64,000 nucleotides of DNA from Nitrospirota bacterium. Its GTDB lineage: Bacteria > Nitrospirota > UBA9217. The notes below the pieces were generated by a model. It was not told the origin of the DNA. It searched no databases and was given only the letters and a program-made list of their open reading frames with translations. The position numbers and the translations under genes were made by a program. Positions within the stretch are counted from its first letter, which is position 1. The number at the start of each line of letters is the position of its first letter. Below, in pieces: positions 1-64,000 of the stretch. The stretch covers positions 7,680 through 71,679 of the forward strand of contig CAWGYL010000007.1 of NCBI GenBank assembly GCA_963826885.1, written 5' to 3'.

Positions 1-240
1 GCGCCCGAGTCTGCGAGCTCGACCGCGCCCGCGGGCTCATCTTCATGAAGTACGCTGCGCGTCATCCGAGATGAAGCATATGAAGATCTTAAACGAAGAA
101 GAGCACGACAAAACATTTGGCGTAGTGGTTGCTGATTGATCCAGCTCGCATAATTTTTGTTATTGGCTTGGGTTAGTACAATGATGGGGGGCCGGTGGGG
201 AACACTGTCCCTTTCGTCGTTTTAGTTCCCGGAGACTTGC

Positions 241-1033
241 ATGTCAGCGAATCGCTTCAACGGCTTTACTGACTACGGGATCGGCATCGGCCTGCGCGTG
301 CCGCATTACAACCATATCCTACTCGCAAACCCACCGTCGATTGGTTCGAGATCATTTCCGAAAATTTCATGGTCGATGGCGGGCGTCCGCTGAGGTGCTG
401 GATCAGATTCTCGAACAATATCGGGTCGTGCAGCACGGCGTTTCAATGTACTTCGGTTCGGCCGAAAAGCTGAACCGCGAACACCTGAGGCGTTTCAAGG
501 ACTGGTCAAGCGGACCAAGACGCCGTGGTTTTCCGATCATCTTTGCTGGGGCAGCGTCGATGGCCGTTACACGCATGATCTGCTGCCGATGCCTTACACC
601 TTCGAGGCCGCAAAAATCACCGCGCAAAAAGTCCGGGAGGTGCGATTTCCTGGAAATTCCGATCGCCGTCGAGAATGTCAGCAGTTACGCGGAATTTCAC
701 GTTTCGGAAATGACCGAGTGGGAATTTCTCGATGAGGTCGTCGAGCGGGCCGATTGCGGCATTCTGCTGGACGTCAATAACATTTACGTTTCCTCGCAGA
801 ATCACAGCTTTAATCCGTACGATTATGTGAACAGCGTTCCGGCCGATCGCGTCGCCCAAATTCATATCGCCGGCCACACGAAATATCGGAAATACATTCT
901 CGACACACACGATCACCCGGTCATCGATCCCGTTTGGAAGCTTTACGAGCGTGCCATCCAGCGCGCCGGCCACACCGCGACGCTCCTTGAATGGGACGAC
1001 AGCATCCCCAGCGTTCCAGGAAGTTCACTATGA
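241..1033 (+). pseudogene. DUF692 / MNIO-family (MbnB/BufB-like TIM-barrel oxidase) gene, disrupted by about four frameshifts
   Basis: Hallmark DUF692 segments are recovered, but only by switching frame. From ATG 241: 'GIGLRVPHYNHILLANPP'. Then 'VDWFEIISENFMVDGGRPL'. Then 'EVLDQILEQYRVVQHGVSMYFGSAEKLNREHL'. Then 'LVKRTKTPWFSDHLCWGSVDGRYTHDLLPMPYTFEAAKITAQKVREV'. Then 'DFLEIPIAVENVSSY...ILLDVNNIYVSSQNH...HIAGH...LLEWDD'. Frame changes fall near 335, 391, 501 and 643. The first ~70 aa of the supplied 341..1033 ORF are out of frame. Confidence 0.7.
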
Positions 1034-2010
1034 AGCGCTGAAAGCCAATAAATTCCGGCGCGCCACCGCCTTGGCGGAAGCTCGTACGGAATTGATGCAG
1101 CTTCAGCGCACTATGGCTCGTGCCGTGATGCAGCCGCTGACTTCCTCGGAACGCATGCAGCGCCGCGCTCCCGATGGCGGACCGATGAAGCGCTACGCGT
1201 CGCGCTTCATCAAGCCCAACGAATACCCTTACTTCTTTCGAACGCTTGGAAATTTACAATCGCCAGTATTGGTTTCGCGTTCTTTCTGCGCTCAGCGAGG
1301 ATTTTCCTGGCCTGCGCGCCGTGCTTGGCGAGCGCCGCTTCGATGCTATGGCCAAAGCGTATCTGATCGCCAATCCCTCGCGGTCTTTTACGCTTCGCAA
1401 TCTCAGCGGGCGTATGGGCAATCGTGTGATCAAAAAATCCCAAGTGGGCCGGCAAAAAACAAACCCTTGCGCTGGATATCGTGCGGCTCGAATGGGCGGA
1501 CATTGAAGCTTTCGATGGAAAAGTTGAGCCTGCTCTTCGTCCCGAGGATTTTGCGAGCGCGGCCGGCCCACGAATGAAATTAACGATTCAGCCGTACGTG
1601 CGACTGCTGAGTTTCCGTTATCCCGTAGACGATCTTCTCCTTGAAGTGCGCGAAGAAGACGAAGACACGGATTTCGCCAGCAACACTTTCACGGAGCATC
1701 GCAAGCGCAAACGCGTTCGCGCTGTTGCAAAGCTGAAGCCAGCGCAGATTTTTTTGGCCGTGCACCGCATCGACTACTCCGTTTACTTCCGCCGCATCGA
1801 GCAGGAGGAATTTGCGATTCTCACCGCGCTTCGAAAGGGAAAAACTCTGGGCGTGGCCGTCGAATCCGCTTTCCGCAAAAGCGCGGTTCCGCATCGGCAG
1901 CGGCCTACGAAGGTGCAGGGCGGGTTGCGGCTGGTCTGCTCTCGGTTGGTTCTGCCGTCCGGAGAAAAAAGGCGCTGCGCGCTGAATCTTATTGTAAAGT
2001 GGCGCTTCGA
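1034..2010 (+). pseudogene. DUF2063 (putative DNA-binding, BufC/MbnC-like) gene immediately downstream of DUF692, split over three frames
   Basis: DUF2063-type segments sit in three different frames. 'ELMQLQRTMARAVMQPL...RYASRFIKPN' is in frame 951. 'FERLEIYNRQYWFRVLSALSEDFPGLRAVLGERRFDAMAKAYLIANPSRSFTLRNL' is in frame 1246. 'LALDIVRLEWADIEAFDG...LAVHRIDYSVYF' is in frame 1481. Frame changes are near 1225 and near the A6 run at 1432-1437. The DUF692-DUF2063 pairing is conserved in known operons. Confidence 0.6.
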
Positions 2011-2018
2011 CACGACTC

Positions 2019-2472
2019 ATGAGCAAACTACTCGCTACAGCAAAAACTGGCGATTACAAGTTTGCCGATCTCGTTGGATATCTTCAGTCGCCGTTCCTGC
2101 TCTTCGTTCGCCTGTACTGGGGAATCCAGCTGATTCAGAGTGGTTGGGGCAAACTCCACCATCTCGCCAACGTGACCGAATTCTTCACGAGCCTTGGCCT
2201 GCCTGCTCCGGGCTTTACCGCACTGGCTATCTCCTGCCTGGAATTTTTCGCAGGCATCCGCTTTGCTCTCGCCCCCCTCGCCGCCCATGTCCGTTCTCGT
2301 GCTCACCATCAACATGCTCATGGCCTACATCACCGCCGACCGCGAATTGCTTTTTTCCATTTTTTCCAATCCCGGCAAATTCTATACCGCAGACCTTAAG
2401 ATATTCCCGCGATTGCCTCTCTCCTCGTGCTACTCTTTGGCCCCGGATATTTTTCGCTCGACAGTCTCTTAG
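2019..2472 (+). pseudogene. DoxX-family membrane protein gene, frameshifted at a C6 run (about 2272-2277)
   Basis: 'FLLFVRLYWGIQLIQSGWGKLHHLANVTEFFTSLGLPAPGFTALAISCLEFFAGI' is in frame 2019. It continues as 'VLVLTINMLMAYITAD' only in frame 2194. DoxX is the usual third gene of DUF692-DUF2063 operons. Confidence 0.6.
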
Positions 2473-2929
2473 CCCGCATTTTGGGCTGGTCCGATCCCCC
2501 GGCCGGAAATTCCGCGGCGACCCGCCCTTAATTCATTCACGCGCAAACGTTTCAATTGGGATAGGATTGCTCTCTGGCGCTCCATGGTCCAAAAGGTATC
2601 TCCCTTTGTTCTTCGCAGACACATGTGGTTCGGAGCGCTTCTTCTGTTGTTTCCCTTTTTTGCCGCAACGGCCGGCGAAATGACCTCGACGCTGATGATC
2701 GGCGGCTCCCGCATCGACGTGACCATTGAAACTAAACAATACGTACTGAACGAAAGGCGTACATAAAAAAAAAAAAAATCCTCCAATTTAGATTGCCAGA
2801 GTACGTGGGAACGCGGAGACTGGAACGCGAAATTCAAGTGTTTTTAGTCTTTTGCAGATTACCATCTCAAGCCAATAATCATAGTATGATAACATATTCC
2901 CCAGCTTCTGACAATAGATTAAAAGTTCA

Positions 2930-3460
2930 TTACCGCTGCCGCTCCTCCATCGGAAGCACGGCGATGTAAGGCAGGTTCCGGTAGCGGTCTTTGTAGTCGA
3001 GACCGTAACCGACGACGTACTTATTCGGGATGCGGAAACCCGCGTAGTCCGCTTCAATCTGAACTTTTCTTCGTTCGGACTTGTCCAAGAGCACGCAGAC
3101 TCTGAGCGAGGACGGACCACGCTCGAGTAGCATTTTCTTCAGGTGATTGATCGTAACGCCGGAATCCATGATGTCTTCGACGAGGAGAACGTCCTTTCCG
3201 CGGATGTCCTCTTTCATGTCGGCAATGATTTGAACGGGATGGCTGCCCTTCGAACTGGTACAATGAATAAAATCCATACGGACGGATATCCTGAGCGAAC
3301 GCAGCAGATCGGACATGAAAAAGATGGCCCCCTTGAGAACGCCTACAACGAGCAGGTCCCTGTCTGCATAGTCCGAGGATATTCTGGAGCCGAGTTCCTG
3401 GATCTTTCTTTGGATCTCTTCACTCGTAAACAGCGGTTTTCCAAAATCAATACCGACCAT
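2930..3460 (-). CDS. hpt: hypoxanthine phosphoribosyltransferase
   Basis: 176 aa. PRTase motif 'VLLVEDIMDSGVT'. End 'KYVVGYGLDYKDRYRNLPYIAVL'. Lies downstream of tilS, as in the conserved tilS-hpt arrangement. Confidence 0.9.
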   Translation of the reverse strand: MVGIDFGKPLFTSEEIQRKIQELGSRISSDYADRDLLVVGVLKGAIFFMSDLLRSLRISVRMDFIHCTSSKGSHPVQIIADMKEDIRGKDVLLVEDIMDSGVTINHLKKMLLERGPSSLRVCVLLDKSERRKVQIEADYAGFRIPNKYVVGYGLDYKDRYRNLPYIAVLPMEERQR

Positions 3461-3540
3461 TGCATTTCCTCCATAAAAAACGAAAGCGGTGAAGACCAGG
3501 GCAGGTTTGGATTGAATACTGAAAATAAAGACGCTTTCCC

Positions 3541-4965
3541 CTATCTGTTCTCATCACGCACGCGAACCAACATGACACGCCGCGAATCCGGGCTTGGAAG
3601 GAACCGTTCATCCGTACGGTAACCCAGTACCCATACGATATCGTTACCAGCACAAATGAGAGGTACCCTCTCCCGATTACGCCGGGGGATTTTCTCATCG
3701 ACGAGGTAGTCCTGCAGTTTCTTGTGCCTGCCCCCCATGCCGGAAGGGCAGAATACATCACCCGGACGTCGACTTCTGACCGTCAAAGGAAGTCCCATTT
3801 TATCATAATCGAACACTGCCTGCCAGCGATAATTTTGGATATCCCAAGCCGGTGTTCCCGGCTCTCCCGGTACGATTTCAATCTCTATGCCGAGTTCCGG
3901 CACTGCTGTCAGGCCCGCCAATGCGATGGTTCGGGAGAAGGCCGCCGGTTCTCCTATCGCCGTGATGAGAAACCGGTCATATTCCCGCTCAATCGTGAGA
4001 CCGGGGAGAAAGTTCATGGTCCTGCCCGTCTGGGTTTCCTCCATGAACGTCAATGCCTGCTCGATCTGGACTACGGAGATTCGCGATGAATCCGCGCCGC
4101 AAAGGTCAGCGGTTTTTTTTAGAATTCTGCGCCTGAGCGCGGGAAGCAGGTTGCGGAATTCGGTCCTCTTAATTACCACTGTATCATTCTCCTGCATGAA
4201 AACTCCGGACGCCTTTTCGTCCAAACAGAATCGCATGGCTTCATCTTCGTCGCGGATGAGAGTAGCTTCGAAAGCAAGCGTCTCGACGATGCGGGGGTTA
4301 AAGCCTTTGAGTAGGGGAAGGAGTTCCATCCTGATCCGGTTGCGCATATAAACGGGTTTCGCATTCGATGAATCGGAAACAAAGGGGAGCGCCGCAGCAT
4401 GCAGGTAGGTCAGGATTTCTTCCCGGGTGGACTCAATCAGCGGTCGGATTATGTTGCCCCGCTTCGGCGGAATTGCTGAAAGACCAGAAATTCCCGCACC
4501 GCGCAGGAGTCGCATCAGTATTGTTTCAGCCTGATCCGTTGCTGTATGTCCTGTAGCGATCCGAGACGCTTTGACGGAGCGGGCCACCCGGTCGAGGAAC
4601 GCATACCGGACCTCGCGAGCGCCTGCCTGGGCCGAAAGCCCCCGTTCGCGGCAGAAAGCCGGGACATCAACCTGTTCGATCGTTGCCGAAATGCCGGTTT
4701 TTTGTGCCAGATCGGCAACAAAGAGCGCATCGTCTGCCGATTCCTTGCCTCGAAACAGGTGGTTGAGGTGGGCAAGGTGCAGCGTAAGATCAAGCTCCCT
4801 CGCAAACGTCTGCAGGACGCTCAGGAGGCAGACCGAGTCCGGACCGCCCGACACGGCGATCAACACGCGGTCTCCCGCATTCAGCAGGTGGTATTTCCTG
4901 ATTGTCTTTTTTACTTTGGTTATCAGCATGTTTAAAAAAGCGGAGTCGCTGTTTGACTGCCGCAC
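3541..4965 (-). CDS. tilS: tRNA(Ile)-lysidine synthetase
   Basis: 474 aa. N-terminal PP-loop 'VLIAVSGGPDSVCLL' and 'LHLAHLNH'. TilS-like C-terminal domain. The true start may be the internal Met (MLITKV...). Confidence 0.9.
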   Translation of the reverse strand: MRQSNSDSAFLNMLITKVKKTIRKYHLLNAGDRVLIAVSGGPDSVCLLSVLQTFARELDLTLHLAHLNHLFRGKESADDALFVADLAQKTGISATIEQVDVPAFCRERGLSAQAGAREVRYAFLDRVARSVKASRIATGHTATDQAETILMRLLRGAGISGLSAIPPKRGNIIRPLIESTREEILTYLHAAALPFVSDSSNAKPVYMRNRIRMELLPLLKGFNPRIVETLAFEATLIRDEDEAMRFCLDEKASGVFMQENDTVVIKRTEFRNLLPALRRRILKKTADLCGADSSRISVVQIEQALTFMEETQTGRTMNFLPGLTIEREYDRFLITAIGEPAAFSRTIALAGLTAVPELGIEIEIVPGEPGTPAWDIQNYRWQAVFDYDKMGLPLTVRSRRPGDVFCPSGMGGRHKKLQDYLVDEKIPRRNRERVPLICAGNDIVWVLGYRTDERFLPSPDSRRVMLVRVRDENR

Positions 4966-5024
4966 TCGACGATAGTATTCTTATTATTCCGAAGGTTTGC
5001 GATGAGATGAGGGAAGGGGTAAAA

Positions 5025-5100
5025 TGGTGGCGGTGCAGGGACTCGAACCCCGGACACAGGGATTATGATTCCCCTGCTCTACCAGCTGAGCTACACCGCC
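5025..5100 (-). tRNA. tRNA with CAU anticodon (elongator Met or Ile2/lysidine type), 76 nt with encoded CCA
   Basis: Reverse complement is GGCGGTGTAGCTCAGCTGGTAGAGCAGGGGAATCATAATCCCTGTGTCCGGGGTTCGAGTCCCTGCACCGCCACCA. It has a 7-bp acceptor stem, a D arm, an anticodon loop AUCAUAA (anticodon CAT), a T arm GGTTCGAGTCC and discriminator A73. 1:72 is G:C, so it is not an initiator. Confidence 0.85.
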
Positions 5101-5194
5101 CCGAAAATTTAGAGGCAACGATACTGTATTGCCGCCTTTTTGTCAAGAGAAACGTGGCAAGGTTCAGGGCCGGGTTTGAAAGCCGCCGGTCTTC

Positions 5195-5818
5195 CTACTC
5201 CTTGAACCGTGTTTCCTCTTTCTGTATCCGCTCTATTTCCTCTTTCTTCGTCTTGCAGCTGATGCAGTATCGCGCCAGAGGATTGACCTGAAGCCGCTTT
5301 ATATCGATCTCTTCGCCACATTCCTCACAGAGGCCGTAGGTATTGTTCTGGAGCTTTCGGAAAGCGTCGGCAATGTCCTTGTACTGTTCATATTTCATTT
5401 CCAGGAGAGAAGAATCGATTCCCTGATCTATATCGAGTGCAGACTGGTCGGCGCTGTCCATGGCGGAATCTATTTTTTGGCCGGTTTCGCGCGTAAGCCG
5501 GCGGCCCATCTGCGCTTCCAGTCCATCCACAACCTCGTTTCGCTTTTTCAGTAGGAGCTTTTTCAGGAGTTCATGGCGCTTCTGCACAGCCGGTGACAGT
5601 CTGGCAGTTTTTGGCGCCGCCGGGGAAGAAGGTACGGAACGGGTTTTTTTTACTGCCTGTTTCTTCACCGATATTTTGGCTGTTTTTTTAACTGATGCCT
5701 TTCTCGTCTTGGAGACGGTTTTTTTCACCGCTTTTTTTGCCGCGGGCTTTCTTTTTGCAGCAGTTGTAACCGCTTTTTTCTTCGTTGCGCCTTTTTTTAA
5801 TGCCATATCGTACTCCAC
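5195..5818 (-). CDS. DksA/TraR-family C4 zinc-finger protein with a long Lys/Ala-rich histone-H1-like N-terminal tail
   Basis: C-terminal 'CEECGEEIDIKRLQVNPLARYCISCK' (CxxC-17-CxxC DksA finger). The N-terminal ~90 aa is 'KKGATKKKAVTTAAKRKPAAKKAVKKTVSKTRKASVKKTAK...'. Confidence 0.75.
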   Translation of the reverse strand: MEYDMALKKGATKKKAVTTAAKRKPAAKKAVKKTVSKTRKASVKKTAKISVKKQAVKKTRSVPSSPAAPKTARLSPAVQKRHELLKKLLLKKRNEVVDGLEAQMGRRLTRETGQKIDSAMDSADQSALDIDQGIDSSLLEMKYEQYKDIADAFRKLQNNTYGLCEECGEEIDIKRLQVNPLARYCISCKTKKEEIERIQKEETRFKE

Positions 5819-6068
5819 CTCCTGAAACGCGTTGGCGACTTGGTTCCATATTATAGATATCTATTAAAGCAAATTCAAGACAATTTGTCATTGGCAGAGC
5901 GGAAAATTTGCTCTTTCCCCCGGCGGCCGCCTGCGCGCCAGTCCCCCGGATACACTCCCGCTGCCCGCAAAGGCCGCCGGAATTGCCGCGGATTTGCCTA
6001 AAGAGTGGTTCTCGATCCTGTTTTCTGATAAAATTGAGCAACGGAATAAATCCAACCTCGGGGTACAC

Positions 6069-8258
6069 ATGAAAAAAAATATTCGTGCTCAGGTCCTTGT
6101 TTTGCCCATTATTGTGGCTATATCATTCCTGTGTTCTTCGCGGCCTTGCCCAGCGTCCGACAGCTATATGGGACTGAGGGATCAAATAAATCGGGAATTA
6201 TCAGGCTACGATAGTGAATTACGAAAAAAAATACTTTTTGACTATTTCCTGTCGGTCAATGAAAAAAACGATGTATCCCTTCGGGATTTTCGCGGAGGTG
6301 ATGACGCTGCCGCCCGCGCTGTCGGCCGGGGCAAGGCGGCGCTTGTTTTGCATCAGCTGAAAAGGGTGATCGGGCAGGATGCCTTCGCCGTGCTTGTCCG
6401 AACTCTTGCAACTGAGTTGTCAATCACGGCGGATCCCTGGGACGGAATCAGAATGCTCTCCGAGCAAGAAACCGGGCGCAACCTCGCCTGGTTTTTTCAG
6501 CAATGGGTGGATCGTAAAGGAGTTCCCGACCTTCGCATGGAGGATGCCGCCGTACGAAGGAGCGGCAGCATGTTTGAGGTGAGCTTTGATCTGCTGCAGA
6601 ACGACGACGTCTATATCCTCGATGTCCCTATCCAGATTTCGTTTCTTCGCGGGGGGAGCGAGTCTGAAACGATTCAGCTCGATTCCCCGAAAAAGCATTT
6701 CACTCTTCTTGTTGCCGACGAACCGTCGATGGTCGTGATAGACCGGGATTACGACATTCCCCGTAAACTCGCCGATGCCGAGATTCCGCCGCTGCTGGGC
6801 GGGCTACTGAAGGATGAAAAACCTGTTCTTGTCCTGCCCGTGAGCGGGGAGAATACCTATGCAAGCATCATTGAGCACTGGAAGAAGCGGGGTGTTGATG
6901 CGAGAAAAGCCGCGACCATCACTGAGGAGGACCTGAAAACGTCATCTTTTCTTGTGCTGGGAATCGACAACCCGATTATCAACAGGCTTTATGGAAAAAT
7001 CGACGGGGGAGAGGGCGTATTGAGCGCGCAGGCCCGAAAAAACCCATGGAATCCGGAGAAGATTATTGCGGCGATCGAGGCGAAGACCGTCGCTGCCACC
7101 GATGAGTTTATACGTCTGCTCCCCGAAGTCGGGGCGTGCAGTTCCCTGTCGCTTGATGCCACAGGGAGGATTACGCAGATTACTGCGGAGTCCGAAAGGG
7201 GGATCGGGATGGATTTGCGAGAGGAGCCGTTGGCAATCGAAGTTGCCGCTCTTAAGACGCTGTCACGGGTGATTGATGACGCTAAAGGTAAAAAAATAGT
7301 TTATGTCGGAGAAAATCACGATCGGTTCGCCCACCACGAGGTCGAACTCGAAGTCATCAAAAGCCTGTATCAGAAGAACACGGAAATCGCCATCGGCATG
7401 GAGATGTTCCAGCGCCCCTTCCAGCGCGTGCTCGACGATTATATCAACGGCACCATAGAAGAGCGCGAGTTTCTGAAAAAAACGGAGTACTTCAGTCGAT
7501 GGGGCTATGATTACAACCTGTATAAGCCGATTCTCGATTTTGCCCGCGCCGGGAAGATACCCGTCGTTGCCCTGAATATCAGGCGTGAAATTACGGACAA
7601 GGTGGCCCGGAAAGGCATGGACTCCCTGACCGAAGATGAGAAAAAGGAAATCCCCGAGCAAACCGATTTTTCGGACACAGCATACCGGGAACGGCTGCTC
7701 AGCGTGTTTGCGCAACACAAGAACAACAACGAGAAAAATTTTGACTTTTTTTACCAGGCACAGATCCTGTGGGATGAGACCATGTCAATGTCCATCAATG
7801 AGTACCTGAAGAAAAACCCGGGACGCCAGATGATCGTGATCGCCGGGCTGGGGCATTTTGCCTACGGCTCCGGGATTCCCAAGCGAACTTTTCGGCGGAA
7901 CGGTTATACATACGCGACGATTCTGAATGATGCCGAGGTCGACCCGGAAGTTGCAGATTATGTATTGTTCCCCGAACCTCTGGATGGAGTCACGACGCCC
8001 AAACTCGGCGTATTCCTGAAGGAGATCGGAGGGAAGGTCGTTATTGAGGACATGCCGGCCGGCAGCGTTGCCCGGGATGCCGGCCTCAAGGCGGGAGACC
8101 GGATTATCGCACTCGATAACGCACTGGTACAGACACCGGATGATGTAAGGATCGCTCTCTTTTATAAGAAAGAGGATGATACAGTTACTATCGCCGTCAT
8201 ACGCCAGCGCTTCCTGCTAGGGGACCGGCAAATGACATTTGAAATAAAGCTCCATTAA
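6069..8258 (+). CDS. secreted/lipoprotein multidomain protein: unknown N-terminal domain + ChaN/Tiki-superfamily domain + C-terminal PDZ domain
   Basis: Signal peptide 'MKKNIRAQVLVLPIIVAISFLCSS'. ChaN-like block 'KKIVYVGENHDRFAHHEVELEVIKSLYQ...IGMEMFQRPFQ...ILWDETMS'. PDZ-like end 'GVFLKEIGGKVVIEDMPAGSVARDAGLKAGDRIIALDN'. The ORF call begins 75 nt upstream at 5994. Confidence 0.6.
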   Translation: MKKNIRAQVLVLPIIVAISFLCSSRPCPASDSYMGLRDQINRELSGYDSELRKKILFDYFLSVNEKNDVSLRDFRGGDDAAARAVGRGKAALVLHQLKRVIGQDAFAVLVRTLATELSITADPWDGIRMLSEQETGRNLAWFFQQWVDRKGVPDLRMEDAAVRRSGSMFEVSFDLLQNDDVYILDVPIQISFLRGGSESETIQLDSPKKHFTLLVADEPSMVVIDRDYDIPRKLADAEIPPLLGGLLKDEKPVLVLPVSGENTYASIIEHWKKRGVDARKAATITEEDLKTSSFLVLGIDNPIINRLYGKIDGGEGVLSAQARKNPWNPEKIIAAIEAKTVAATDEFIRLLPEVGACSSLSLDATGRITQITAESERGIGMDLREEPLAIEVAALKTLSRVIDDAKGKKIVYVGENHDRFAHHEVELEVIKSLYQKNTEIAIGMEMFQRPFQRVLDDYINGTIEEREFLKKTEYFSRWGYDYNLYKPILDFARAGKIPVVALNIRREITDKVARKGMDSLTEDEKKEIPEQTDFSDTAYRERLLSVFAQHKNNNEKNFDFFYQAQILWDETMSMSINEYLKKNPGRQMIVIAGLGHFAYGSGIPKRTFRRNGYTYATILNDAEVDPEVADYVLFPEPLDGVTTPKLGVFLKEIGGKVVIEDMPAGSVARDAGLKAGDRIIALDNALVQTPDDVRIALFYKKEDDTVTIAVIRQRFLLGDRQMTFEIKLH

Positions 8259-8342
8259 ATCGGCAATGCAGGGCAAACCACGGTGTGATATCATAGAGAT
8301 TGGTGGATTTTAAGACGGGAGTTGAAGAGGGAGGGAGGAGTC

Positions 8343-9149
8343 ATGAAAAAACATGCCCTCGTGGCGCTTGTTACATTACTAACGTTCGCCTGCTCGAGCA
8401 CGGTGACAAAGAACTTCAAGGTCTTTGTTGATCCGCCGGACTCTGTTATCACTGTTGTGTCAGGTCACGATCTCAGAGAATTGAAATATCACACACCAGC
8501 GACCATAACCGTCGAAGTGCCGAAGGATCCAGCGTTGGCGAGGAAGGCCGTTCTGGAGGTGCGGAGAGATGACTATAAGCCGATAATCATGGCCCTCCAC
8601 GATATCCCAGAAGGACAAACCCTGAACATCAAGCTTGAAAAAGTCATCCAGCATCAGTTCCAGTACCGGCTGACCTATCGTCTTCTCACTCCCGTTGAGT
8701 CGGATTCGCTTCAGCACAAGGACAAAAGCATCGCCATATCCTTCATGATCGTCAATCAGTCGTTCCAGATGCGCCTGGAAAACCTGACGTCCAACGACAT
8801 CAAAATAATCTGGGACCGCTCGCAATACACCGATGAGCATATGCAGTCTCACCGACTCATGCATTCGGGCATCCGTTTTCAGGACAGAAACACTCCTATC
8901 CCGGACCAGATCGTGCGTCCGCACGTATCGATACAGGAAGCGGTGTTCCCGGTCGAGCATGTTATATTTATCCCGCAGAAAAAAAGCTATGACATCGAGC
9001 CGCTGTTTCCGCTGGACAACGATAAAGCCGCTGAATTGAAGGGGCGGACGATCAACCTTTTTATTCCGATTGAAGACAACCAGGCCATCACCCCCTACAA
9101 TTTCAAAATAGAAATAACCGATGCAGTGAAGGAACCCATCAAGGAGTAA
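8343..9149 (+). CDS. hypothetical lipoprotein
   Basis: 'MKKHALVALVTLLTFACSS' lipoprotein signal. No recognisable domain. Confidence 0.5.
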   Translation: MKKHALVALVTLLTFACSSTVTKNFKVFVDPPDSVITVVSGHDLRELKYHTPATITVEVPKDPALARKAVLEVRRDDYKPIIMALHDIPEGQTLNIKLEKVIQHQFQYRLTYRLLTPVESDSLQHKDKSIAISFMIVNQSFQMRLENLTSNDIKIIWDRSQYTDEHMQSHRLMHSGIRFQDRNTPIPDQIVRPHVSIQEAVFPVEHVIFIPQKKSYDIEPLFPLDNDKAAELKGRTINLFIPIEDNQAITPYNFKIEITDAVKEPIKE

Positions 9150-9211
9150 AAACAGCAACGGATATGATGTGAATCATAGATCTTTTTTTTCGCAGGGAGT
9201 ATACTTACCAC

Positions 9212-9454
9212 ATGTTTAAGGAAGGTTGCCCAGGAAGCGCAGAGATTCGGACTCCCAAGCCCGAGGATATCCGTTGCCAGAAGTGCGGCGAGAAGATCGA
9301 GATATGGACCGACGAGCCAGAGACCCAATGCAAGAAGTGCGGGCATCTGAATGCCCGTCCCATCGGAACATCCTGCATCGAGTGGTGCGCTTTTGCCAAG
9401 GAATGCGTGGGCGCCGAGAAGCTTGAAAAGCTACTGAAGGCCGCCAAGGGCTGA
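9212..9454 (+). CDS. small Cys-rich zinc-ribbon-like hypothetical protein
   Basis: 80 aa with 'CQKCGEKIEIW...CKKCGH' plus four further Cys. No family recognised. Confidence 0.35.
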   Translation: MFKEGCPGSAEIRTPKPEDIRCQKCGEKIEIWTDEPETQCKKCGHLNARPIGTSCIEWCAFAKECVGAEKLEKLLKAAKG

Positions 9455-9754
9455 GTACGTACCCGCGTCATCCCTCCTTTTTCCTGACAGGGCAGCCTAA
9501 TTTTACGCTGTCCCCCCCTATCAGTTCCGTTTGGACCCCCCGTCATCTGATTTTGCAATATCAAAAGCAGTCGTATGATTGACTAGTCCAGCGTTGTACC
9601 GGACAGTAGCGATTACAATAGGCTCAATCATCAGTCACTTCTTTTCCCCGGGTCGGAACATGACAGCGACCGGCACCGGATGCTAAAACTCATCTTGCAA
9701 TTTCCCCAGTTGTTCTGTAAAATACAAAAATTTCAATGCGCTCCCTGAATTACT

Positions 9755-11977
9755 ATGAATTATCTTGAAAACTTAAACCCGCCTCAACAGGAGGCAGTGC
9801 TGCACGGGGACGGACCCCTTCTGATCCTCGCCGGAGCGGGCAGCGGCAAAACACGGGTGATTACGAGCAGGATCGCACACCTGATACGCGAACGGGGCGT
9901 CGGGCCGGACAACATCCTCGCAGTTACCTTCACGAACAAGGCCGCAAACGAAATGAGGGAGCGTGTTGAGCGGATGCTTGACATCCCGCTCACCCGGCTT
10001 TGGATTAGCACGTTCCACTCCTCCTGCGTTCGGATCCTGCGCCAGCACATCATGGCGCTGGGTTATAAGCGCTCCTTCGTAATCTATGACGAAACGGACC
10101 GCTCGTCGCTCATCAAGGCCTGTATGACTGATTTGCGGATTGACTCGGAGCGGTACCAGCCCCGGGCAATCAGCGCGCGAATCAGCGCACTCAAGAACAA
10201 TCTGACGGACGCCGAGCAGTTCGAGAAAACGAGCTCTCATTACGGGTTTGATGAGGCGGTCGGCCGGGTCTATTCGCTGTTCCAGGAAAAGATCAGGGAA
10301 GCAGGCGGCCTGGATTTCGACGACCTGCTTATGCTTACAGTCAGGCTCTTCGAGCGTCACCAGGATGTGCTCCGGTATTACCAGAGCTTGTTCAAACATA
10401 TCCTGATTGACGAATACCAGGATACGAATCATGCCCAGTACCGTCTGGTGCGTCTGTTGACCGCGGAGCGGAAAAACCTCTGTGTCGTGGGTGACGATGA
10501 CCAGAGCATTTACCGTTTCCGCGGAGCGGACATCTCGAACATTCTGAATTTTGAAAAAGACTACCCTGATGCCAGGGTCATCAAGCTCGAACAGAACTAC
10601 CGCTCCACCGGGAACATCCTCGACGCGGCCGGGGCGGTGGTAGCCCGCAACCTCGGCAGAAAGCCCAAGGAACTCTGGACGCAAAAACGCGGCGGCGACA
10701 AGATCCAGTGCTATAAAGCGGTGGACGAAAAGGACGAGGCTCGCTTCATCTGTCGGACCATCCAACAGGAAGTGGACGGGGGCCGGAGCCTGCGCGAGCT
10801 GGCGATGCTCTACCGCACGAACGCCCAGTCGCGGGCCCTCGAGGATGGGCTCAGAAACCGGGGTATTCCGTACCGGATATTCGGCGGTCTGCGGTTCTAC
10901 GACCGCAAGGAAATCAAGGATATCATCGCCTACCTGCGGGTCCTGCAGAACCCCGCGGATATGATCAGCCTCCGTCGGATCATTAACGTCCCGGCCCGCG
11001 GCATCGGCGACACTACTGTCGACAAGCTCGAGCGGGCAGCGGCGCAGGCGGGTGTCACGCTGTACGAGTCCGCGATGAATGCGGAGAATGCCGACGTCAC
11101 ATCATCGGCCAAAAAGAAGCTCCGGGAATTCACCGGCATGATGGAGCGCATGCGGATCGATCTCGGAACCGCAACCATCACCGATCTTGTCAGACGAGTG
11201 ATCCACGAATCCGGTTATGGCGCTGCGCTTGAGAAGGAGAAGACCGTCGAGTCGCGGATCAGGCTGGAAAACCTGAACGAGCTTCTGACGGCCACCGAGG
11301 ATTTTCAAGAGCAAAATCGTGATGCTTCGGTTCCGGCGTTCCTGGACCAGGTGGCGCTCATTACAGACCTTGAGCAGCAGACCGCGGCTGACTCCGGACG
11401 GGGAAACAGCGATTCTGTGACGCTTATGACGCTTCATAACGCCAAGGGCCTCGAATTCGCAGTGGTTTTCATGGTGGGCATGGAAGAAGGTTTGTTCCCC
11501 CATTCCCGTTCTGCGGAAAACGAGGAGGAACTGGAAGAAGAGCGGCGGCTCTGCTATGTAGGAATCACCAGGGCCAAGGAAAAACTTATCCTGACGTATG
11601 CCATGGAGCGGCGACTGTACGGGTACCCGCAGGCAAATCTGATGTCGCGATTCGTAAACGAAATTCCTGGTGATGCCATTGAATTTATCGGCACGGAATC
11701 GGCTGACACCCGTTATCGGGGACAGCGGGTGTCGTGGGAAGACAGTTCTTGCGAGACCGTTCAAAAGGACACGATTTTCTCGAAACCTGTTCAGCCGGTA
11801 ACATCCGGCTCCGGTAGCCGGTACTATAAAGGCGCCGTGGTGCGGCATTCCAAGTTCGGCCTCGGCACAGTCCAGCGTTCGGAAGGGGCGGGGGACGAGT
11901 TAAAGATCAGCGTGAGTTTTCCTGGACATGGCATAAAAACGCTGGCGGTAAAATACGCGAATCTTGAAGTGATATGA
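9755..11977 (+). CDS. pcrA: ATP-dependent DNA helicase PcrA/UvrD
   Basis: 740 aa. 'LNPPQQEAV', Walker A 'AGAGSGKTRV', 'ILAVTFTNKAANEM', 'ILIDEYQDTN', 'QNYRST'. Has the UvrD C-terminal Tudor-like domain. Confidence 0.9.
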   Translation: MNYLENLNPPQQEAVLHGDGPLLILAGAGSGKTRVITSRIAHLIRERGVGPDNILAVTFTNKAANEMRERVERMLDIPLTRLWISTFHSSCVRILRQHIMALGYKRSFVIYDETDRSSLIKACMTDLRIDSERYQPRAISARISALKNNLTDAEQFEKTSSHYGFDEAVGRVYSLFQEKIREAGGLDFDDLLMLTVRLFERHQDVLRYYQSLFKHILIDEYQDTNHAQYRLVRLLTAERKNLCVVGDDDQSIYRFRGADISNILNFEKDYPDARVIKLEQNYRSTGNILDAAGAVVARNLGRKPKELWTQKRGGDKIQCYKAVDEKDEARFICRTIQQEVDGGRSLRELAMLYRTNAQSRALEDGLRNRGIPYRIFGGLRFYDRKEIKDIIAYLRVLQNPADMISLRRIINVPARGIGDTTVDKLERAAAQAGVTLYESAMNAENADVTSSAKKKLREFTGMMERMRIDLGTATITDLVRRVIHESGYGAALEKEKTVESRIRLENLNELLTATEDFQEQNRDASVPAFLDQVALITDLEQQTAADSGRGNSDSVTLMTLHNAKGLEFAVVFMVGMEEGLFPHSRSAENEEELEEERRLCYVGITRAKEKLILTYAMERRLYGYPQANLMSRFVNEIPGDAIEFIGTESADTRYRGQRVSWEDSSCETVQKDTIFSKPVQPVTSGSGSRYYKGAVVRHSKFGLGTVQRSEGAGDELKISVSFPGHGIKTLAVKYANLEVI

Positions 11978-12026
11978 TCGCGCAGGCTATATACAACAGG
12001 CACCAGACAGGGGATAATGAGGAATT

Positions 12027-12314
12027 ATGAAGATCACAAGACAGGAAGTTGAACACGTTGCGAAACTCGCACGCCTGGAATTGTCGGAGCAGGAAAAAGA
12101 AAAGCTGACAGATCAGCTTTCAAATATTTTGACGTATGTTGAAAAGCTGAACGAACTTGATACAAAGAACGTGGCGCCCACATCGCATGTTCTGGACATT
12201 ACCAATGTTATGCGAGATGATACTCCTGGGGAAAGTCTGCCGCAGGATCTGGCCCTAGCAAATGCGCCGGACAAGGCCGCAGGGCACTATAAAGTGCCAA
12301 GGATAATAGAATAG
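12027..12314 (+). CDS. gatC: Asp-tRNA(Asn)/Glu-tRNA(Gln) amidotransferase subunit C
   Basis: 95 aa. 'EVEHVAKLARLELSEQEKEKLTDQLSNILTYVEKLNELDT'. Confidence 0.85.
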   Translation: MKITRQEVEHVAKLARLELSEQEKEKLTDQLSNILTYVEKLNELDTKNVAPTSHVLDITNVMRDDTPGESLPQDLALANAPDKAAGHYKVPRIIE

Positions 12315-12420
12315 CGGGGAAAGTAGCAAGGCATGAGTATTTGAGAGTTCGCAGGTCGGTCTCGGGGAAAATCTTTTATTACTCGCGCCGGTCTCTGAAC
12401 GGCAGTCATAAAGGAGAACA

Positions 12421-12774
12421 ATGTTCAGATTGATGCTTCGATCAAAAATCCACCGTGCAACCGTTACGGACGCCAACCTCGAATACGAGGGCAGTCTGAC
12501 CGTCGATCCCCTGCTTCTCGAGACGGCTGGTATTCTTCCTTACGAACAGGTGAGCGTTTCCAATCTCAATAATGGGGAACGGTTTGAGACATATGTAATC
12601 CCCGGCAAAACCGGAGCGGGAGAGATGGTGCTAAACGGCCCGACAGCGAGAAAAGGGGTTAAAGGAGACAAGGTCATCGTTTTCTGCTACGAGTATTTCA
12701 ACGAAGAAGAGCTGAAAAATTTTAAACCCAGGATCATTCTTGTGGATGAAAACAACCGGATGAGGGGAAAATAA
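12421..12774 (+). CDS. panD: aspartate 1-decarboxylase proenzyme
   Basis: 117 aa. '[25 protein letters not shown]' carries the Gly-Ser self-cleavage site. '[10 protein letters not shown]'. Stop overlaps the gatA start. Confidence 0.85.
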
Positions 12775-14234
12775 TGGAGTACTATCAGCTGACGATACAC
12801 AAACTGCACGACATGCTGAAAAAAGGCGAGACAACGTCACGCGCTGTCACCGAGTCGGTTCTCGACAGGATAAAATCAGTTGACGAAAAGGTCAAAGCCT
12901 ACATCACGGTCACGGCGGAGGGAGCGCGTTCGCAAGCGCAGGAAGCGGATAAACGGATTAGGTCCGGAGATTCCTCTTCCCTGCTTCTCGGCATCCCGAT
13001 CGCCGTGAAGGACAATATGTGCACTGACGGTATTAAAACCACCTGCGCCTCGAAGATTCTCGGAAACTTCGTGCCGCCGTATGATGCAACTGTGGTCGCC
13101 AAACTCAAGAAGGCGGGCTATGTGCTCTGCGGCAAGCCTAACATGGATGAATTCGCCATGGGGTCATCGACGGAAAATTCGGGGTTCTTTATTACGAAAA
13201 ATCCCTGGGACCTGGAACGGATACCCGGTGGATCGAGCGGGGGATCGGCGGCAGCTGTTGCCGCGGGAGAATGCATCGCCGCGCTCGGCTCGGACACGGG
13301 TGGCTCGATCCGCCAGCCAGCGGCATGCTGCGGGGTCGTTGGTCTCAAGCCGACCTACGGAAGAGTGTCTCGCTACGGCCTTGTGGCATTCGCATCATCC
13401 CTGGACCAGATCGGTCCCATAACCAAGGATGTGACTGATTCCGCCCTGCTCATGAATGTGCTCTCAGGCCACGACACCAGGGATTCAACATCGGCGGAAA
13501 TTGCGGCTCCTGATTTTACCCGGGCGCTCAAAAAAGACGTAAAAGGCATGAAAATCGGCCTTCCGAAGGAATACTTTATCGAGGGGATGGACCCGGAAGT
13601 GGAAAAGGCGGTTAAGGACGCAGTGAAAACCCTCGAGGGACTCGGCGCTACGGTGGTTGAAGTTTCACTTCCTCATACGGATTATGCTGTGGCCACCTAC
13701 TATATTCTGGCAACATCCGAGGCAAGCTCGAATCTCGCCCGTTATGACGGAGTCAAGTACGGGTTCCGCGCCGGCGGAGCCAAAGACCTTCTGGACATGT
13801 ACATGAAATCACGTAGCCAGGGCTTCGGCCCCGAGGTAAAACGCAGGATCATGCTCGGTACCTACGCGCTATCCGCGGGATACTACGATGCTTATTACAA
13901 AAAAGGACAGCAGGTCCGGACATTGATCAAACGGGATTTCGACGAGGCTTTCAAGATTGTGGATGTCATCGCAACGCCTACGGCGCCGACAGCCGCATTT
14001 AAAATCGGGGAAAAATCCGCCGACCCTCTCCAAATGTACCTGTCCGATATTTTCACGATCAGCGTGAACCTTGCAGGCATACCGGGAATCTCGATCCCCT
14101 GCGGTTTCACCAAGCTGAATCTTCCCATCGGCCTACAATTGCTCGGCAAGCACTTCGACGAAGAGTCGATTTTGCACGCGGCTTATGCCTATGAACAGGC
14201 TACGGCGTGGCATACGAGAAGAGCGAAGTTGTAA
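12774..14234 (+). CDS. gatA: Glu-tRNA(Gln)/Asp-tRNA(Asn) amidotransferase subunit A
   Basis: 486 aa. Amidase signature '[15 protein letters not shown]...[13 protein letters not shown]'. Confidence 0.92.
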
Positions 14235-14281
14235 GGGAAGGGGCAAGGGGTGGGAAGACTTTAATTCAATGAGGAGCAAGT

Positions 14282-15712
14282 ATGAAATATGAGGCAGTTA
14301 TCGGGCTTGAGGTGCATGCCCAGCTCCAGACGAAGACTAAAATTTTCTGCAGATGCGAGACCTGCTTCGGAGAAGACGCAAACACGCGGACCTGTCCGGT
14401 CTGCATCGGCATGCCCGGGGTGCTGCCCGTGCTGAATAGAAAAGCGGTGGAATACATCGTCAAGACAGGGCTGGCCACGCACTGCACGATCAGTCCTTAC
14501 AGCCGGTTCGCGCGCAAAAACTATTTTTATCCCGATCTTCCCAAAGGCTACCAGATATCCCAGTACGAGCTCCCGGTCTGCGAGCGCGGGTACGTCGAGA
14601 TCGTTGTCGAAGGCGCGGTCAAGCGGATCGGACTCACCCGCATTCACCTTGAAGAGGATGCGGGAAAAAACCTGCATACGTCGGAAGCCGGGGCGAGCCT
14701 CGTGGATCTGAATCGCGCCGGTACGCCGCTCATGGAGATTGTATCTGAGCCGGACATCCGTACGCCCGAGGAAGCATCGGAGTATCTCAAAAAACTTCGC
14801 TCCATCCTGCGTTACATCGAAGTCTCCGATGCGGACATGGAAAAAGGGAATTTCCGGTGCGACGCGAACGTCTCCATTCGTCCTGTGGGGGCCAAGGAAT
14901 TCGGCACGCGAACAGAAATCAAGAATGTAAACTCCTTCAAATATGTGCAGAAAGCGATCGAGTACGAGATCAAGCGCCAGGCGCAGGTCCTCGATGACGG
15001 CGGTAAGGTTGTACAGGAGACCCGGCTGTTTGACTCCTCGAAAGGGGTTACTTTCGCTATGCGCAGCAAGGAGGAGGCGCACGACTACCGTTATTTTCCC
15101 GAACCGGATCTCGTCCCCATCGTTGTGGCTCAGGAGATAATTGAGAACGTCGGCAAGACCATTCCCGAATTGCCCGATGCCAAACGGGAGCGGTTTGTGA
15201 AGGAATACGGCCTTCCGGAATATGACGCAGACATGCTCACGCAGAGTAGGCCGATGGCAGCCTATTACGAAGAAGCGGTAAAACTATCCGGCCAGCCCAA
15301 AGTTGTTTCGAATTGGATGATGGGCGAGTTGATGCGGCTGCTGAACGCGGACAATAAGGAAATTGAGGACTGCCCGATCAATCCCGACAAGCTCGCCGGA
15401 ATGGTCAAACTGATCAGCAACGGCGTGATTAGCATCAAGATCGCCAAGACCGTTTTTGAGGAGATGTACAAGACCGGAAAAGATGCGGACACGGTGGTAA
15501 AAGAGCAGGGGCTGGTACAGGTATCGGATACGGGCGAGATTGAAAAGATCATCGATAACGTGATCAAGGCCAACCCCGGTCAGGCCACCGAGTACCGATC
15601 GGGGAAGGAAAAACTGTTTGGCTTCTTTGTCGGCCAGGTTATGAAAGCGAGCAAGGGAAAGGCGAACCCTGATATGGTGAACCAATTGCTCAAGAAAAAG
15701 CTGAGTGCCTAA
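14282..15712 (+). CDS. gatB: Glu-tRNA(Gln)/Asp-tRNA(Asn) amidotransferase subunit B
   Basis: 476 aa. '[13 protein letters not shown]', '[10 protein letters not shown]', 'HLEEDAGK', '[10 protein letters not shown]'. C-terminal YqeY-like domain. Confidence 0.92.
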
Positions 15713-15765
15713 GCACAAGCTGCATTTCCAATATACTTTAAAAAATACAGGCAGGGGGACAGGCA

Positions 15766-16461
15766 ATGATTGAATGGATTCGAAAACACATGGGCTGGAT
15801 GATGTGGGTAATCGTTGGACTGGTTACCGTTACCTTTCTTTTCTTCGGGATGTATCCATCGTCCATGGGGGGAAAAGCGGTGGCGAAAGTGGGTGGGGTC
15901 TTCATAACTAACGACGATGTGAACCGTGTCTACCGTAATTTGTACGATACATATAGGGATGCGCTGAAAGACAAGTTCAACGAGTCTGTTGAAAAGAGCC
16001 TGCGAAACCAGGCCCTTCAGGAGCTCATCGTAAATCAGCTCTTTCTCGCGGAAGCTAAAAACATGGGGCTGCAGGTTTCGGACCAGGAGCTTCAGGCGAA
16101 CATCATGAAGATGCCTGGATTCTTGCGGGACGGCAGGTTCGACAAAGAGGCGTATGACAGAATCCTCGATCGCGTAAACATGACGCCGGCCGCATTTGAG
16201 GCCAATCAACGGGAGTTTCTTCTCCGACAGAAGATGGAGCGGCTTGTCAGGGACAGCGTGACCGTGGAAGATGCCGAACTCAGCGCCGTCTATCAACAGA
16301 GAAATCCCAAAGCGAAACCTGGTGATTTTGAAAAGGATAAGGACACGTTTAGACAGACCTATCTTGCGGAAAAACAGCGGGACGCTTTGACGGTTTTCCT
16401 GAGGAATGTGCAGATGCGCGTCCCTGTAAAAATCGAGGACAAAGCGTACGCAGCATCGTAG
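15766..16461 (+). CDS. SurA N-terminal-domain periplasmic chaperone-like protein (PpiD/SurA-like, no PPIase domain)
   Basis: N-terminal TM anchor 'WVIVGLVTVTFLFF'. SurA_N-like chaperone region. Confidence 0.55.
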   Translation: MIEWIRKHMGWMMWVIVGLVTVTFLFFGMYPSSMGGKAVAKVGGVFITNDDVNRVYRNLYDTYRDALKDKFNESVEKSLRNQALQELIVNQLFLAEAKNMGLQVSDQELQANIMKMPGFLRDGRFDKEAYDRILDRVNMTPAAFEANQREFLLRQKMERLVRDSVTVEDAELSAVYQQRNPKAKPGDFEKDKDTFRQTYLAEKQRDALTVFLRNVQMRVPVKIEDKAYAAS

Positions 16462-16632
16462 GAAGAAGGCAGCGGGAATCGCGGGTAAACATAGTTAAAA
16501 TCGAAAATCAAAAATTCGCCTCGGATAAAGGAATATTCCTCCAGAGGTTGATTTATAACTTGAGCATTTTGAACTTTGACCTGTTCATCCATGGTAGCCT
16601 GTTTTCTAGCTTTATGGATCGGCCTGTTCTGT

Positions 16633-17355
16633 TCAGATAACTGATTTCCATTCCAGGTCTCCCATCAGTGTAAATTGAACGAAATTCCTGATCCTGAGGC
16701 GGGTATCGTCCGGCATGCCGAGGAAGCGGAGACCCATCCCCGGTTCGGATTCGAGCTGAATGCCGAGTCGCAGGGTGCGGACAACTTCCGCGTCGAGTTC
16801 TATTGCCTCAGGATCATGGGGAAGCGTGAATTTGATGTGAAGGGACGTGCCGTCAGGAACTGGCGTCAGCGTGCGTAGGTAGAGACCACCCTCGGAAATA
16901 TCAATGCCAGCCAAGATTTTCTCGGGAGTTCCCTCGGCTATTTCCACCGGTACTTTCAGCGGGACACGGGGAGCCAATCTCGACTGCCCGCTTAACCGGC
17001 CCAGGACACCGTAAACAATGGCCAGATCGAGCGGTTTCGTCAGGATAGCAGAAACACCCTGGGAAAGCAGAGATTGGATCGTTTCTGGGTTGTCGTTTGT
17101 CATGAAGAGAACAAGCGGAGCGTTCTTGACCGAGGGGTCGGTCCTTAAAAGAGTGATCGAAGGCTGCAGCTCGAGTTCCGACGCCTCGCCATCGAAGAGT
17201 ATGAAGGAGAAAGGAGTTTGACCGGCCAATAGAACGCCTTCTTCAGCGGTCTTGGCCAGAACCGGCGAATACCAGATGCGGTTCAAGAGAACACCGAGAT
17301 ACATTTGCCCTGCGGCAGTGTGGCAGATTACCAGGGCCGGCTTTTTCTCAGACAT
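16633..17355 (-). CDS. receiver (REC)-like domain + PilZ domain protein
   Basis: PilZ c-di-GMP motifs 'RLAPR' (RxxxR) and 'DISEGG' (DxSxxG). N-terminal CheY-like fold 'ALVICHTAAG...ILFDGEAS'. Confidence 0.65.
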   Translation of the reverse strand: MSEKKPALVICHTAAGQMYLGVLLNRIWYSPVLAKTAEEGVLLAGQTPFSFILFDGEASELELQPSITLLRTDPSVKNAPLVLFMTNDNPETIQSLLSQGVSAILTKPLDLAIVYGVLGRLSGQSRLAPRVPLKVPVEIAEGTPEKILAGIDISEGGLYLRTLTPVPDGTSLHIKFTLPHDPEAIELDAEVVRTLRLGIQLESEPGMGLRFLGMPDDTRLRIRNFVQFTLMGDLEWKSVI

Positions 17356-17472
17356 CTGTTCCCCCCTTTTTGCTCCGGCATTCACCATGCGATTTAAAAA
17401 TTCACTTTGCCTTCAGCCACTGTTGTCTGCAGCTTATAAAGCATACAGCATCTAAATTGTCTACATCGTATG

Positions 17473-18873
17473 TCAATCGTTCCCGCCCGCTAGCTCCGTA
17501 AACAGATGAATGAGGCTCCGGCACCCCTTTTCCCAGTCGGAGATGAGCAGGCTTTCGTTTTCCGAATGAGCGGCCGTGTAAGGATCGCCGACGCCGAAAA
17601 GCAGTGCAGGAGCTCCGTGGAACGCATCGGTGATCGTCTGTACAAAGGGAATCGAGCCGCCCGCCCCCACGACGACGGGCTTTTCACCATAGCCCTGTTC
17701 GAGAGAACGCAGCGCGGTCTCAAACACGGGTCCTGTCGTATCGGTCTTCCACCATGGCGCCGGCGTTTCGGGTTTCATAGTTACCTGGACACCCCAAGGT
17801 GTATTTTTTCTTAAGTGGTCCATGAGCAGTTCAAGTGTTTCGGCAGTATCCATATCAGGGACGATCCTGATGCCGATTCTTGCCCATGCCACATCATTAA
17901 TAATATTTGCAGCCTGTTTTCTGCTGCTTGCCTCGATCGCATTCACCGCGACAGACGGGAGGTACCACATCTTCTCGAATATAGATCCATGGCCGCCGGT
18001 AATCCGCACCCCGTCGAGAAGCCTCGCCTGTTTCCGGTAGAGAGATTCGTTGAATGGCAGGGAATTGAGTCTGGCAGCATCACGCGGCGAGAGCTTTCGA
18101 ACCTTGTCGAGAAGTCCGGGGATGTCAGGCCTCCCTTCTTTGTCAGCCAGGCTGGCGATCATCCGGGAAAGGGCCTGAACAGGGTCCGGGAGTGGGCCAC
18201 CCCAGGTTCCTGAGTGCACGCTCGATTCCAGTGACCGGACCTCGACATTGACTGTCACGATGCCGCGGAGCGACGCAGTGAGTGTCGGGATGCCGCTGTC
18301 GAAATTTTCACTATCGGCAATGAGTACTACATCAGCGGATAGAAGGCCGAGATTCTTTTTAAGGATTCCGCTGAGATTAGTCGATCCCACCTCTTCCTCG
18401 CCTTCGATCAGGATTTTGACATTCACCGGGAGTGATCCCGTTGCGTTGAGACAGGACTGCACCGCGACAGCATGCATCACTGCGCCTGCCTTGTCATCGG
18501 AAGTTCCGCGGCCGTAAAGCCGTCCGTTGCGCACGGTCGGTTCAAAAGGCGGTGAGATCCATAATTCCTCCCGGCCGACGGGCTGGACATCGTAATGGGC
18601 ATAGAGGAGGATGGTCGGCCTGCCCGGCGCTCCTGTCCATTGCCCGAATACGGATGGGTAGCCTGTCCCGGTTTCGAGCAGGCGCACGTCATTGAGGCCG
18701 CATTCCTTAAGGAAAGAGGCAACCGATTCGGCGCAGCGTCTCACCGGCGTGGGGTCAAAACCGGGGAAACTGATGCTCGGGATGCGGACAAGATCTTTCA
18801 GGGCATCCAGATGTGCCGTTCTGTTGTTGTTCAGAAAGTCGAGTGCGTCGGGAACAGAAGAGGTTTTTTTCAT
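17473..18873 (-). CDS. M20-family metallopeptidase / dipeptidase (ArgE/DapE/CPG2 family)
   Basis: 466 aa. 'TILLYAHYDVQPVG', 'GRGTSDDKAG', 'EGEEEVGS'. Confidence 0.8.
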   Translation of the reverse strand: MKKTSSVPDALDFLNNNRTAHLDALKDLVRIPSISFPGFDPTPVRRCAESVASFLKECGLNDVRLLETGTGYPSVFGQWTGAPGRPTILLYAHYDVQPVGREELWISPPFEPTVRNGRLYGRGTSDDKAGAVMHAVAVQSCLNATGSLPVNVKILIEGEEEVGSTNLSGILKKNLGLLSADVVLIADSENFDSGIPTLTASLRGIVTVNVEVRSLESSVHSGTWGGPLPDPVQALSRMIASLADKEGRPDIPGLLDKVRKLSPRDAARLNSLPFNESLYRKQARLLDGVRITGGHGSIFEKMWYLPSVAVNAIEASSRKQAANIINDVAWARIGIRIVPDMDTAETLELLMDHLRKNTPWGVQVTMKPETPAPWWKTDTTGPVFETALRSLEQGYGEKPVVVGAGGSIPFVQTITDAFHGAPALLFGVGDPYTAAHSENESLLISDWEKGCRSLIHLFTELAGGND

Positions 18874-19090
18874 TGAACCGTTCCTTGATCAACGGGAATC
18901 CTGGGCAGTAAGTTCCGGAGGAAGCTAATGAGAAGCATTATACAGAGCGTGACGTCCTTGTCAATATTGTTTTCCATCGACTGCTTTCGTTCTAACGATC
19001 ATCGCAATGAAAGAAATCATGATCCTGCGGTTATCAACTCGTTGCCACAAAAGACCCCGCGCGTCTGTCTCTAACTCGTCGCTATGTCTT

Positions 19091-20575
19091 TCATTCCCCG
19101 ACCATCCTGAAGTCGATATAGCCGCGTTCTACGTTCGTTTGCACAAGCTGAACCCGGACCTTCTGGCCCACATCCATTCCGCTAAAACCGCTTATAAGTC
19201 TACCTTCAATGGGCGGATAAGGAAGACGGACCCAGGTGCCTTTTTCCGCTGCGCCTGTTACGATTGCCTCGAACTGCTCGCCGATCCGGTGTTCCAGAAG
19301 CATTGCTGCAGCAGATTTTTTGACATGCCGTTCGACCTTCTTCGCATCGTCCTCTTTTTCCGTACAGTGTTTTGCGAGTGATGACAGCTCTCCGTTCTCG
19401 TAGGGCATATGGTGCCCGGCTATGGCTGCCTTCAGCAAGCGCTGCGTGATTAGGTCAGGATAGCGGCGGTTCGGGGCCGTGGAGTGGGAATAATCCTGGA
19501 CTGCAAGAGCGAAGTGACCGCTTGGAACGCCTCCTGGCACTTCAAGGACATATTCACCCGAGCCGAGCAGCTTGATGATTGAAAGGGAAAGATCAGGAAA
19601 CCGAAGCGGGTCAGCGGCCTGCGCTTGGGTGAGGAATGCTTCCAGCGCCTTTGCATCAGGCTCTTCGGAAAGTGTTTGGCCGTGGTCTGAGACCAGTTCC
19701 CTGATCCGATCCCACCGCTTGGGTGTGCGGACCACGCGACGGAACGACGGCAGACCCCTGGCAGTGAGAAAACGCGCCGTCACGCCGTTTGCGGCGATCA
19801 TGAGGTCTTCGATGATGTCTTTTGCCCTGTTCTTTCGTTCGACCTGGATGTCCTTGATTTCATCGGCATCGAACACTAGCCGGGCCTCCACGGTCTCAAG
19901 AGTCAGCGCGCCGTGCTCGTGCCGGAGCTTTTTGAGCCGCTGTGCGACCCGGTCCTGGATCCTAATATTCTCGTCAAGGCCGGGGACCGCACTAATCTCC
20001 GCCGGGATCAGGCCATCGCCCTCCAGCCAGCCGGCAACGCTGTTGTAGGCCAGCTTTGCTTGGTTCCGGACGAGCGCTTCATACACGTCGGAATGGAGAA
20101 GCGCTCCCTCCTCACTGACAACCATTTCGACGACTAGTGCATTCCGTTCCGACGCATAGTTGAGGGACGTGAGGTCCGTCGAAAGCTTTTCCGGAAGCAT
20201 GGGAAAGATCATTGCGGCGGTATATACCGACGTTGTATTTCTACAAGCATGCTCGTCGATGGCCGAGTCCTTCTTGACCAGGGCATCGACATCAGCAACG
20301 GCTACTAGGACTTTTACGCTCTTGTCAGGCATGACCTCTGCAACGCTCAACTGGTCCAGATCGCGAGAGTCATCGTTGTCTATGGAACACCAGAGCAATT
20401 GCCGTAGATCGCGTCTTTTACTGTCTGTTGCAGTCGCCGGTTCGCGAAGCTCGCCGAGTTCGGCCAGCGCCCGGGGAGAGAAGTCCGGGAGCAGACCTCG
20501 CTCGACCATTGCCTGGCGGGCAATTCTTTGCAATAGAGCGCGGTGTTGTTTGTCGTTTGTATTTGTCAGGGCCAT
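19091..20575 (-). CDS. RNB-domain 3'-5' exoribonuclease (RNase II/R family) with C-terminal S1-like domain
   Basis: 494 aa. 'WCSIDNDDSRDLDQ', 'VYTAAMIFPMLPEKLS', 'DLMIAANGVTARF'. Confidence 0.8.
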   Translation of the reverse strand: MALTNTNDKQHRALLQRIARQAMVERGLLPDFSPRALAELGELREPATATDSKRRDLRQLLWCSIDNDDSRDLDQLSVAEVMPDKSVKVLVAVADVDALVKKDSAIDEHACRNTTSVYTAAMIFPMLPEKLSTDLTSLNYASERNALVVEMVVSEEGALLHSDVYEALVRNQAKLAYNSVAGWLEGDGLIPAEISAVPGLDENIRIQDRVAQRLKKLRHEHGALTLETVEARLVFDADEIKDIQVERKNRAKDIIEDLMIAANGVTARFLTARGLPSFRRVVRTPKRWDRIRELVSDHGQTLSEEPDAKALEAFLTQAQAADPLRFPDLSLSIIKLLGSGEYVLEVPGGVPSGHFALAVQDYSHSTAPNRRYPDLITQRLLKAAIAGHHMPYENGELSSLAKHCTEKEDDAKKVERHVKKSAAAMLLEHRIGEQFEAIVTGAAEKGTWVRLPYPPIEGRLISGFSGMDVGQKVRVQLVQTNVERGYIDFRMVGE

Positions 20576-20972
20576 GAGAACAGTATAGAGAACATTGAAA
20601 AAAAGTACAAGAGGGGAAAATTTAGACTTGATTTAGAGGGCGCATAAACGTCAGGAGAATCTTTAGGGTGGCGTCTTACGGTTTTACAATTAGTATTTTG
20701 TGGAGCTTGTCAACTCCGGTTCAAGGATGAATCAATCGAAGGATGCTAAAGACACCCCGATCCCGAAATCATCGATCGGGATATTGTTGAAGCCCTGATA
20801 GCAGCATGGGAACGTTCTGTAAGGATAACGTTAGTGCTTCCTCAAAAAAAGATAATATCTTAGGGCTGGGGGCGTTGCATTTGGCATTACTCAGCATGTG
20901 ATATCGCGATCGCAGCCCCGACGCCCCGCAAATTGTTGTACATCTCAACCGCCTCTTAGGTACATTCCACCT

Positions 20973-21221
20973 TCACCTCATCCCCTGCGTAGAAATCCGA
21001 TCAATGGTTTCCCCGGGGACGCCCATGATACCAGCATAGATCGTGCAGATGACGACAACTTCCAGACCGACTGCACTACTTATAACCACGTCCAAAAGCT
21101 GAAGAAAATGGTCTTCCTTTCCACTACGCGGCGTCAATCCTGTCGGATAAATAATGACGTCCGAGGCAGAGGTTTTTCCGTTGATGACGATTCTGGCGAA
21201 GCTGTAGGAGTCGATCTTCAT
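20973..21221 (-). CDS. Mth938-like domain protein (DUF498), possibly truncated
   Basis: 'MKIDSYSFARIVINGKTSASDVIIYP' matches the Mth938 N-terminus. 82 aa is shorter than usual. Confidence 0.45.
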   Translation of the reverse strand: MKIDSYSFARIVINGKTSASDVIIYPTGLTPRSGKEDHFLQLLDVVISSAVGLEVVVICTIYAGIMGVPGETIDRISTQGMR

Positions 21222-21225
21222 AGTT

Positions 21226-22320
21226 TCACTTCATTCTGTTTACGTGATCCGCACGAGCAGGGGGGCGGATCAAGACCCGGCCTTCCTCTCCTTCGCTTCC
21301 CTCCACCTGGCCATCAACATCCATGAACTGCCGCATAACCCAGAGGTTCGTGAGAAGATGCCGGGTGACACGGCTGGTGGTGAACTCGGACGGGCCCTGA
21401 CAAAAGGCAAGCCACGGTACGACTTGGTCCGTCAAATAGGGGTCCAGCGCACCCTTTGCTTGCAGATAAGACAGCAGCCCGTTGCATGCTTCGTCAGCCA
21501 CCTCTTCGGCTCGCTTGCCGATGGCTCCGAGGCTGCCGAACCCTGCTGAGCAGTGCTCGAATTCCGCAGCAAGGAACAGGAAGGAGCCCTTGCCGGGCGA
21601 CGGTGCTGACAGGGTCTCAATGGACGCATCAATGCCCTGTCTGCTGAGGATTGCAAGCGCCCGATAACGCTGGCGCGTAGCAATGTGGTTTGGAAGGTTC
21701 GAAACTGCCGAGATGCCGGTGACACGCAATAGACCGCCCCGGTCGATTAACGTGAGTGGCCGGAGTGCTCGTGCCGGCGTGATCCGGGCGGAGATCTGAC
21801 CGTTGCCGATAGGGTACCAGCCCCAGGATGCGATGGAGTACTCGGTTTGTACACCGAGGCGGAAGAGGAGGGGGGCTACGATGGACTTCAGATAGTGGAA
21901 CGACGGGCTCCAGGGCACATGAGTCCCGCCCTTCACGGTGACTAATGATGATTTTTCTGCGAAACATAGGGGCAGGAGTATGGACTGAAGTACAAGGCTG
22001 ACGCTTCCGGCGCTAGATTTCCTTTTAGCTACATCGAAGTTGTAAGCCCCGCCGCTTGTTCTGTCCGGCCGGAACTGAAGCGCCGTTGACGAGAGTTCGG
22101 CACCCTGGACCACAGCATTGGCAATAGACGCGGCAGCCATGACAGCCGTGAGGTGTTGCGGCTGAAGACCGGGGTTCCTCCTGGCCTTGCGGATATTAAT
22201 GATCTCCATCGGTTTTCTGAGCACGCAGGCCAAGGCAAGCGACGTGCGCAGGATCTGGCCCCCGCCTTCGCCAAAAGAGCCGTCAATGTACACCCTATGT
22301 GGGTCGAATGGGAGGTTCAT
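21226..22320 (-). CDS. rtcA: RNA 3'-terminal phosphate cyclase
   Basis: 'DGSFGEGGGQILRTSLALACVL', 'HLTAVMAAASIA', 'SAGSVSLVLQSILLPL'. The ORF call extends to 22455; the Met at 22320 is the likelier start. Confidence 0.8.
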   Translation of the reverse strand: MNLPFDPHRVYIDGSFGEGGGQILRTSLALACVLRKPMEIINIRKARRNPGLQPQHLTAVMAAASIANAVVQGAELSSTALQFRPDRTSGGAYNFDVAKRKSSAGSVSLVLQSILLPLCFAEKSSLVTVKGGTHVPWSPSFHYLKSIVAPLLFRLGVQTEYSIASWGWYPIGNGQISARITPARALRPLTLIDRGGLLRVTGISAVSNLPNHIATRQRYRALAILSRQGIDASIETLSAPSPGKGSFLFLAAEFEHCSAGFGSLGAIGKRAEEVADEACNGLLSYLQAKGALDPYLTDQVVPWLAFCQGPSEFTTSRVTRHLLTNLWVMRQFMDVDGQVEGSEGEEGRVLIRPPARADHVNRMK

Positions 22321-22806
22321 AGCATTAGGGTAATGTTTCACTTCTGATAAATATTGTACCAGACCCTTTGAGAAGGTGGGGTGATCTGCACTGGATAGTG
22401 CGACGGGGAAAATTATGTACAACAGACCTCTGAGGTACTGAAGGTTAAAGATCAATTACGGGAAAAACTGTCAAGTGAGGATGCAGTATGCGTAATGGGT
22501 GATCGAAAAGCAAAGCGTATTTGACCAAGTGCGGAGACAGGCGTTTCCAAGCCAGGGAAAAGCTGTGGACTAGCTGTCTGTATCCAGCAGTCTCAAGAGT
22601 GATGGATCCATCTTTCGGCGGGATGTCATCCTTTCGTGAATGGGCTCGTATGGTTTGGCGTCATGGTCCTTCTTGTCGATCTTCACGATCGGGCTAACGC
22701 AAAGAGGAATGATCCGAAAAGTTAATCAGGTTTATGAATTATAAAGTAAGCAGGGAAGAAGATGATTTAAAATGACGTTTGGCTGTTTTTCCCTTGAAAA
22801 ATATTA

Positions 22807-22835
22807 TTCAGGCGGGCAATAACTGCCCGCCTGAA
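22807..22835 (-). terminator. rho-independent terminator for the tetrahaem cytochrome gene
   Basis: Perfect 12-bp inverted repeat TTCAGGCGGGCA-ATAA-CTGCCCGCCTGAA. Followed on the minus strand by TAATATTTTT. Confidence 0.5.
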
Positions 22836-22910
22836 CAGGGATAATTGGTTGACAGGTTGCCAGGAAAACCGTTCAATCGTATTAACTTGACGAGCGATTT
22901 CTATCTTGCG

Positions 22911-23504
22911 TTACTGCTTTTTTTTGGCTGCCGGAGAACTCACTGCGCTCTCCGGTGCCGACGTTCCATAGGCTCGTTCATCCATGCTGTTGAACAAGTG
23001 CGTTTTTTCCGCTGCTGCTTTGGGATCGGCCTTCATGGGGTGGCATATTGCACAGAAGGTCTCCATCTTAGAACCATTGGCCGTATCGATTCTCAAATAT
23101 TTATAGTTGGCGTTAGAAGGATGCGGGTCATGACAGCTGACACACTCGAATTTCCCGTCTCTCAATAACTCAGGAGAAACGCGCGCGACTTTTGGATTTA
23201 CAGAACTGATTCCGAAGGGATGGCTCATATGCCCTTCTATGGGCTTGATTCCCTGTCCACCCTTTTCAGGGGTCTCATGACAACCAAGACAGAGTGCGCT
23301 GATTCCGGAATAAGCCTGTTTGGTCTTTGGATTGATGTCCTTCTTGTTTTGCTCGACGGCGAAAATGAGCGTCGGTTCCTTTGCAGTGTGAATCGCATGA
23401 CAACCGGTACACATTAAACCATCATGACCGCCCGCGGCAAACACCATGATCGGTGCGATACAAGCAACGACAACGATCGCTAAACTGAACAATAACTTTT
23501 TCAT
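22911..23504 (-). CDS. secreted tetrahaem c-type cytochrome
   Basis: Four CxxCH: 'CTGCH', 'CLGCH', 'CVSCH', 'CAICH'. Signal peptide 'MKKLLFSLAIVVVACIAPIMVFAAG'. GGAGGA RBS upstream of the Met at 23504. Confidence 0.8.
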   Translation of the reverse strand: MKKLLFSLAIVVVACIAPIMVFAAGGHDGLMCTGCHAIHTAKEPTLIFAVEQNKKDINPKTKQAYSGISALCLGCHETPEKGGQGIKPIEGHMSHPFGISSVNPKVARVSPELLRDGKFECVSCHDPHPSNANYKYLRIDTANGSKMETFCAICHPMKADPKAAAEKTHLFNSMDERAYGTSAPESAVSSPAAKKKQ

Positions 23505-23814
23505 TACGCTAAGTCCTCCTCGCCTGGGTGGCAGATTCATTATGTTTAATACCGCAACTATTATATATCGCAGATTGAGACACCCCTTTGCGGGCTTCCT
23601 ATGATGTCCGTCAGCATTGATATAGCAACGCCCGCAAATTATTTTAGGACAGAAGAGCCCCAAGATGACTATGCAGTATGCCCACTTTGCCCCACTACTT
23701 GCAAAAGGCCATCCTTAGTAATGGACGAGGTCATAAATCCGCCAATTTTTCACACAAAACCGGCACAGACGAATGAAAAAGGGTTAGCGTATGACAGCCA
23801 ACCCCCTGAAAATT

Positions 23815-23859
23815 TGGTGGAGCTGACGGGGATCGAACCCCTGACCGCAAGACTGCCAG
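23815..23859 (-). repeat. direct repeat A: 45-nt copy of the 3' end of tRNA-Ala(GGC), 2 mismatches (att remnant)
   Basis: 'TGGTGGAGCTGACGGGGATCGAACCCCTGACCGCAAGACTGCCAG' against tRNA 34900-34944. A terminator-like hairpin (23783-23810) lies upstream, as at the intact tRNA. Confidence 0.7.
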
Positions 23860-24332
23860 TTCGGTCTTGCAGATTTTAATTCATGACATGATTATTGTCA
23901 ATTGATTATTATTCTTATATTTCCTCGATTGGAAATAGTGTCTTTGTATGCCTGGTAATGCCTGTTTTTGACTGTCTACTATACAAAAACCATGCAGTCA
24001 CGCTGAGGCCAGTCGAGGGGGCTGATTCCAGCGGAGAGCTACCACGCGTTTCGATTAATTCCTATATCACCTACGGATTTTCTAAAATCGTGCTTATCGC
24101 CTGGCAGTACATACTTCAATCCGTAAAACAGGATTGTACCGCGCGGGGGGATATTCTCGCCTACAAGGTTTGATTTCGATGGATCGAGAACTAGGCCAAC
24201 AATAATTCATGCAAAAACAATATGTTTGAATATTCTGATTGTGCGGGCGCAGATCGCGCCCTGAAGATGGCTGGAATCATAGTTCCTCCGATTGGCAGGA
24301 TGCTAAAAGCATTGCCTTGGTTTCCTTATATT

Positions 24333-25202
24333 TTATTCGTGGCCGCCGTGCTGGCGCAGCAATTCCACCATGTCCTTGTGGCCCTTAAGCGCCGCCTCGT
24401 GTAAAGGAGTCACGCCGTTGTTGGCCTTGGCATTGACATCGGCCCCGTTGGCCAGCAGCAATTCCGCTACGTCCTTGTGGCCCTTACGCGCTGCCTCGTG
24501 CAAAGGCGTCTGGCCGTTGCTATCCTTGGCATTGACGTCGGCCTTGTTGGCCAGCAGCAATTCCGCCATGTCCTTGTGGCCCGACAGCGCTGCCTCGTGC
24601 AAAGGCGTCTGGCCGTTGCTGTCCTTGGCATTGACGTCGGCCTTGTTGGCCAGCAGCAATTCCGCCACGTCCTTGTAGCCTAACAGCGCCGCCTCGAGCA
24701 AAGGTGTATCGCCGTAGATGTCCTTGGCATTGACATCGGCCTTGTTGGCCAGCAGCAATTCCGCCACGTCCTTGTGGTCATTATTCGCCGCCCAGTGTAA
24801 AGGCGTCGTGCCGTTGTCGTTCTTGGCATTGACGTCGGCCATGTTGGCCAGCAGCAATTCCGCCACGTCCTTATGGCCCTCATGCGCCGCCAAGTGCAAA
24901 GGCGTCGTGCCGTTGCTATCCTTTGCATTGACGTCGGCCTTGTTGGCCAGCAGCAATTCCGTCACGTCCTTGTAACCATTAAACGCCGCCAAGTGCAATG
25001 GAGTCTCACCCTCGTTGTCTTTGCTGGAAACCAGATCAGGATTGTCATTAAGCAGCGCCTTGACCTTTGCCAAATCATCGGCCTTGGTTGCATCATGAAT
25101 CTCGCCGCAGAAGGCGAGGCTGCTCCATGCCAGCACGACCAGCGTGACGGCGGCGTAGCGTGGAATTGGGGAATGGCTGAGTCGACTAAAAAAAGAGTGC
25201 AT
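24333..25202 (-). CDS. secreted ankyrin-repeat protein (7-8 ANK repeats)
   Basis: Signal peptide, then repeated 'GxTPLHxAAxxGHKDVAELLLANKADVNAKD' units. The underlying DNA is a ~99-nt tandem repeat (24400-24990). Confidence 0.85.
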   Translation of the reverse strand: MHSFFSRLSHSPIPRYAAVTLVVLAWSSLAFCGEIHDATKADDLAKVKALLNDNPDLVSSKDNEGETPLHLAAFNGYKDVTELLLANKADVNAKDSNGTTPLHLAAHEGHKDVAELLLANMADVNAKNDNGTTPLHWAANNDHKDVAELLLANKADVNAKDIYGDTPLLEAALLGYKDVAELLLANKADVNAKDSNGQTPLHEAALSGHKDMAELLLANKADVNAKDSNGQTPLHEAARKGHKDVAELLLANGADVNAKANNGVTPLHEAALKGHKDMVELLRQHGGHE

Positions 25203-25693
25203 ATTATTTATGGTTCCTCCTATTGGCCGACCCTCTTCGTGGTAGCACTTGATGTTGTTGGGGCCGTGTATGGTTGAGTGGTAGCAGCGTTCGCTGCTTT
25301 TACTAGTTTTATGCTGCCCACCAAGTTGCTATTCAAATCGTAAATGGCGTAGACTGCGCCTTCGTTGGTCGTGATCACGATCGTTCCGTCCCTGAGTTCT
25401 GCCTTCGCTATGAGTATGGATTTATTGTCGACGGTTTTCGTGATAGTACTTTTTTAGTGTTGATAGTTTTCATTTGCAAATTCTCCGAAAGAAAAGAAGT
25501 GTGAAACTGAAATCTTTTGTTGCGGAATGTGTTTAGTATTGCAGAAAGACTTTATTCAGTCAAGGTGATATTACTAAATGAAGTATTGGTGTTTACAACA
25601 ATCGCAACTAAACAGCTTCGAGGCTGGGGTGAAAGACGACAGCGGGGCTTCTAAACAAAGAAGGACCTTCTCACGCGACTTCGCAAGGTTTTC

Positions 25694-26290
25694 GTGAATC
25701 TTCCCCTTCGCTGTTTTACTACGAGGTTCCTGGAAAAATGGCAAACAAAGCGAATGGAGATTAACGAACCAGCCACGGTCAACCGGCTTCTTGCCACTAC
25801 CAAGCACATGTTCACAACGACAGCTGAAAGGGAGATGGTGGATGAGGCTGTTGTAAAGCATGTTCTGGCAGTTAAACTGCTACCTGAGAATAATCGACGC
25901 CTGCGGTATCTTTCCACGGAGGAGTGCCAGACCCTTACAAGTGTCTGCCCTTCGTACCTCAAGGCGATTGTCATTGTTGCTCTTAATATCGGCATGAGGA
26001 AGGAAGAGATCCTATCATTGCAATGGGAGAAGCATGTTGATCTTCGGCATGGGTTTATTCTGCTGGACGTGACGAAGAACGTCGAGAGGCGGTGAATCCC
26101 GATCAACCAGACGCTCTGTTATGCAAGTCAAGGGTTACGAGACGGCTAGATAGTTCCTTTCTGTTCACCGATGAGAAGGGGGGGGCCGGTTCAGTACTCC
26201 TAGCTCATACCGGCAAGACAGCGAAGCGTAGCGAATATGGCACAAGTGTTTTGGCGCATGGCATCAAGGCGAGGACTGGTCTTTAGAATA
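25694..26290 (+). pseudogene. tyrosine recombinase (phage-type integrase) remnant
   Basis: 'LRYLSTEECQTL...AIVIVALNIGMRKEEILSLQWEKHVDLRHGFILLD' is in frame. Integrase-like C-terminal sequence continues out of frame to about 26290. No N-terminal domain. Confidence 0.55.
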
Positions 26291-26379
26291 CTCATTATGG
26301 GAAATGGAAACTAGGAAGGGAGGGCTGGATTTCTCCAGCCCTCCCTTAAGGGAGAGTTTATGCAATGATACTTAACAGA

Positions 26380-27822
26380 TTAGTCTTTCGCGTGACACTT
26401 GTTGCAATACGAACGGTTGAACGTCCCGAACGTATTCGAATTTCTGTCATAGTATGCAGCTTTCAGCTGTGACGTGGTATAGCCAAGGCTATTGGCGATT
26501 CTTCCGGAATCACCCGAATAAGCAAGTAATGCAGTGCTCCAGTTATCGGTACCAATATACAACCCACCCAGGGTAAGGAACTGGCCGGCCTGAGCATCCC
26601 ACCTGAGCATCTCCGGGAAAGCAGAGGCATGCACACGATGGCAGCTCACGCACATTACGTTTTCCGTCCCGGTGTTCGGGCCGACTCCGTATGCACCAGC
26701 TACGTTCGTGGCGTGCGAAGAAAGAGCCGTCAAGTTGGTCGAGGAGAGAGTAAGACCCTCTTCATAGGGAGCAAGAGAGTTGTAGGAGCTTGACGAGTTG
26801 CCAGAAAGGTCGCCGGAACCCAGATAGGCATTGTAATTGGTAGCTTCCATTCCAACGGCGTTGTTCAGAAGAGCAGCTGCTCCTGCCGGATGCCTATGGG
26901 TCGAGCTCGGGTCGGCAGCATTGTTCAAGATGCCGGAATGGCAGTTTCCGCACCACTCAGACATACCGCTACCATAAGCTACGCGGACACCATAATTCGA
27001 AGCGTACGTTGCGGCAGACTCCGTCTGGTTGTAAGTGCTGGGTGCAACGGCAACCGGAGGCATAGCTGTAAATGCAGCAGCAGCAGTCGTGCTGACTGAC
27101 TTGGGCAGATAGCCGATGCCGCCCAGGAACCGGTACACGCCCATGGCCTGGCCCGCGCTCAAAGCATTCGCGCCAGTGTTGCCGTACGAACCTGCTTCGA
27201 TGATCGGATCGACTTTGGAGCCAAGAGTACGCTGTTCTATCGTGCCGGTAGAGCTGATGCGGTAATCACTGTGCGGGTTATGGCAGCTGTTGCAATAGAG
27301 GTTTGCGGCAGGATAGGAGCCGCCCGGTGACACACCACCATTGGCTGCATAGTTCGTGGAAGAGGAGAGACCAAAATCGACAGCTACGATGTTATGACCA
27401 TGGTGCGAGCCGGGGTTCGTGGCCTTGCCAGCGGTTGATACGCCGGAGACCGTCAGCCATGCAAAGTCGCCAGCAGGTCCGCGCTCGACCGGGACAGCAC
27501 CGTTACCGGCGTACGAGGACATGACATGGTAGCTACCGCCTACAGTATCAGCAGCAGCGTGGCAGTTGAGGCAGGTCGAGCTCTGGTCACCGCCCTTTAA
27601 GAGGAAACGACTAGCATCATTAAACTCGGTGGCATTTGTCGGATTCACGTTCGTGCCGAACTTGCTGATGGGGATAATGGAGCCATTTAATGATTCGTGC
27701 ATGGTATGGCAGCTTTCGCAGGTTGCGACGCCGCCGTCATGGAACGCGTAAGTCGTGCCGGCAACGCCCATAATCATAAGGGCTGCGGCAACGACGAGAA
27801 TGCTTATTCTTAAACTTTTCAT
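26380..27822 (-). CDS. secreted hexahaem c-type cytochrome with low-complexity Gly/Ser/Ala/Thr-rich linkers
   Basis: Six CxxCH: 'CESCH', 'CLNCH', 'CNSCH', 'CGNCH', 'CVSCH', 'CNKCH'. Signal peptide 'MKSLRISILVVAAALMIMGVAGTTYA'. AGGAGG RBS. Hairpin terminator 26318-26345. Confidence 0.8.
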   Translation of the reverse strand: MKSLRISILVVAAALMIMGVAGTTYAFHDGGVATCESCHTMHESLNGSIIPISKFGTNVNPTNATEFNDASRFLLKGGDQSSTCLNCHAAADTVGGSYHVMSSYAGNGAVPVERGPAGDFAWLTVSGVSTAGKATNPGSHHGHNIVAVDFGLSSSTNYAANGGVSPGGSYPAANLYCNSCHNPHSDYRISSTGTIEQRTLGSKVDPIIEAGSYGNTGANALSAGQAMGVYRFLGGIGYLPKSVSTTAAAAFTAMPPVAVAPSTYNQTESAATYASNYGVRVAYGSGMSEWCGNCHSGILNNAADPSSTHRHPAGAAALLNNAVGMEATNYNAYLGSGDLSGNSSSSYNSLAPYEEGLTLSSTNLTALSSHATNVAGAYGVGPNTGTENVMCVSCHRVHASAFPEMLRWDAQAGQFLTLGGLYIGTDNWSTALLAYSGDSGRIANSLGYTTSQLKAAYYDRNSNTFGTFNRSYCNKCHAKD

Positions 27823-28559
27823 TTTGATCCTCCTAGAGTTTTTAACACACAAAACCTGAGTGTTGCTGGTTGATGTCGACGCCACCTCAATCGACATCCC
27901 GATTTGCTACATTGTGCTGCTATTGCCTCTTTTTCCCATTAACACCCCCTTTCTCCTTAGACAAGGATTCTCGTAACGAAAAAAATTACTGCCCAATCTT
28001 GCTTGAAAACGCTGACGCCTTGATGCGCGCCCGGAGATAATCCATTTCAATCGGAACGATCAAGCCGCCGGGTCCATTAAAATCCCCATGTCTTACCTAG
28101 CCTAAATTGCATTAAACATTCCATTTTTTTATTTCACAACATTAAATTTATGTCACAAAAAGATACGAGAGAAATATGCCTTCATAAACAAATCGTTAAA
28201 CATACTTTGTTACATATAAAAATGTTTTATAATATTATAATTACAATTTGTAACATAATTAAAATTGTGTTTTATATAAAATACGGTAGGTGAAATTACC
28301 AACATTCGGGTATTTGACCGTTTTTAAAATGCATCCCATCAAAACAACCCCTTTCATATGGAATTAAAGGCTGTAAATGCATGGCAGCTGAATTGTGCGT
28401 TTTACCAGTTTTATTAAGGCAGGCTTAGGGGAAAAATCAGGCGTGCTGCATGGAACGATTGCGGGACGAACTGGGAAAGTGGGTAGTTAGGGAAAATTTA
28501 TTAAATACGGAGAAAATCGTCTTTCACAACGAAGTTCAAGGAGGCAGAGGGACGTTATG

Positions 28560-28950
28560 CGAGATCAAGACGGCTATCGGTAAGGGGATTGAACCGGATG
28601 AGCAAAGAAGATAGGGCATTTTATCTTTAAGGACTTAGCGACAAAATATCTTGAATGGATAAAAGGCAGTCAAGCGTCGACAGAGGTCAAGGGATATATC
28701 ATACGCATGCTTGAAGGATCGGGAAATCCTGCTATCAGGCGACAGCGAAAATGTGGAAGCTGTCGAGCTCGTGCCACGTGCCGCTAAGAGTTAACATGCA
28801 CCTTGTCGAACAGTTACAGACAGATCTAAAGCGGAAGGGCTTGAGCCCCGAGAGCAAAACCACCTGAAAGAGACAAGCTCAAACAAAATCTTGAGCACTT
28901 TGAAGCAGCTGTTTTCGAAAAGCTATGAATGAGATATGAATATGGTTGAA
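28560..28950 (+). pseudogene. integrase N-terminal (SAM-like domain) remnant with stops
   Basis: 'FKDLATKYLEWIKGSQASTEVKGYIIRMLE...' then '...LKRKGLSPESKT...'. Interrupted by stop codons. Lies immediately tRNA-proximal to repeat B. Confidence 0.45.
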
Positions 28951-29000
28951 CAGTCCAAATGAAAAAGGGTTGACTATTGAACGTCAACCCGTTGAAAACT

Positions 29001-29045
29001 TGGTGGAGCTGAGGGGGATCGAACCCCTGACCCCACGACTGCCAG
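29001..29045 (-). repeat. direct repeat B: 45-nt copy of the tRNA-Ala 3' end (1 mismatch)
   Basis: 'TGGTGGAGCTGAGGGGGATCGAACCCCTGACCCCACGACTGCCAG'. Preceded by hairpin GGGTTGAC...GTCAACCC. Confidence 0.75.
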
Positions 29046-29531
29046 TCGGTCTTGGGGGTTTTTATTGCTGTAGTGTTTCGTGATAACTGGTTGTCTTTAA
29101 TCGGTTCACGTATGAAGAGTAGGGTAGCATATGGTCACTGACAATTTCTGTTTATGACTCTCTACTATATAAAAAACAAAAACTATACATTCGCATATTC
29201 CGGAGGATATCTGCCGAGTATTTCAAAACGATTTCATGATCTCGAACTTAGCTTCCGGCAGGACAGACTATAATCAGTAGTTTACTGTTAGACAACATCT
29301 ATGGCATAAATCCATTTACTCTCGCGTGAGAAAAAAACGCTCGTGACTAACCATCTTGTCCTCTTCTGCGTTTTGCGATTATGGCTCCTACTAGGAACAC
29401 GCTGATTCGCCTTCCATTCGTTGAATTCCAAGGTGTTATGCAGAATCGCTGAGGGTGATAGCTCGGCTTGACAAATTAATAAAATTAAGCTATTATTTTA
29501 TTAACATAATAATTGGGTTAGCACAAAATAA

Positions 29532-29903
29532 ATGGAAACAAAAAAAATTCTTATAACCGACGACAACAAAGATATTCGGGACGCCCTCGCCTATATCCTT
29601 GAAAAGGAAGGCTATAAACTATGGATGGCTAAAGACGGTGCCGAGGCTTTGCGAAAAGTGAAAAACGAACGTCCTGATATTGTCTTTCTCGATATCGTGA
29701 TGCCTGAAGTGAATGGCTATGACGTGTGCCGCATCATAAAAAAAGACCCTGTGCTCAAAAAAACATATGTCATCATGCTGACCGCCCAAGACCAGGTGGC
29801 GGAACAGGAACGCGGCAAGGAAGTAGGCGCGGACGAATATATCGTCAAGCCGTTCAGCCCCATGGAAATCCTTGCCATAATTAAAAGACTTGAGACTGCG
29901 TAA
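29532..29903 (+). CDS. orphan single-domain response regulator (CheY-like receiver)
   Basis: 123 aa. 'ILITDDNKDIRDAL', 'DIVFLDIVMPEVNG', 'VIMLTA', 'GADEYIVKPF'. AT-rich upstream region. Confidence 0.8.
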   Translation: METKKILITDDNKDIRDALAYILEKEGYKLWMAKDGAEALRKVKNERPDIVFLDIVMPEVNGYDVCRIIKKDPVLKKTYVIMLTAQDQVAEQERGKEVGADEYIVKPFSPMEILAIIKRLETA

Positions 29904-29957
29904 TCTCAGCAGTCGATCTCCCAACGAATAGCTGATTGAATTCCAGATAAACGCCTT

Positions 29958-30530
29958 TTCAGGAAACCATTTCGAGCATTAGGAAGGTCAAGCAGTTCAA
30001 AGAGGATAAGCGGCTCCGGTACCTGCATATCGAGGAAGCTCAGGGATTAGTTAGCGTTTGAGATAACCATTTGAAACCCATTGTAATAACTGCGCTGAAT
30101 ACGGGAATGAGAAAGGCGGAAATTCTGAAATTACGATGGGACTAGGTTGATCTTCATCACGGGTTTATCCTACTTGATAAAACCTGAACGGAAGCGGCGT
30201 GAGCTCCCTGTCAATGAAAGCTGAAAAAAGTCTTTCACTCCCTTAGCCGTCGGATCGGCGTAGCCTATGTTTTCTATGTTTAGAAAACATTGAAACCATA
30301 TCAGGTGTGAAGCGCAGCTTTGTAACAGCCCTGGACCGCGTCAAGATTGCGGACTTTTATCCCCATGATTTGCGGCATACGTTCGCTTCGCATCTTATAA
30401 TGGCCGGATTTGATCTGGTGGCCGTAAAAGAATTGCTCGGACACAAAGATATTAAGATGACACTCCGTTACACTCATCTCGTTCCCGGCACACAAGAGGA
30501 AGGCTGTCAATGTCCTCGACGCCCCTGAAC
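29958..30530 (+). pseudogene. tyrosine recombinase remnant (C-terminal half, stops and frameshifts)
   Basis: 'RYLHIEEAQGL', 'VITALNTGMRKAEILKLRWD*VDLHHGFILLDKT' with stops. Then in-frame '[42 protein letters not shown]' carries the catalytic HxxR...Y. Homologous to the 25694 remnant. Confidence 0.6.
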
Positions 30531-30625
30531 CCATCTCAAAACTCCATACCTACTATCAACTGCAAAATACTATACAAAAAATTGAAAAGGAGTTAGCCGA
30601 TGTTAGCTAACCCCTTGATAACTCT

Positions 30626-30670
30626 TGGTGGAGCTGAGGGGGATCGAACCCCTGACCCCAAGACTGCCAG
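30626..30670 (-). repeat. direct repeat C: exact 45-nt copy of the tRNA-Ala 3' end
   Basis: 'TGGTGGAGCTGAGGGGGATCGAACCCCTGACCCCAAGACTGCCAG' is identical to 34900-34944. Confidence 0.75.
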
Positions 30671-31276
30671 AGAAGGCTGATAAATAAGGCTTTTTTGCCT
30701 ATTTTTGTCTTTTCAAGGACATGCTTCCCAAAAACGGTAGATGTAGAGAACGCCAACGGCATTAAATGAACATCTTTGAACCCCTCTACTAACACACCAA
30801 CTGACACAGCTACTTTATTGTAAAAATGAAAGGACGATTCAAGGCCCTTGGGGCAACCACGGGCCATTTCTTTTTCCGATTCAGGCCGGCCGGAAGTACA
30901 TACTTCAATTGGTAAATCAGTATTGTATCGAAGGGGAAAATTCTGTCAGCTACACCTACATACTATAACGCTCCTGTCAAGAAGAAGATTTAATTTATTT
31001 TTATTCAACAGGATAACTTGATCAATATATTAAAAACGCACCTCTCTCTTTCGGCATTTACGCCGTTATCACTTTTATCGACGAGTCTCTCGCAACCAGA
31101 CGAACGACATCTCTAATAGTTATGTTACCTATGCGGCGTGCCGTATGGCCGCCAAGAATACCTTATCCAGATTCTATCGTTCAAACGAGAGGCCCTGTAT
31201 TGTAGGTGACGAGGTCAACTGCCCTCAACTATCATAAGCCCGGGCTCTCCCGTCGAAATAAATTTTGCGTACACCA

Positions 31277-32584
31277 TTATGCGGCTGCTTTTTGTTCTAC
31301 GCGCTTTTCCAGTTTAAGGTATTTTGGGTCGAAGCACTCCTTTTTTTTCATCAGTGTCCAAGCAATAATCAAGAGCTTCGCGGCGAGCTTCACCCTCATT
31401 TTAGTACCAATCCCTTTTTCCTTCGCCCGTCCAGCAAGCTTATTCGTAAAATAGGGAATAAAGTCCTTGCTCTTAATCGAGGCAATGAACGCTGCCTGGT
31501 ATAACGCGCACCTCAGATCCGACTTGCCCTGTTTGGAGATGGTCGGCGTTGCCCTGTTTGACGTTTTTCCGCTTCTCTGTGCGCAAAGATCAAAACCCGC
31601 CAACCGCAAAACCTGTTTGCCGCTTGTAAAGCGGTGGGGATCGCCGATGGCTCCGAGGACCTTGGCGGAAACATCCGGCCCAAACCCAGGAATGCTCAAG
31701 AGGTACGTATACTCCGGAAACTCAAGACAGGCATTCTCAAGCTTGTCTTCAACCGCTTTGATCTCCTGCCTAACCTGTTTCAAACTGTCTACTGCAATCT
31801 GAGCTTCATGGAAGGCAGCCTCTCCCATGGTGCAGCCAACGGAATTGACCGCGGTCCTCCAAATCGCTCCCACCCTGCGTTCCCGAGCCAACGTCATTTT
31901 GCCTGGTGCTACGGTACGGCAGAAATCATCGTATTCCATGCCGGCGATAGCGGAAGGATCCAGACATTCCCGCACTACCGCCAGGGTCTCTGACGATCCA
32001 TAGTACGTATCCAACTCAGGGAAATACTGTGCAAGAATATGATTGCGAATATACGCGCTTATGCCGTGTTCCCGCTTCTTCAGTCGCCTCTTGAGTGCGT
32101 TTAGTACGCGCACGTTTTGAAGCGTCATCAAGGGATATTCATAAAACATACATTTTCCCTGGGCAATGAGATCAGCAATATTGGCCGAATCCTTGTCATC
32201 GTTTTTATCCCATCGACCGTTCAGAAGCTGCCGGTTGTTCTTTACTGCCATGCCGCCAACAAGAACGACCATCAGACCGCATTTGATCAGATGCTCCGCC
32301 AGGGGCTTGTGGTAGTCTGCCGTCGGCTCGATCCCGAAAACGACTTTCGGCAGACTGTATTGAATCTTGACGCGCTCCACATACGCATCCAGCTTTTCGA
32401 ATCCCTCGATTGTGTTGTCAATGACCACATTCTTTAAAAGCGTCTTGCCTTGCGCAGTACCAAAAAAAGCACGGTGCTTCTCTTTCGCCACATCAATCCC
32501 AATGATCAAATACTCTTCCGAACCACGAATTTCTTTCTTCAGTAACCGAAATTGCTCAAGTCTGATATCATCGATATAGTTCAT
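31277..32584 (-). mobile_element. IS110-family insertion sequence transposase (intact 435-aa ORF); IS ends not determined
   Basis: N-terminal DEDD/RuvC-like 'LIIGIDVAKEKH'. C-terminal 'IPGFGPDVSAKVLGAIGDPHRF...GKQVLRLAGFDLCAQRSGK' is typical of the IS110 family. Confidence 0.85.
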
Positions 32585-33083
32585 AGAAGCCTCCTGTCTC
32601 TTGAATTTAGTTCACCTATAAACTAATTCTTAGCAGGAGGTTTCTATTTTGGGTAGATTGAAAGTGCAATATCCCTTATGATTAAATGGGAAAGATTAAC
32701 CTCATGCTCTACCCATATATAACTATCCCGCAATTTCAAGAAATGGAAACAGTCATCGACTTCATCTTGAAGTCTGCAAAAGTTTCATTTTATCGAGTGT
32801 CAGTTTCAGCAGTAAATGCGACCAGGATTGCATTACGTCCCTGCACGCGGACCCTGTTATTATCAACCCTCAGTTATTCCACAAGAATCTTTAAACTTCT
32901 ATTTGACACGAAAACTGAATAAGTTTAAAATATTAGCTCACCATTGCAATGTATTTTCAGGCCCCCGTGGTACTATTACGGGGGCAGGTCACAAATACCA
33001 CGGGCTTTAGCTCGTGAGCAATTCATTTTACAAAGACCCCTATTTTTATTATATATTTTTCGCATCGCTTAATAACATGGTTA

Positions 33084-34160
33084 ATGCAGAAATCAATGAG
33101 ATTATCAGACTTTTCTAACGGACGGGATAATAATTTCAATCTTATTCGTATCGTTGCGGCCCTCGCTGTATTGGTGACCCACAGTTTCGCGTTGGCGTTA
33201 GGGACGGGGGATGCTGAGCCCTTTCGAAAAAGTCTTGGCATGTCCCTGGGAGATATGGCACTTGATGCGTTCTTTATCACAAGTGGTTTTCTGGTCACGG
33301 CCAGCTTGCTGAAGAAACAACGTATTACCGAATACTTTTGGGCAAGAGCGCTAAGAATATTCCCCGCCCTTTTACTGATGCTGTTGCTAACCGTTTTTCT
33401 GCTGGGCATATGCTTTACAACATGTTCAGTGTCAACCTACTTATCATCAGCCGAGACCTACATTTATTTTGCAAAATGCTTAACCCTCATCACAGGCGTG
33501 GCTTACAACTTGCCGGGGGTATTCGATAGCAACCCATTAAATAACATGGTTAATGGCTCGCTTTGGACGCTGCCCATCGAAGTAATAATGTACATAGTTT
33601 TGGCTCTTGGATGGTTTGCGTTGCAAAAAGTGCCAAAATTGCGGTCAACCGCATTTAAAATAGCTATCGTCTACTTTACTTTCGTGGCTGGAATTCACAT
33701 GCTTGTTCGTCACTTCTTTTTTCCTACTCCAAGCCTCTTTGAAAGACTTTCCTTCATGTTCTTTGCTGGTGCCACTTTTTACATCCTTAGAGCGCGCATT
33801 ATACTCATTCGGTGGCTGTTCTGGTTCTTTGTAATCAGCCTCTCGTTAGCAACAGTGAATAAGCATGTGTTCTTCGTAATCTACGTGTTTACCATTGCCT
33901 ACATTTTGCTTTATATTGCATACATTCCATCCGGACTGGTCCGAAAATACAACCAGTTGGGTGACTACTCATATGGTATTTATATCTATGCTTGGCCCGT
34001 ACAGCAATCGATTGCAGCTTTGATTCCGGGAGTCTCTGTTTCCCGCATGATAGTAATTTCTACTGTCGTGACCATCTCTTTGGCTGCCCTTTCATGGCAC
34101 TTTTTGGAGCAACGAGTCCTCAGCCTTAAAGCACTTTACATTCGCCAAACTAATAGTTAA
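33084..34160 (+). CDS. acyltransferase family 3 (OafA/YrhL-like) integral membrane O-acyltransferase
   Basis: 358 aa. 'NNFNLIRIVAALAVLVTHSF'. Multiple TM helices, 'DYSYGIYIYAWPVQQ'. Confidence 0.8.
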   Translation: MQKSMRLSDFSNGRDNNFNLIRIVAALAVLVTHSFALALGTGDAEPFRKSLGMSLGDMALDAFFITSGFLVTASLLKKQRITEYFWARALRIFPALLLMLLLTVFLLGICFTTCSVSTYLSSAETYIYFAKCLTLITGVAYNLPGVFDSNPLNNMVNGSLWTLPIEVIMYIVLALGWFALQKVPKLRSTAFKIAIVYFTFVAGIHMLVRHFFFPTPSLFERLSFMFFAGATFYILRARIILIRWLFWFFVISLSLATVNKHVFFVIYVFTIAYILLYIAYIPSGLVRKYNQLGDYSYGIYIYAWPVQQSIAALIPGVSVSRMIVISTVVTISLAALSWHFLEQRVLSLKALYIRQTNS

Positions 34161-34899
34161 CTTGCATTGTGCATAACAAACACATCCACGCGGACGCGCT
34201 TAAGCGCATCGGTTATGTTTGACGTTGTGTATGTTGTAGCGGGGAAAATAGCGAAATATCCGTTGACCGCCGTTACAAACTTGCGAAAGTCGAAGTAACA
34301 TGTAAAGTTCCTGATCAATGTATAACAATTCATGGCGACTTAAAAGTACTATCAAAGTGTACAAGTTCAGAAAGAAGCGATTTTCGTGAACTTCAGGATG
34401 AAGTCGATAATCGTTTCCATTTCTTGAAATTCCAGAATTGCAAGTGAAGCTCGTAATTTCCAAATCTTGCAACTGCTGTTTGCTTCAGGAAGTTGTTGTT
34501 GACTAAAACTATATTATAAAAATGTAAACTATAAACAGTATATGTGATCATCGACATACAATCATTTATCGTGGTCAGAATCGAACCGACATGGAGTTGC
34601 CCCCGGAGGATTTTGAGTCCTTTAACCCCCTTCAACGGCACTTCCCCTAAGTGTCGTTTTTTATGTGACAATCCTTTCTGAATCAAGAGTTATCTCGTTC
34701 AGGTATGTTGACAGGAGTTGGACGGAGGTGGTTAGTGTTTTGAATCCGTGGGCATAACTTTGGGCATAAGGGTAGCCTCAGAAAAAGACTGTTTGAGATT
34801 CTGTATCCGGAAATTGACTTAGTAATTTGCCAATTGACGCGAAACTGCATGGTCAAATAAAAAAGGGTTAGCTAATGATAGCCAACCCTTTATAATTCT

Positions 34900-34975
34900 T
34901 GGTGGAGCTGAGGGGGATCGAACCCCTGACCCCAAGACTGCCAGCCTTGTGCTCTCCCAGCTGAGCTACAGCCCC
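34900..34975 (-). tRNA. tRNA-Ala (GGC anticodon)
   Basis: Reverse complement is GGGGCTGTAGCTCAGCTGGGAGAGCACAAGGCTGGCAGTCTTGGGGTCAGGGGTTCGATCCCCCTCAGCTCCACCA. Has the G3:U70 Ala identity pair, anticodon GGC and a T loop TTCGATC. Followed by a terminator hairpin 34862-34895 plus a T run. Confidence 0.9.
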
Positions 34976-35051
34976 AAAAAATGTTCCACAACAAGGAAAT
35001 TAATTTAACATCACACCCTAATGTTGTCAAGAAAAAAGAAGGCAATTCCGA

Positions 35052-36326
35052 TTAATGCACTGAACAGGATATGCAGGGATCATAGGAGCGGACGAGCATC
35101 TGCGCGAGCAGCTCGATCATTCGATCATCGGCGCCCTGTGATGCATACCGGGCGGCAAGCTCGCTGAGATCGTGCTGAATGTTCGCATGGTTCTGGCTCG
35201 TGGGAATGACGCAGTCGCAGTTCAGGATTCTGCCTTCGCCATCGAACTCGTAGCAGTGATAGAGGATGCCCCGCGGCACTTCGACTACGCCGACGCCGAT
35301 GCCGCTTTTCGGGATCACCTGCTGTCGAGGTTCTTTCCAGGCCATGCCGGTGATTTCATCGATCAGATCCATAGACTCCATGACCACATGAACGCATTCG
35401 ACCAGCTGGGCTATGTTGTTCATGTAAGGGTTATGGTTAACCGGCGTGAGGCCGAAACTCTTTGCTATCTCACGCGCCGCGGGATGGAGGAAGGCAAAAT
35501 TATTATTGAGCCGGGCGAGCGCACCCACGGCAAAGGATTCGCGCGACAGGCGACTCCATTTTGAAGTTGACTGCTCGACCACATATTCGTTAGTCATGGC
35601 TTTGTATTCATGCTCCGGTTTCCTTACACCGTCGGATGAGATGAGGTCGCCGCCGATAAAAGGATAACTTCCGCCGCCCTTGAGGGAAACGAATTCAGTC
35701 TCCCGGACAAAATCCGGGATTGTAAAGGTTCGGAACTGTTCGGCGGTCCGTTTAAGATCTTCCGTGACCTCCTGCAGGCGAAGCTTGAACCGAATGAGTT
35801 CTTTTTTATCTGGCAGCATGGTGAAACCGCCCACAACGGTTCTGGTTGGATGGAGGCGACGACCGCCGACGCAGTCGCAAAGGTCGTTCGCGAGCAGCTT
35901 TAACCGCGCCGCGCGCTGCACCACATCGGGATGCGAGTCAATGAGCGGAAAAACACTGCCGGTGTTCAGGAAGTCGGGGGCGGCGAGAAAATAGAGATGG
36001 AGGACATGGCTTTGGAGCGTCTCCATGTGTTTAAGCAGCAAGCGAAGCTTGCGGGTCTGATCTAAGGGAATGATTCCGAAAGCATTTTCAACGGCCCTAA
36101 TGCTCGCCAGGGTATGGCCGATAGAGCAGATTCCGCAAATGCGGCCGCTGATCCAGGGGGCATTCTCCCATTTCTTGCCCACAAGCATTGCTTCGAAGAA
36201 ACGGGGCGTTTCGACCACATTCCAGCTTGCCTCTTCGAGTTTACCGTCCTTGATTGTGATCCGAATGTTACCGTGGCCTTCAACCCGGCTGATATGATGA
36301 ATATCGATGGTGCGCGTCAATTTCAT
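35052..36326 (-). CDS. hydA: [NiFe] hydrogenase large (alpha) subunit, group 3 (3b-type)
   Basis: 424 aa. N-terminal 'RICGICSIGH' (RxCGxCxxxH). C-terminal 'DPCISCSVH' (DPCxxCxxH) with no C-terminal extension. Confidence 0.9.
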   Translation of the reverse strand: MKLTRTIDIHHISRVEGHGNIRITIKDGKLEEASWNVVETPRFFEAMLVGKKWENAPWISGRICGICSIGHTLASIRAVENAFGIIPLDQTRKLRLLLKHMETLQSHVLHLYFLAAPDFLNTGSVFPLIDSHPDVVQRAARLKLLANDLCDCVGGRRLHPTRTVVGGFTMLPDKKELIRFKLRLQEVTEDLKRTAEQFRTFTIPDFVRETEFVSLKGGGSYPFIGGDLISSDGVRKPEHEYKAMTNEYVVEQSTSKWSRLSRESFAVGALARLNNNFAFLHPAAREIAKSFGLTPVNHNPYMNNIAQLVECVHVVMESMDLIDEITGMAWKEPRQQVIPKSGIGVGVVEVPRGILYHCYEFDGEGRILNCDCVIPTSQNHANIQHDLSELAARYASQGADDRMIELLAQMLVRSYDPCISCSVH

Positions 36327-36432
36327 GAAATACCTCTAGTTTTGTGACCACGGATGAACGCGGTAAATACATCACTGCTGCACAACGTGATCTCGATCCA
36401 GCCACATCAATCGATTGTGAAAAATACTCCTA

Positions 36433-37240
36433 TTATTTTACGTTTCTTCTCAGGTCGTCCGTGTGTTGCGCGAAACCGCCGAAGCATTCGAGTCGGTCGA
36501 GGATGGTCTCTTCCGAAAAACCATGCTCCTTCATGATCGTCTTCATCTGATCCACATTGGCGTCTTCGGCGGGTCCGCGGCAGCCCCAACATCCGAAGCG
36601 GCTGTTCGGGCACCAGGAATCGCATCCGCCCCGGGTAATCGGCCCCAGGCAGGGTTCGCCCAAGTCGAAGAGGCAGGCATTTTCGTTTGCCTTGCATTCC
36701 ATACAGACCGGATATTTTGGATGTACCACGGTCTTCCCGATCACGAGATTCGTCACGATTTTTTCGACTTCCTCCTTCTTTACCGGACAGCCATAAATTT
36801 TGAGGTCCAGGTTGACGAAGGCATCGAGCGGTTTTGCCGAATCGTTTGTATCGATGGGGAAATTGCCGTAGACCTGCTTTTTTACCCAGGCAGGATCTTT
36901 GAACCGGTTCCTGAGCTGGTTCACCCCGCCGAAACAGGCGCAGGAGCCGAAGGCAACGAGAACCTTCGCGTTCTTTCTGATGGCGGTAAGATGCCCGATT
37001 TCGTCGGCCCGCGTGACGCTTCCTTCGACAAAGGCGATGTCGTAGTTGTCGGTTTTTTTCCGTCATGGCTTCCCGGAAGTTAACAACGTTTATCAGGGAG
37101 AGAAAGTCGAGCAGCGAAGCTTCGTTATTAACGATCTGGAGCTGGCATCCTTCACAGGAGGAGAGCTCGAAGAAGGCGACATTAGGCCGTTCAACCGGGA
37201 TGCCGAGATAGGTTCGCTTATTAGTGCCCTGGTCAGTCAT
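36433..37240 (-). pseudogene. hydD: [NiFe] hydrogenase small (delta) subunit, interrupted by a -1/+2 frameshift in a T7/A7 homopolymer (37053-37059)
   Basis: N-terminal 'PNVAFFELSSCEGCQLQIVNNEASLLDFLSLINVVNFREAMTEK' is in one frame. 'KTDNYDIAFVEGSVTRADEIGHLTAIRKNAKV' then 'LVAFGSCACFGGVNQLRNRF...GCWGCRGP' is in another. The supplied 308-aa ORF is a K/R-rich out-of-frame artefact. Confidence 0.75.
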
Positions 37241-38178
37241 CAGATTGCCTCTTTCAAATTCATTACGGTCCAATAATCGAACACCGGACCGGATAGGCAG
37301 GTATAGGTGGAACCGACGTTGCAGCGGCAGCATTTCCCCATGCCGCAGTGCATCCGACGCTCGAGGGAGACGAACATCTTTTGCATAGGGACGCCGATCT
37401 CGCTGAGTATGTTGCAGACAAACTTGAACACGACTGGAGGACCGCAGACGATGGCGGAGGTGTTATGAATATAAGCCGCATCCTTACCGGCAATCACGGC
37501 TTCGAGTGCCTTCGTAATAACTCCCACCTGCCCTTTCCAGAGGGGGTCGGCTTTTTCCACGATGATAGAGAGCCCCATTTCGTCCCTGCGCCACATATCA
37601 TACTGATAGGTGAAAAGGAGCTGGGACGGAGTTTTGGTGCCGTAAATGATGTCCACGTGGCCGAAATGAGTCCGGTTTTCCTGTACATAGGCGATGGGAG
37701 AGCGAAGCGGAGCCAGTCCGAGCCCTCCGGCGATGAGCAGGATGTTCTGGCCGTGCATGTTTTCCATGGGGAAGCTGGTGCCGAAGGGACCGCGGATGCC
37801 GACATGCATGCCGCGGCTTGCTCGCGAAAGATAGTTGGTGAGGTTCCCGGCTTTGCGGATGCAAAGCTCGATGTCTTCGCGACTGCTGGGGGAGGAGGAA
37901 ATGCCGAAGGGCGCTTCGCCGATCCCTGGAACTTCCAGCATGACGAATTGCCCGGGATTGAAGGAAAACCGCTTCCGATCGTTCTGGTCGATGATCCTTA
38001 TGCGGTAGAGGTTTTCCGTGTCCGTGAGTCGAGACACTCTGGTGATCTCGGATTTGTAGGTGTATTCATACATGCCAAGGTCGTGCTTCCGGAAGTGTCT
38101 TCCCTGCGCATGCTTCTGGATGTCGACGTATTTCAAACGGGTGTCCAGATTAGACCTCCTCGCCGCGTACGCTGGCAA
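37240..38178 (-). CDS. hydG: hydrogenase gamma subunit: FAD/NAD(P)-binding oxidoreductase with [2Fe-2S] (PyrK/HydG-like)
   Basis: 'RVSRLTDTENLYRIRI...FNPGQFVMLEVPGIGEAPFGISSSP' (FAD). 'ILLIAGGLGLAPLRS' (NAD). C-terminal 'HCGMGKCCRCNVG...YTCLSGPVF'. Start may be the Met at 38073. Confidence 0.8.
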   Translation of the reverse strand: MPAYAARRSNLDTRLKYVDIQKHAQGRHFRKHDLGMYEYTYKSEITRVSRLTDTENLYRIRIIDQNDRKRFSFNPGQFVMLEVPGIGEAPFGISSSPSSREDIELCIRKAGNLTNYLSRASRGMHVGIRGPFGTSFPMENMHGQNILLIAGGLGLAPLRSPIAYVQENRTHFGHVDIIYGTKTPSQLLFTYQYDMWRRDEMGLSIIVEKADPLWKGQVGVITKALEAVIAGKDAAYIHNTSAIVCGPPVVFKFVCNILSEIGVPMQKMFVSLERRMHCGMGKCCRCNVGSTYTCLSGPVFDYWTVMNLKEAI

Positions 38179-39193
38179 TGACTTCCGGAACGGTTATGCC
38201 TGCGAGACAGGACTCGCCGCACCGGCCGCAGCCCACGCAGAGCGATTCCTCATAGGCTTCGACAAACCCTCGGTGTTTATGGTAGTACCGGTATTTGAGT
38301 CGTGTAGACCGCTCGAGTCTGAAATTATGTCCGCCGGCTACTTCGGCGAAGTCAATGACATTGCAGGAATAAAGGGTCTTCGTTTTTTTTGCCGCGCGCA
38401 GATTGACATTCACCGTCTCTTCAACGCCGTAACAGTAGCAGGTCGGGCAGACGTTGGCGCAGGTGCCGCAGCCCAGGCATTTATCGCCCCACTGTTTCCA
38501 AACCGGGGACTGAAATTCCATGTCGAGAATTTTAGTCAGGTCCGTTGTGTCCACCCGTGCAGCAAACATCTCGTTCTTTTCAGAAACGATCTTCATATAA
38601 TGAAGATTGTCGGACTCTTCGGGAGCCCGTGTTTTGACACTCTGCAGAAAATTGTAGGCATCGGCGGAAAGTATTTCCACGAAATACCGGCTTCCAATGT
38701 CCGTGAGGAACATATCGAAGCCGTGGAGTGCAGTATCAGAACCCATGGATCGGCAGAAGCAGAAAGGCTGCGGACGGCACCCCACGCCGATGATGAACAT
38801 GTTTTTTCGCTTGGCTGCGTAATGGGGCATGGGATAGACATTGCCCAGAAGCACCTTGTCGAGTTTGTTCAGTGCGTTGATATCGCAGGCGTGAAGACCG
38901 AGGAACACCGTTGCTTTGTCGCAATTGAAGTCTACGGTTTTATGCCAGTCGTCACCGTCGATCTTGAATACAGCCAGGTCTTCCTTGAAAGGGAGAAAAT
39001 ACCGCTTCGCAGGCAACTTTGTCGTCGTATAGTCCAAGCGCACCCTGGCGAAATCAGAGACCTGTTCAAAGGCATAGAGCGGCTTTCCCTTCCGGTCAAT
39101 GCCTGATTCCACGGGCCCAACGATCGCATTGTTTGCGGACAAATGATCGAAAAATTTGACCAGTTCTTCTTTGTCTAGCACTCTGAATATCAT
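38150..39193 (-). CDS. hydB: hydrogenase beta subunit (4Fe-4S dicluster protein, AsrA/HydB-like)
   Basis: 347 aa. 'CLGCGTCANVCPTCYC' and 'CVGCGRCGESC' ferredoxin motifs. 'LGLHACDI'. Confidence 0.75.
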   Translation of the reverse strand: MIFRVLDKEELVKFFDHLSANNAIVGPVESGIDRKGKPLYAFEQVSDFARVRLDYTTTKLPAKRYFLPFKEDLAVFKIDGDDWHKTVDFNCDKATVFLGLHACDINALNKLDKVLLGNVYPMPHYAAKRKNMFIIGVGCRPQPFCFCRSMGSDTALHGFDMFLTDIGSRYFVEILSADAYNFLQSVKTRAPEESDNLHYMKIVSEKNEMFAARVDTTDLTKILDMEFQSPVWKQWGDKCLGCGTCANVCPTCYCYGVEETVNVNLRAAKKTKTLYSCNVIDFAEVAGGHNFRLERSTRLKYRYYHKHRGFVEAYEESLCVGCGRCGESCLAGITVPEVIASVRGEEV

Positions 39194-39444
39194 AGTTTCT
39201 TTTTTCCCGATCCTGGTGAAGACGGGCGCCCTTTCGCCCGGATCATCGGAATTATCGAGAACATCCTTGTAAGCTACAGGGCCTGTATTTTATACTATCT
39301 TGGATTATAACACAGATATTCGAAGGATACGGGTTGTCGAGAGACACACCTGAAATCATGGATAGAGAACCGGGAGCAAACGGAAATACAAGAAATATCC
39401 GATTCCGCTGGAAAAATTGGTAAAAATGTATATAATATATTTCT

Positions 39445-41661
39445 ATGTCCGACCAACAGGACAATATAAAGGCTCCCGCGCCGCCTTCTCTGCAGATCGA
39501 AAAGGAAATCCCCCTTGACACACGCCTGTTGTCCGAAGCCGTAATTGAGCTGAACATCTCGCGAAAGAATGTGGGGATTTATCCTCCCGGCCATATTCAG
39601 ATCACGAAAAGTATTGACCGGGCCTACGAGATTCTTCAAAAGCTGCTTGAAATCCGCGTTGAAATGACTTTTGGCGTTGCCAAGGACACACTCCTCGTGG
39701 GTCAGGACTACCTCGATCGGAAAAATCCCGTATACCGCGATTTTGCGCTCGCCTTGAACCAGCAGTCAATTGCATCGGTTACCTTTATCCGCGGCCTGGA
39801 AAAGAATGAACTTGTAGAATTTCACCGAATCATTACGACGAAGCCCGAGGACATCGTAGCCGCCGGTGGGATCAGCAAAGTCATGGGTGAGTCAGGCATT
39901 TCCCATGTCAGGATTCAGGCCATCGACTACGGGAGCTTCTATATAACGGAAGAGCAGGAAATATTCAAGTCGCAGGGCAAGGGAGGTCCGGGTGCCGGTA
40001 TTGGTACTGGTACTGGTACTGGTACTGGTACTGGTACTGGTATCGGTACCAATACCGGCACCGGCGAGACGGGCGCCAAACCCAAAGGCGGCCACGATCT
40101 GTGGCAGGAGTTCGTCACGCACCTTACGGCAGGCAGGCTTGCCACATCAGGGGAGGGTGTATCTTTAAAGGAAACGGAGCAAATCGACCCCGCCGAACTT
40201 GCGCGACTTCTGAACGAGCTCAGGCTCGATTCCAACGTTGCACTCCAGAGTTATGACCAGATCATTTCCGAGCATTTGCGCGTGGCGGCCGAGAAGAAGC
40301 AGCTTTCGCAGGAGCAGTCGAAAACCCTGTCGAACCTCAATATGCTGTTGAAAGATCTGCATCCCGAACTCCGTAAACAGTTTCTTTCCGTCGCCTTCCG
40401 ACGCATCTCCACCCATACGAAAGCTATGGGTGCGGAAGACCTTTTGGGCGGTTTTCCCGATGATATCGTGATTGACATGTTGAACCAGGCAAGCGCCGAA
40501 GGGAAGGAAATATCACCGACCCTGACAGGACTGCTTGGCAAGCTGACGCGGGCGCAAGCCCAGAGCGTGCAGTCTTCACCACTCGGCGAACGAGGAAAGG
40601 AGGGAGCGGGGGAGAAGGACCTCGCATCCTCTATTCTGCCTGAGCACATGGAAAAACTATTTGACCGCGAAAAATATGAGGAATATGTATCCGACGATTA
40701 CCAGGCAACACTCAAACGTTTGTCGGAAGCCTCTGGCGTCTTGGCTGAACGGATCCCCGTGGACGAATATGCGAAAACCCTCGAAGAGGATCATCTCGAT
40801 TTCCAGATAGGCCGGGCGCTCATTGCCTTTATGGAAGAAAATATTGATGAGGAGGATTACCGTGAATTTGGGCGCAAACTGGTCACGCTTGTACCCGAGT
40901 TTCTGAAAACCGGCAATTTTGTCCTTCTACTCGACATTCTTGAGACGATTCGCAAACAGGTGAGGGAAAAACCGACGGAGAACCTCCGAGCCATGGCGGC
41001 CGACTGTTTGAAAATATTCAGCGATCCATCGTTCATGGACCAGTCACGCCAGGCATTTGACGGATGGGCGAGTACAAAGGGACGGGAAGCCTCAAACTTC
41101 CTCTATGCGCTCGGACCGGCAATGATCCCCGGGCTGATGGATCTCTACGCAATCGACACAACGCCGGGCGGCCGGCGGGTCCTCTTCGATCTCCTCTGCC
41201 GGTTCGGACAGGATGCAGTGCGCGAAGCCATCAGGCGTTTGAGCGATCCCCGCATCCATTACGTACGAAACTTGGTGATGCTGATCCGTTGGGCCGGGAC
41301 GCCTGCTGCTATTTCGTCCATAAAATTCCTGCTGAATAAACAGAATGTAAAGGTGAGGATTGAAGTCCTGACGACACTGCTCAAGTTTAAAGATCCCGAG
41401 GCGCCGCAGCTTCTCCGTGAAACTATTCATTCTCAGGACCCTGATGTGGCTTCGCAGGCAGTATTTCTCGCTGGCCAGTTCCGCGTGACTGAGGCTGTGG
41501 ACGATCTTCTTTCCCTCATCAAGCGGATCATTTTCTTTGAAGCGGATTATACGGTGAATGAGGAAATCATAAAGGCGCTCGGTGAAATTGGAGATCCGCG
41601 GGCCATCGGCGACCTTGAAAGGCTTGCTCGCGCGCGGACTCTCATCCTCGGCGCCGGTTGA
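39445..41661 (+). CDS. large HEAT-repeat protein with an N-terminal domain homologous to the N-terminus of the adjacent HD-GYP protein and an internal (Gly-Thr)n linker
   Basis: 738 aa. N-terminal 'AVIELNISRKNVGIYPPGHIQITKSIDRAYEILQKLL...LLVGQDYL...VTFIRGLEKNELVEFHRII'. C-terminal HEAT/PBS-type repeats ('IKALGEIGDPRAIGDLERLA'). Confidence 0.6.
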   Translation: MSDQQDNIKAPAPPSLQIEKEIPLDTRLLSEAVIELNISRKNVGIYPPGHIQITKSIDRAYEILQKLLEIRVEMTFGVAKDTLLVGQDYLDRKNPVYRDFALALNQQSIASVTFIRGLEKNELVEFHRIITTKPEDIVAAGGISKVMGESGISHVRIQAIDYGSFYITEEQEIFKSQGKGGPGAGIGTGTGTGTGTGTGIGTNTGTGETGAKPKGGHDLWQEFVTHLTAGRLATSGEGVSLKETEQIDPAELARLLNELRLDSNVALQSYDQIISEHLRVAAEKKQLSQEQSKTLSNLNMLLKDLHPELRKQFLSVAFRRISTHTKAMGAEDLLGGFPDDIVIDMLNQASAEGKEISPTLTGLLGKLTRAQAQSVQSSPLGERGKEGAGEKDLASSILPEHMEKLFDREKYEEYVSDDYQATLKRLSEASGVLAERIPVDEYAKTLEEDHLDFQIGRALIAFMEENIDEEDYREFGRKLVTLVPEFLKTGNFVLLLDILETIRKQVREKPTENLRAMAADCLKIFSDPSFMDQSRQAFDGWASTKGREASNFLYALGPAMIPGLMDLYAIDTTPGGRRVLFDLLCRFGQDAVREAIRRLSDPRIHYVRNLVMLIRWAGTPAAISSIKFLLNKQNVKVRIEVLTTLLKFKDPEAPQLLRETIHSQDPDVASQAVFLAGQFRVTEAVDDLLSLIKRIIFFEADYTVNEEIIKALGEIGDPRAIGDLERLARARTLILGAG
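40003..40050 (+). repeat. in-frame hexanucleotide tandem repeat (GGTACT)x6 plus degenerate units encoding (Gly-Thr)n
   Basis: ggtactggtactggtactggtactggtactggtact ggtatc ggtacc. Flanked by further degenerate GGT-NNN units (39991-40062). Confidence 0.85.
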
Positions 41662-41822
41662 AAATGCAGCAGCAGCTTTTTGCATCCCTGGGCAGATATC
41701 CCGTCGAGAGCATAACAGGGCTCCTCCAGACAGGAGAGCGGTCCGGAGATGAAACCATCAGAAAGAGATGTAAAAAACTGATGGAGCGTAACAATCCGGA
41801 GCAAGAGCAGTCTTGACATCCT

Positions 41823-41848
41823 CCCCGGCCTGAAGGCCGGGGTTTTAC
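41823..41848 (+). terminator. rho-independent terminator after the HEAT-repeat gene
   Basis: CCCCGGCC-TGAAG-GCCGGGG followed by TTTTA. Confidence 0.55.
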
Positions 41849-41874
41849 GGTGCGGATGATAAAAGGTATATGTA

Positions 41875-43047
41875 ATGGTTGAACTCTATACGCAGAGCGA
41901 CTTGGTTGAGGTGATCTCTCAACTCACCGCCGCTGTGAAGAATACAACGCTCTATTCTCCAACCCATCCACAGGTGGCCCAGTACCTCGACAAGGCCTAT
42001 GATCTTCTCCAGGGGCTTCTGAAGAGCAAATCGGATATTACCCTTCTGCTCATTGGCGACGATCTGGTTGCGGACAACCGCTCTCTTCAGGCGGGAAGCG
42101 CTTACGTGATCAACTTTACGCGGATCTTGCGAACAAAAGCAGTTGAAAGGATTTCCTTTTTTCAAGGGGTTCAGAAAGAGGAGTTACAGGAGCTGATCAG
42201 GGATATGGCCTCGATGGAGGCCGCTTCGGTGCGTTCGAGCCAGTGCATCAAACTTGGCAAAGTCGAACTGAGGGTCGTCGCTGATACCGGCGCGGGAAGC
42301 GGTAGCAACACTGGCACAGCTGAAGAAGGTCTGCAGGAACTGCAGGCCCTCACGACAGCGGAAATCGATGAGCTTAAAGAAACCTATCTTGCGATTAAGA
42401 AACACCGGAAGATAGATGTTCGCGGCGTCGACGACATGGTAAAAGGATTCATCAAGGGATTCAGACAGGAAGTAAATCCGTTGAGTCTTCTGGCGACGTT
42501 GAAATCCGTCCACGAATATACCTTTACTCACGTAACGAATGTCTGCATCCTGACCATGGCGCAGGCGGAAAGCCTGGGCTTCAGCGGTGCGCATCTCCAT
42601 AGTATTGGGATCGCCTCGCTCCTCCATGACGTGGGCAAAATCTTTGTGCCAGTGGAAATCCTGTCTAAGCCCGGGGTACTTACGGCTGAGGAACGCAAAA
42701 TAATCGAGACGCATACGGTCAAGGGAGCCCGGTACTTGATGGGCATCGATGATATCCCGAAGCTGGCAATTCTGGCGGCCCTGGAGCACCATCGGAAGTT
42801 TGATGGCAGCGGGTATCCGACGATAAAAGGTGGGTGGACCCCGAATGTCACGAGCCAGATGATCTCCATTGCCGATGTATTCGATGCGATGAGAAGTAGC
42901 CGCACCTACCAGGGATCGATCCCGATCGAACGGATAGTAGATGTTCTTCGCAAGGGAAGCGGTATCTCGTTCAACCCGCAATTTGTCGATCACTTCCTGC
43001 GGCTCATTCGCTATAAGCCGCCGCAGCAGACAGGTCAAAGTTCATAA
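41875..43047 (+). CDS. HD-GYP domain c-di-GMP phosphodiesterase with N-terminal domain paralogous to that of the upstream gene
   Basis: 'LLHDVGKIFVP', 'HHRKFDGSGYP' (HD-GYP signature). N-terminal 'VISQLTAAVKNTTLYSPTHPQVAQYLDKAYDLLQGLL...LLIGDDLV...ISFFQGVQKEELQELIRDM'. Confidence 0.85.
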   Translation: MVELYTQSDLVEVISQLTAAVKNTTLYSPTHPQVAQYLDKAYDLLQGLLKSKSDITLLLIGDDLVADNRSLQAGSAYVINFTRILRTKAVERISFFQGVQKEELQELIRDMASMEAASVRSSQCIKLGKVELRVVADTGAGSGSNTGTAEEGLQELQALTTAEIDELKETYLAIKKHRKIDVRGVDDMVKGFIKGFRQEVNPLSLLATLKSVHEYTFTHVTNVCILTMAQAESLGFSGAHLHSIGIASLLHDVGKIFVPVEILSKPGVLTAEERKIIETHTVKGARYLMGIDDIPKLAILAALEHHRKFDGSGYPTIKGGWTPNVTSQMISIADVFDAMRSSRTYQGSIPIERIVDVLRKGSGISFNPQFVDHFLRLIRYKPPQQTGQSS

Positions 43048-43180
43048 AACAGAGCTCATAGTAAATTCTCCCTTATCATCTGCGCGGGAAGACCCCGTCT
43101 CTTCAGGGCAGTGAGGATGTCATTGACAGATCGAGAGTCTTTGGTTGGGAGTGCGAAGGGGGCGCGAGGGAAGGATGGGA

Positions 43181-44554
43181 TCACCACGCATAAACGATTT
43201 CCGCTTCCGCCTGATCGTTCCGTGAATACCTGCCGAAGACCGATTGCGCCGGACCGTTCAGGGTTATTGCCGTCACTCCGGCTTTCCAGGAATCGTTGAA
43301 GACGTATCCGGCTTTCACCGTCGTCATGTTGTCCCCGTGCTCGGGGTTATAGGCAACGTTCAGGTTTGTCTCGATTTTCTGGTTCATCCAGGTGATTTTG
43401 ACATTCGACCAGAGGAGGGTCTCAACCTTCCTCTCATACAGTAAGTCTACATTGCCGATAATGACGGTCTGCTGGGCCTGCACGGTCAGCATGGCGTCTT
43501 CGAACAACCGGTAATCCAGACCGATGCCGTAGTCCAAAGTGTCGTGTTCTTGCTCGATGGGATTCAACGGGTATGTGCCCGGTGCGAGTATGTTGGGATA
43601 CCCCCATAATTCCTGCCTGATATTGAGGTAGCGGTTGATCGCATATGCCCCTTCAGCCCTGATACTCAGGTCGCCAGTGACCGCGGCGGCATCCATGCCG
43701 ATGACGCTTATTTTGTGAAAGTCGGGCATATATCCCGGGTCGATAACGATTGTTCCTCCGCTCGGCACAATCGTAAGCACTGTTGTTTTGAACACCGGGT
43801 GCGGGTCATAACCATGGAACAGGTTTATCGTCCATTCTATGTCGCCCAAGTGTTTGACTCGGACGCCGACGTTGCTGTTGTTGATTTCCCGGCCGGGCAA
43901 GTCGGGTTCTTGAGGAACGATCACGGCGTTCGGGACTGCCTGGATGATTGTCGAAGCAAGTGATGATCCGTACCAGCGTTCATCTGGCATGGGCAAGCGG
44001 TAGGGAACGAGCACGGGTACCCAGACGGCTTCGGTAATCCAGTCTCCCCTGCTCAGTGTTGCGGAGAGCGAGGGAACGCCGATCTTCCGGTCTTCAAGCG
44101 GCTTTCTGAGGAAGCGGGTATAGTCCCAGGGATTTAAAAGGTCATTGGGAGGGAACTCGTCGAGCCTTCCCCAGGCAAAACGCTGGATTCCGGCCCGAAC
44201 GTCGAGATTGTCTGATGAATGGGTGATGTACAGTTCTTTGAACTCGACGTAAGGTGAGTTGCTCTGGTAGACTTCGTCGAAATTTTTTATGAGCGAATGA
44301 TCACGCGGTGGTAATTTTACGGTTCCATCCCATCCTCCCTCCAGCCAGGAGTGGAAGCGCCATGCTGAACCGTTCGCGTCGAGTTTCACCTGCCCGGCAA
44401 GGTCCGGATCTTCCTTGACGCTGTCGCTCTCCTGCCGCTCCACGCCGCGTGCGGTCAGGCTACCTGTGAAGGAGAGGGAATCATCGCCATGCGCAGGGGA
44501 AGTGCTGGAAAGAAGGAAGCAGATGAAAACGAAGGATATCCGCCGCTTGAACAA
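43181..44554 (-). CDS. putative outer-membrane beta-barrel protein (signal peptide, C-terminal aromatic residue)
   Basis: Signal peptide 'MFKRRISFVFICFLLSSTSPAHG'. Alternating beta-strand-like pattern. Ends '...AEIVYAW'. Last gene of the ABC exporter operon. Confidence 0.45.
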   Translation of the reverse strand: MFKRRISFVFICFLLSSTSPAHGDDSLSFTGSLTARGVERQESDSVKEDPDLAGQVKLDANGSAWRFHSWLEGGWDGTVKLPPRDHSLIKNFDEVYQSNSPYVEFKELYITHSSDNLDVRAGIQRFAWGRLDEFPPNDLLNPWDYTRFLRKPLEDRKIGVPSLSATLSRGDWITEAVWVPVLVPYRLPMPDERWYGSSLASTIIQAVPNAVIVPQEPDLPGREINNSNVGVRVKHLGDIEWTINLFHGYDPHPVFKTTVLTIVPSGGTIVIDPGYMPDFHKISVIGMDAAAVTGDLSIRAEGAYAINRYLNIRQELWGYPNILAPGTYPLNPIEQEHDTLDYGIGLDYRLFEDAMLTVQAQQTVIIGNVDLLYERKVETLLWSNVKITWMNQKIETNLNVAYNPEHGDNMTTVKAGYVFNDSWKAGVTAITLNGPAQSVFGRYSRNDQAEAEIVYAW

Positions 44555-44587
44555 GTGAGGCCCCCTTCATTCCAAATGCAGCGCTAA

Positions 44588-45262
44588 TCAGTATTTTCTG
44601 ACGATAGCCTCGATTAACGATTTGACGGTCGGATCGACATCGGTGAACCTGATCCCGTAATGAAAGACATCGGGGACCTTTACCCGCGGGACGGCGCGTG
44701 CGATTTCACCATAGCCGCTTGCATGCGTTCCATCGGGGAGAAAGAAGGAGAAGAAGATTTCGTCGCCTACGGCAAGCGGTTCTTCAGCCTTGATGAGCAT
44801 GCCGCTTGCACTGATATCTTTCGTCCAGAACGGTAGCGGCCTGTCTTTGAACCGCCCTTGAATCGCGACGGCAAGCGCGGCCCGATAGGCCATTCTCGGC
44901 GCGACATGAAGGAATTGTTGGGCCTTGATGTGGATCAGGGTGGGGTCAACGGGCATGGGAAAAACCGCGTTGGCGCTGCACTGCCTGGATCGCTCCCGGT
45001 GGGCGAGAGTGTCTCTGCAGACAATGATGGTTGAGACCCGCTTCAATGCCTGGCTTTCCCTGATGGCGCTGAAGAGCTCTTCGCTCCGGATGCCGGGCAT
45101 GTCGAGCTGTGTGATGATGAGGTCAGCTTTGTGCTCCCGGTGGATTTTCAACACCTCGTCGTTCGTTGTCGCAGTGAGTACGATAATGTCCCTGCGATCA
45201 AGGAACGTCTTCTTCTCTGCAAAAAGATATTTCAGATCCTCCGCAATCACGATGTAATTCAT
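44588..45262 (-). CDS. response-regulator receiver + PilZ domain protein
   Basis: REC 'HKADLIITQLDMPGIRSEELF'. PilZ 'RMAYR' (RxxxR) and 'DISASG' (DxSxxG). Confidence 0.7.
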   Translation of the reverse strand: MNYIVIAEDLKYLFAEKKTFLDRRDIIVLTATTNDEVLKIHREHKADLIITQLDMPGIRSEELFSAIRESQALKRVSTIIVCRDTLAHRERSRQCSANAVFPMPVDPTLIHIKAQQFLHVAPRMAYRAALAVAIQGRFKDRPLPFWTKDISASGMLIKAEEPLAVGDEIFFSFFLPDGTHASGYGEIARAVPRVKVPDVFHYGIRFTDVDPTVKSLIEAIVRKY

Positions 45263-45411
45263 CCGTCTGCCTCGCCCTTTCTGTTAAACGGGGGAAGTGT
45301 AAGATCCTGGTGAAACAGCACCGCCGTATCCGCTCATAATCAGAGCCTGTATGAACAATACTAATACCAAGAATAGCATACCATAATAATAAATAATTTC
45401 ATCAAAAAAAA

Positions 45412-46233
45412 CTACCTTCCCGCCCGCTCCAGCGAACGCTGCGTGAAAAGATCATCGCTGAAATGGGTATGGTACTGGATGTTACCGATGGTCAGTTCCG
45501 TCCGATGACCGGTCCTTTTGTTCTCCATGTCGATCCGGAAGGGCGTGGGAATAGCGTCGATGACTCTCACGTCCTGGAAAACGCCGGAGCGGTAGATGTC
45601 ATTGTCCTGGTAATACTCAATCTTGAGATGAATCCACCAGTCTTTCGCCACCCAGGCGATGTATTTCGTATATTTCCGGCGGATTTTTGGCGTTACTTCT
45701 ATAACGTAGCAGGGTTTGCCGTCGATGACTTCCTCTTTTTCGATACTGAATTTGTAGTCGTCCAGATTCGGCGGGCCGCCGAAGTCGTCATAAGAAAAAT
45801 CCGATCCGAAAAACGAGTCGTCCTGGGAGCTTGTGGCGATGCGGCGGACGCGCTTGTATTCGGGGAAGTAGGCCCAGAGATCGCGCTCCGCGAAGGTATG
45901 CGCGTGAATGAGGAACCCGACGTTTTTCAAATCCGGAGGTGAATTGAAAATAACGAGCACCTTGTATGCTTCGGGGTCGGCCTTCTTGCTGTATTCGGTG
46001 AGCGTCCTCATCCGTTTACCCCCGCCTTTGTCAAAAAGGACCATCGTCGCTTCGGTCTTCCGATCGAGGGATTTGGAGCGCACTTCATGTACCTTTTCGT
46101 ACACCTCGCGGCCGGAGAGGGCTAAGGATGATGAGACAGAGGAAAAAAGACAGAAGATGGAGCACAGCGCGCAGACAAAGAAGTGAGACCCTATTCTGAA
46201 CTTTAAACGTTGAACGAGAAACTCGTTATTCAT
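45412..46233 (-). CDS. LolA-like outer-membrane lipoprotein-sorting-family protein
   Basis: Signal peptide 'FFVCALCSIFCLFSSVSSSLA'. LolA-like fold region 'MVLFDKGGGKRMRTLTEYSKK...WAYFPEYKRVRRI'. Start overlaps the permease stop by 8 nt. The ORF call extends to 46347. Confidence 0.55.
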   Translation of the reverse strand: MNNEFLVQRLKFRIGSHFFVCALCSIFCLFSSVSSSLALSGREVYEKVHEVRSKSLDRKTEATMVLFDKGGGKRMRTLTEYSKKADPEAYKVLVIFNSPPDLKNVGFLIHAHTFAERDLWAYFPEYKRVRRIATSSQDDSFFGSDFSYDDFGGPPNLDDYKFSIEKEEVIDGKPCYVIEVTPKIRRKYTKYIAWVAKDWWIHLKIEYYQDNDIYRSGVFQDVRVIDAIPTPFRIDMENKRTGHRTELTIGNIQYHTHFSDDLFTQRSLERAGR

Positions 46234-48820
46234 AGGAAAGTGCCTCCACGATGTTGGTCTTTGCCGCTCTTCGTGCGGGGTAGACGCCGGCCAGGGCCGC
46301 GAGCAGCGTCGAAAGAGCCAGTGCCCAGAAAAGGGAAGAATAGTCAACGTGGTATTGCATGCTCGCGCCGTAGTCGCCGCGGAGAAAGCCCTCGAGACTC
46401 ATCCAGCCGATTGCTATGCCGGCGCAGATGCCGAGGGCTCCGCCGATCAGGCCGAGGAGCATGGATTCGAAAACAACTACGCGCGAAACCTGGCTCCGCA
46501 GCATGCCGATGGAGCGGAGGATGCCAATCTCCCGCGTGCGCTCGAGCACCGACGCAAGCAACGTGACCACAATGCCGAGGCAGGCAATCAGGAGGGTAAT
46601 AAGGTTGACGGCGTTGTTCACGGAAAATCCACGGTCGATGACTTTTCGAATTTCATCCTTGAACTCGCGGGCCGGGAGCACGAACAGTTTTCGGTCGTTG
46701 CCGAATCGTCTTGCGATTTCGTCCCGGACTGTTTCGACATTGGCGGTTGGCTTGATTTTTACGGAGAAGGAATCAGCGAGGTACTCCTTCCAATACCGGC
46801 GATAGGTGTGAACGTCCATGAGGATCGATCCGGAGTCGGAACTGTAGTCGACGTTGATGACGGCAACCCTGAAGTTCACCAAGCCTTCCGGCGTTGGCAA
46901 TGTCAGCGTATCTCCCGGTTTGAGATGTTCCTGGGCGGCGAGCGCTTCGTTCACCGCAATATAATCCTGATTCGGCAACAGCCGCGCCATGTCTTCTCGT
47001 GTCCCCCGTGCTATCTTGAAGGGGCTATAGGTGAGCCGCCGCGTGATGTCGAGCGTGAGGAGAAGGATGCGCCTCCCGTGATAATCGATGTATATCTTCC
47101 GGAATGGATCAGCGGACAGGACGCCGGGGACATTCTCGACATCTTTCCACATCTCTGAGGGCATCGGGATATTCTGCGAACCTGTAGTAGCGATGGGGTG
47201 GCCGGACGTTATGATGATGTCCCCCCGCACGTAGGAGTCAATCCAATCCATGACTGAACGTTTGGTGCTGTGAATGATTCCCGCGGAACTGACAAACACA
47301 GAGATGCCATAGAAGATGGCGGCCGCCGCCACCGCGTTTCGCGTGATATTCTTTGCGAGGTTCAGTCCCGCGAGTCTCCCCGCCGCGCCCAGATGAGGCG
47401 CGATGATCCTTCGAAAGACGGCAAGAAACCCCTGCAGAACCGACGGCATGGCAAGGGACATGCCGAGGAGCAGCGAAATGGAGGCCGCAAACATGGTCGC
47501 TGTGGTATGGAAAAGCGCCGACTCGCCGGAAAGTTGAAAGAACGCCAGGAGTATGATCGACAGTGACATGAGCGACACTGAAGCGATCTTCAGCCTTCTT
47601 CCGGAAAGAAATCCTTCTTCCGAATAGGGAACGGAGCGAATGGCCGAAATCGGCGTAATGCGCGTGCTCGTCAGCGCCGGGAAGAGCGCGGCGGCAAGGC
47701 TTGCGGCGATGCCGGCCAGAAAACCGCGTGCAAGATCGGTCCACGACACCACTATGCCGCTGACCGATGTTCTGACATACAGCTCCGATACTGACTGGCC
47801 CACCGTCCCGAGCGCCGACCGGGCAAAGAAGATGCCGACGAACAGGCCCAGTCCGGAGCCGATCACGGACATAACGAAGGTCTCACTCAGGAAGAGCGCA
47901 ATGATCTGACCACGTGTCGTGCCGAGGGCGCGCAGGATTCCGATCTCTTTTCTTCGCTGGACAACGGATATGGAGACGGCGTTATAAATAAGATACATCC
48001 CCACGAACACGGCGATGAAACTGATAAGGTTGATATTTTTCTGGAAGTGGGAGACGAGGGATTCTATCTGCCTGGTCCTGCCTTCCGGCGTTACCACGTT
48101 GTAGCCTTCCGGGAGTGTTTTCCGGATACGCTCGCGTACGGCATCGAGACCCTCGTTCTTGAGAAGGCTTACATCGATCCGGTCGATCCGGCCTTCTTTG
48201 CCAAATGCCATTTGCGCCGCCGGATAGTCCATGACGGCAATGTTGCCGGACGCAACTTTCGCCGGCCCTTCAGGATTCAGAAGCCCCCGCACTCGGAAGG
48301 TCCTGATGCCGCGCACGGTTTGGACCTGTATCGTCTGGTCGAGTTTGATGCCTTCCCGGTCAGCCAGTTCCCGGGTCAGGAGGATCGAGTCGGGGCGCGC
48401 AAGGAACAGGAGCGGATCTGGTATGTCGGCGTTCTCGTCCGAAAGCTTGTATTCGCGGATATTGCTGTCTTGAAGCACATCGACACCCAGGATCATAAGC
48501 GATTGTTCCTTGGCGCCCACGAGGATTCCCTGGGTGTCGATCACCGGAACGGCGTACTCCACGCCGGGAACGTTCTGCACGCGTTCGATCATGCTCTCGG
48601 GAAAGCCAGACGCGGCTCCGGTAACCTGGAGCACCGCACGTCCTGTCACGCGATTGATCGTGTCTTCGAAAGAACGCAACACGCTCTTGTTCACGATGCC
48701 TATTGAGATAATCGCGGCCACCCCGAGACAGATGCCTGTCACGGTCATGACCGATTGAACCTTCTGGAGCCGGATGCGCCTGATACTGATATGTTTGAGT
48801 AAATTGAGCAGGTTCATCAT
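46226..48820 (-). CDS. ABC transporter permease with two FtsX/MacB-like modules (YbbP/LolE-like)
   Basis: 864 aa. Two repeats of periplasmic domain + 4TM FtsX domain ('EIGILRALGTTRGQI', 'EIGILRSIGMLRSQV'). Confidence 0.8.
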   Translation of the reverse strand: MMNLLNLLKHISIRRIRLQKVQSVMTVTGICLGVAAIISIGIVNKSVLRSFEDTINRVTGRAVLQVTGAASGFPESMIERVQNVPGVEYAVPVIDTQGILVGAKEQSLMILGVDVLQDSNIREYKLSDENADIPDPLLFLARPDSILLTRELADREGIKLDQTIQVQTVRGIRTFRVRGLLNPEGPAKVASGNIAVMDYPAAQMAFGKEGRIDRIDVSLLKNEGLDAVRERIRKTLPEGYNVVTPEGRTRQIESLVSHFQKNINLISFIAVFVGMYLIYNAVSISVVQRRKEIGILRALGTTRGQIIALFLSETFVMSVIGSGLGLFVGIFFARSALGTVGQSVSELYVRTSVSGIVVSWTDLARGFLAGIAASLAAALFPALTSTRITPISAIRSVPYSEEGFLSGRRLKIASVSLMSLSIILLAFFQLSGESALFHTTATMFAASISLLLGMSLAMPSVLQGFLAVFRRIIAPHLGAAGRLAGLNLAKNITRNAVAAAAIFYGISVFVSSAGIIHSTKRSVMDWIDSYVRGDIIITSGHPIATTGSQNIPMPSEMWKDVENVPGVLSADPFRKIYIDYHGRRILLLTLDITRRLTYSPFKIARGTREDMARLLPNQDYIAVNEALAAQEHLKPGDTLTLPTPEGLVNFRVAVINVDYSSDSGSILMDVHTYRRYWKEYLADSFSVKIKPTANVETVRDEIARRFGNDRKLFVLPAREFKDEIRKVIDRGFSVNNAVNLITLLIACLGIVVTLLASVLERTREIGILRSIGMLRSQVSRVVVFESMLLGLIGGALGICAGIAIGWMSLEGFLRGDYGASMQYHVDYSSLFWALALSTLLAALAGVYPARRAAKTNIVEALSYE

Positions 48821-48938
48821 GACCCGAATACTCTTAAAAAACAGAAGACTGGTGTTTGTTTAGCTTCAACGATGCGCTAAATTCGCAAAATTGTCTATCA
48901 TGTAGTCCGCCCTTTTTGTGCCTTTTGCGCAAAAACGG

Positions 48939-49634
48939 TCATATGCATATTGCACTGTCCTCGGCAATGCAGCCGTCTTTGAGTATAATGCTGCGGGTTC
49001 CGAAGGATGCTGCTTTGGGGTCATGGGTCACCATCACGAGGGTCTGTCCCTCCGCATGAAGGCTTTTCAGCAGGTTGAGTATGTCCGTGCTCGTATGCGA
49101 GTCCAGGTTTCCCGTGGGTTCGTCCGCCAGCAGCACGGTGGGGTTGGTGACCAGCGCCCGGGCGATGGCTACACGCTGCATCTCGCCGCCGGAGAGCTGC
49201 TCGGGACGATGATCGGTACGGCCTGAGAGGCCGACCTTCCGCAGCAGGGATTCCGCCGTGGGTTTGACTTTTGAGAAGGGAATGCCTTCGAGCAAGAGAG
49301 GGAGCCCCACGTTTTCCGCGGCGGTGAGGATGGGCAGGAGGTTGAAGAACTGGAAAATGAATCCCACGCGCCTGCGGCGGAGCAGCGTGAGTTCGTCATC
49401 GGAGATGCCGTGGAGCGGCATGTTATCGATGTACACCTCGCCGTGGGTGGGCCGGTCCAGTCCGCCGATGAGGTTCAGGAGTGTGCTTTTGCCCGACCCG
49501 GACGCCCCCATGACGGAGAGAAACTCACCGGCCTTGATGACGAGAGTAATGTCCCGGAGAGCCCGGATCTCTCTCGCACCGTGCAGATAGGTTCTACTTA
49601 CATTTTTCAATTCGATCATTGTTGCCTCATGCAT
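48939..49634 (-). CDS. ABC transporter ATP-binding protein (LolD/MacB-ATPase-like)
   Basis: 'GASGSGKST' Walker A. '[15 protein letters not shown]' signature. '[11 protein letters not shown]' Walker B. Confidence 0.9.
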
Positions 49635-49790
49635 ATTTTAGTAGCACTGAGCCGTGTTGTAAAGTTGTTTCTTGAGAAGGGGACCTCCTTTCTGATAAAA
49701 AAATCCTTTTCCAAAAAAGGGGGGGAATATGATACTATAAACCCTACGGATAGGGCATTATAATTTTTTATTACGCGGGGAGGTAACGAT

Positions 49791-50366
49791 ATGAAGGTCA
49801 TAGCATTCAACGGAAGCGCGCGAAAAGAGGGGAACACGTCGATCCTTTTAAACCTCGTCCTTGATGAACTGAAGGCGGAGGGAATCGAAGCGGAGGTCTA
49901 TCCGCTCGCGGGAAAAGCGGTCCAGGGGTGCATCGCCTGCTTTAAGTGCTTTGAAAAGAAGAACATGCGCTGCAATGTTGAGAAAGACATCATCAATGAA
50001 TGTATACAGAAGATGATCGAGGCGGACGGCATCATTCTGGGTTCGCCGACTTACTTTGCTGATGTGACCGCGAATATGAAGGCCCTTATTGAGCGGTGCG
50101 GCATGGTTGGGCGGGCGAACGACGGATTGTACAAGCGCAAAGTGGGCGCGGCTGTCGTGGCGGTCAGGCGGGCCGGCGGCATTCATGTTTTTAACTCCCT
50201 TAATTATTTTTTTTCGATCAATGAGATGGTCATCCCGGGCTCAAGCTACTGGAACCTGGGCATCGGGCGCCAACCGGGCGAGGTGAACAATGACGCCGAA
50301 GGCGTTCAGACCATGAAGACCCTGGGCAAAAACATGGCGTGGTTGATGAAGAAGATCAAGGCATAG
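49791..50366 (+). CDS. flavodoxin-like NADPH-dependent FMN reductase / iron-sulfur flavoprotein-like protein
   Basis: 'MKVIAFNGSARKEGNTS'. Cys cluster 'CIACFKCFEKKNMRC'. 'GSPTYF'. Confidence 0.65.
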   Translation: MKVIAFNGSARKEGNTSILLNLVLDELKAEGIEAEVYPLAGKAVQGCIACFKCFEKKNMRCNVEKDIINECIQKMIEADGIILGSPTYFADVTANMKALIERCGMVGRANDGLYKRKVGAAVVAVRRAGGIHVFNSLNYFFSINEMVIPGSSYWNLGIGRQPGEVNNDAEGVQTMKTLGKNMAWLMKKIKA

Positions 50367-50450
50367 GCTCCTGCTCGGCCTTACCCGATTCGTCTGATTG
50401 CAGGAAAAATTCTGTTCGTAGCCGGTTCTTTTCGAAAGGATTTTGTCCCG

Positions 50451-52238
50451 GTGTTCACAAGAACTTTTCTCAAACTCCGCTCGTCTATGAGCCTGAAGAT
50501 TGCGCTGATCGTTTCGGTACCGGTCGCGCTGATCAGTTTCACGATTTTTTATGTCTATCAGGTGCATGAACGGGAGATCCTGTTCCGGAACACCGCCACG
50601 CACCTGTTGCGCATGGCCGATGATATGAAGAATCCTGTCGAGACCTTCCTGAGATCGCAGGATTATGGCGGGATACAGAAACTGGTCGACCAGACGGCCC
50701 GGGGAACGGATGTCAAGATTGTTGCGCTATTCAACAGCTCCGGCAACGTGACTGCCAGCAGTGAAAATAAATACAGGGAAAAAAGCCTTTACGATATGCG
50801 GTCTGATGAATTCAACAGACAGGACATCGCGGCGATCCAGAAAGGGTTAAACGGAGGCTACTCGCAATACTATGACCCCGAGGATGAGCAGTACTGTATG
50901 GTTAGTCCGATTTTCAGCGGCGGAAAAACAGACGCGATGTTGTTCTGCGCGGATGTTACCTCGGTGAAAACCGCGCTTCAGGAAGAGTCTGATTTGAATA
51001 TGGGTCTTGTTTCAGGGGTCGCACTTGTTCTCGGAGCTTCCATCTACTTCTTGTTTTACAAGCTGTTTACAAAGAGGATCCAATCGATCTCGTCGGCCGC
51101 AGTCAAACTCGCGGCTGGCGACATAACAGTAAAGGCCGAAGCAGGCGGGATCGATGAGATCGGCCATCTGGCGACTTCCTTCAATGCCCTTGCCGACGAA
51201 ATAACTGACCGGCGCGCCAATCTTGAAGAGATCACGGCGAGCCGGGTGAAGGAGCTGACAGCTCTCTTTGCCGTAGTCGAAACCATAAGCCAGTCCCTGG
51301 ACCTAACAAAGGTACTGCCGAATGTTCTTGGCTGTGTGCTTGATAATTTCAGCGCAAGCAAAGGAGTTGTCGTACTCGTTGACCGCGATGACAAAATGCT
51401 GAGGCTGGCGGGGCACCGGGGCTTGTCGGAGGTAAGCCTCAGCAAGATCGTTTCTGATGGACAGGGCTGCACCGGAGATGTGATCCTAATGAAGAAGCCC
51501 ATCAGAGTGTCCGGCGATGAGGAAGGGGAGGGATCTGTCCCCGGCCTCGAAAAGGACGAAATTCGGTCGGCTTTGGTGGTGCCGATATCAGTCCGGGGAG
51601 AGGTCCTCGGCGCTTTCGGTGTGTACAGTGCGAAAAAAGACCGGTTTACGGAAAAAGACGAAGCCCTGCTCATGGCGATCGGCAGCCAGACAGGCGTTGC
51701 CGTGGAGAACGCGCGGCTCTACGAACAGACGCTTGATCTTGCACGGATGGACGGACTGACCTGCATGTTCAACCGGCGTCACCTGATGGAGCGTCTGGCT
51801 CAGGAAATTGATCGCGCAGAGCGCTACCAGAATTCACTCTCACTCATGATTCTGGACATGGATAAATTCAAGTCCTTTAATGATGCCTATGGCCATATCA
51901 AGGGCGACGAACTGCTGAAAGCATTTTCCTCCATACTAAAAGACACGGTCCGGACATCCGATATTGCCGGCCGGTACGGAGGAGAGGAATTCTGCGTTGT
52001 GCTCCCGAATACGTCGATCAAGGGCGCTGCACTCATAGCCGAGCGCATCAGAAAGGCTGTGGAGGGATTAACAATACCCATGGCCGAAGGCCAGCCAGCG
52101 GCGGGTCGGACCGTAAGCGTCGGCGTGACAGAATTTTCCTCGGGAGATTCGCTGGAAAAGCTGCTTGCTGCTGCTGATGCCGCGCTCTACCGCGCCAAGG
52201 ACGGCGGAAGAAACCGTGTGGAGATTTCCAAAGATTAG
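50451..52238 (+). CDS. sensor diguanylate cyclase (TM-HAMP-GAF-GGDEF)
   Basis: 'RYGGEEF' active site. 'LTCMFNRRHL'. GAF region 'VLVDRDDKMLRLAGHRGL'. N-terminal TM 'IALIVSVPVALISFTIFYVY'. Confidence 0.85.
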   Translation: MFTRTFLKLRSSMSLKIALIVSVPVALISFTIFYVYQVHEREILFRNTATHLLRMADDMKNPVETFLRSQDYGGIQKLVDQTARGTDVKIVALFNSSGNVTASSENKYREKSLYDMRSDEFNRQDIAAIQKGLNGGYSQYYDPEDEQYCMVSPIFSGGKTDAMLFCADVTSVKTALQEESDLNMGLVSGVALVLGASIYFLFYKLFTKRIQSISSAAVKLAAGDITVKAEAGGIDEIGHLATSFNALADEITDRRANLEEITASRVKELTALFAVVETISQSLDLTKVLPNVLGCVLDNFSASKGVVVLVDRDDKMLRLAGHRGLSEVSLSKIVSDGQGCTGDVILMKKPIRVSGDEEGEGSVPGLEKDEIRSALVVPISVRGEVLGAFGVYSAKKDRFTEKDEALLMAIGSQTGVAVENARLYEQTLDLARMDGLTCMFNRRHLMERLAQEIDRAERYQNSLSLMILDMDKFKSFNDAYGHIKGDELLKAFSSILKDTVRTSDIAGRYGGEEFCVVLPNTSIKGAALIAERIRKAVEGLTIPMAEGQPAAGRTVSVGVTEFSSGDSLEKLLAAADAALYRAKDGGRNRVEISKD

Positions 52239-52528
52239 AAGGATGCTGATAGAGAATTGAGGAGGCATCCTGAACGAAGTGAAAGATGCCGTATCTGGAA
52301 AAGCGGAATTCATCGCTGAGATCAGCATGACCATGCATCCTGCCTGCGAGACCAACGAACTGACAGGACGGGCTTTCTGATGTCTCCTATTCGCAGTTCA
52401 TTTCTCCCTTTCCCCGCCGCGTGAAGGTTCACTATCCTGATCAGGCCCTTTAATTGATGTATGATCGATCATGTGTGGGGCACTTCCATACTCAAGAGAA
52501 ACATGAATTACCCCTCCAGTCTTTCTGA

Positions 52529-52558
52529 TTGACACTTCTGGAAATTATCTGGTATAGT
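52529..52558 (+). promoter_or_regulatory. sigma70-type promoter of the trp operon
   Basis: TTGACA (52529-34), 18-nt spacer, TATAGT (52553-58). AAGGAG RBS 52575-80, 8 nt before the trpE ATG. Confidence 0.55.
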
Positions 52559-52588
52559 ACGTAAATCGCTTATTTTGCAAGGAGTTTT

Positions 52589-54076
52589 ATGTTCCAGCCG
52601 TCTCTGGAAGAATTCAAACAAAAAGCAAAAAAAGGTAATCTGATTCCCGTATACCGCGAGATTCTAGCAGACCGGGAAACACCCGTATCGGCATTCCAAA
52701 AGATCGACGACGGACGGCATTCCTTCCTGCTCGAAAGCATGGAAGGCGGCGAGAAATGGGCCCGTTATTCCTTTTTAGGAAGCAGACCGTCGGTCATTGT
52801 CAGGACCTTTGGCCGAATGGCCGAGATCGTCCGGAGCGGCAAGACTGCAAAGATTGCATTTGAACGGGATCCCCTCGAGGTGATCAAAAAGGTCCTGTCC
52901 GAATACCGGCCGGTACCTGATCCATCACTGCCACGGTTTTTCGGCGGTGCTGTAGGATTCATGGGCTATGATGTTGTCCGTTTTTTTGAAGAACTGCCCG
53001 GGCGGGAGAAAGCGGGTTTGGACACTCCCGACATTTTTTTCATGATAACCGACACGCTCGTGGTTTTCGACAACGTGACCCATATGATCAAGGTGGTGTC
53101 GAATGCCCATGTCAAGGGAAGGTCCGTCGAAGCCGCGTATCGGGAAGCCGTAAAGAAGATCAACAACCTGGTCAGGAAACTGAAAGCCGGGATCAAGGTT
53201 CAGGCGTCAAGGGGCAGGGGAAAATCGAAGTCAAAAAATCATACGCTGACGTCGAACTTTGCCCAGCCGCAGTATGAACAGGCGGTGCTCAAGGCAAAAG
53301 AATATATCAAGGCGGGTGATATTTTCCAGGTAGTTCCGTCCCAGCGATTCCAGACGAAGATCTCCGTAGAACCATATGAAATCTATCGCGCTCTCCGTCT
53401 GATCAATCCGTCGCCGTATATGTATTTTCTCCGGTGCGGCGATACAACCGTTGTCGGCGCTTCCCCCGAGGTGATGGTAAGGCTCGAAGGAAACCGGATC
53501 GATCTTCGCCCAATAGCGGGCACGCGACGTCGCGGGGCTGACGAGGAAGAGGATAAGGCGCTTGCCGAGGAGCTTCTCGCGGACCCCAAGGAGCGGGCTG
53601 AGCACATCATGCTTGTGGACCTGGGGCGGAATGACGTGGGAAGGGTGAGCGAGCCGGGAAGCGTGAATGTAAGCGAACTCATGGTAATTGAGCGCTACTC
53701 GCATGTTATGCATATCGTGTCGAATGTGCTCGGCAGATTATCTGCGGAAAACGACGCCTATGACGTCATTCGGGCCTGTTTTCCCGCCGGCACAGTATCA
53801 GGCGCTCCGAAGATCAGGGCCATGCAAATCATTGACGAACTGGAGCCCACGAAGCGCGGGCCTTACGCAGGCGCCGTCGGATATTTCGGATTTTCCGGAA
53901 ACATGGACACTTGCATCACCATACGGACGCTTGTGATCAAAAACAACGTGGCCTATATCCAGGCCGGTGGAGGTGTGGTCGCGGACAGCGATCCTGCCGC
54001 GGAATACCAGGAAACGGTGAACAAGGCCACGGCCATGATGCGAGCCGTGGAGATGGCGGAGAAGGGGCTGGATTAA
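52589..54076 (+). CDS. trpE: anthranilate synthase component I
   Basis: 495 aa. 'LLESMEGGEKWARYSF', 'IAGTRRRG', 'GAVGYFGFSGNMDTCITIRT'. Confidence 0.92.
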   Translation: MFQPSLEEFKQKAKKGNLIPVYREILADRETPVSAFQKIDDGRHSFLLESMEGGEKWARYSFLGSRPSVIVRTFGRMAEIVRSGKTAKIAFERDPLEVIKKVLSEYRPVPDPSLPRFFGGAVGFMGYDVVRFFEELPGREKAGLDTPDIFFMITDTLVVFDNVTHMIKVVSNAHVKGRSVEAAYREAVKKINNLVRKLKAGIKVQASRGRGKSKSKNHTLTSNFAQPQYEQAVLKAKEYIKAGDIFQVVPSQRFQTKISVEPYEIYRALRLINPSPYMYFLRCGDTTVVGASPEVMVRLEGNRIDLRPIAGTRRRGADEEEDKALAEELLADPKERAEHIMLVDLGRNDVGRVSEPGSVNVSELMVIERYSHVMHIVSNVLGRLSAENDAYDVIRACFPAGTVSGAPKIRAMQIIDELEPTKRGPYAGAVGYFGFSGNMDTCITIRTLVIKNNVAYIQAGGGVVADSDPAAEYQETVNKATAMMRAVEMAEKGLD

Positions 54077-54198
54077 ACGATAGATCAGAGTTCAGAGTGG
54101 AAGGCACAAAAAGGGAAATACCACTGCTGGTTTGAACTCTTTTTTCCCTGAACTGTGAACCCTGAACGTAGAACTGAATTTGACGTATAGAGGTTCTC

Positions 54199-54762
54199 AT
54201 GTTATTAATGATTGACAATTACGATTCCTTCACCTACAACCTGGTCCAGTACTTTGGAGAGCTGGGCCAGGACCTGAAGGTGTACCGGAACAACAAAATC
54301 ACGATCGCCGAGATCGAGAAAATGAATCCCGACCGTATTGTGATTTCGCCCGGGCCGTGTACGCCGAAAGAGGCGGGAATTTCCATCGAAGTGATCAGGC
54401 ATTTTACCGGGAAAATGCCAATTCTTGGGGTCTGCCTGGGACATCAGTCCATCGGAGAAGCCTTCGGGGGGGATGTAATTCGCGCGCCCTACCTTATGCA
54501 CGGCAAGACGTCGATGATTCATCACGACGGCAGGACCATCTTCGCAGGTCTTCCTAATCCCTTCGAAGCTACAAGGTACCACTCGCTCATCATCAAGCGG
54601 GAAACAATGCCGGCGGTCCTCGAAATATCCGCCTGGACCGACGATGGCGTAGTCATGGGTGTACGCCACAAGCAGCATAAGCTCGAGGGTGTGCAGTTCC
54701 ATCCCGAGTCTATCCTGACGGGAGTGGGAAAAAATTTGCTCAAGAATTTTTTGAAGCTGTGA
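54199..54762 (+). CDS. trpG: anthranilate synthase component II (glutamine amidotransferase)
   Basis: '[18 protein letters not shown]', '[10 protein letters not shown]', 'GVQFHPES'. Confidence 0.9.
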
Positions 54763-54925
54763 TGATTAACCAAGGATAAACACGGGTGCGGTTGCGCCGC
54801 ACTCACGGATTCGATTTCAATGGTTTCAGCCAAATAATGCATTATCCCCGAGGCGGAGCCTGTTTTGAACAAAGCTCTCATGGTTTTAGTCGTTCTTCGG
54901 TAAATGTGCTGACCGCGAGGTACCG

Positions 54926-55939
54926 GTGATCAAAGAAGCAATCTCAAAGGTTGTTGCCAAGACAAATCTTACCGAAACCGAGGCCGAGGTGGTGATGCGC
55001 GAGATCATGCAGGGCGAGGCGACCGACGCTCAGATCGCTGCTTATATCACCGCCCTTAGGATCAAGGGCGAAACGGTTGACGAGATAACTGGCTCGGCGA
55101 GGGTGATGCGCGAGAAGGCCGTGCCGATCAAACTCGATGCGAAGTACCAGGTAGACACCTGCGGAACCGGCGGCGACATGGCTCATACCTTCAATATATC
55201 CACCACCGTGGCCTTTGTTGTCGCTGGCGGGGGGGTGACCGTTGCAAAGCACGGCAACCGGTCGGTTTCGAGCAAGAGCGGCAGCGCCGATGTGCTTCAG
55301 GCGCTTGGCGTCAATATCGAGATTCCGTCGCACCGAGTTGAAGAGTGCCTGCAGGAAACGGGCATTGCCTTCCTGTTCGCGCCCCTGATGCACCAGGCAA
55401 TGAAATTTGCCATCGGACCACGGAGGGAAATCGGCATCCGAACCATTTTCAACATCCTGGGCCCGCTCACCAATCCCGCAAAGGTGACCTCGCAGATCAT
55501 GGGCGTCTATGCAGCGGAGCTGACGGCGCCTCTTGCTCAGGCCCTGGGGAAGCTCGGGGCCAATCATGCTTTTGTTGTTCACGGCATGGACGGACTCGAC
55601 GAGATCACCAACACCGACAGGACCAAAATATCGGAGTACGCGGCTGGAAAGGTGAAGGACTATTACCTCCACCCGTCGGATTTCGGTATGGCAACAGCGA
55701 GGAAAGATGATTTGAAAGGCGGGGATGCGAAAGATAATGCGACAATAACCCTGGATGTGCTGAAGGGGAAAAAAGGTTTTCATCGCGATATCGTGCTGTT
55801 GAATGCCGCCGCCGGTCTTGCCGCATCGGGTAAGGCCCGTGATTTGCCGGAAGGCATCAGGATTGCCGCCGAATCAATAGATTCGGGAGCCGCATTCAGA
55901 AAGTTGGAACGGATGAAAGCGTTCACGAATAAGCTCTAG
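54926..55939 (+). CDS. trpD: anthranilate phosphoribosyltransferase
   Basis: 'VDTCGTGGDMAHTFNISTT', 'KHGNRSVSSKSGSADVL'. Confidence 0.9.
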   Translation: MIKEAISKVVAKTNLTETEAEVVMREIMQGEATDAQIAAYITALRIKGETVDEITGSARVMREKAVPIKLDAKYQVDTCGTGGDMAHTFNISTTVAFVVAGGGVTVAKHGNRSVSSKSGSADVLQALGVNIEIPSHRVEECLQETGIAFLFAPLMHQAMKFAIGPRREIGIRTIFNILGPLTNPAKVTSQIMGVYAAELTAPLAQALGKLGANHAFVVHGMDGLDEITNTDRTKISEYAAGKVKDYYLHPSDFGMATARKDDLKGGDAKDNATITLDVLKGKKGFHRDIVLLNAAAGLAASGKARDLPEGIRIAAESIDSGAAFRKLERMKAFTNKL

Positions 55940-55985
55940 GGTCAAGGGGCAAGCAGCAGGGAACGGCACTGCGAAAATTCTCTTT

Positions 55986-56765
55986 ATGATTTTAGACGAC
56001 ATCATTGCTAACAAGAAAGGGGAACTTGCGGCAACAAAGCGCCGGTCCTCCTTATCCGATATAAAAGCCCGGGCAGCTGATGCCGGGCCGACAAGAGGTT
56101 TTGGAAAGGCTCTTTCCACGGGAACCGGGATTCACCTCATCGCGGAAATGAAGAAAGCTTCACCCTCGAAAGGCGTGATCCGCGAGGACTTCGATCCAGT
56201 CAAGATCGCGCGCGTATACGAGGAGTCGGGAGCATCCTGCCTGTCCGTGCTCACTGAGAAGAAGTTCTTTCAGGGTGAACTGGAGTACCTCGGCATGATC
56301 CGGAAGGCCGTGGGACTGCCGCTTCTTCGAAAGGACTTTATTATCGATGAGTACCAGATATTTGAAGCGAAGGCCGCAGGTGCTGATGCGATGCTGCTGA
56401 TTGCTGCCTGCCTGGAAAAACAGCAGATGGTCGACTTTCTTGGTATCGCGGACGGACAGGGACTCGATGTCCTGGTGGAGTCCCATACGTACAAGGAGCT
56501 GGACAAGTCTCTTCTCGCGGGAGCGATGCTCGTGGGGATAAACAATCGCGATCTCGCGACTTTTAACGTGAACTTGCAGACAACGATCGATCTTTTAAAG
56601 GATATTCCTGACGACCGGATCGTCGTGAGCGAGAGCGGCATCAAAACCCGGGATGACGTGATTATGCTCGAAAAAGCGGGTTTGGATGCGATTCTCGTTG
56701 GTGAGAGCCTGATGCAGGAAAAAGACATCGGGAAAAAAACGAAAGAACTTCTGGGAAAAAGTTAA
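55986..56765 (+). CDS. trpC: indole-3-glycerol phosphate synthase
   Basis: 'LIAEMKKASPSKG', 'LSVLTEKKFFQG', 'GINNRDL'. Confidence 0.9.
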   Translation: MILDDIIANKKGELAATKRRSSLSDIKARAADAGPTRGFGKALSTGTGIHLIAEMKKASPSKGVIREDFDPVKIARVYEESGASCLSVLTEKKFFQGELEYLGMIRKAVGLPLLRKDFIIDEYQIFEAKAAGADAMLLIAACLEKQQMVDFLGIADGQGLDVLVESHTYKELDKSLLAGAMLVGINNRDLATFNVNLQTTIDLLKDIPDDRIVVSESGIKTRDDVIMLEKAGLDAILVGESLMQEKDIGKKTKELLGKS

Positions 56766-56896
56766 AGGAAGACCAAATTATAAAGAATGAAGTTTCAGGG
56801 AAGTTGCAAGGGGGGAACGTTGCGGCATTGTCCTTTTGGTTTTATTGGTTTGACTCAATGTTTAATTCTGGCATTTGGACATGACATGAGGACGCT

Positions 56897-57517
56897 ATGA
56901 TTAAAATAAAAATCTGCGGCATTACCAATCTTGAAGATGCGCTCGCTTCGGCTGATTCCGGCGCCGATGCGCTAGGGTTCAATTTTTACAAAAAAAGTCC
57001 GCGCTGTATCGAGCCCGAAAAAGCAGCGGAGATTATTGCCCAGCTGCCACCCTTCGTCATGCCCGTCGGCATTTTCGTGAACGAGCGCGAAGAGAAAATC
57101 CGGGAGATCCAGCAGCTGGCCTCTCTGCAGGCGCTCCAATTCCACGGTGATGAAAGTCCCGAGTTCTGCCAGCGATTCGGCGGGCGGGTCATCAAGGCAT
57201 TCCAGGTAAAGGACAAGGAAAGTCTCAAAAATATGGCCCATTATCACGTGGGCGCGTTTCTGCTCGACAGCTACCGCGACGGAGTTCGCGGCGGGACAGG
57301 GGTCACGTTCGACTGGCACCTTGCGGTGGTTGCCAAAACTTTCGGCAAAGTGATCCTTGCCGGCGGTCTCACACCGGAAAATGTGGCTGAAGCGGTGAAA
57401 CTTGTGCAGCCTTATGGAGTTGATGTTGCAGGTGGAGTGGAGAAAGAGAAAGGGATCAAGGATCATGCAAAGATCAAGAAGTTTATCGCCGAGGTCCGGA
57501 GGGCTGCACGGCAATGA
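56897..57517 (+). CDS. trpF: phosphoribosylanthranilate isomerase
   Basis: '[12 protein letters not shown]...GADALGFNF', 'LQFHGDES'. Stop overlaps the trpB start. Confidence 0.88.
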
Positions 57518-58704
57518 GCATTCCGGATAAAAAAGGACACTTTGGCATTTACGGCGGCAAGTTCGCGCCCGAAACGCTCATGCCGGCGTTAATCGATCTT
57601 GAAGCCGCATATCTTGCGGCGAAGAAGGACAAAGAGTTCCAGGCCGAGCTCGAGTTTTATTTCCGCGAATTCATCGGCCGGCCGACACCGCTTTATTTCG
57701 CGAAGCGGCTCACGGAGCATCTTGGCGGCGCCAGGATCTATCTCAAGCGCGAGGACCTCTGCCATACGGGAGCACACAAGATCAATAATTCTCTGGCACA
57801 GGTTCTTCTTGCAAAACGCATGGGCAAGACCCGCGTGGTGGCCGAGACGGGTGCGGGCCAACACGGGGTTGCCACAGCCACAGCGGCGGCCATGTTCGGG
57901 CTTGACTGCGAAGTATACATGGGCACCGACGACGTGGCGCGCCAATCATTAAACGTTTTCCGCATGAAGCTCCTGGGCACGACGGTGAGGCCTGTTGACA
58001 TTGGCAGTAAAACACTCAAGGACGCCATCAATGAAGCCATGCGTGACTGGATCACGAACGTGTCAAATACGCATTACGTGCTGGGAACCGTCTTCGGCCC
58101 CCATCCGTTTCCGATGATGGTGCGCGATTTTCAGTCTGTCATCGGCCACGAGGCGAAGAAGCAGATTATGAAGTTCGAGGGGAGACTACCAGATGCTCTC
58201 ATCGCCTGCGTAGGCGGCGGGTCGAATGCCATGGGCCTGTTCCACGAGTTCCTTCATGATGACTCGGTCAGGATGTACGGCATCGAGGCAGGTGGACTGG
58301 GCATCGAGCGGGGAAAACACGCGGCGCGCTTTGCCGGTGGGTCCCTCGGCGTGCTGCAGGGATGCAAGACCTTCGTGCTTCAGGACGAGCAGGGCCAGAT
58401 CGAGATGACCCATTCCATTTCCGCGGGCCTCGATTACGCCGCTGTCGGCCCCGAACATGCGATGTATCATGATACCGGGCGCATTGAGTACACCTACGCA
58501 ATCGACGAGGAGGCCATGGAGGCATTCGACCTCTTGTCCCGCCTCGAAGGCATCATCCCGGCGCTCGAGAGCGCGCACGCAGTCGCTTATTGCCTGAAAC
58601 TGGCTCCGACGCTCGGCAGAGACAAGGTCGTAATCGTCAACCTCTCGGGCCGTGGTGACAAGGACGTTTTGCAGGTGGCGAAAATTAAGGGAGTGGAGCT
58701 GTGA
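57514..58704 (+). CDS. trpB: tryptophan synthase beta chain
   Basis: '[12 protein letters not shown]', '[15 protein letters not shown]', 'GGGSNAMG'. Confidence 0.92.
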
Positions 58705-58747
58705 TTACAAAGACACTGTTTAAAATCACGAATCAAAGTCGGGGCAT

Positions 58748-59560
58748 ATGTCGAGAATAAAGAATACCTTCAACAGACTGAAGAAAAAGAATGAGGCGGC
58801 GCTCATTCCTTACATAATGGCCGGTGATCCGGACCTCGAGACGTCGAAAACGCTTATACTCGAGATGGAGCAGGCGGGCTGTGATTTAATCGAAATCGGT
58901 GCACCTTTTTCCGATCCTTTGGCGGACGGTCCTACGATTCAGAAGGCCGCGATTCGCTCGCTGAAGAATCATACGAGCATTACCGATGTCCTGGGTCTGG
59001 TAGCCGCCGTGCGGAAGACCAGTAAAATACCACTCATTGTCATGACCTACTACAACCTGATTTTTCACTACGGGGAGGAGCGGTTTGTGAACGAAGCTGC
59101 GTCAGCCGGACTGGACGGGATCATTCTGCCCGATCTTCCTCCCGAAGAGGCGGGCACGCTGATTCCCCTTGCAAAGGAAGCGGGGCTGGACCTGATTTTT
59201 CTTCTTGCGCCCACAAGCACCGAGGAGCGGATCAAACTCGTATGCAAGGTCGGCCAGGGTTTTCTGTATTATGTCTCGCTCACCGGCGTGACTGGCGCCC
59301 GCGCCGGCATTCATGGTTCTGTCGAGGGATCGCTCAGGAGGATCAAGGCCGTCACGGATAAGCCGGTAGCCGTCGGATTCGGCATTTCCTCGCCGGATCA
59401 GGCATCGCAGATTGCACGCTTTGGGGCTGACGGCGTGATCGTGGGCAGCGCGCTTGTGAAAGTCATAGAAGAGAACATCAATTCGCCCGAGCTTGTCAGC
59501 CGGACTGTGGCGTTCGTTAAGGCGCTCAAACAGGGTGTCCTCGCTGGACGAGGCGAATAG
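58748..59560 (+). CDS. trpA: tryptophan synthase alpha chain
   Basis: 'LIPYIMAGDPD', 'DLIEIGAPFSDPLADGPTIQ', 'GFGIS'. Confidence 0.9.
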   Translation: MSRIKNTFNRLKKKNEAALIPYIMAGDPDLETSKTLILEMEQAGCDLIEIGAPFSDPLADGPTIQKAAIRSLKNHTSITDVLGLVAAVRKTSKIPLIVMTYYNLIFHYGEERFVNEAASAGLDGIILPDLPPEEAGTLIPLAKEAGLDLIFLLAPTSTEERIKLVCKVGQGFLYYVSLTGVTGARAGIHGSVEGSLRRIKAVTDKPVAVGFGISSPDQASQIARFGADGVIVGSALVKVIEENINSPELVSRTVAFVKALKQGVLAGRGE

Positions 59561-59670
59561 CATCGAGAGAAGCGACCGCTAAAGAAGTTTTACGGCCAGC
59601 TGCTTTTTCAGAACAAACGCCGCGGGACAGTGCGGCATTAGCAAACACACTTACAGAGAAAGGGGATTTC

Positions 59671-60315
59671 ATGGCCGACATACAGAATCAGCTATTTTCC
59701 CGATTCGGGAGAAAGTTTCCCGCGAATACGGTGCTCTTTCATGAGGGAGACCGCGGTGATGAGATGTTCATTATCCAGACCGGACGGGTCAAGATCAGCA
59801 AACGGATTCGCGGAGTCGAGAAGACCCTCGCAACCCTCGAAAAGGGGGAATTCTTCGGAGAGATGTCCATCCTGAACGACAAACCCCGCTCCGCGACAGC
59901 CGAAACGCTCGACGCCTGCGACATGCTGGTTATCGACCGGAAGACCTTCGATACGCTTATCCGTGGGAACGCGGAGATCGCCGTACGATTCATCAAACGG
60001 CTGGCTGACCGTCTGCGCGAGGCCAACGACCAGATGGAATCCCTCATGATCAAGGACAACACAAGCCGACTCGTCAGCATCCTCGCGAAACAAGTCAGGG
60101 AGCAGAAGAAGGGTGGCGCGTTTACGATAACGATCGAAGAACTGGCTGGCCTGGCAGGCATCGAAGGATCGCTAGCGAGGTCAATCCTGGAGAAGCTTGC
60201 CAATGTGCGGATTATCGAGGTTTCGGGAGACAAAGTCTTCATCAGGAACCAGGATCAGGTCGACAAGCTTCTGCGCTATCTGGAAATGCGGGAAATATTC
60301 GGTGAAATGGTTTAG
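59671..60315 (+). CDS. Crp/Fnr-family transcriptional regulator (cNMP-binding domain + HTH)
   Basis: 'GEFFGEMSILNDKPRSATAET' cNMP-binding motif. C-terminal HTH 'ITIEELAGLAGIEGSLARSILEKL'. Confidence 0.85.
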   Translation: MADIQNQLFSRFGRKFPANTVLFHEGDRGDEMFIIQTGRVKISKRIRGVEKTLATLEKGEFFGEMSILNDKPRSATAETLDACDMLVIDRKTFDTLIRGNAEIAVRFIKRLADRLREANDQMESLMIKDNTSRLVSILAKQVREQKKGGAFTITIEELAGLAGIEGSLARSILEKLANVRIIEVSGDKVFIRNQDQVDKLLRYLEMREIFGEMV

Positions 60316-60369
60316 CCCGGAGGAGAATAGTGGCCTGAACCCTCATGGCGCGGAATTGAGATAAAACAA

Positions 60370-62256
60370 ATGACGGGAAACCGAGCGGGGATTACGATCG
60401 CGCTGATCGTGGCGATTGTGCTTTCGGCGCTGCATCTTATGAATGTCCATATCCTCGAAGTGCTGGAGGAAAAGACACTGGATATGCGATTTTCCCTGCG
60501 GGGCAAGATCGCGCCCGGGCCGGAGACTGTAATCGCAGCCATTGATGAGAAGAGCATCAATAAGCTGGGACGTTTTCCCTGGCCCCGTTCCGTTTGGGGG
60601 CGCGTCGTTGACCGGTTTACCGAAGAGGGGGCTAAAGTCGTCGTATTCGACGTATTCTTTACAGAACCCGAGAATGTGGAATCCGACGACCTTTTTCAGA
60701 AAGCGGTTCAGAATAACGGCCGGGTCATCCTCCCTGTGGTGTTTGACTTTTCGGCAGCGGGATATAAAGAATCGGGTTTTACGGACAAGAATCTTGACTT
60801 CATGACCCCTTCGGCATACGCGGTCCTGAAGAATACCGATTCGCCCTTTTCGCCGCTCGAAGCAAAGATGGTGCTGCCTACGCTTCTCCGCTTCTCCGCC
60901 TTCGCGAAGTCTCTCGCTCAGATCAATATGATACCCGATAGCGACGGAACACTCCGGTGGGAGATGCTCGCGGTCAAGTTTCAGAACGATTACTACGCAT
61001 CCATCGGTCTTCAGGCCGCGAGAATCTATCGGGGGCTGAAAAGCACTGATCTCGTGCTCGATTTTTCCGGCTCCGTGCATCTCGGCGACACGACAATCCC
61101 CATCGATGAATACGGAAGGATGCTGATCAACTACCGGGGCCCGGCGGGGACCTTCCCCGTCTACTCGATTTCCGATATTCTCGATCGCACAACGCCTCGA
61201 GGAGCGTTCAAAGACAAGATCATCCTGATCGGCCCCACGGCCATGGGTATCTATGATCTGCGGGTCACACCGTTCTCGAACAACATGCCCGGGATCGAAA
61301 AGCATGCAAGTGTCGTGGACAATATTCTGCACAAGGATTTCATCCATCGAACGGAGACGAGCGTCTACGGGCTGATCTTCTTTTTTGCTATCGCGCTCGG
61401 GGTAGCTCTGCCGCGACTGGGCGCTAAAGCCGGCGCGGCGCTGTTCCTCGCGCTTTTTGCCGGCTACCTGGGTCTTGTGTACTATCTCTTCGTAGCCAAA
61501 GGCATATGGTTTAATCTCGTGTACCCCGGTTTCGCGCTTTTCTTCGGCTACACGAGCCAGACCGCCTACCGTTTCCTCATGGAAGAGCGTCGCGCCCGGG
61601 ACATCCGGAAAATGTTCTCGAGCTATGTTTCTAAGCGGATTGTCGATGAACTTATCAGGGACCCGAGCAAGGCAAAACTCGGCGGGGACCGGAAGGAGAT
61701 CACTGTCCTTTTTTCCGATATCCGCGGCTTCACATCCTTTTCCGAAAAACATCAGCCTGAAGAGGTGGTTTCCCTGCTTAATGAATACCTGGGGGCAATG
61801 ACGGAGATCGTGTTTGCCCATGAGGGGACCTTGGATAAATTCGTGGGAGACGCCATCATGGCGCTCTGGGGCGCCCCGGTGGGCCAGCCGGACCATGCGG
61901 AGCGCGCCGCCCGGTGCGCCCTGGCCATGATTGCCAAGCTTAAGGAACTTCAGGCGAAGTGGACAGCTGAGGGAAAGTATGTCATTGACATCGGGATCGG
62001 GATCAACACCGGCGACATGGTTGTGGGCAACATGGGAGCTGAGGGCAAAAAGATGGATTACACCGTGATCGGGGACAACGTCAATCTAGGCGCGCGCCTG
62101 GAAGGCTTGACAAGGAAGTATAATAATCATATCATCATATCTGAATACACCTATGAAAAGATCAAGGACGTTGTCCAAGCGAAGGAACTCGATTCCGTAA
62201 CCGTCAAGGGAAAAGAGAAACCGGTGGTGGTGTATGATCTGGTGGGGTTGAAGTAA
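60370..62256 (+). CDS. CHASE2 sensor domain-containing class III adenylate/guanylate cyclase
   Basis: CHASE2 'IAAIDEKSINKLGRFPWPRSVWGRVVDRF'. Several TM helices. Cyclase 'ITVLFSDIRGFTSFSE', 'FVGDAIMALWGAP', 'IGINTGDMVVGNMG'. Confidence 0.85.
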   Translation: MTGNRAGITIALIVAIVLSALHLMNVHILEVLEEKTLDMRFSLRGKIAPGPETVIAAIDEKSINKLGRFPWPRSVWGRVVDRFTEEGAKVVVFDVFFTEPENVESDDLFQKAVQNNGRVILPVVFDFSAAGYKESGFTDKNLDFMTPSAYAVLKNTDSPFSPLEAKMVLPTLLRFSAFAKSLAQINMIPDSDGTLRWEMLAVKFQNDYYASIGLQAARIYRGLKSTDLVLDFSGSVHLGDTTIPIDEYGRMLINYRGPAGTFPVYSISDILDRTTPRGAFKDKIILIGPTAMGIYDLRVTPFSNNMPGIEKHASVVDNILHKDFIHRTETSVYGLIFFFAIALGVALPRLGAKAGAALFLALFAGYLGLVYYLFVAKGIWFNLVYPGFALFFGYTSQTAYRFLMEERRARDIRKMFSSYVSKRIVDELIRDPSKAKLGGDRKEITVLFSDIRGFTSFSEKHQPEEVVSLLNEYLGAMTEIVFAHEGTLDKFVGDAIMALWGAPVGQPDHAERAARCALAMIAKLKELQAKWTAEGKYVIDIGIGINTGDMVVGNMGAEGKKMDYTVIGDNVNLGARLEGLTRKYNNHIIISEYTYEKIKDVVQAKELDSVTVKGKEKPVVVYDLVGLK

Positions 62257-62306
62257 TTGTCGTCGGCATGCGTTAGCTGCATAATTCGGTGTGTAAAGGA
62301 GGTTGA

Positions 62307-63074
62307 ATGAAGGTAAAAATACTGGGTTGCTCCGGTTCCGAGACAATTGGACACATGCCCCCGGGTTTCCTCGTCAATGATATCATGATGCTGGACGCCG
62401 GTACGATCACTGCTGCATTAACCATCGAGGCACAAAGCAAGATCACCGATGTACTCATCAGCCACACCCATCTCGATCACATTAAATCGGTGCTGTTCCT
62501 GGCGGACAACATTATTGGCCGCATCAAGAAGCCGGTAGTGATCCATGCGATCCCAGAAGTGATAGACGCGATCAAAAAACACCTGATGAACAACATCATC
62601 TGGCCCGATTTTACCAAAATTCCGACTCCAAAAAATCCGGTGCTGGCCTATGCACCGATGTCGCCGGGCAAAGTCGTGAGCGTTGCCGGGCTGAAGGTCA
62701 AGGCGATTCCCATGAACCATCCCGTTCCTACTGTCGGCTTCCTGGTAAGTGACGGCAATTCTTCCTTCATTTACAGCGCCGATACGGGACCGAACGAGAA
62801 GCTTTGGAAGGAAGCAGCGAAAGCAAAAAACCTTTCAGCGATCATCGTCGATACATCGTTCCCGAACAGTCTCGACGGGATTGCAGATGCGAGCGGTCAT
62901 TTTACACCGTCACAGCTCCATGACGATCTCACAAAAGCGAAGGTTGACAGGAACGTGCCGATTTACATTTACCACATCAAACCGGTACATAAAAAGAAAG
63001 TGATCAGCGAGCTGGCTGCTCTGGGCCGGAAAAACGTAAAGGTGCTGCAGGAAGGGAAGACGTATAACTTCTGA
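62307..63074 (+). CDS. class-II 3',5'-cyclic-nucleotide phosphodiesterase-like MBL-fold hydrolase
   Basis: 'KILGCSGS...MLDAGT...LISHTHLDHIKSVLFL' matches the PDEase_II HxHLDH signature region. Lies immediately downstream of the cyclase. Confidence 0.6.
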   Translation: MKVKILGCSGSETIGHMPPGFLVNDIMMLDAGTITAALTIEAQSKITDVLISHTHLDHIKSVLFLADNIIGRIKKPVVIHAIPEVIDAIKKHLMNNIIWPDFTKIPTPKNPVLAYAPMSPGKVVSVAGLKVKAIPMNHPVPTVGFLVSDGNSSFIYSADTGPNEKLWKEAAKAKNLSAIIVDTSFPNSLDGIADASGHFTPSQLHDDLTKAKVDRNVPIYIYHIKPVHKKKVISELAALGRKNVKVLQEGKTYNF

Positions 63075-63139
63075 ACAAATAAGGCATTCAGAGTTCAGAG
63101 TGCAATGTTCAACGTTATTAGTTAGATAGAAGGAGAAGG

Positions 63140-63982
63140 ATGGCCTGGTTTAAGAAAGAACGACCTGCAAGCGCGACGCCGGAAGCACCCGCAAAAAAAG
63201 TAAAGATTCCCGAGGGGCTCTGGATCAAATGCGACAATTGCAAGGAAATTATTTACCGCAAGGAAGTGGACAAGAATTTCAAGGTTTGTCCCAAATGCGA
63301 CTATCACTTCCGCATTTCCGCGTCCGAACGGCTGCCCTTTATCGTGGACGAAGGCAGCTTTCTCGAGGTGGAGGATGGCCTATCGCCAAAGGATTTTCTG
63401 TCATTCAAGGATTACAAGGACAAACTCAAGAGTAGCCGCAAGAAGACGGGGCTCAAGGACGCGATCATATCGGGCGAGGCAAGGATCGGGGGCAAGCCGG
63501 TATCAGTGGTTATCATGGACTTCAACTTCATGGGTGGAAGTATGGGCTCTGTTGTGGGGGAGAAGATCACGCGGGCTGTTGAACGGGCAATCGAAAAAAG
63601 GACCCCCTTCGTGTCGGTCGCCTCATCTGGCGGCGCGCGCATGCAGGAAGGCATTCTCTCCCTCATGCAGATGGCCAAAACTGCGGCTGCCGTGGCACGG
63701 CTTGGCGAGGCCAGGCTTCCCTTCATCTCGGTGCTGACCGATCCTACCTTCGGCGGGGTCACCGCGAGCTTCGCCATGCTCGGCGACATCATCATTGCCG
63801 AGCCCAAGAGCCTCATCGGCTTTGCCGGCCCCCGCGTGATCGAACAGACAATCAAACAGCAGCTTCCGCAGGGATTTCAGCGGGCAGAGTTCCTGCTGGA
63901 GCACGGCATGATCGATATGATCGTTCCGCGCCGGGAAATGCGAGCAACCGTGGGGAAAATCCTCGATTTCTTCACCGGGTAG
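63140..63982 (+). CDS. accD: acetyl-CoA carboxylase carboxyltransferase beta subunit
   Basis: Zinc ribbon 'CDNCKEIIYRKEVDKNFKVCPKCDYHFR'. 'GGSMGSVVGEKI', 'GGARMQEG'. Confidence 0.92.
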   Translation: MAWFKKERPASATPEAPAKKVKIPEGLWIKCDNCKEIIYRKEVDKNFKVCPKCDYHFRISASERLPFIVDEGSFLEVEDGLSPKDFLSFKDYKDKLKSSRKKTGLKDAIISGEARIGGKPVSVVIMDFNFMGGSMGSVVGEKITRAVERAIEKRTPFVSVASSGGARMQEGILSLMQMAKTAAAVARLGEARLPFISVLTDPTFGGVTASFAMLGDIIIAEPKSLIGFAGPRVIEQTIKQQLPQGFQRAEFLLEHGMIDMIVPRREMRATVGKILDFFTG

Positions 63983-64000
63983 AACATGATGGTCTCGTAT

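Follow-up and report, generated by a model that had tools for sequence, protein, structure and literature searches.

The window, a 64,000-nt stretch of a public long-read contig, opens with genes whose conserved protein segments switch frame repeatedly in a three-frame translation. In order, over 241-2531, they encode an MNIO bufferin maturase (BufB), a DUF2063 partner and a DoxX protein. A truncated fifth gene, a sequencing adapter and hpt follow. The features are:

1-133, no strand assigned: sequence unrelated to bufA, where the precursor gene is expected; a second breakpoint lies at 133/134
134-240, plus strand: tail of bufA (last two codons and stop), then the bufA-bufB intergenic region
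241-1089, plus strand: bufB, MNIO/DUF692 bufferin maturase; 6 indel events, stop codon lost
1086-1985, plus strand: bufC, DUF2063/HvfC_N partner; start codon lost, 7 indel events
2019-2531, plus strand: bufD, DoxX membrane protein; 5 indel events
2584-2732, plus strand: fifth conserved gene, first 49 codons only
2733-2778, minus strand: top strand of an Oxford Nanopore ligation adapter, untrimmed; chimeric junction
2776-3460, minus strand: hpt-ftsH intergenic region and hpt (hpt at 2930-3460); start of the genuine Nitrospirota-like contig

Stitched across its frames, the MNIO protein scores 357 bits with Pfam PF05114 and 345.8 bits with NF050167, the NCBIfam BufB equivalog (cut-off 310), close to the 352.9 bits of its orthologue in the reference operon described below. 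The partner protein reaches 57.3 bits with PF09836 (DUF2063; cut-off 27.2), and the third gene product 47.2 bits with PF07681 (DoxX; cut-off 23.6). Every score given with a cut-off exceeds it, and the three gene identities, and their order, that had been proposed from the sequence alone are confirmed. The bufB/bufC overlap, ATGA, reads ACGG in the window. A BufB-type MNIO with adjacent bufC and bufD in the order of bufABCD operons is therefore present; open, translatable frames are not, and the broken frames are attributed to read error.

The earlier note ended the block at 2472, an out-of-frame stop: DoxX ends at 2531 and homology runs on to 2732. The last part of this homology is the fifth gene, in relatives a protein of about 346 aa with a signal-peptide-like N-terminus and an HEMIH motif. 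Its 49 residues in the window are all identical to those encoded at 5148-5294 of the reference (49/49); the gene goes no further, as the read starts there. The GC content of the operon block, 0.54-0.57, is near that of the remaining window.

A scan of GTDB identified the reference, L096, in the Acidobacteriota MAG MFD04434.bin.1.131. Window 134-2732, directly beside the adapter, matches it at 94% overall and at 96-98% outside bufB, an identity sufficient to place indels but not to tell each erroneous substitution from a strain difference. The homology to L096 ends at 2732, as does that to other relatives. The stretch 134-240 is 98% identical to L096 and to two further loci, L097 and L014; the differences are a 1-nt deletion and a substitution. 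The L096 operon is intact: it encodes a BufA2-like precursor, BufB, BufC, DoxX and a secreted HExxH protein.

Full-length, single-frame genes are the rule elsewhere, for MNIO in 140/154 relatives and for DUF2063 in 155/163; the order MNIO, DUF2063, DoxX, fifth gene is kept in 139 of the 163 related loci fetched. None of the window's frameshifts was seen in the 154 MNIO and 163 DUF2063 loci, nor did comparison with orthologous loci reveal the shared stops by which the earlier note would have recognised an old pseudogene. Partial MNIO and DUF2063 matches among the relatives lie mostly at contig edges. The best MNIO match in a protein search has 90% identity; among JGI metagenome contigs, alignments of more than 1.8 kb do not exceed about 81-84% identity at the DNA level. 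The closest relative derives from a Nanopore-only soil metagenome project assembled with Flye and Medaka, so such data exist for its lineage.

Placed against L096, the closest intact reference, about 19 small indel events, in both directions, break the frames in 134-2732:

Intergenic region: 142/143
MNIO: 320/321, 392/393, 501/502, 643/644 (2 nt), 1011, 1083
DUF2063: 1222, 1418-19, 1427, 1430/31, 1431/32, 1926/27, 1931/32
DoxX: 2043/44, 2052, 2281/82, 2287-88, 2408-09

In the earlier note, which counted at least eight frameshifts, frame changes had been put near 391, 501, 643 and 1225, which holds to within a few bases, and near 335, about 1435 and 2272-2277, where the events lie some 10-15 bases away (320/321, 1418-1432 and 2281-2288, respectively); those at 1011, 1083, 1926-1932, 2043-2052 and 2408 had been missed. 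Short base runs occur in or beside only some of the events, which means that homopolymers alone do not account for the pattern.

Once the indels are corrected, the window proteins contain no in-frame stops and remain close to those of L096: 262/283 residues are identical in BufB (92.6%), 290/299 in BufC (97%) and 155/169 in DoxX (92%). With the fifth gene included, the range is 92-100%, in agreement with the near-absence of amino-acid damage noted before. A pseudogene under relaxed selection was considered and rejected on these same two grounds, the lack of nonsense codons and the conservation of the corrected proteins. An old pseudogene cluster was likewise rejected, as the frameshifts are unshared and L096 is fully intact.

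The substitutions are of two kinds. In bufB, where identity to L096 drops to 88% against 96-98% in the flanks, 71 of 94 mismatches fall at third codon positions; the segment is a naturally divergent allele. Mismatches in DUF2063 and DoxX show no third-position excess (2:7:6 and 5:11:6 by codon position, respectively) and occur in bursts, like errors, one of them inside bufD at 2201-2400. Outside bufB, over 1.7 kb, only about 38 substitutions accompany about 13 indel events. Substitutions dominate bacterial mutation spectra, and a high ratio of indels to substitutions is typical of nanopore error. Because the closest reference is 94% and not 100% identical, some of these 38 mismatches could be real strain differences, and conceivably a few of the indels too.

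The main contig has a wholly different error profile. Window 2776-14965 is 100.000% identical to an independently assembled contig, L094; the 12,190 bases align without a single mismatch or gap. In the comparison of the tail with L096, 2,610 columns contain 17 gap openings. Seven independent contigs are 100% identical to the window, only from base 2776 on, and collinearity on the right-hand side begins at 2776 in all 10 contigs that carry the same hpt. The cluster to which this hpt belongs carries Nitrospirota names. In these other assemblies ftsH adjoins hpt (10/10), in the order ftsH-folP-dacA-ybbR-glmM; this block is absent from the entire window, and the window sequence to the left of 2776 is absent from all ten. 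The genuine contig sequence is cut 5 nt before the start codon of ftsH. One exact search for the 43-nt junction gave 0 matches in GTDB species genomes. Exact look-ups of the 60-aa ORF that the adapter truncates, and of eight plausible gene calls within the tail, likewise had no match.

Exactly at this break in collinearity, on the minus strand, lies the top strand of an Oxford Nanopore ligation adapter, matched over 2737-2778 to adapter sequences confirmed in the literature. The copy consists of a T-run leader followed by ATGTAC(GCC)TTTCGTTCAG-TACGTATTG, the pattern being ATGTAC..TTCGTTCAG.TACGTATTG. Its local alignment score is 51, with the next-best site in the window at 24; an alternative scoring scheme gives 27, compared with 10.1±1.8 for shuffled sequences, and 0/300 shuffles reach that value. 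The copy deviates from the adapter by a 4-nt insertion, a 1-nt deletion and one mismatch, noise that leaves the kit version undecidable. The assembled record thus contains a sequencing adapter at which collinearity breaks on both sides, at 2776 to the right and at 2732 to the left, and across which both the organism and the error profile change.

At the other end of the block, homology to the relatives breaks off sharply at 133/134, two codons short of where the precursor gene should stop. Bases 1-133 contain no Cys-rich ORF, align to bufA of L014 and L096 on either strand no better than shuffled sequences, and match none of the 175 fetched loci nor the rest of the window in blastn and tblastx. 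Searches of 1-133 for a second adapter (LSK109-type, LSK114-type, bottom strand and rapid adapter) gave no significant match. The Cys-rich precursor with a Sec signal, directly upstream of MNIO in a bufferin operon, is accordingly missing from the window. Its absence from 1-240 had been noted before and stands; truncation by the window edge, offered as the reason, does not, since the breakpoint is internal. Nor would a DUF2282-type precursor be the one to expect: relatives carry BufA2-like six-Cys precursors of the BUF_6/12Cys kind. That of L096 has 97 aa and six Cys, and scores 42.2 bits (E = 7e-11) with the BufA2 model NF050166, whose cut-off is 60.

With a probability of about 0.9, window 134-2778 is an assembly artefact that preserves the uncorrected errors of a concatenated, untrimmed read joined to the contig. 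Direct observations are the adapter, both breaks in homology, the switches of lineage and of error profile, and the intact orthologues. The "decayed" bufferin cluster is almost certainly not a pseudogene: the idea of a recent inactivation gives way before a Nanopore adapter at a chimeric junction, an origin in another phylum-level lineage and intact operons in about 140 relatives. The adapter, homology breaks and error profile support the alternative raised alongside it, a localised error of consensus or indel type.

We propose that base-calling made one read of two DNA molecules that went through the same nanopore in immediate succession. In minus-strand orientation, the first would be Nitrospirota-like and stop near 2776, 5 nt short of the ftsH start. 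It would be followed by the leader adapter of the other molecule, from 2778 down to 2737, and then by this second molecule itself, a sheared fragment of an Acidobacteriota genome running from 2732 down to 134 through the N-terminus of the secreted HExxH protein, bufD, bufC, bufB and the bufA-bufB spacer. The adapter would have stayed untrimmed and the read unsplit at it, and the assembler would have placed the foreign tail in the contig. The tail is probably of low coverage, with the support of a single read; with few or no other reads there, polishing would fail, and the leftover read-level error (about 19 indels and about 2% substitutions) would appear as frameshifts.

The structure of the junction resembles that of unsplit concatenated Nanopore reads, in which the adapter top strand (a T-run and ..TGTACTTCGTTCAGTTACGTATTGCT) lies between unrelated inserts, oriented as the leader of the second. 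The window has the same arrangement, with an indel-rich far side of the adapter and an error-free main contig. Unlike a simple unsplit read, it has a further breakpoint, at 133/134, which is adapter-less and unexplained by a simple two-molecule model.

In a different view of the tail, the chimeric read faithfully reports a real acidobacterial strain that has lost its precursor and whose orphaned tailoring genes are decaying by frameshift. Unrelated sequence does take the place of the precursor, precisely from its 3' end and free of any adapter, and the divergent bufB allele means that the strain does differ from L096. However, the ratio of indels to substitutions outside bufB is far higher than in bacterial mutation spectra, the substitutions come in bursts without third-position bias, nonsense codons are absent after indel correction, and one indel falls even in the spacer. 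Moreover, the block starts with an untrimmed adapter, so unprocessed read-level sequence did enter the assembly here. We consider a genuinely decaying strain highly improbable.

Readings that keep the locus in its place fare worse than the chimeric read. Acidobacterial DNA inserted beside hpt in a Nitrospirota genome, by horizontal transfer or rearrangement, and later pseudogenised, would be physically contiguous with hpt, as it is in the record, and the GC content of the block does resemble that of its surroundings. But the junction is a sequencing adapter and does not occur in GTDB species genomes; the insertion would also have removed ftsH and the block downstream of it, present after hpt in all ten other assemblies, seven of which are 100% identical up to the junction. 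This reading is close to refuted. Least credible of all, to the point of being negligible, is that the locus is correctly placed and the frameshifts are either functional, by programmed frameshifting or recoding, or produced by systematic base-calling error at modified bases. The few indels beside short runs (A6 near 1432, C6 near 2275) are nothing specific to it, and programmed frameshifting is incompatible with about 19 events, shifting the frame both ways, within 2.6 kb. It is further contradicted by the event in the intergenic spacer and by the fact that neither the bufB stop nor the bufC start is preserved; no event is common to relatives, no slippery motifs shared with orthologues were seen, and the placement is contradicted by adapter and synteny.

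The operon underlying the tail is an ordinary BUF2-type bufferin operon, from another organism than the remaining window. As far as it is described in PMC11626156 and PMC12452194, the bufA2-bufB-bufC-bufD operon of Caulobacter vibrioides has the same canonical MNIO, DUF2063, DoxX order. The likeness extends to the closest intact relatives, where a six-Cys precursor of the CKGKNSCKGKGGC repeat type with a signal-peptide-like N-terminus is encoded directly upstream. The window itself differs in lacking the precursor and in having every gene frame-broken, which we attribute to the artefact. Set against the Caulobacter type in these accounts, the acidobacterial precursor falls below the BufA2 model cut-off, and the operons add the conserved HExxH gene, which is not among the genes listed there for Caulobacter bufABCD operons. 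The Haemophilus HvfABCX/oxazolin-type MNIO clusters (PMC11252979) also have an MNIO, a DUF2063-type partner and a DoxX-like protein in common with the window. The HvfB, HvfC and HvfX models are secondary matches here, at 254.6/360, 34.6/142 and 26.6/80 bits relative to their cut-offs, far below them; BufB is the best model and the sole one to pass.

In the account of the Caulobacter system given in PMC11626156, BufB and BufC convert precursor cysteines to 5-thiooxazoles, and DoxX is dispensable for modification. The experimental basis for both the modification and the copper binding lies in the Caulobacter system alone. By homology, an operon of the L096 type would direct the modification of a six-Cys Sec precursor by BufB and BufC, its export, and the chelation of periplasmic copper.

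For quality control, the finding means that about 2.8 kb of foreign DNA, plus a sequencing adapter, stands where ftsH should be in a public long-read contig. Left uncorrected, the artefact gives a Nitrospirota-like genome a false RiPP cluster and false pseudogenes, simulates the loss of the essential gene ftsH at the hpt position, and inflates contamination and pseudogene counts. Its signature is a burst of frameshifts without amino-acid damage that ends at a T/A run followed by TGTAC..TTCGTTCAG..TACGTATTG. The biological weight of the locus is small: a BUF2-type bufferin cluster of soil Acidobacteriota is ordinary and very common. It would be greater if the misplaced fragment were truthful in showing bufA2 replaced at a sharp breakpoint and a divergent bufB within conserved flanks, which we hold to be unlikely; the two features together would then amount to a turnover of precursor and maturase by recombination, inside a bufferin operon conserved in all other respects.

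Three-frame translation of window 1-2850 gives recognisable protein segments that change frame repeatedly. Stitched together, they make three proteins with clear family matches, as the earlier note had said of three genes in shifting frames:

MNIO/DUF692 enzyme (bufB): PF05114 (Pfam), 357 bits; NF050167 (NCBIfam BufB equivalog), 345.8 bits, above the cut-off of 310
DUF2063 partner (bufC): PF09836, 57.3 bits
DoxX protein (bufD): PF07681, 47.2 bits

Long open frames are packed densely across the remainder of the window, so the frame damage is confined to this region. It is adjoined by a gene of the main contig:

2930-3460, minus strand: hpt

An exact look-up of the hpt protein retrieves 10 independent contigs, drawn from assemblies of JGI, ENA, NCBI and Logan, all with the gene order dksA, tilS, hpt, ftsH, folP, dacA, ybbR, glmM. 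The window matches them only from base 2776 on; in seven of the ten, 100% identity reaches that base exactly. Against the independent contig L094, identity is 100.000% across 12,190 bases, with 0 mismatches and 0 gaps. In every one of the ten, ftsH follows hpt, with its GTG start 5 nt past the break. At this place the window has a run of 14 A, then the frameshifted cluster; the ftsH-glmM block is absent from the whole window.

The minus strand from 2778 to 2737 reads T14-ATGTAC-GCC-TTTCGTTCAG-TACGTATTG. It aligns with the top strand of the Oxford Nanopore ligation adapter, ..CCTTTTTTTTTTAATGTACTTCGTTCAGTTACGTATTGCT, apart from a 4-nt insertion, a 1-nt deletion and a single mismatch. The alignment scores 51, with a runner-up of 24 over both strands of the whole window; under a second scoring scheme it scores 27, against 10.1±1.8 in 300 shuffles, none of which equals it. 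The 28-nt core is the Nanopore read-start adapter according to the Porechop_ABI preprint; the full top strand with its T-run appears in PMC11533379, there without an adapter label, and in PMC12886913. The older adapter form (T10-AATGTAC) scores 51 and the kit-14 form (T8-CCTGTAC) 42, the copy being too noisy for choosing between them. Its orientation is that of the leader adapter of a read running from 2778 towards base 1.

The longest unbroken DUF2063 segment served as query in a scan of GTDB species genomes. The top match, at 98% protein identity, is L096, contig_392 of the MAG "uncultured Acidobacteriota bacterium MFD04434.bin.1.131". Window 134-2732 (hereafter the tail) aligns with L096 2697-5296 at 94.0% DNA identity with 17 gap openings, and the alignment ends at 2732, a few bases short of the adapter. 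In L096 the bufferin operon is intact and has five genes, whose products are:

Precursor (bufA): 97 aa, signal-peptide-like N-terminus, six Cys in CKGKNSCKGKGGC-type repeats
BufB: 283 aa, 352.9 bits
DUF2063 protein: 299 aa, its start overlapping the BufB stop in ATGA
DoxX: 169 aa
Fifth gene product: 346 aa, HEMIH motif

The precursor scores 42.2 bits (E = 7e-11) on NCBIfam BufA2 NF050166, under the cut-off of 60; the precursor of the relatives is BufA2-like, not of the DUF2282 type previously expected. A short window ORF, 2584-2766, consists of the first 49 codons of the fifth gene (49/49 identical to L096) followed by adapter-derived codons. Because members of the main-contig hpt protein cluster are named Nitrospirota and the top relatives of the tail in the GTDB scan are nearly all Acidobacteriota, main contig and tail come from different phyla.

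Genuine bacterial pseudogenes gain substitutions far more than indels. Against L096, the tail contains about 19 indel events, one of them in the intergenic spacer and a single one abolishing the stop of bufB together with the start of bufC. Corrected for indels, its proteins contain no in-frame stops and are identical to those of L096 at 262/283 (bufB), 290/299 (DUF2063), 155/169 (DoxX) and 49/49 (fifth gene) positions. Substitutions are of two kinds, those in bufB and those outside it. Outside bufB they are infrequent: 1.7% in DUF2063, 4.3% in DoxX, 0/149 in the fifth gene and 1/186 in intergenic sequence. These mismatches show no third-position excess (2:7:6 by codon position in DUF2063, 5:11:6 in DoxX), and those in DoxX are concentrated within 2201-2400. 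Such indel-rich, position-blind and bursty differences beside an untrimmed adapter are the look of uncorrected nanopore sequence, and they favour the local indel error that the earlier note had offered as its alternative. The bufB segment (window 241-1090, L096 2805-3656) differs from L096 at 94 positions (11.1%), and 71 of these are third codon positions. It is only 88% identical to L096, and no fetched locus comes closer in DNA identity; identity to L096 in the spacer beside it, bufC, bufD and the fifth gene is 96-98%. These mismatches are ordinary evolutionary divergence of an allele, and the segment resembles a maturase allele, naturally divergent or recombinant, set in a conserved operon.

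An old pseudogene, with the same stops in relatives, is contradicted by 163 related loci (80 from JGI metagenomes, 80 from GTDB genomes and three from exact look-ups of two MNIO hits), which do not share the frameshift lesions of the window. For MNIO, 140 of 154 loci give a match in a single frame that spans at least 93% of the length; for DUF2063, 155 of 163 do so, the remainder being mostly interrupted by contig ends. The four downstream genes (MNIO, DUF2063, DoxX and the fifth gene) are collinear in 139 of the 140 loci possessing all four. In three Nanopore-derived MFD MAG contigs (L103, L114, L117) the match to MNIO, to DUF2063 or to both is partial or broken up at a distance from any contig end, which may reflect their own indel errors or real lesions. 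MNIO proteins 84-88% identical to that of the window carry source names from several phyla (Verrucomicrobiae, Gemmataceae, Edaphobacter, Candidatus Angelobacter), which suggests very strong conservation or transfer of the maturase, or else mis-binned MAG contigs.

The adapter, both homology breaks, the switches in lineage and error profile and the intact orthologues are observed directly; a decayed cluster is not supported. Most likely, a single base-called read combined two molecules: a Nitrospirota-like genome fragment stopping just short of ftsH, then an acidobacterial fragment carrying its own leader adapter. The adapter would have been left untrimmed and unused for read splitting, and the assembler would have put the foreign tail into the contig; with scant or zero supporting coverage, read-level errors would survive polishing. 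The genome of L096 comes from a Nanopore-only project (SQK-LSK114 kit, Flye meta mode, one Medaka round; PMC12313526), which shows that Nanopore-only data exist for this lineage. Bases 1-133 sit in the place of bufA and have no similarity to bufA or anything else fetched; they give way abruptly to the acidobacterial sequence two codons ahead of the bufA stop, with no detectable adapter. They may be a third part of a multi-chimeric read, the result of a misjoin to more of the contig left of the window, or a real rearrangement in the acidobacterial strain of the tail.

Elsewhere on the main contig, GC is low (0.40-0.44) at 28000-35000, compared with about 0.52-0.56 in other parts. This stretch looks like an island integrated next to a tRNA:

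29532-29903: response-regulator-like ORF
31277-32584, minus strand: IS110-family transposase
33084-34160, plus strand: Acyl_transf_3 acyltransferase
34903-34975, minus strand: tRNA adjoining these contents

A related strain, 98.5-98.9% identical to the main contig (L004, ENA ERZ25039509 contig_120817), has a DDE_Tnp_1 transposase at 5681-7408, between a PDZ/haem-binding protein gene and dksA; this insertion is missing from the window.

In the Caulobacter bufferin system, precursors belong to the BUF_6/12Cys class and bear Sec signal peptides; their Cys residues become 5-thiooxazoles through the action of the MNIO together with its DUF2063 partner, the product binds copper as a chelator once exported, and modification proceeds without DoxX (PMC11626156). 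The window has MNIO, DUF2063 partner and DoxX in common with the Caulobacter BUF2 operon and lacks the precursor and open frames, which we attribute to the artefact. In these acidobacterial bufferin operons a conserved fifth gene follows DoxX (L096 5148-6188, L014 6177-7217, L012 8394-9407), and window 2584-2732 is its N-terminus. Its product of about 346 aa begins with what resembles a signal peptide and contains the motif HEMIH..EEG. No family in Pfam or NCBIfam matches it above cut-off (Peptidase_M61 does so faintly, E = 0.049), and it has no sequence relative in the PDB; it may be an uncharacterised metalloprotease tied to bufferin maturation. The frameshifted cluster is no real biological feature of the genome of the window, and is useful as a flag of contamination and misassembly; the real locus underlying it is a BUF2-type bufferin operon.

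Follow-up and report, generated by a model that had tools for sequence, protein, structure and literature searches.

Genomic islands at tRNA and tmRNA genes, including tandem arrays and islands with anticodon-centred att sites, are catalogued in Islander (Hudson et al., 2015, PMC4383910; Williams, 2002, cited there), and arrays of at least three are rare in that survey, with four among 3919 islands in 2168 genomes (PMC4383910). Tandem accretion and deletion, with cis-mobilisable elements (CIMEs), have been described for ICESt1-related elements (Pavlovic et al., 2004, cited in PMC3146451). In Dehalococcoides, tandem islands at ssrA depend on a serine recombinase, and their 20-bp repeat lies in the tmRNA T-loop (McMurdie et al., 2011, PMC3146451), and the tyrosine recombinases of archaea have been reviewed (PMC8371274). 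In this study, we analysed a stretch of 64,000 nucleotides from a Nitrospirota bacterium (the window), and we show that the stretch between about 23553 and 34975 very probably holds small integrative elements in relic form, arrayed in tandem by successive integration at the 3′ part of tRNA-Ala(GGC) and reduced by deletions. The feature is real, but it is of a well-known kind: a minimum of four or five mobile elements, now broken, inserted serially into tRNA-Ala. The tRNA gene, its displaced copies and the hairpins beside them are as follows.

23772–23814, minus strand: hairpin 0, group 1 type, intrinsic terminator from element E0 (fold −15.4 kcal/mol, z −3.8)
23815–23859, minus strand: T0, displaced copy of tRNA-Ala positions 32–76, two mismatches
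28958–29000, minus strand: hairpin 1, group 1 type (fold −14.6 kcal/mol)
29001–29045, minus strand: T1, displaced tRNA-Ala 3′ fragment, one mismatch, in the anticodon-stem strand
30583–30625, minus strand: hairpin 2, group 2 type, almost the same as the one carried by the L005 element at tRNA-Gly (fold −17.8 kcal/mol, z −6.2)
30626–30670, minus strand: T2, displaced tRNA-Ala 3′ fragment, exact match to the gene
34857–34899, minus strand: hairpin 3, group 1 type, now the terminator of the live tRNA (fold −20.2 kcal/mol, z −5.7)
34900–34944, minus strand: att identity block, the 3′ 45 nt of tRNA-Ala(GGC)
34900–34975, minus strand: intact tRNA-Ala(GGC) (ARAGORN), 100% identical across nine related species

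As an earlier note on this DNA had claimed, the 45-nt 3′ end of tRNA-Ala is present three more times in the same orientation as the gene; it runs from the anticodon loop to CCA, and the mismatches drop from two to one to none on approaching tRNA-Ala, which we counted in favour of stepwise accretion. The 19-nt core of the repeat has four exact matches in the window versus 0.02 expected by chance, and beyond T0, T1, T2 and the gene no more tRNA-Ala 3′ copies were found within the 64 kb. All fragments, both in the window and in L008 and L024 from other species, open at CTGGCAG, the 7-nt anticodon loop. T0, T2 and tRNA-Ala are each crossed by independent contigs. The terminator hairpin of the same type that the note had seen beside each copy was found as well, and since a hairpin and U-run are joined to every copy, the true repeat length is about 89 nt. 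All four hairpins are stable terminators (folds −14.6 to −20.2 kcal/mol, z −2.8 to −6.2), and their stems differ from one another by paired substitutions. Their types match those of intact relatives, where they stand beside the integrase at tRNA-Ala and tRNA-Gly, indicating that the hairpins are element-borne; the one that follows tRNA-Ala is of the type found beside integrases in L001, L004, and L093.

Segments 1, 2, and 3 lie between T0, T1, T2 and the gene in that order. The integrase relics, numbered by the residues of P0001, the integrase of the related locus L004, are the following.

23553–23771, plus strand: relic D, C-terminal part (residues ~331–400), frameshifted (tblastn, family HMM, blastn)
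25592–26170, plus strand: relic A, residues ~70–297 (family HMM E 2e-53, tblastn, PF00589)
28490–28957, plus strand: relic B, N-terminal half (residues ~27–182), several frameshifts (tblastn, family HMM)
29947–30530, plus strand: relic C, catalytic half (residues ~183–380), three in-frame stops and frameshifts (PF00589, family HMM, tblastn)
34830–34856, plus strand: integrase remainder of segment 3, the last ~27 nt of a group-1 tail (tblastn, P0001 residues 397–440 over 34830–34961)

Relics A and C pass PF00589, A with 27.3 bits (25655–26092), which reaches the Pfam cut-off, and C with 101.6 bits on its repaired translation. Relics B and D were recognized by the family HMM and tblastn, and no intact PF00589 integrase gene was found in the window. 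The HMM matches of relic B span 28505–28929 (best E 7e-10), its best matches are P0001, P0002, and P0004, and it is joined directly to a group-1 tail and hairpin; those of relic C span 29951–30607, and a group-2 tail comes after it. The tblastn match of P0001 to relic D (E 1.8e-16) covers 23553–23861, a stretch that includes hairpin 0 and T0, with a family HMM match at 23626–23715 (E 1e-4) and 72% identity over 269 nt to the 3′ end of the L001 integrase (blastn). The family HMM matches relics A, B, C, and D only in the whole window, with no other integrase match in 30671–34856. The earlier note had placed relics A, B, and C about where we find them and was right that all of these genes are pseudogenes, with stops and frameshifts throughout; however, it had overlooked relic D to the left of T0, so that there are four relics and not three. 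Its statement that each segment has a relic at its tRNA-proximal end applies to segments 1 and 2 (B and C) but not to segment 3, where the ~27-nt tail is all that remains. Relic D represents the right end of E0, an older element that has lost its left part; because relic D and hairpin 0 lie to the left of T0, the array begins further left than T0 and its original outer end is lost. Relic A marks a further element fused into segment 1, whose own hairpin and tRNA fragment have been lost. In another sample (L006) an additional 284-nt deletion is present within relic A. Altogether we count four units bounded by tRNA sequence, five or more original integrase genes (D, A, B, C, and the tail at 34830–34856) and at least two tail/hairpin subtypes, and these counts make the array a patchwork of accretion and internal deletions.

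The remainder of the array is made up of the arms next to the tRNA fragments and of the genes between them.

23860–24332, plus strand: arm 1, left arm of segment 1; first 22 nt and 23952–23992 like arm 2, 24098–24165 common to arms 2 and 3
24333–25202, minus strand: ankyrin-repeat protein, 289 aa (Pfam Ank_2 E 9e-82), with 99-nt internal tandem repeats
26380–27897, minus strand: hexahaem c-type cytochrome (Pfam Paired_CXXCH_1), six CXXCH motifs
29046–29531, plus strand: arm 2, like arm 1 at 29046–29066 and 29138–29178, common block ~29254–29295
29532–29903, plus strand: single-domain response-regulator receiver, 123 aa (Pfam Response_reg E 1e-30)
30671–31276, plus strand: arm 3, common block 30887–30954
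31277–32584, minus strand: IS110-family transposase, intact ORF (Pfam DEDD_Tnp_IS110 and Transposase_20)
33084–34160, plus strand: Acyl_transf_3 membrane acyltransferase (Pfam)

The homologous arms that the note had described around the tRNA copies are real (80% identity between 23952–23992 and 29138–29178, 85% between 24103–24141 and 30892–30930), and one block is common to all three arms at an equal distance from the tRNA fragment, but the homology is confined to short blocks of 40–70 nt, which we counted against accretion. The CGGTCTTG motif, which the other two junctions have, was not found at the T2/arm 3 junction. The type of arm does not vary together with the type of integrase tail along the array, indicating that a unit between two fragments does not simply equal one element. 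Arm 2 also has an AT-rich, promoter-like stretch upstream of the receiver gene. The cytochrome, ankyrin, receiver, IS110 and acyltransferase calls of the note agree with Pfam, and all six haem-binding motifs of the cytochrome were recovered; the start of the cytochrome is likely at 27822, where a signal peptide begins. The acyltransferase gene lies between 49-nt inverted repeats (32725–32773 and 34390–34438), and a second copy of the IS110 transposase gene was not found in the window. The foreign composition ascribed to the cargo is borne out by the tetranucleotide usage of all three segments (correlation to the core 0.29–0.43, versus at least 0.85 for core chunks of equal size) but not by the G+C content of the ankyrin (0.58) and cytochrome (0.55) genes, which is host-like.

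Comparison with related genomes, which the note had put forward as a check, points in the same direction. The hydrogenase operon that precedes tRNA-Ala here also precedes an identical tRNA-Ala in nine related species, the contents beyond that gene differ every time, and none of the 80 related loci carries the cargo genes of the array. Unrelated genes and then an RNase II homologue follow the tRNA in L007, an integrase is present at tRNA-Ala in L009 and L010, and extra tRNA fragments occur at the locus in L008 and L024. A truly empty tRNA-Ala site was not found among the related loci, nor in a close relative, and neither was the native outer junction of the array. The L001 strain, with a flank 98.9% identical, has a different, near-intact element at the same tRNA-Ala. 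In the intact relatives, at tRNA-Ala (L001 and L004) and at tRNA-Gly (L005, L093, and L095), the gene order is HTH_17, PhdYeFM-like, integrase, tail/hairpin and tRNA, and L005 has phage-type replication genes (Phage_rep_O, DnaB_C and a primase zinc ribbon). Among the relatives, we recovered no complete family member that had att at either end, and thus saw neither attR nor the arms belonging to a live element.

One odd finding with respect to a simple three-element story is that relics B and C are exactly complementary integrase halves, B reaching P0001 residue ~182 (HMM ~142) and C starting at ~183 (HMM ~149); this was not predicted and we counted it against accretion. The two might once have formed a single integrase gene that was broken by the entry of a 1.0-kb block (28943–29946) consisting of integrase tail, hairpin 1, T1, arm 2 and receiver, in which case T1 would not derive from tRNA integration and segment 2 would be no element of its own. 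Independent deletions would match so closely only ~1–3% of the time, and the block is laid out as an unrecombined attP (hairpin, T, arm), with both of its sides homologous to the T0 junction (83% over 110 nt). Nevertheless, we consider a split gene unlikely in view of the discordant similarity profiles of B and C across homologues (Spearman 0.16, with one common entry in the top ten), when intact genes have a median Spearman of 0.75 and just 4% of them fall at or below 0.16. Moreover, relic B goes with the adjacent group-1 tail and hairpin, as expected of one internally deleted gene, and relic C with those of group 2; the B/tail junction lies within microhomology, which fits a simple deletion; an uninterrupted B-C gene was not found in JGI metagenomes; and no known mechanism puts in such a block at non-att ends.

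A different question is whether the rounds of integration took place in this lineage. The array, or at least its tRNA-proximal part, could have been inherited from an ancestor common to other Nitrospirota or acquired en bloc as a composite island, with later deletion and cargo turnover, and we give this a chance somewhat short of even. The stretch 30577–30897, with hairpin 2, T2 and arm 3, is 82% identical over ~330 nt to L024 (4137–4457) from another species, where an integrase-less 1.25-kb islet lies between that junction and a tRNA, and a hairpin-3-like hairpin comes after this tRNA. The native spacer upstream of the tRNA is similarly conserved (81%), and the array is invariant, 99.8–100% identical in at least six datasets. 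Yet the junction is absent in L007–L014, whose hydrogenase is more similar (81–84%), an absence for which T-by-T deletion could account; an identical picture would also result if the same two element types had landed in one and the same order, and the L001 strain shows that the site is still in use. The 178-bp repeats after E. coli tyrT are an example of tRNA-linked repeats, and L007 and L011–L014 have short units in tandem, each finishing with the last 17 nt of tRNA-Ala and a hairpin, with no integrases. It is nonetheless very improbable that the 3′ copies in the window arose in such a way, by local duplication or unequal crossing-over and with no mobile-element integration: each stands between an integrase relic and a homologous arm, the copies are separated by 1.6–5.2 kb that hold unrelated genes of foreign composition, and the hairpins differ by paired changes and match in type those of intact elements at other sites, tRNA-Gly among them. 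The motif that marks the relatives' tandem units is absent from the window. Repeats of the tyrT/rtT type, short tandem units with no integrase or genes between them, were thus rejected, since genes and integrase relics separate the copies.

Successive integration with deletion, the reading that we favour, would have proceeded as follows. The attP of the element would contain a tRNA copy that runs from the anticodon loop to CCA, with the integrase 3′ end and the terminator hairpin ahead of it on the opposite strand, a layout by which integration would rebuild the tRNA from element DNA together with an element-supplied terminator. The older tRNA 3′ end and its hairpin would be pushed to the far side of the newcomer, and at least four rounds would lead to the order E0 (relic D), segment 1, segment 2, segment 3 and tRNA, with the youngest element probably closest to the gene. 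Internal deletions would have removed the excision/replication backbone, parts of every integrase and the array's outer end, as well as one or more att copies (none is left with relic A), and left the arms, att copies, hairpins and those intact genes that presumably came as cargo. The central claim of the earlier note, successive integrations of one family, is supported by fragments that start at the anticodon loop, element-type hairpins, arms, composition and relatives, whereas its details on the number of elements, on segment 3 and on fixity are wrong or unproven. Fixity of the array does not follow: the att copies are intact, T2 matching the tRNA exactly, and the same population has a related integrase in circulation (L001); as far as can be judged from the sequence, mobilisation of the array in trans may be possible.

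In SSV1-type integrases the gene is split by integration, with attP inside the integrase coding region. In some intact relatives the integrase ORF, as called for P0001 in L004, is similar in that it continues through the hairpin and antisense into the tRNA, so that integration would alter its last few codons, but the att core lies after the catalytic domain and not within it. A partitioned integrase of that type was rejected, as the catalytic domain of the intact relatives is unbroken beside the tRNA and the B/C break does not adjoin an att core on the C side. The islands in Islander resemble the array in several features: a tyrosine integrase at the 3′ part of a tRNA, a restored gene, a direct displaced fragment that opens at the anticodon loop and marks the far end, and several islands in tandem at one tDNA. 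Here, an intact tRNA-Ala is accompanied by three 45-nt direct fragments, all on the minus strand; the gene is 100% identical to that of relatives and an element-type hairpin follows it; and the interval is compositionally atypical and absent from related loci (0/80 with cargo). The identity block, from the anticodon loop to the tRNA 3′ end, corresponds to class A, anticodon-centred att, with the crossover presumably inside it. In contrast to those islands, all integrases of this array are relics and the host is an uncultured Nitrospirota. Where Islander asks for an integrase gene and a fragment in each member of a tandem array, this array has pseudogenes only, with relic and fragment in E0 (D), segment 1 (B and A) and segment 2 (C), and segment 3 has no more than its ~27-nt tail. 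ICESt1-related elements likewise integrate site-specifically beside residents, and later deletions leave att-flanked modules lacking recombination genes in a composite island; the elements of this array appear small and non-conjugative, and their target is a tRNA rather than the end of a protein gene. On sequence grounds, the structure of a CIME, an element that a related one mobilises in trans, with att on both sides and no recombination or transfer genes, would fit segments 2 and 3, whose borders T1, T2, and tRNA are intact or nearly so. With the ssrA islands of Dehalococcoides, the array shares several tandem islands downstream of one small RNA gene, each bounded by direct 3′-end repeats, strain-specific content, some members lacking an integration module, and respiratory cargo; it differs from them in its tyrosine integrase, in a 45-nt repeat that starts at the tRNA anticodon loop, and in an element-borne terminator hairpin.

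We show that the 3' end of tRNA-Ala(GGC), a gene located at 34900-34975 on the minus strand (ARAGORN), recurs as displaced fragments at 23815 (T0), 29001 (T1), and 30626 (T2). A repeat search recovered an 89-nt direct-repeat family of four copies (23772, 28958, 30583, and 34857), in which the gene-side 45 nt correspond to tRNA positions 32-76, starting exactly with the anticodon loop (CTGGCAG) and ending with CCA; the 5' half of the gene is CCTTGTGCTCTCC. T2 matches the gene exactly, T1 carries one mismatch, on the anticodon-stem strand, and T0 carries two. The remaining 43 nt, read on the tRNA strand, are a hairpin with a trailing U-run. These hairpins (0 to 3, adjoining T0, T1, T2, and the live tRNA, respectively) have folding energies of -14.6 to -20.2 kcal/mol (z-scores -2.8 to -6.2), and paired substitutions distinguish the stems of the four copies. 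A 19-nt core of the repeat occurs four times in the 64-kb window against 0.02 expected, and at no fifth site. With four core sites and four stable hairpins, the array of tRNA copies described in an earlier note is real and far above chance. An Rfam scan of the region gave tRNA-like matches only.

With the integrase of L001, a locus of a near-identical strain (ENA ERZ25039509), we retrieved 5628 full-length homologous proteins (E <= 1e-20), every one of them PF00589, and mapped these and a family HMM derived from them onto the window. Four integrase relics were found, all on the plus strand and hence converging on the tRNA.

Decayed tyrosine integrases in the window, with matching residues of P0001, a full-length homologue
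23553-23771, plus strand, relic D, P0001 residues ~331-400
25592-26170, plus strand, relic A, P0001 residues ~70-297
28490-28957, plus strand, relic B, P0001 residues ~27-182
29947-30530, plus strand, relic C, P0001 residues ~183-380

All four contain stops and frameshifts, and relics A and C pass the Pfam cut-off. The family HMM gave no other match in the window, neither to a second, intact family integrase nor to anything in 30671-34856; of the segment 3 integrase (segments 1-3 being the stretches between successive tRNA copies), ~27 nt of tail remain at 34830-34856. The integrase remnants listed previously are therefore present, but relic D, to the left of the first tRNA fragment, had been overlooked, and because of its position the array extends outward beyond the fragment at 23815. 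Only 49 nt separate the truncated relic D from the start of a four-haem cytochrome gene (22911-23504, minus strand), whose promoter region must therefore sit in relic DNA. In another sample (L006), the array is 99.2% identical and lacks 284 nt inside relic A (L006:423-424 versus window 25614-25896); erosion of the relics is thus still polymorphic in the population.

Intact members of the family clarify what has been lost. A near-intact integrase lies directly after the same tRNA in L001, where the neighboring hydrogenase operon is 98.9% identical; two or more frameshifts in this gene may reflect either errors of assembly or incipient decay. Loci at tRNA-Ala (L001, L004) and at tRNA-Gly GCC (L005, L093, L095) share one gene order: HTH_17 excisionase-like gene, PhdYeFM-like gene, integrase, short tail, hairpin, and, on the opposite strand, the tRNA. 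L005 additionally has phage-type replication genes. No relics of the HTH_17, PhdYeFM-like, or replication genes were found in the window. The called P0001 open reading frame crosses the hairpin and continues antisense into the tRNA, ending in ..LVELRGIEPLTPRLPALCSPS (integrase loci L004:2179-3501 and L001:3933-5130). Tails and hairpins fall into two groups, one (CAGTCAAATGAAAAAGGGT...) comprising L001, L004, L093, and window hairpins 0, 1, and 3, and the other (GAAAAGGAGTTAGCC...) comprising L005, L095, and window hairpin 2. Because a given hairpin type is found beside integrases both at tRNA-Ala and at tRNA-Gly, the hairpin is a property of the element and not of the host gene. These element-borne hairpin types favor the earlier proposal that a newcomer rebuilds the tRNA and displaces the older end outward, and support the view that each newcomer would also provide the terminator of the rebuilt tRNA. 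At L005, L093, and L095, where an entire element bounded by two att ends was sought, no second tRNA fragment was found within 10 kb, and a scan of IMG/VR with P0001 gave a best full-length identity of 27% and nothing closer.

The left ends of the segments (arms 1-3) are also related. The arms to the right of T0 and T1 are alike in their first 22 nt (TCGGTCTTG...) and between 23952-23992 and 29138-29178, and a block common to all three arms lies ~220-240 nt from the fragment (24098-24165, ~29254-29295, and 30887-30954) and contains an imperfect inverted repeat, GTACATACT...AGTATTGTAC. This homology is short, yet in register. A junction in L024, a locus from a different Nitrospirota species (hydrogenase 79% identical), matches the window junction of hairpin 2, T2, and arm 3 (30577-30897) at 82% identity over 330 nt. 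There, a 1.25-kb integrase-less islet with a SAM-methyltransferase-like ORF lies between the matching outer junction and the tRNA (L024:3117-4457), and the hairpin adjoining the tRNA resembles window hairpin 3.

From the anatomy of the array and the established behavior of tRNA-targeting tyrosine integrases (PMC4383910), we infer the following mechanism. The attP site would consist of the integrase tail, hairpin, 45-nt tRNA copy, and arm, with crossover within or beside the anticodon-loop heptamer, and integration would yield, in order, the old hairpin, tRNA fragment, arm, cargo, integrase, new hairpin, tRNA fragment, and tRNA 5' half. Repeated integration would have stacked an older element containing relic D (E0) and segments 1, 2, and 3, with the youngest nearest the gene, though integration into an older copy would also be possible. 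The mismatch gradient (2, 1, 0) and the fresh element beside the tRNA in L001 agree with the youngest-nearest rule. Along the array, arm types do not track tail types, relic A lacks its own att copy, and the receiver gene borders directly on mid-integrase sequence; for these reasons deletions must have fused neighboring elements. Counting the remnants, at least five integrase genes must once have been present at the site. The suggestion that the array is now fixed is not borne out, as T2 retains the live site sequence and the population harbors a related, circulating integrase.

The end of relic B and the start of relic C coincide in the protein (P0001 ~182/183) within a codon or two (window 28943-28957 and 29947-29960). 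This shared break point would be expected if B and C were one integrase gene split by a 1-kb att-bearing block (28943-29946), made up of the receiver gene and a full attP-like site with its integrase tail, a terminator hairpin, a tRNA fragment, and an arm. We consider such a split unlikely, since B and C have discordant similarity profiles across the homologues (Spearman 0.16, against a median of 0.75 for intact genes, 4% of which score 0.16 or less), B is of the same subtype as the adjoining tail and hairpin whereas C is of the other, and the junction of B with the tail lies within microhomology explicable by a plain internal deletion. A metagenome scan for an uninterrupted B-C gene gave no match. 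Splitting of an integrase by its own att site, as in SSV, was rejected because the intact relatives are unbroken. Two coincident deletions are favored over one split gene, although the coincidence itself is left without explanation by this preference. Were the gene split after all, att-bearing modules would be movable or copyable by a route not using the att core, and part of the apparent tandem accretion at tRNA genes would be secondary insertion.

The window comes from an uncultured Nitrospirota bacterium whose closest species representatives are 84% identical in hydrogenase. An identical tRNA follows the same operon in nine of the nearest species, with different downstream content each time: PIN, PP2C, PEP-utilising enzyme, and NmrA genes in L007 (where a homologue of the window RNase II, 19091-20575, lies 6.6 kb away), a family integrase at the tRNA-Ala site in L009 and L010, and extra tRNA fragments, also beginning at CTGGCAG, in L008 and L024. 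L008 further contains a 5' tRNA-Ala fragment (positions 1-32; 11844-11875) ~180 nt upstream of the intact gene, ending at the position where the 3' fragments begin, and more decayed 3' fragments at 13022 and 19934. No empty tRNA-Ala site was found among the relatives' loci. The ankyrin, cytochrome, receiver, and acyltransferase cargo is absent from all nine related species with the identical tRNA. Segments 1-3 have a G+C content of 0.43-0.49 versus 0.53 in the flanks, and tetranucleotide correlations with the flanks of 0.29-0.43, while equal-size core pieces reach at least 0.85. This foreign composition and the missing cargo led us to reject ancestral core DNA. RtcA (21226-22455), a DUF498-like ORF, and the four-haem cytochrome, which occupy 20576-23552, are missing from the nearest relative (L007) despite a core-like tetranucleotide value of 0.74. 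The same array is present at 99.8-100% identity in contigs of at least six other datasets, some of which independently span T0, T2, and the tRNA.

In five related species, one to three tandem units of ~170-190 nt lie beyond tRNA-Ala and its terminator (L007:12082-12400, L011:3064-3250, L012:4764-4950, and L014:11430-11800). Each consists of GAGGGGGATCGAACC (the T-arm reverse complement), ~95 conserved nt with two hairpins that show paired changes between species, a copy of the final 17 nt of tRNA-Ala, and a further terminator. The units match no Rfam family and are absent from the window. Downstream of E. coli tyrT lie 178-bp tRNA-linked repeats, which these units resemble. Local duplication of this kind was rejected for the window, where the unit motif is absent and integrase relics are present.

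Within segment 3, relaxed ARAGORN settings detected a tRNA-Leu(CAA)-like pseudo-fragment (34566-34640, minus strand, as tRNA-Ala). Its anticodon arm, long variable arm, and T-arm are well formed, but the D-arm and acceptor are broken; the fragment may be left over from a different tRNA-targeting element or may be a cargo tRNA that has decayed. The acyltransferase gene is bracketed by 49-nt inverted repeats (86%; 32725-32773 and 34390-34438), and because both arms encode the same small-ORF start (..FQEMET[V/I]IDFILK..), this cassette is flanked by a single gene start in two copies, inverted and diverged from each other. The ankyrin gene contains six to seven 99-nt tandem repeats (24257-25048) with 78-89% DNA identity, which suggests recent expansion of repeat units inside the gene.

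Taken together, these findings document tRNA-Ala(GGC) as a hot spot of integration in uncultured (Thermodesulfovibrionia-like) Nitrospirota, together with an abundant family of tyrosine-integrase elements there that supplies its own terminator for the rebuilt tRNA. Accretion followed by loss of mobility genes would be a route to residency for multihaem cytochrome, ankyrin, receiver, and acyltransferase genes. The finding is of use for annotating these metagenome-assembled genomes, as island-finding tools overlook arrays with relic integrases only; knowledge of island formation itself is unchanged. The array is a known type of feature and a new case in a little-studied phylum. Islander, which requires intact integrases, reported arrays of at least three as rare, with 4 among 3919 islands (PMC4383910). 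The array follows the pattern of tDNA islands and their tandem arrays (PMC4383910), and it matches both the ssrA islands found in tandem in Dehalococcoides (PMC3146451) and accretion with deletion leaving att-flanked modules (Pavlovic 2004, cited in PMC3146451).

Follow-up and report, generated by a model that had tools for sequence, protein, structure and literature searches.

Described HD-GYP enzymes and comparable assemblies

HD-GYP phosphodiesterases are much less understood than EAL enzymes. According to the main survey of the family, the N-terminal domains of most HD-GYP proteins are undefined (Galperin & Chou, 10.1101/2021.11.05.467447). The Bd1817 family (DUF3391-HD-GYP), RpfG (REC-HD-GYP) as well as PmGH (GAF-HD-GYP) resemble the enzyme studied here in that they likewise consist of an N-terminal domain of ~120-140 aa, a helical linker and a C-terminal HD-GYP domain, with conserved metal ligands and GYP motif. 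For DUF3391, a role of the N-terminal domain in dimerization has been suggested. Dedicated protein partners that regulate c-di-GMP hydrolysis are described as trigger-enzyme complexes and in the case of HnoD, a non-catalytic protein that inhibits HnoB (cited in Galperin & Chou, 10.1101/2021.11.05.467447). The combination of a non-catalytic HEAT solenoid (A subunit) with a metal-dependent phosphoesterase is found in the PP2A holoenzyme, and PBS-lyase-type HEAT proteins (NblB and the parents of alphaRep) contain the same HEAT_PBS/HEAT_2 repeat type as the protein described below.

The locus analyzed here lies in a window of 64 kb, by which we mean the whole stretch of DNA under study. Unlike in Bd1817, RpfG and PmGH, the N-terminal module (N-module) of its HD-GYP enzyme is also present on an obligately co-encoded, non-catalytic partner. 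HnoD-type partners are degenerate paralogues of the catalytic domain, whereas here the common element is the N-module and the bulk of the partner is a solenoid. The likeness to PP2A is a functional analogy only: homology is limited to generic HEAT repeats, and the contact is proposed here to occur via the N-modules and not via the solenoid surface. PBS-lyase-type HEAT proteins have neither the N-module nor the middle region, and their genes show no link to HD-GYP genes; against the NblB NCBIfam equivalog the HEAT-type protein scored 27.6 bits, far below the cut-off of 300. No account of a HEAT/HD-GYP pair was found in the literature.

Organization of the two genes

The two genes and their parts are arranged as follows.

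39445..41816, + strand: HEAT-type gene, composed of N-module, disordered linker, helical middle region and alpha-solenoid; restored product of 790 aa
39508..39924, + strand: N-module (aa 22-160) of the HEAT-type protein; its invariant motif reads N42-x3-Y46-x3-H50
39931..40089, + strand: length-variable disordered linker of the HEAT-type protein, aa 163-215, pLDDT <50
40090..40779, + strand: conserved helical middle region of the HEAT-type protein, aa 216-445, pLDDT 50-68
40792..41813, + strand: HEAT/ARM alpha-solenoid, from aa 450 through to the C-terminus; the last repeat, counted in, is displaced by a frameshift
41875..43047, + strand: HD-GYP-type gene, 390 aa, composed of N-module, helical linker and HD-GYP catalytic domain
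41875..42279, + strand: N-module (aa 1-135) of the HD-GYP protein; its motif reads N23-x3-Y27-x3-H31
42487..43029, + strand: HD-GYP catalytic domain, from the alignment with PmGH 4MCW

The original prediction had assigned a Gly-Thr linker and a non-catalytic HEAT/PBS scaffold to one copy and an HD-GYP domain to the other, and both assignments were confirmed. As called, the HEAT-type ORF spans 39445-41661 (+) and encodes 738 aa; more than 320 homologues are full-length, with 750-810 aa. Its Gly-Thr linker is encoded by a (GGTACT)x7.7 tandem repeat at 39997-40042 (TRF), which is shortened in homologue P0009 and missing in homologue P0010. Sub-threshold miRNA matches in Rfam fall on this repeat. 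The protein has no catalytic domain and ends in HEAT_2 (E=3e-16; 59.8 bits, cut-off 27.7) and HEAT_PBS repeats (25.8 bits, cut-off 20.9). HEAT repeats were present in all 14 diverse HEAT-type members. The solenoid was modelled with a pLDDT of 86-96, and Foldseek matched it to HEAT/ARM proteins with a probability of 1.0 (alphaRep best, also PP2A-A, importins and SF3B1). Solenoids of this fold are a generic type of protein-binding scaffold. In the middle region, an ISP and an LFDRE-YEEY motif are nearly invariant, and a scan of the 14 diverse members revealed no matching Pfam model. The second gene matched HD_5 (E=1e-22) and HD, contains the HD...GYP motifs and has more than 120 full-length orthologues.

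A paralogous N-module in both proteins

The N-termini had been noticed to align, and this was borne out at two levels. BLASTP aligned aa 29-128 of the HEAT-type protein with aa 10-109 of the HD-GYP protein without gaps (29% identity, E=9e-13), and hhalign comparison of 121-sequence family alignments gave a probability of 97.6% (E=3.2e-12) over 109 columns. In the combined alignment, the similarity reaches ~135-140 columns. The two N-termini are thus true paralogues. Identity is 12-32% between the types, compared with 18-85% within them, which marks their split as ancient.

An AlphaFold model of the HEAT-type copy (pLDDT 88, pTM 0.81) describes the N-module as an alpha/beta domain of ~135 aa, in which two long helices are followed by beta-beta-alpha-beta-alpha3-beta. 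Tyr and His of the motif are the sole invariant columns over both types (50 diverse sequences), and the Tyr-x3-His loop sits between the two long helices. The predicted order of elements differs from that of DUF3391, where four strands precede two helices. In line with this, PF11871 (DUF3391) was not matched by any of 18 N-modules at E<=10 or by 10 distant HD-type proteins at E<=0.01, and neither the HD-GYP-type protein nor the N-modules matched a REC or GAF model of Pfam. Foldseek left 3TM8 and 4MCW unmatched and returned GAF structures only at E>=1.9 and TM<=0.2. The beta-beta-alpha-beta-alpha...beta core, which we presumed might be STAS-like, gave no STAS match in Foldseek.

More generally, Pfam at E<=10 matched none of the 18 N-modules, there was no sequence match in NCBIfam or PDB, and no Foldseek match in PDB was significant. 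The N-module is therefore a domain family without an existing model in Pfam or NCBIfam, and the earlier description of it as novel, as opposed to a known generic domain, stands.

The HD-GYP catalytic domain

Residue roles were taken from Galperin & Chou (10.1101/2021.11.05.467447). H219, H251-D252, H280, H305-H306 and D334 align with the metal ligands of PmGH 4MCW (H189, H221-D222, H250, H276-H277 and D305), and K255 and G313-Y314-P315 are conserved as well. Among 95 partners, HD.GK and D.[FY]DA were each found in all 95 and HH...(D/N)G.GYP in 93. The window reads HHRKFDGSGYP, with Arg307 in place of the Glu of the HHE motif; family-wide (95 partners) its position is always taken by L, Q, R, M, I or K. 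With metal ligands and GYP motif intact, the enzyme is most likely catalytically competent, as judged from its residues, although the family-wide loss of the HHE Glu is a point against.

The acidic residue expected of a trinuclear site is absent: Tyr215 aligns with PmGH E185 of the N-terminal loop. The protein was therefore placed in the putative binuclear type, an assignment that is not absolute, with Glu214 adjoining. Enzymes with Tyr at the E185 position could not hydrolyse pGpG (Galperin & Chou, 10.1101/2021.11.05.467447).

The two genes are obligately linked

A profile search showed that the N-module is widespread, with 3,398 cluster representatives among 1.84 billion proteins. The best 150 of these 3,398 comprise 103 HEAT-type proteins, 18 HD-type proteins and 29 fragments and thus two architectures only, HEAT-type (~720-790 aa) and HD-GYP-type (~380-400 aa), whereas the ~3,250 weaker matches may hold further ones. 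The HD-type N-terminus alone as word-index query gave only 8 fragments, and full-length queries were used instead. Standalone N-module proteins were considered and rejected, as the short matches resemble fragments or frameshift products.

Co-localization of the homologues was then checked. Among 80 genome loci, which were gathered with a narrower HEAT-type alignment (A4) and are thus biased to Nitrospirota, an HD-GYP-type gene directly follows the HEAT-type gene in 74/74 cases. Starting from the HD side, a HEAT-type gene precedes in 61/61. Distant representatives kept the pair in 5/5, always on the same strand, with overlaps of 4-16 nt and unrelated flanks. Intergenic gaps measure 0-60 nt, the genes overlap in many loci (by 1-16 nt in other lineages), and the whole pair is tandemly duplicated in two loci (L008 and L082). 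The linkage was without exception at every locus examined, in lineages down to 20-30% identity. Across divergent lineages, adjacency and shared orientation of the two gene types are obligate. The pair is widespread in Nitrospirota/Thermodesulfovibrionia and also occurs in some MAGs that carry the label Desulfobacteraceae or Deltaproteobacteria.

The surroundings are not conserved in this way. A divergent hydrogenase cluster, pointed out earlier, is indeed present beside the pair in the window, but this linkage is local (~9/26 close relatives, 0/13 distant ones). A functional tie to the hydrogenase operon or to the REC-PilZ/MacB/LolA-like/DUF1302 cluster was rejected, since conservation of these neighbours does not extend beyond part of the closest clade; the REC-PilZ neighbour occurs at only 4 loci. 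PADLOC defence models gave no specific match, only partial generic ones (HEAT-ARM and Cas10-HD at E ~1e-5).

A private frameshift and the intergenic hairpin

Two further features lie at the junction of the genes.

41643..41644, + strand: site of a 1-nt deletion, between ACTCTC and ATCC here, where relatives read ACTCTCTATCC (DNA alignments with L001, L003, L087 and L088)
41823..41846, + strand: intergenic GC hairpin, CCCCGGCC-TGAA-GGCCGGGG-TTTT, with an 8-bp stem and a TGAA loop

HEAT homologues read through "...ARARTLYPRRRLKMQQ..." past the end of the ORF in the window. The deletion is private to the window sequence and found in none of the four relatives, and in one deletion-free relative the adjoining HD-type N-module is 99% identical to that of the window. 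In-frame read-through or selenocysteine at TGA 41659 was considered and rejected, because the continuation lies in the -1 frame and is explained by the deletion. The restored gene ends at TGA 41814-41816. As the ORF is cut by this private frameshift, the genes are truly separated by 58 nt and not by 213 nt. The frameshifted copy loses the last HEAT repeat, and a genuine deletion might leave this strain with an impaired partner.

The hairpin has 8 GC pairs and a folding energy of -22 kcal/mol (z=-2.8). In a test for rho-independent terminators the stem qualified; the tail and the conservation of position did not. Its tail, TTTTACGG, has a T-run of only 4, short of the minimum of 5 U in 8 positions required of a terminator, and the hairpin went uncalled in the terminator scan. 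The hairpin is present only in the three closest sequences, two of which (L001 and L087) carry uncompensated stem mutations, and it is missing from the 91-92% identical relatives L003 and L088. It is a lineage-specific insert and at most a local attenuator; a stable hairpin at this place could lower read-through locally. No promoter-like site was found in the 58-nt gap, and in leader and intergenic region a search for known RNA elements such as a c-di-GMP riboswitch gave only Rfam matches far below gathering scores. The short gap, together with genes that abut or overlap elsewhere, points to an operon-like architecture.

A candidate two-subunit phosphodiesterase

Based on these observations, we consider it on balance probable that the locus is a conserved two-gene operon for a HEAT scaffold or regulatory subunit and an HD-GYP phosphodiesterase that are joined via their paralogous N-modules. 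The exceptionless pairing suggests that the scaffold is an unrecognized partner subunit of the enzyme, and the earlier proposal of such a partnership is strengthened by it and plausible. Both genes would share a transcript and, in many lineages, be coupled in translation. The two proteins would form a hetero-oligomer in which the N-modules touch, as a pseudo-symmetric stand-in for an N-domain homodimer, and the Tyr/His loop may serve as their point of contact or as a common ligand or metal site. As a subunit, the solenoid would then regulate or target the phosphodiesterase, steering its activity or location. By analogy with the scaffolding logic of the PP2A A subunit, the scaffold-held enzyme might degrade c-di-GMP locally.

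The rates of evolution can be read in two ways. Within the HEAT-type protein, constraint is strongest on the N-module, whose rate is as low as that of the HD-GYP catalytic domain and half that of the HD-type N-module. Such a difference is unexpected for a mutually constrained interface and would rather fit parallel sensors, in which the N-modules never touch and each uses its invariant Asn/Tyr/His loop to bind the same small ligand, metal or redox signal. In that case, c-di-GMP hydrolysis and, separately, a process of the scaffold would answer to one signal, with co-expression for coordination only. Tyr and His as the only invariant residues, placed in a loop, form a pattern that typically marks a ligand or metal site and not a large interface, and HD-GYP proteins usually carry sensory domains at their N-terminus (Galperin & Chou, 10.1101/2021.11.05.467447). 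We nevertheless regard this arrangement as unlikely. The strict 1:1 adjacency, frequent overlap and duplication as a unit fit subunits of a complex better, Foldseek recognized no ligand-binding fold for the N-module, and the N-module pair shows the strongest cross-protein co-variation (mirror-tree partial correlation of 0.36, the largest cross-protein term, albeit weak and confounded by phylogeny).

Contact between the N-modules could also be antagonistic. As a decoy, the HEAT-type N-module would form inactive heterodimers and titrate the HD-GYP protein from active homodimers. Common dimerization-type modules can yield such poisoned heterodimers, non-catalytic inhibitors of phosphodiesterases exist in the HD-GYP family (HnoD), and the pairing is obligate. 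A pure decoy is still quite improbable, as it would leave ~600 further conserved residues in middle region and solenoid superfluous, and a translationally coupled, stoichiometric pair of enzyme and constitutive inhibitor would make little sense for regulation without further input; inhibition as such is indistinguishable here from activation or targeting. A locus without need of functional coupling, built on the strong terminator and the separately transcribed paralogous modules of the original prediction, is hardly credible despite the perfect 8-bp GC stem and TTTT in the window, given the four-T tail without a terminator call, the 58-nt gap without a promoter-like site, a hairpin that relatives lack or have mutated uncompensated, and the universal linkage of genes that abut or overlap in other lineages.

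The two-subunit reading can be extended. Tentatively, and with more doubt than confidence, the N-module may be a new fold or family that assembles a previously unseen c-di-GMP phosphodiesterase holoenzyme, with the Tyr-x3-His loop as a shared sensor (for example of metal or redox state). If true, such holoenzymes would form a new class of c-di-GMP signalling complex with local action.

In summary, one undefined N-terminal domain of HD-GYP proteins is now delineated, confidently modelled in structure and marked by an invariant motif, and the same domain is found duplicated onto a large non-catalytic scaffold. The scaffold is a concrete candidate for an accessory subunit dedicated to an HD-GYP enzyme, and the pair offers a possible path to local c-di-GMP signalling in little-studied, mainly uncultured anaerobes.

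Gene structure and a frameshift in the window

The HEAT-type and HD-GYP-type genes are co-oriented in the window, where the following features were located:

39445-41661, HEAT-type gene, open reading frame of 738 aa (protein 1)
39997-40042, (GGTACT)x7.7 tandem repeat, Gly-Thr linker of the HEAT-type protein
41823-41846, intergenic hairpin CCCCGGCC-TGAA-GGCCGGGG-TTTT (folding -22 kcal/mol, z=-2.8)
41875-43047, HD-GYP-type gene, open reading frame of 390 aa (protein 2)
42787-42795, HHR, aa 305-307 of protein 2, where the Glu of the HHE motif is replaced

More than 320 homologues were collected for protein 1. Protein 2 has thousands, the best 120 of which are clear full-length orthologues. Homologues of protein 1 have 750-810 aa, and in place of the window's '...ARARTLILGAG*' their sequence is '...ARARTLYPRRRLKMQQLLFASLGRYP...'. 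The missing C-terminus was found in the -1 frame, extending to a TGA at 41814-41816, and DNA alignments revealed that one T is absent between 41643 and 41644. Because this base is present in the homologous loci L001, L003, L088 and L087, the frameshift is private to the window sequence. L087 is an independent assembly, and its adjacent HD-type N-module (the N-terminal domain common to both proteins) is 99% identical to that of the window. The frameshift stems either from an error in the assembly or from a (very) recent mutation. It truncates the HEAT gene, shifting the last HEAT repeat of 52 codons to the -1 frame (41644-41816). With the frame restored, the HEAT-type gene encodes 790 aa and leaves an intergenic gap of 58 nt.

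The GGTACT microsatellite encodes a Gly-Thr run within a disordered linker. Its length varies among homologous proteins of 88-96% identity (shorter in P0009, none in P0010), and it produced spurious Rfam miRNA matches.

Both proteins carry a homologous N-terminal domain

The N-termini had been predicted to align, and this was corroborated by two comparisons. BLASTP aligned aa 29-128 of protein 1 with aa 10-109 of protein 2 (29% identity, ungapped, E=9e-13). When family alignments of the two N-termini were compared profile against profile, the probability was 97.6% (E=3.2e-12, 109 columns). A combined alignment lengthened the similarity to ~135-140 columns with an invariant N-x3-Y-x3-H pattern. 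The similarity is homology and not chance.

The domain had also been proposed to be novel, and our searches agreed. None of 18 N-modules matched any Pfam family at E<=10; 14 diverse full-length HEAT-type proteins matched HEAT repeats alone, and 10 distant HD-type proteins matched HD/HD_5 alone. No NCBIfam model matched the N-module, nor did a profile search of PDB sequences give a match. AlphaFold2 on an 18-sequence alignment yielded a compact, confident domain (pLDDT 88, pTM 0.81). In this model, the invariant Tyr and His are placed on the loop connecting two long helices (5-23 and 32-51), which are followed by a predicted beta-beta-alpha-beta-alpha-alpha-alpha-beta-alpha unit. In contrast, the Bd1817 family has DUF3391 as its N-domain, which the survey by Galperin & Chou (10.1101/2021.11.05.467447) describes as four strands followed by two helices. 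DUF3391 was thus ruled out by topology; REC and GAF did not match. The same survey calls the N-termini of most HD-GYP proteins undefined and states of domains still to be delineated that 'there are definitely many more'.

As suggested in the original prediction, domain co-occurrence was analyzed by searching 1.84 billion cluster representatives exhaustively with the combined N-module profile (HMMER). The search returned 3,398 proteins at E<=1e-3, of which 846 reached E<=1e-10. Among the best 150 of the 3,398, the N-module was N-terminal in all, and the sole architectures were HEAT-type (103) and HD-GYP-type (18), the remaining 29 being fragment-like short proteins. The two types are old paralogues, with an identity of 12-32% between HEAT and HD types versus 18-85% within types. 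Tyr and His were the only invariant positions in 50 diverse sequences, and Y-x3-H was found in 146/148 representatives. HEAT-type members retained the full architecture even at 26-35% identity.

C-terminal domains of the two proteins

Pfam matched HEAT_2/HEAT_PBS in protein 1, at the C-terminus only. The full-length model divides this protein as follows:

aa 24-160, N-module, confident
aa 163-215, linker, disordered
aa 216-445, middle region, helical, low-confidence, well conserved
aa 450-730, alpha-solenoid, confident

In a Foldseek comparison, which covered the PDB, the modelled solenoid resembled alphaRep, PP2A-A, importins, SF3B1 and Rpn2, and it is predicted to be a protein-interaction scaffold without a catalytic domain. 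Together with the GGTACT repeat, this agrees with the earlier description of one copy as a Gly-Thr linker joined to a non-catalytic HEAT/PBS scaffold.

Protein 2 matched HD_5/HD, as expected for the copy said to bear the HD-GYP domain. Alignment with the reference HD-GYP structure PmGH (4MCW) revealed that all direct metal ligands are kept (H219, H251-D252, H280, H305-H306, D334), and K255 and G313-Y314-P315 are likewise conserved. HD-GYP motifs were retained in 93-95 of 95 partners. The aligned residues show the predicted catalytic site of the HD-GYP partner to be intact. Tyr215 occupies the position of PmGH E185 (third metal). The survey (10.1101/2021.11.05.467447) takes a Tyr at this position as the mark of the binuclear class and reports that closely related Tyr-bearing members could not convert pGpG to GMP. 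The canonical HHE Glu is replaced by L, Q, R, M, I or K in 95/95 HD-type partners; both His and the GYP are kept across the family. Protein 2 is thus classified from its residues as an HD-GYP family member of the binuclear type with an atypical HHx motif.

The two genes are linked

Scanning from the HEAT side with one genome per GTDB species matched 185 genomes. The 80 loci fetched were mostly Nitrospirota/Thermodesulfovibrionia, with a few MAGs labelled Deltaproteobacteria. Of the HEAT-type genes with 450 nt or more of sequence beyond them, 74/74 were followed by a same-strand N-module ORF, which bore an HD-GYP domain wherever the sequence reached far enough. Conversely, when metagenomes were scanned with the HD-type N-module, a same-strand HEAT-type gene lay directly upstream of all 61 HD-type genes that were preceded by 700 nt or more of DNA. 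In five distant representatives, among them a Desulfobacteraceae MAG and a 'Pseudomonadota' MAG, a HEAT-type gene (713-817 aa) was in every case followed by an HD-GYP gene (363-395 aa) between unrelated flanks; in three of them the genes overlap by 4-16 nt. The pairing is thus specific and homologues co-localise, in loci sampled mainly from uncultured Nitrospirota. In two genomes the whole pair is present in two tandem copies, at the loci L008 (3831-11443) and L082 (7926-14703), therefore the cassette duplicates as a unit. Such linkage typifies two genes that form one functional unit, the simplest case being an operon whose products interact.

The original prediction had instead seen a strong terminator between independently transcribed genes. 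The stem is stable, but it is followed by four T only and was not called by the terminator scan. One pair is broken in L087 and two in L001, none compensated, and the segment is wholly missing in L003 (91%) and L088 (92%), where the gaps are ~15-17 nt. The hairpin is not conserved. Neither the leader nor the intergenic gap matched any Rfam family, and no promoter-like site was found in the gap. Distances within the pair mostly fall at ~51-59 nt for the clade that includes the window; for the Thermodesulfovibrionia clade they centre on -4 to +1 nt. Independent transcription is therefore poorly supported.

Neighbouring genes

Beyond the pair itself, no generally conserved neighbours were found in 26 close-clade and 13 distant-clade loci. 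DUF1302 occurred in 15/26 close-clade loci and hydrogenase genes in ~9/26, each in 0/13 distant-clade loci; a REC-PilZ gene occurred in 4 loci only. The hydrogenase neighbourhood noted earlier thus holds for part of the close clade, but not as a general link. The surroundings in the window include:

31280-32584, - strand, IS110-family transposase
33084-34160, + strand, acyltransferase_3 gene
43181-49634, - strand, convergent cluster of ABC ATPase, MacB/FtsX permease, LolA-like/DUF1329, REC-PilZ and DUF1302

About half of the close relatives have DUF1302 and LolA-like genes alongside the pair. REC-PilZ, a domain type of c-di-GMP receptors, is nearly unique to the window genome. The transposase and acyltransferase genes lie inside a stretch at ~28000-34000 with a GC content of 0.41-0.47 versus ~0.53 elsewhere; adjoining the hydrogenase cluster, it probably represents mobile DNA or a segment gained by horizontal transfer.

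On the contig encoding the homologue P0393 (ENA ERZ1426829), a multi-PAS GGDEF diguanylate cyclase gene (4272-6020) overlaps the beginning of the HEAT-type gene (6001-8220) by 20 nt, and a three-gene cyclase/scaffold/phosphodiesterase operon is possible in this lineage. In the locus L002, PAS histidine kinase and REC-HD-GYP genes lie directly upstream of the pair. The locus L014 (CAWDWW010000018.1), labelled 'uncultured beta proteobacterium', carries a pair with 79% identity to the Nitrospirota clade of the window, its genes broken up by frameshifts; a taxonomic mislabel or binning problem is likely.

A possible role of the pair

From architecture and synteny only, we infer that the HEAT and HD-GYP genes would be co-transcribed, with frequent translational coupling. 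The two proteins would assemble, most plausibly via their paralogous N-modules, with the solenoid regulating the phosphodiesterase or determining its location. A mirror-tree analysis of 95 HEAT/HD-GYP pairs, controlled for other domains and confounded by phylogeny, gave the largest cross-protein partial correlation for N-module against N-module (0.36; others -0.02, 0.13, 0.29), which weakly favours contact between these domains without proving it. Over the 95 pairs, the HEAT-type N-module (39508-39924) had a mean distance of 0.54 versus 0.56 for the HD-GYP catalytic domain. It is the slowest-evolving part of its protein; its own solenoid (40792-41813) changes about twice as fast, as does the HD-type N-module. 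Alternatively, the two N-modules might sense a common ligand independently at the Tyr/His loop, or the HEAT protein might be a decoy, as had also been considered, or an inhibitor.

Among known systems, the HEAT-type protein was rejected as NblB (27.6 bits against a model cut-off of 300), and the pair did not match a defence system. In literature mentioning both 'HD-GYP' and 'HEAT repeat', no description of such a pair was found. Neither the N-module nor the pairing corresponds to a described family. While the HD-GYP family and HEAT-repeat proteins are known already, the sequences point to a new combination, an HD-GYP phosphodiesterase family protein with an uncatalogued N-domain and what appears to be a dedicated, paralogously tagged scaffold partner.

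Follow-up and report, generated by a model that had tools for sequence, protein, structure and literature searches.

A probable relocated c-di-GMP effector gene within a conserved, putative hydrophobic-cargo export module of Nitrospirota

Does a c-di-GMP receptor encoded inside an envelope-spanning export operon control that operon, or has its gene only come to lie there? The question is raised by a locus in a stretch of 64,000 nt from a Nitrospirota bacterium (GenBank assembly GCA_963826885.1), hereafter the window, in which five minus-strand genes encode, in order, an ABC ATPase, a permease, a LolA-like protein, a protein with receiver and PilZ domains (REC-PilZ) and an outer-membrane protein (OMP). 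A previous reading made from the letters alone (the sequence-only reading) had suggested that export is under dual control by c-di-GMP and phosphorylation. Inspection of the open reading frames together with Pfam and NCBIfam searches found all five genes in that order, with the domains and both PilZ motifs that had been described, and likewise the HD-GYP and GGDEF genes placed at the flanks of the operon (Table 1). The gene-by-gene annotation is thus supported, and the motifs for c-di-GMP binding are intact. As for the control of export, we consider it probable that the locus is made up of a conserved exporter for a hydrophobic cargo and of a stand-alone c-di-GMP effector gene that was relocated into it in one lineage.

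Table 1. Coordinates of the genes and of the promoter-like element within the window
Feature	Position	Strand	Match or remark
PilZ-domain protein, downstream of M20 peptidase gene	16633..17388	-	PilZ, 1.3e-13
HEAT-repeat protein, upstream of HD-GYP gene	39445..41661	+	HEAT_2, 3e-16
HD-GYP-type phosphodiesterase, convergent with OMP gene	41875..43047	+	HD_5, 1e-22
DUF1302-family OMP, 457 aa	43181..44554	-	PF06980, 24.8 bits (gathering cut-off 23.2)
Pseudo-receiver and PilZ protein, 224 aa, putative c-di-GMP effector	44588..45262	-	Response_reg, 37.2 bits; PilZ (PF07238), 45.1 bits (gathering cut-off 22.5)
Conserved promoter-like element, TTGATGAAAT...TTATTATGGTATGCTA	45374..45405	-	In 149-nt spacer, ~112 nt upstream of the REC-PilZ ATG
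Periplasmic LolA-like carrier	45412..46233 (ORF 45412-46347, start ATG 46233)	-	LolA_like (PF17131), 8e-53
Fused double permease, 864 aa	46226..48820	-	Two MacB_PCD + FtsX units (type VII ABC)
ABC ATPase, MacB/LolD/FtsE type	48939..49634	-	ABC_tran, 1.4e-34
FMN reductase, divergent from ATPase gene	49791..50366	+	FMN_red, 4e-32
HAMP-GAF-GGDEF diguanylate cyclase	50451..52238	+	GGDEF, 1e-48

The junctions between the five genes are not uniform in length. The ATPase and permease genes are separated by 118 nt, a spacer whose sequence is kept solely among the closest relatives and in which no stable fold was detected (z = 0.08). The permease and LolA-like genes are translationally coupled, the ATG of the latter overlapping the stop codon of the former (ATGAATAA), as had been seen in the sequence-only reading. 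An AT-rich spacer of 149 nt lies between the LolA-like and REC-PilZ genes, and 33 nt separate REC-PilZ from the OMP gene. The true start of the ATPase is probably the ATG at 49619, because its homologues align from residue 6. A scan for consensus promoters and terminators gave counts equal to the shuffled expectation, and an Rfam scan of positions 42900-50500 (E<=1) revealed no RNA family and no c-di-GMP riboswitch.

The ATPase translation carries the Walker A (GASGSGKST), signature (LSGGE) and Walker B (LLADEPT) motifs, and its best NCBIfam matches were MacB, LolD and DarD-type models, all of them under the equivalog cut-offs. The permease matched FtsX (2e-39) and MacB_PCD (8e-30) in Pfam, each over two stretches, and its sequence matches in the PDB were MacB, LolF, LolE, LolC and YtrF. 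An FtsX unit, a MacB periplasmic core and a cognate ATPase in the adjacent gene are therefore all present, as in type VII (MacB/FtsX) ABC transporters. The LolA-like protein has a signal peptide, with no lipobox in its N-terminus when read by eye; it was also matched by DUF1329 in Pfam (4e-9, 36.6 bits) and by no NCBIfam model, and its PDB matches included 4z48 and 3bk5 besides the LolA3 structure discussed below. The OMP gene has a TTG start with GAAGGGGG upstream, and its product shows a signal peptide and a C-terminal tryptophan, W457, invariant in the aligned relatives, 22 out of 24 of which matched PF06980. A search of the PDB with the OMP profile revealed no sequence relative, and the AF2 model, built on the 24-sequence alignment, consisted nearly entirely of beta-hairpins at low confidence (pLDDT 55.5).

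The conservation of this arrangement was analysed in 80 OMP-centred genome loci from Nitrospirota, Geobacterales, Syntrophales and Desulfobulbales. The core module comprises a MacB/LolCDE-type ATPase, a fused double FtsX permease, the LolA-like protein and the DUF1302 OMP; all four genes were visible in 57 of the loci, and in 53 the distance from the LolA-like to the OMP gene was at most 150 nt. A REC-PilZ gene, searched for with phmmer and family HMMs, was found in 0/80. The PilZ gene and the transporter thus do not co-occur across lineages, and homologous operons without REC-PilZ were precisely what the sequence-only reading had named as evidence against its own model. The situation differs from that of the BcsA cellulose synthase and the Alg44 alginate co-polymerase, in which PilZ sensing of c-di-GMP is tied to envelope export, and PilZ domain and secretion machine are either fused or invariably encoded together. 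From this comparison of loci, REC-PilZ is apparently no component of the transporter. In 12 loci the LolA-like/OMP junction contained more than 600 nt of unrelated genes, among them those for a hydrolase, a lactonase-like propeller, Ig-like proteins, a TonB-dependent receptor set, a histidine kinase and a metallo-beta-lactamase; such inserts mark the junction, in Nitrospirota, as a site of variable insertion.

The REC-PilZ gene was found within the operon only among relatives with at least 73% REC-PilZ identity (loci L007, L009, L090 and L091), a clade in which synonymous divergence reaches ~0.9 without the gene having changed position; orthologues at 67% identity or less lie in at least ten other, unrelated gene contexts. 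In one of the close relatives, at locus L008, the exporter has decayed, with the ATPase and permease genes deleted, the LolA-like gene truncated and the OMP gene in four frameshifted pieces. Despite this, REC-PilZ is intact in L008, and its dN/dS of 0.08-0.22 indicates that it is under purifying selection after the loss of the exporter.

In three other loci (L005, L006 and L115) REC-PilZ follows a Fer4_5 gene. L116 and L117 match the window at 99.4% and 99.98% identity over the overlap, and in both the equivalent slot, ~20 kb from the operon, is empty, with no second REC-PilZ copy in it. An empty slot in strains so nearly identical points to relocation rather than duplication, and the idea that the operon carries an additional copy, with another one kept in the Fer4_5 slot, was rejected on the basis of that slot. 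No target-site duplication or remnant was recognisable at the insertion point when the LolA-to-OMP junctions of 12 relatives were compared. The most probable course of events would then be that REC-PilZ, together with a promoter-like element of its own, moved into the LolA-like/OMP junction in a narrow Nitrospirota clade only.

The element in question lies in the 149-nt spacer, and its TGGTATGCT resembles an extended -10. It was not flagged by the simple consensus promoter scan, but its sequence hardly varies between the window, L007, L090 and L009, where the proteins differ by 12-27%, and sigma70-like hexamers are found about as far upstream of REC-PilZ orthologues elsewhere. In the in-operon clade, the downstream OMP gene is probably transcribed from this candidate promoter as well. 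Co-expression of REC-PilZ and the OMP is likely, and some coupling possible, because the position is stable in the clade and the gap between both genes is short.

With respect to the neighbouring genes, the translation of the phosphodiesterase gene shows both the HD and the GYP motif, and an orthologue of this gene adjoins the OMP gene in 20/29 Nitrospirota loci vs. 0/47 in Geobacterales and other Desulfobacterota; a REC-GGDEF gene is often found alongside it. Genes for c-di-GMP turnover are therefore clustered beside the exporter in Nitrospirota. The HEAT-repeat gene is part of a conserved Nitrospirota synteny block and accompanies the HD-GYP gene in L007-L010, L012 and others, and the FMN reductase gene, found beside the ATPase gene in several loci of Nitrospirota, provides a marker of synteny. 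The HAMP-GAF-GGDEF gene is a non-conserved neighbour, kept in L090 and absent from the same position in L007, L008 and L009. A gene outside the operon had been described as a second REC-PilZ paralogue. There is indeed a PilZ gene downstream of an M20 peptidase gene, on the minus strand at 16633-17388, but Pfam detected PilZ only in its product, without a REC match, and a BLASTP comparison with the operon REC-PilZ gave E=0.011 over 28 aa, so that it was rejected as a close paralogue.

An alternative to simple relocation is that REC-PilZ, once in the operon, was recruited as a c-di-GMP-dependent regulator of the exporter in this Nitrospirota clade, either by cytoplasmic binding to the ATPase or permease or through the OMP expression being tied to the REC-PilZ promoter. 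Its stable position at 33 nt from the OMP gene and the recurrence of HD-GYP and GGDEF genes beside the exporter would agree with recruitment, as would the FtsX-type permease/ABC genes in the neighbourhood of REC-PilZ in L001 and L003/L004; however, FtsX and ABC genes were absent from four further REC-PilZ contexts that were sampled, and a recurrent association of REC-PilZ with FtsX-type ABC genes was rejected as a general rule. The absence of the gene from the homologous operons and its persistence under purifying selection in L008 likewise argue against recruitment. Moreover, none of the residues invariant in the REC-PilZ family has changed in the in-operon clade, so that neofunctionalisation is not indicated. 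On balance, recruitment seems unlikely. Very unlikely, too, is that a pseudo-receiver-PilZ adaptor was captured in the clade as the c-di-GMP gate of a type VII ABC/LolA-like/DUF1302 lipid exporter, although, if true, it would be the first PilZ protein to control a mechanotransmission transporter of the MacB type, and the adjacent HD-GYP/GGDEF signalling genes would be connected with outer-membrane lipid or lipoprotein export.

The nature of the exporter was considered in the light of known systems. Like LolCDE-LolA(-LolB), it combines a type VII ABC transporter and a LolD-like ATPase with a carrier of the LolA superfamily, the best NCBIfam matches include LolD and lolCE, and the permease matches LolC, LolE and LolF chains, so the four genes might be taken for canonical Lol lipoprotein sorting. 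Nevertheless, the scores fell far under the equivalog cut-offs (LolD, 229.1 vs. 307.75; lolCE, 151.5 vs. 362.45), as did those of the LolC, LolE and related NCBIfam models. The two permease units are fused into one protein here, the carrier belongs to PF17131 (LolA3-like) with DUF1329 as its other match and is not a canonical LolA, and in place of a LolB receptor there is a dedicated DUF1302 barrel as outer-membrane partner. The closest solved relative of the carrier is LolA3 of Porphyromonas gingivalis (PDB 9TP6, E=3e-35), which has a larger sheet than LolA and a hydrophobic groove and is reported not to pair with LolB (PMC13103446). In addition, the whole system has been lost from some genomes. 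An assignment to canonical Lol sorting is consequently hard to sustain and, in our opinion, very improbable.

Parallels are also found in the AmeABCD-type clusters of DUF1302, DUF1329, BNR and RND (HAE3) genes from Castellaniella, Pseudomonas, Shewanella and Delftia ('nanopod'), for which export of hydrophobic compounds or of a cell-envelope component has been proposed (PMC6394551; bioRxiv 10.1101/072470). Both share a DUF1302 OMP, a periplasmic protein of the LolA superfamily and an inner-membrane energiser, but the latter is an ATP-driven MacB-type ABC transporter here and a proton-driven RND/MMPL pump there. No RND (HAE3/MMPL) pump or BNR/Ycf48-like gene was detected between 43181 and 49634, and the carrier is matched better by PF17131 than by DUF1329. 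The BBJ23-29 cluster of Borrelia also consists of a MacB-like ABC transporter, a LolA-like protein and an outer-membrane protein, although the last belongs to the Omp85 family instead of DUF1302 and the permease is homodimeric instead of fused. By analogy, two copies of the ATPase would act with one fused double FtsX permease, and ATP hydrolysis in the cytoplasm would be transmitted into movements of the periplasmic domains, as known for type VII ABC and Lol systems. These movements may extract a lipid, a lipid-linked molecule or a lipoprotein from the outer face of the inner membrane, and the cargo would be handed to the LolA-like carrier and from it to the DUF1302 barrel; we infer the direction of transport, the cargo and the hand-off steps from the systems compared.

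Regarding REC-PilZ itself, the two c-di-GMP motifs are RMAYR (R123-R127) and DISASG (D149-G154). In an alignment of 121 family members, R123, R127 and G154 were present in all, position 149 was always N or D, and S151 was found in 120. Judging by these residues, the PilZ domain most likely enables the protein to bind c-di-GMP. The receiver domain is predicted to adopt the CheY-like (beta-alpha)5 fold, with an AF2 pLDDT of 80.9 overall and ~90 over residues 1-120, and Foldseek target TM-scores of 0.7-0.8 to Spo0F, DivK, CheY and ArcA. The phospho-acceptor position, located by HMMER alignment to three PDB receivers, is occupied by Gln52 and not by Asp, and in the 121 members this column contained Q (95), R (8), K (6), L (4) and E (4), never D. 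Similarly, the conserved receiver Thr is replaced by Cys82, a Cys in 115/121 members, and the conserved Lys by Met103, in a column that contained M, I, L, T or V but no K. Judged by these substitutions, the domain is a pseudo-receiver, in which phosphorylation at the canonical site is not possible, and it would most likely act as a protein-interaction surface for a partner not specific to the operon. Identity within the pseudo-receiver-PilZ family is at least 60% across hundreds of metagenomic sequences; a metagenome scan with the REC-PilZ alignment recovered 24 loci, mostly on short contigs.

A comparable protein is PixA of Myxococcus xanthus, a response regulator with PilZ and receiver domains encoded by an orphan gene without an adjacent kinase gene (PMC8316039). 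Both proteins unite a PilZ domain with c-di-GMP motifs and a receiver, but in PixA the order is PilZ(N)-REC(C) and the phosphorylatable Asp180 is retained, whereas the protein here is arranged as REC(N)-PilZ(C), with Asp, Thr and Lys all missing. The proposal that REC-PilZ integrates phosphorylation by a histidine kinase with c-di-GMP to control export can practically be discarded, since, notwithstanding the Pfam receiver call, the CheY-like fold and the hybrid histidine kinase gene downstream of REC-PilZ in the L005 and L115 contexts, the phosphorylation residues are replaced family-wide and the embedding in the operon is not conserved.

The embedded receptor is best explained by relocation of its gene and, therefore, should not be taken for a regulatory design principle. 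The combination of invariant c-di-GMP motifs and a family-wide loss of phosphorylation residues makes the pseudo-receiver-PilZ family a clean candidate for a c-di-GMP adaptor. Literature searches returned no experimental study of the four-gene module of MacB-type ABC, LolA-like and DUF1302 proteins, which is widely conserved in anaerobic Nitrospirota and Desulfobacterota. It resembles an ATP-driven counterpart of the RND-driven DUF1302/DUF1329 clusters, and solving the function of one would inform that of the other.

The five minus-strand open reading frames were recovered with the order and domains described in the sequence-only reading (ORF positions, Pfam, NCBIfam), as were the RMAYR and DISASG motifs of the receiver and PilZ protein (REC-PilZ) and, by Pfam, the flanking HD-GYP-type and HAMP-GAF-GGDEF genes. 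In the supposed second REC-PilZ paralogue Pfam detected a PilZ domain only, and its similarity to the operon protein is negligible. As proposed, the LolA-like start codon (ATG at 46233) and the permease stop codon overlap (ATGAATAA), whereas the ATPase/permease (118 nt), LolA-like/REC-PilZ (149 nt, AT-rich) and REC-PilZ/outer-membrane protein (OMP; 33 nt) junctions are looser. Every best NCBIfam match of the ATPase scored under its equivalog cut-off. As read from the sequence, the LolA-like N-terminus is a signal peptide that lacks a lipobox. For the OMP, a TTG start codon is preceded by GAAGGGGG, and the protein carries a signal peptide and ends in an invariant Trp; public gene calls are of 457 or 420 aa, and the shorter ones are probably truncated because the 457-aa TTG start supplies the signal peptide. 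Directly past the ATPase stop, within the 118-nt spacer, lies a perfect 12-nt palindrome (TTTTGCGCAAAA), conserved only as far as the closest relatives and with a predicted RNA fold not better than that of shuffled sequence.

Features of the window, with coordinates and domain assignments
Feature	Position	Strand	Assignment
ABC ATPase	48939-49634	minus	Pfam, NCBIfam; best NCBIfam matches MacB-, LolD-, DarD-, FtsE-type
Permease, 864 aa	46226-48820	minus	two MacB_PCD + FtsX units (Pfam)
LolA-like protein	45412-46347 (ORF)	minus	LolA_like PF17131, 8e-53; DUF1329 also matched
REC-PilZ, 224 aa	44588-45262	minus	Response_reg + PilZ (Pfam)
OMP, 457 aa	43181-44554	minus	DUF1302, gathering score barely passed
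HD-GYP protein	41875-43047	plus	
HEAT-repeat protein	39445-41661	plus	
HAMP-GAF-GGDEF protein	50451-52238	plus	
PilZ protein	16633-17388	minus	PilZ (Pfam)
Palindrome	48924-48935		
Conserved element	45374-45405		
Low-complexity tract	about 39990-40080		
Low-G+C segment	28001-34000		
Single-domain receiver gene	29532-29903		
ORF, 435 aa	31277-32584		
Trio: cNMP-binding protein	within 59671-63074		
Trio: cyclase, 628 aa	within 59671-63074		CHASE2 + guanylate/adenylate cyclase
Trio: phosphodiesterase	within 59671-63074		metallo-beta-lactamase fold, PDEase_II/Apyc1-like

Close relatives of the OMP number more than 400, and an alignment-based scan with one genome per species gave 80 loci, spread over Nitrospirota, Geobacterales, Syntrophales/Smithella, Desulfobulbales, Desulfarculales and a few other groups, whose ORFs were searched with the window's proteins. 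In 70 of these loci a LolA-like gene precedes a co-oriented OMP gene, with a gap of 150 nt or less in 53, and 57 loci have the complete set of ATPase, permease, LolA-like and OMP genes. The sequence-only reading had named a lack of the REC-PilZ gene in homologous operons as a refutation; the gene is absent from all 80 loci, both as a homologue at E≤1e-5 and at E≤1 with HMMs for the whole family and for PilZ alone, which recovered every positive control. Two or three tandem 864-aa double permease genes precede a single LolA-like and a single OMP gene in three related loci (L035:3923-9101, L037:428-8947 and L052:1036-8919). In two others (L020:9977-11371 and L021:9929-11362) an orphan DUF1302 gene stands beside HD-GYP and HEAT genes, and the roughly 10 kb upstream contain neither an ATPase nor a permease nor a LolA-like gene; L020 also carries an extra HD-GYP/HEAT pair and an OMP fragment.

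The LolA-like/OMP junction, where the REC-PilZ gene of the window sits, is a variable insertion site. It is filled with 0.8-6 kb of unrelated genes in 12 of the 80 OMP loci (nine of them Nitrospirota), which include genes for an alpha/beta hydrolase, a repeat-containing lactonase-like propeller protein, secreted Ig-like proteins, an ExbBD/TonB-dependent receptor set, a histidine kinase and a metallo-beta-lactamase. At one such locus (L027:4909-9045), ExbB-, ExbD- and TonB-like genes and a Plug-domain receptor gene lie there; an 814-aa protein, the sole insert protein of this locus checked, matched CarbopepD_reg_2 and Plug (Pfam).

In HMMER alignments with three solved receivers, Gln52 of REC-PilZ stands opposite the phospho-acceptor Asp. 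Among 121 aligned family members this column holds Q (95), R, K, L or E, but D in none of them; the Thr equivalent (residue 82) is Cys in 115, and M, I, L, T or V occupies position 103, the Lys equivalent. D54, two positions past the acceptor column, is D or E in all. R123 and R127 are present in 121/121, and the [N/D]149-x-S151-x-x-G154 motif is invariant or nearly so. An AF2 model built from 119 sequences (mean pLDDT 80.9) showed a confident (beta-alpha)5 domain, a PilZ barrel and, at low confidence, segment 122-139, which includes the RxxxR motif. By Foldseek, the N-terminal domain matched the receivers of Spo0F, DivK, CheY, ArcA and PorX with target TM-scores of 0.7-0.8, and no full-length REC-PilZ structure was among the matches. 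With its PilZ motifs kept, its acceptor Asp, Thr and Lys replaced and its receiver fold retained, REC-PilZ looks like a putative c-di-GMP binder whose receiver-fold module is non-phosphorylatable.

The REC-PilZ gene is nomadic. The family comprised 342 matches (at least 59% identity among the 120 listed), and the position between LolA-like and OMP genes is confined to relatives at least 73% identical (88% at loci L007/L091 and L090, 73% at L009), which share the synteny trp operon, FMN reductase, exporter, HD-GYP and HEAT. Orthologues at most 67% identical occupy at least 10 other contexts, such as divergent from a paralogous ABC ATPase and 869-aa FtsX permease, upstream of FtsH, between Fer4_5 and a hybrid kinase, after SmpB and dienelactone hydrolase, or between a GcvT-like gene and a P-type ATPase. 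In orthologues elsewhere, sigma70-like hexamers lie about 110-130 nt ahead of the ATG; in the window clade a 32-45 nt element, in which TGGTATGCT resembles an extended -10, is almost invariant across lineages with 12-27% protein difference. Judging from this element and those hexamers, the gene appears to bring its own putative promoter.

Clade-specific recruitment of REC-PilZ as a functional partner of the exporter would agree with its stable position across the clade, with the 33-nt spacing, at which it and the OMP gene are likely to be co-transcribed, and with the location of three of the four c-di-GMP genes of the window within 41.8-52.3 kb. A convergent HEAT, HD-GYP (often plus REC-GGDEF) operon also adjoins the OMP gene in 20/29 Nitrospirota loci and in 0/47 loci of Geobacterales and other Desulfobacterota. 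FtsX-type genes lie near REC-PilZ in two other contexts, but four further contexts lack them, and we regard recruitment as improbable. The dual control of export by c-di-GMP and phosphorylation previously suggested is not supported, given the pseudo-receiver and the 0/80 homologous loci with REC-PilZ.

The simplest reading is that the REC-PilZ gene was relocated over a distance of about 20 kb to the LolA-like/OMP junction of the exporter. In the related locus L008 (9398-12004), deletion has removed the ATPase and permease genes, the LolA-like gene persists as fragments only and the OMP gene is in four out-of-frame pieces, while REC-PilZ (74% identical to that of the window, on 14 contigs) is intact with 225 aa; the HD-GYP and HEAT genes there are also intact despite the exporter decay. 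For REC-PilZ, dN/dS was 0.08-0.22 in every pair compared, L008 pairs included. The right end of the window (trpF through accD) is colinear with L005 (78-93% protein identity), and in L005, L006 and L115 REC-PilZ is found a few kilobases past accD, after a Fer4_5 gene. Two loci that continue past the window's end, L117 (99.98% identical to 58578-64000) and L116 (99.44% identical to 52308-63999), have accD, DUF362 and Fer4_5 followed by unrelated genes, and an HMM detected no REC-PilZ in them. That the gene at the exporter junction is an added duplicate of a copy retained after Fer4_5 was rejected, as that slot is empty in both.

Elsewhere in the window, the HEAT-repeat and HD-GYP proteins have N-terminal segments similar by eye (LSEAVIELNISRKNVGIYPPGH... 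and LVEVISQLTAAVKNTTLYSPTH...), and the former contains a Gly-Thr/Gly-Ile low-complexity tract (GAGIGTGTGTGTGTGTGIGTNTGTG). In Nitrospirota this pair is conserved beside the OMP gene, often followed by a REC-GGDEF gene, which the window lacks. The low-G+C segment (0.41-0.47 vs about 0.53 elsewhere), which contains the single-domain receiver gene and the 435-aa ORF, may be a foreign island. Past the trp operon lies a cyclic-nucleotide trio (equivalent to L116:7365-10768), the cyclase of which is missing from colinear L005.

By superfamily, the permease and ATPase are type VII ABC proteins (as are MacB, LolCDE and LolF), but they fall under every Lol equivalog cut-off of NCBIfam. The closest solved relative of the LolA-like carrier is P. 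gingivalis LolA3 (9TP6, 3e-35), which is reported not to pair with LolB and for which a separate function was suggested (PMC13103446). The pairing of a DUF1302 OMP with a LolA-superfamily protein is shared with AmeABCD and DUF1302/DUF1329/BNR/RND clusters, proposed exporters of hydrophobic compounds or an envelope component (PMC6394551; bioRxiv 10.1101/072470), although these are energised by an RND pump instead of an ABC transporter and the operon lacks the BNR protein. In Borrelia, a MacB-like, LolA-like and Omp85 cluster has been predicted. PixA of M. xanthus also joins a PilZ domain to a receiver domain, but their order is reversed and PixA has a phosphorylatable Asp (PMC8316039). Literature searches found no experimental study of the four-gene exporter. 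The window holds a widely conserved four-gene exporter together with a lineage-specific, relocated, stand-alone gene for a putative c-di-GMP effector; what is new, and modestly so, is a variant of known DUF1302/LolA-type envelope systems that is driven by an ABC transporter, along with a pseudo-receiver-PilZ family.
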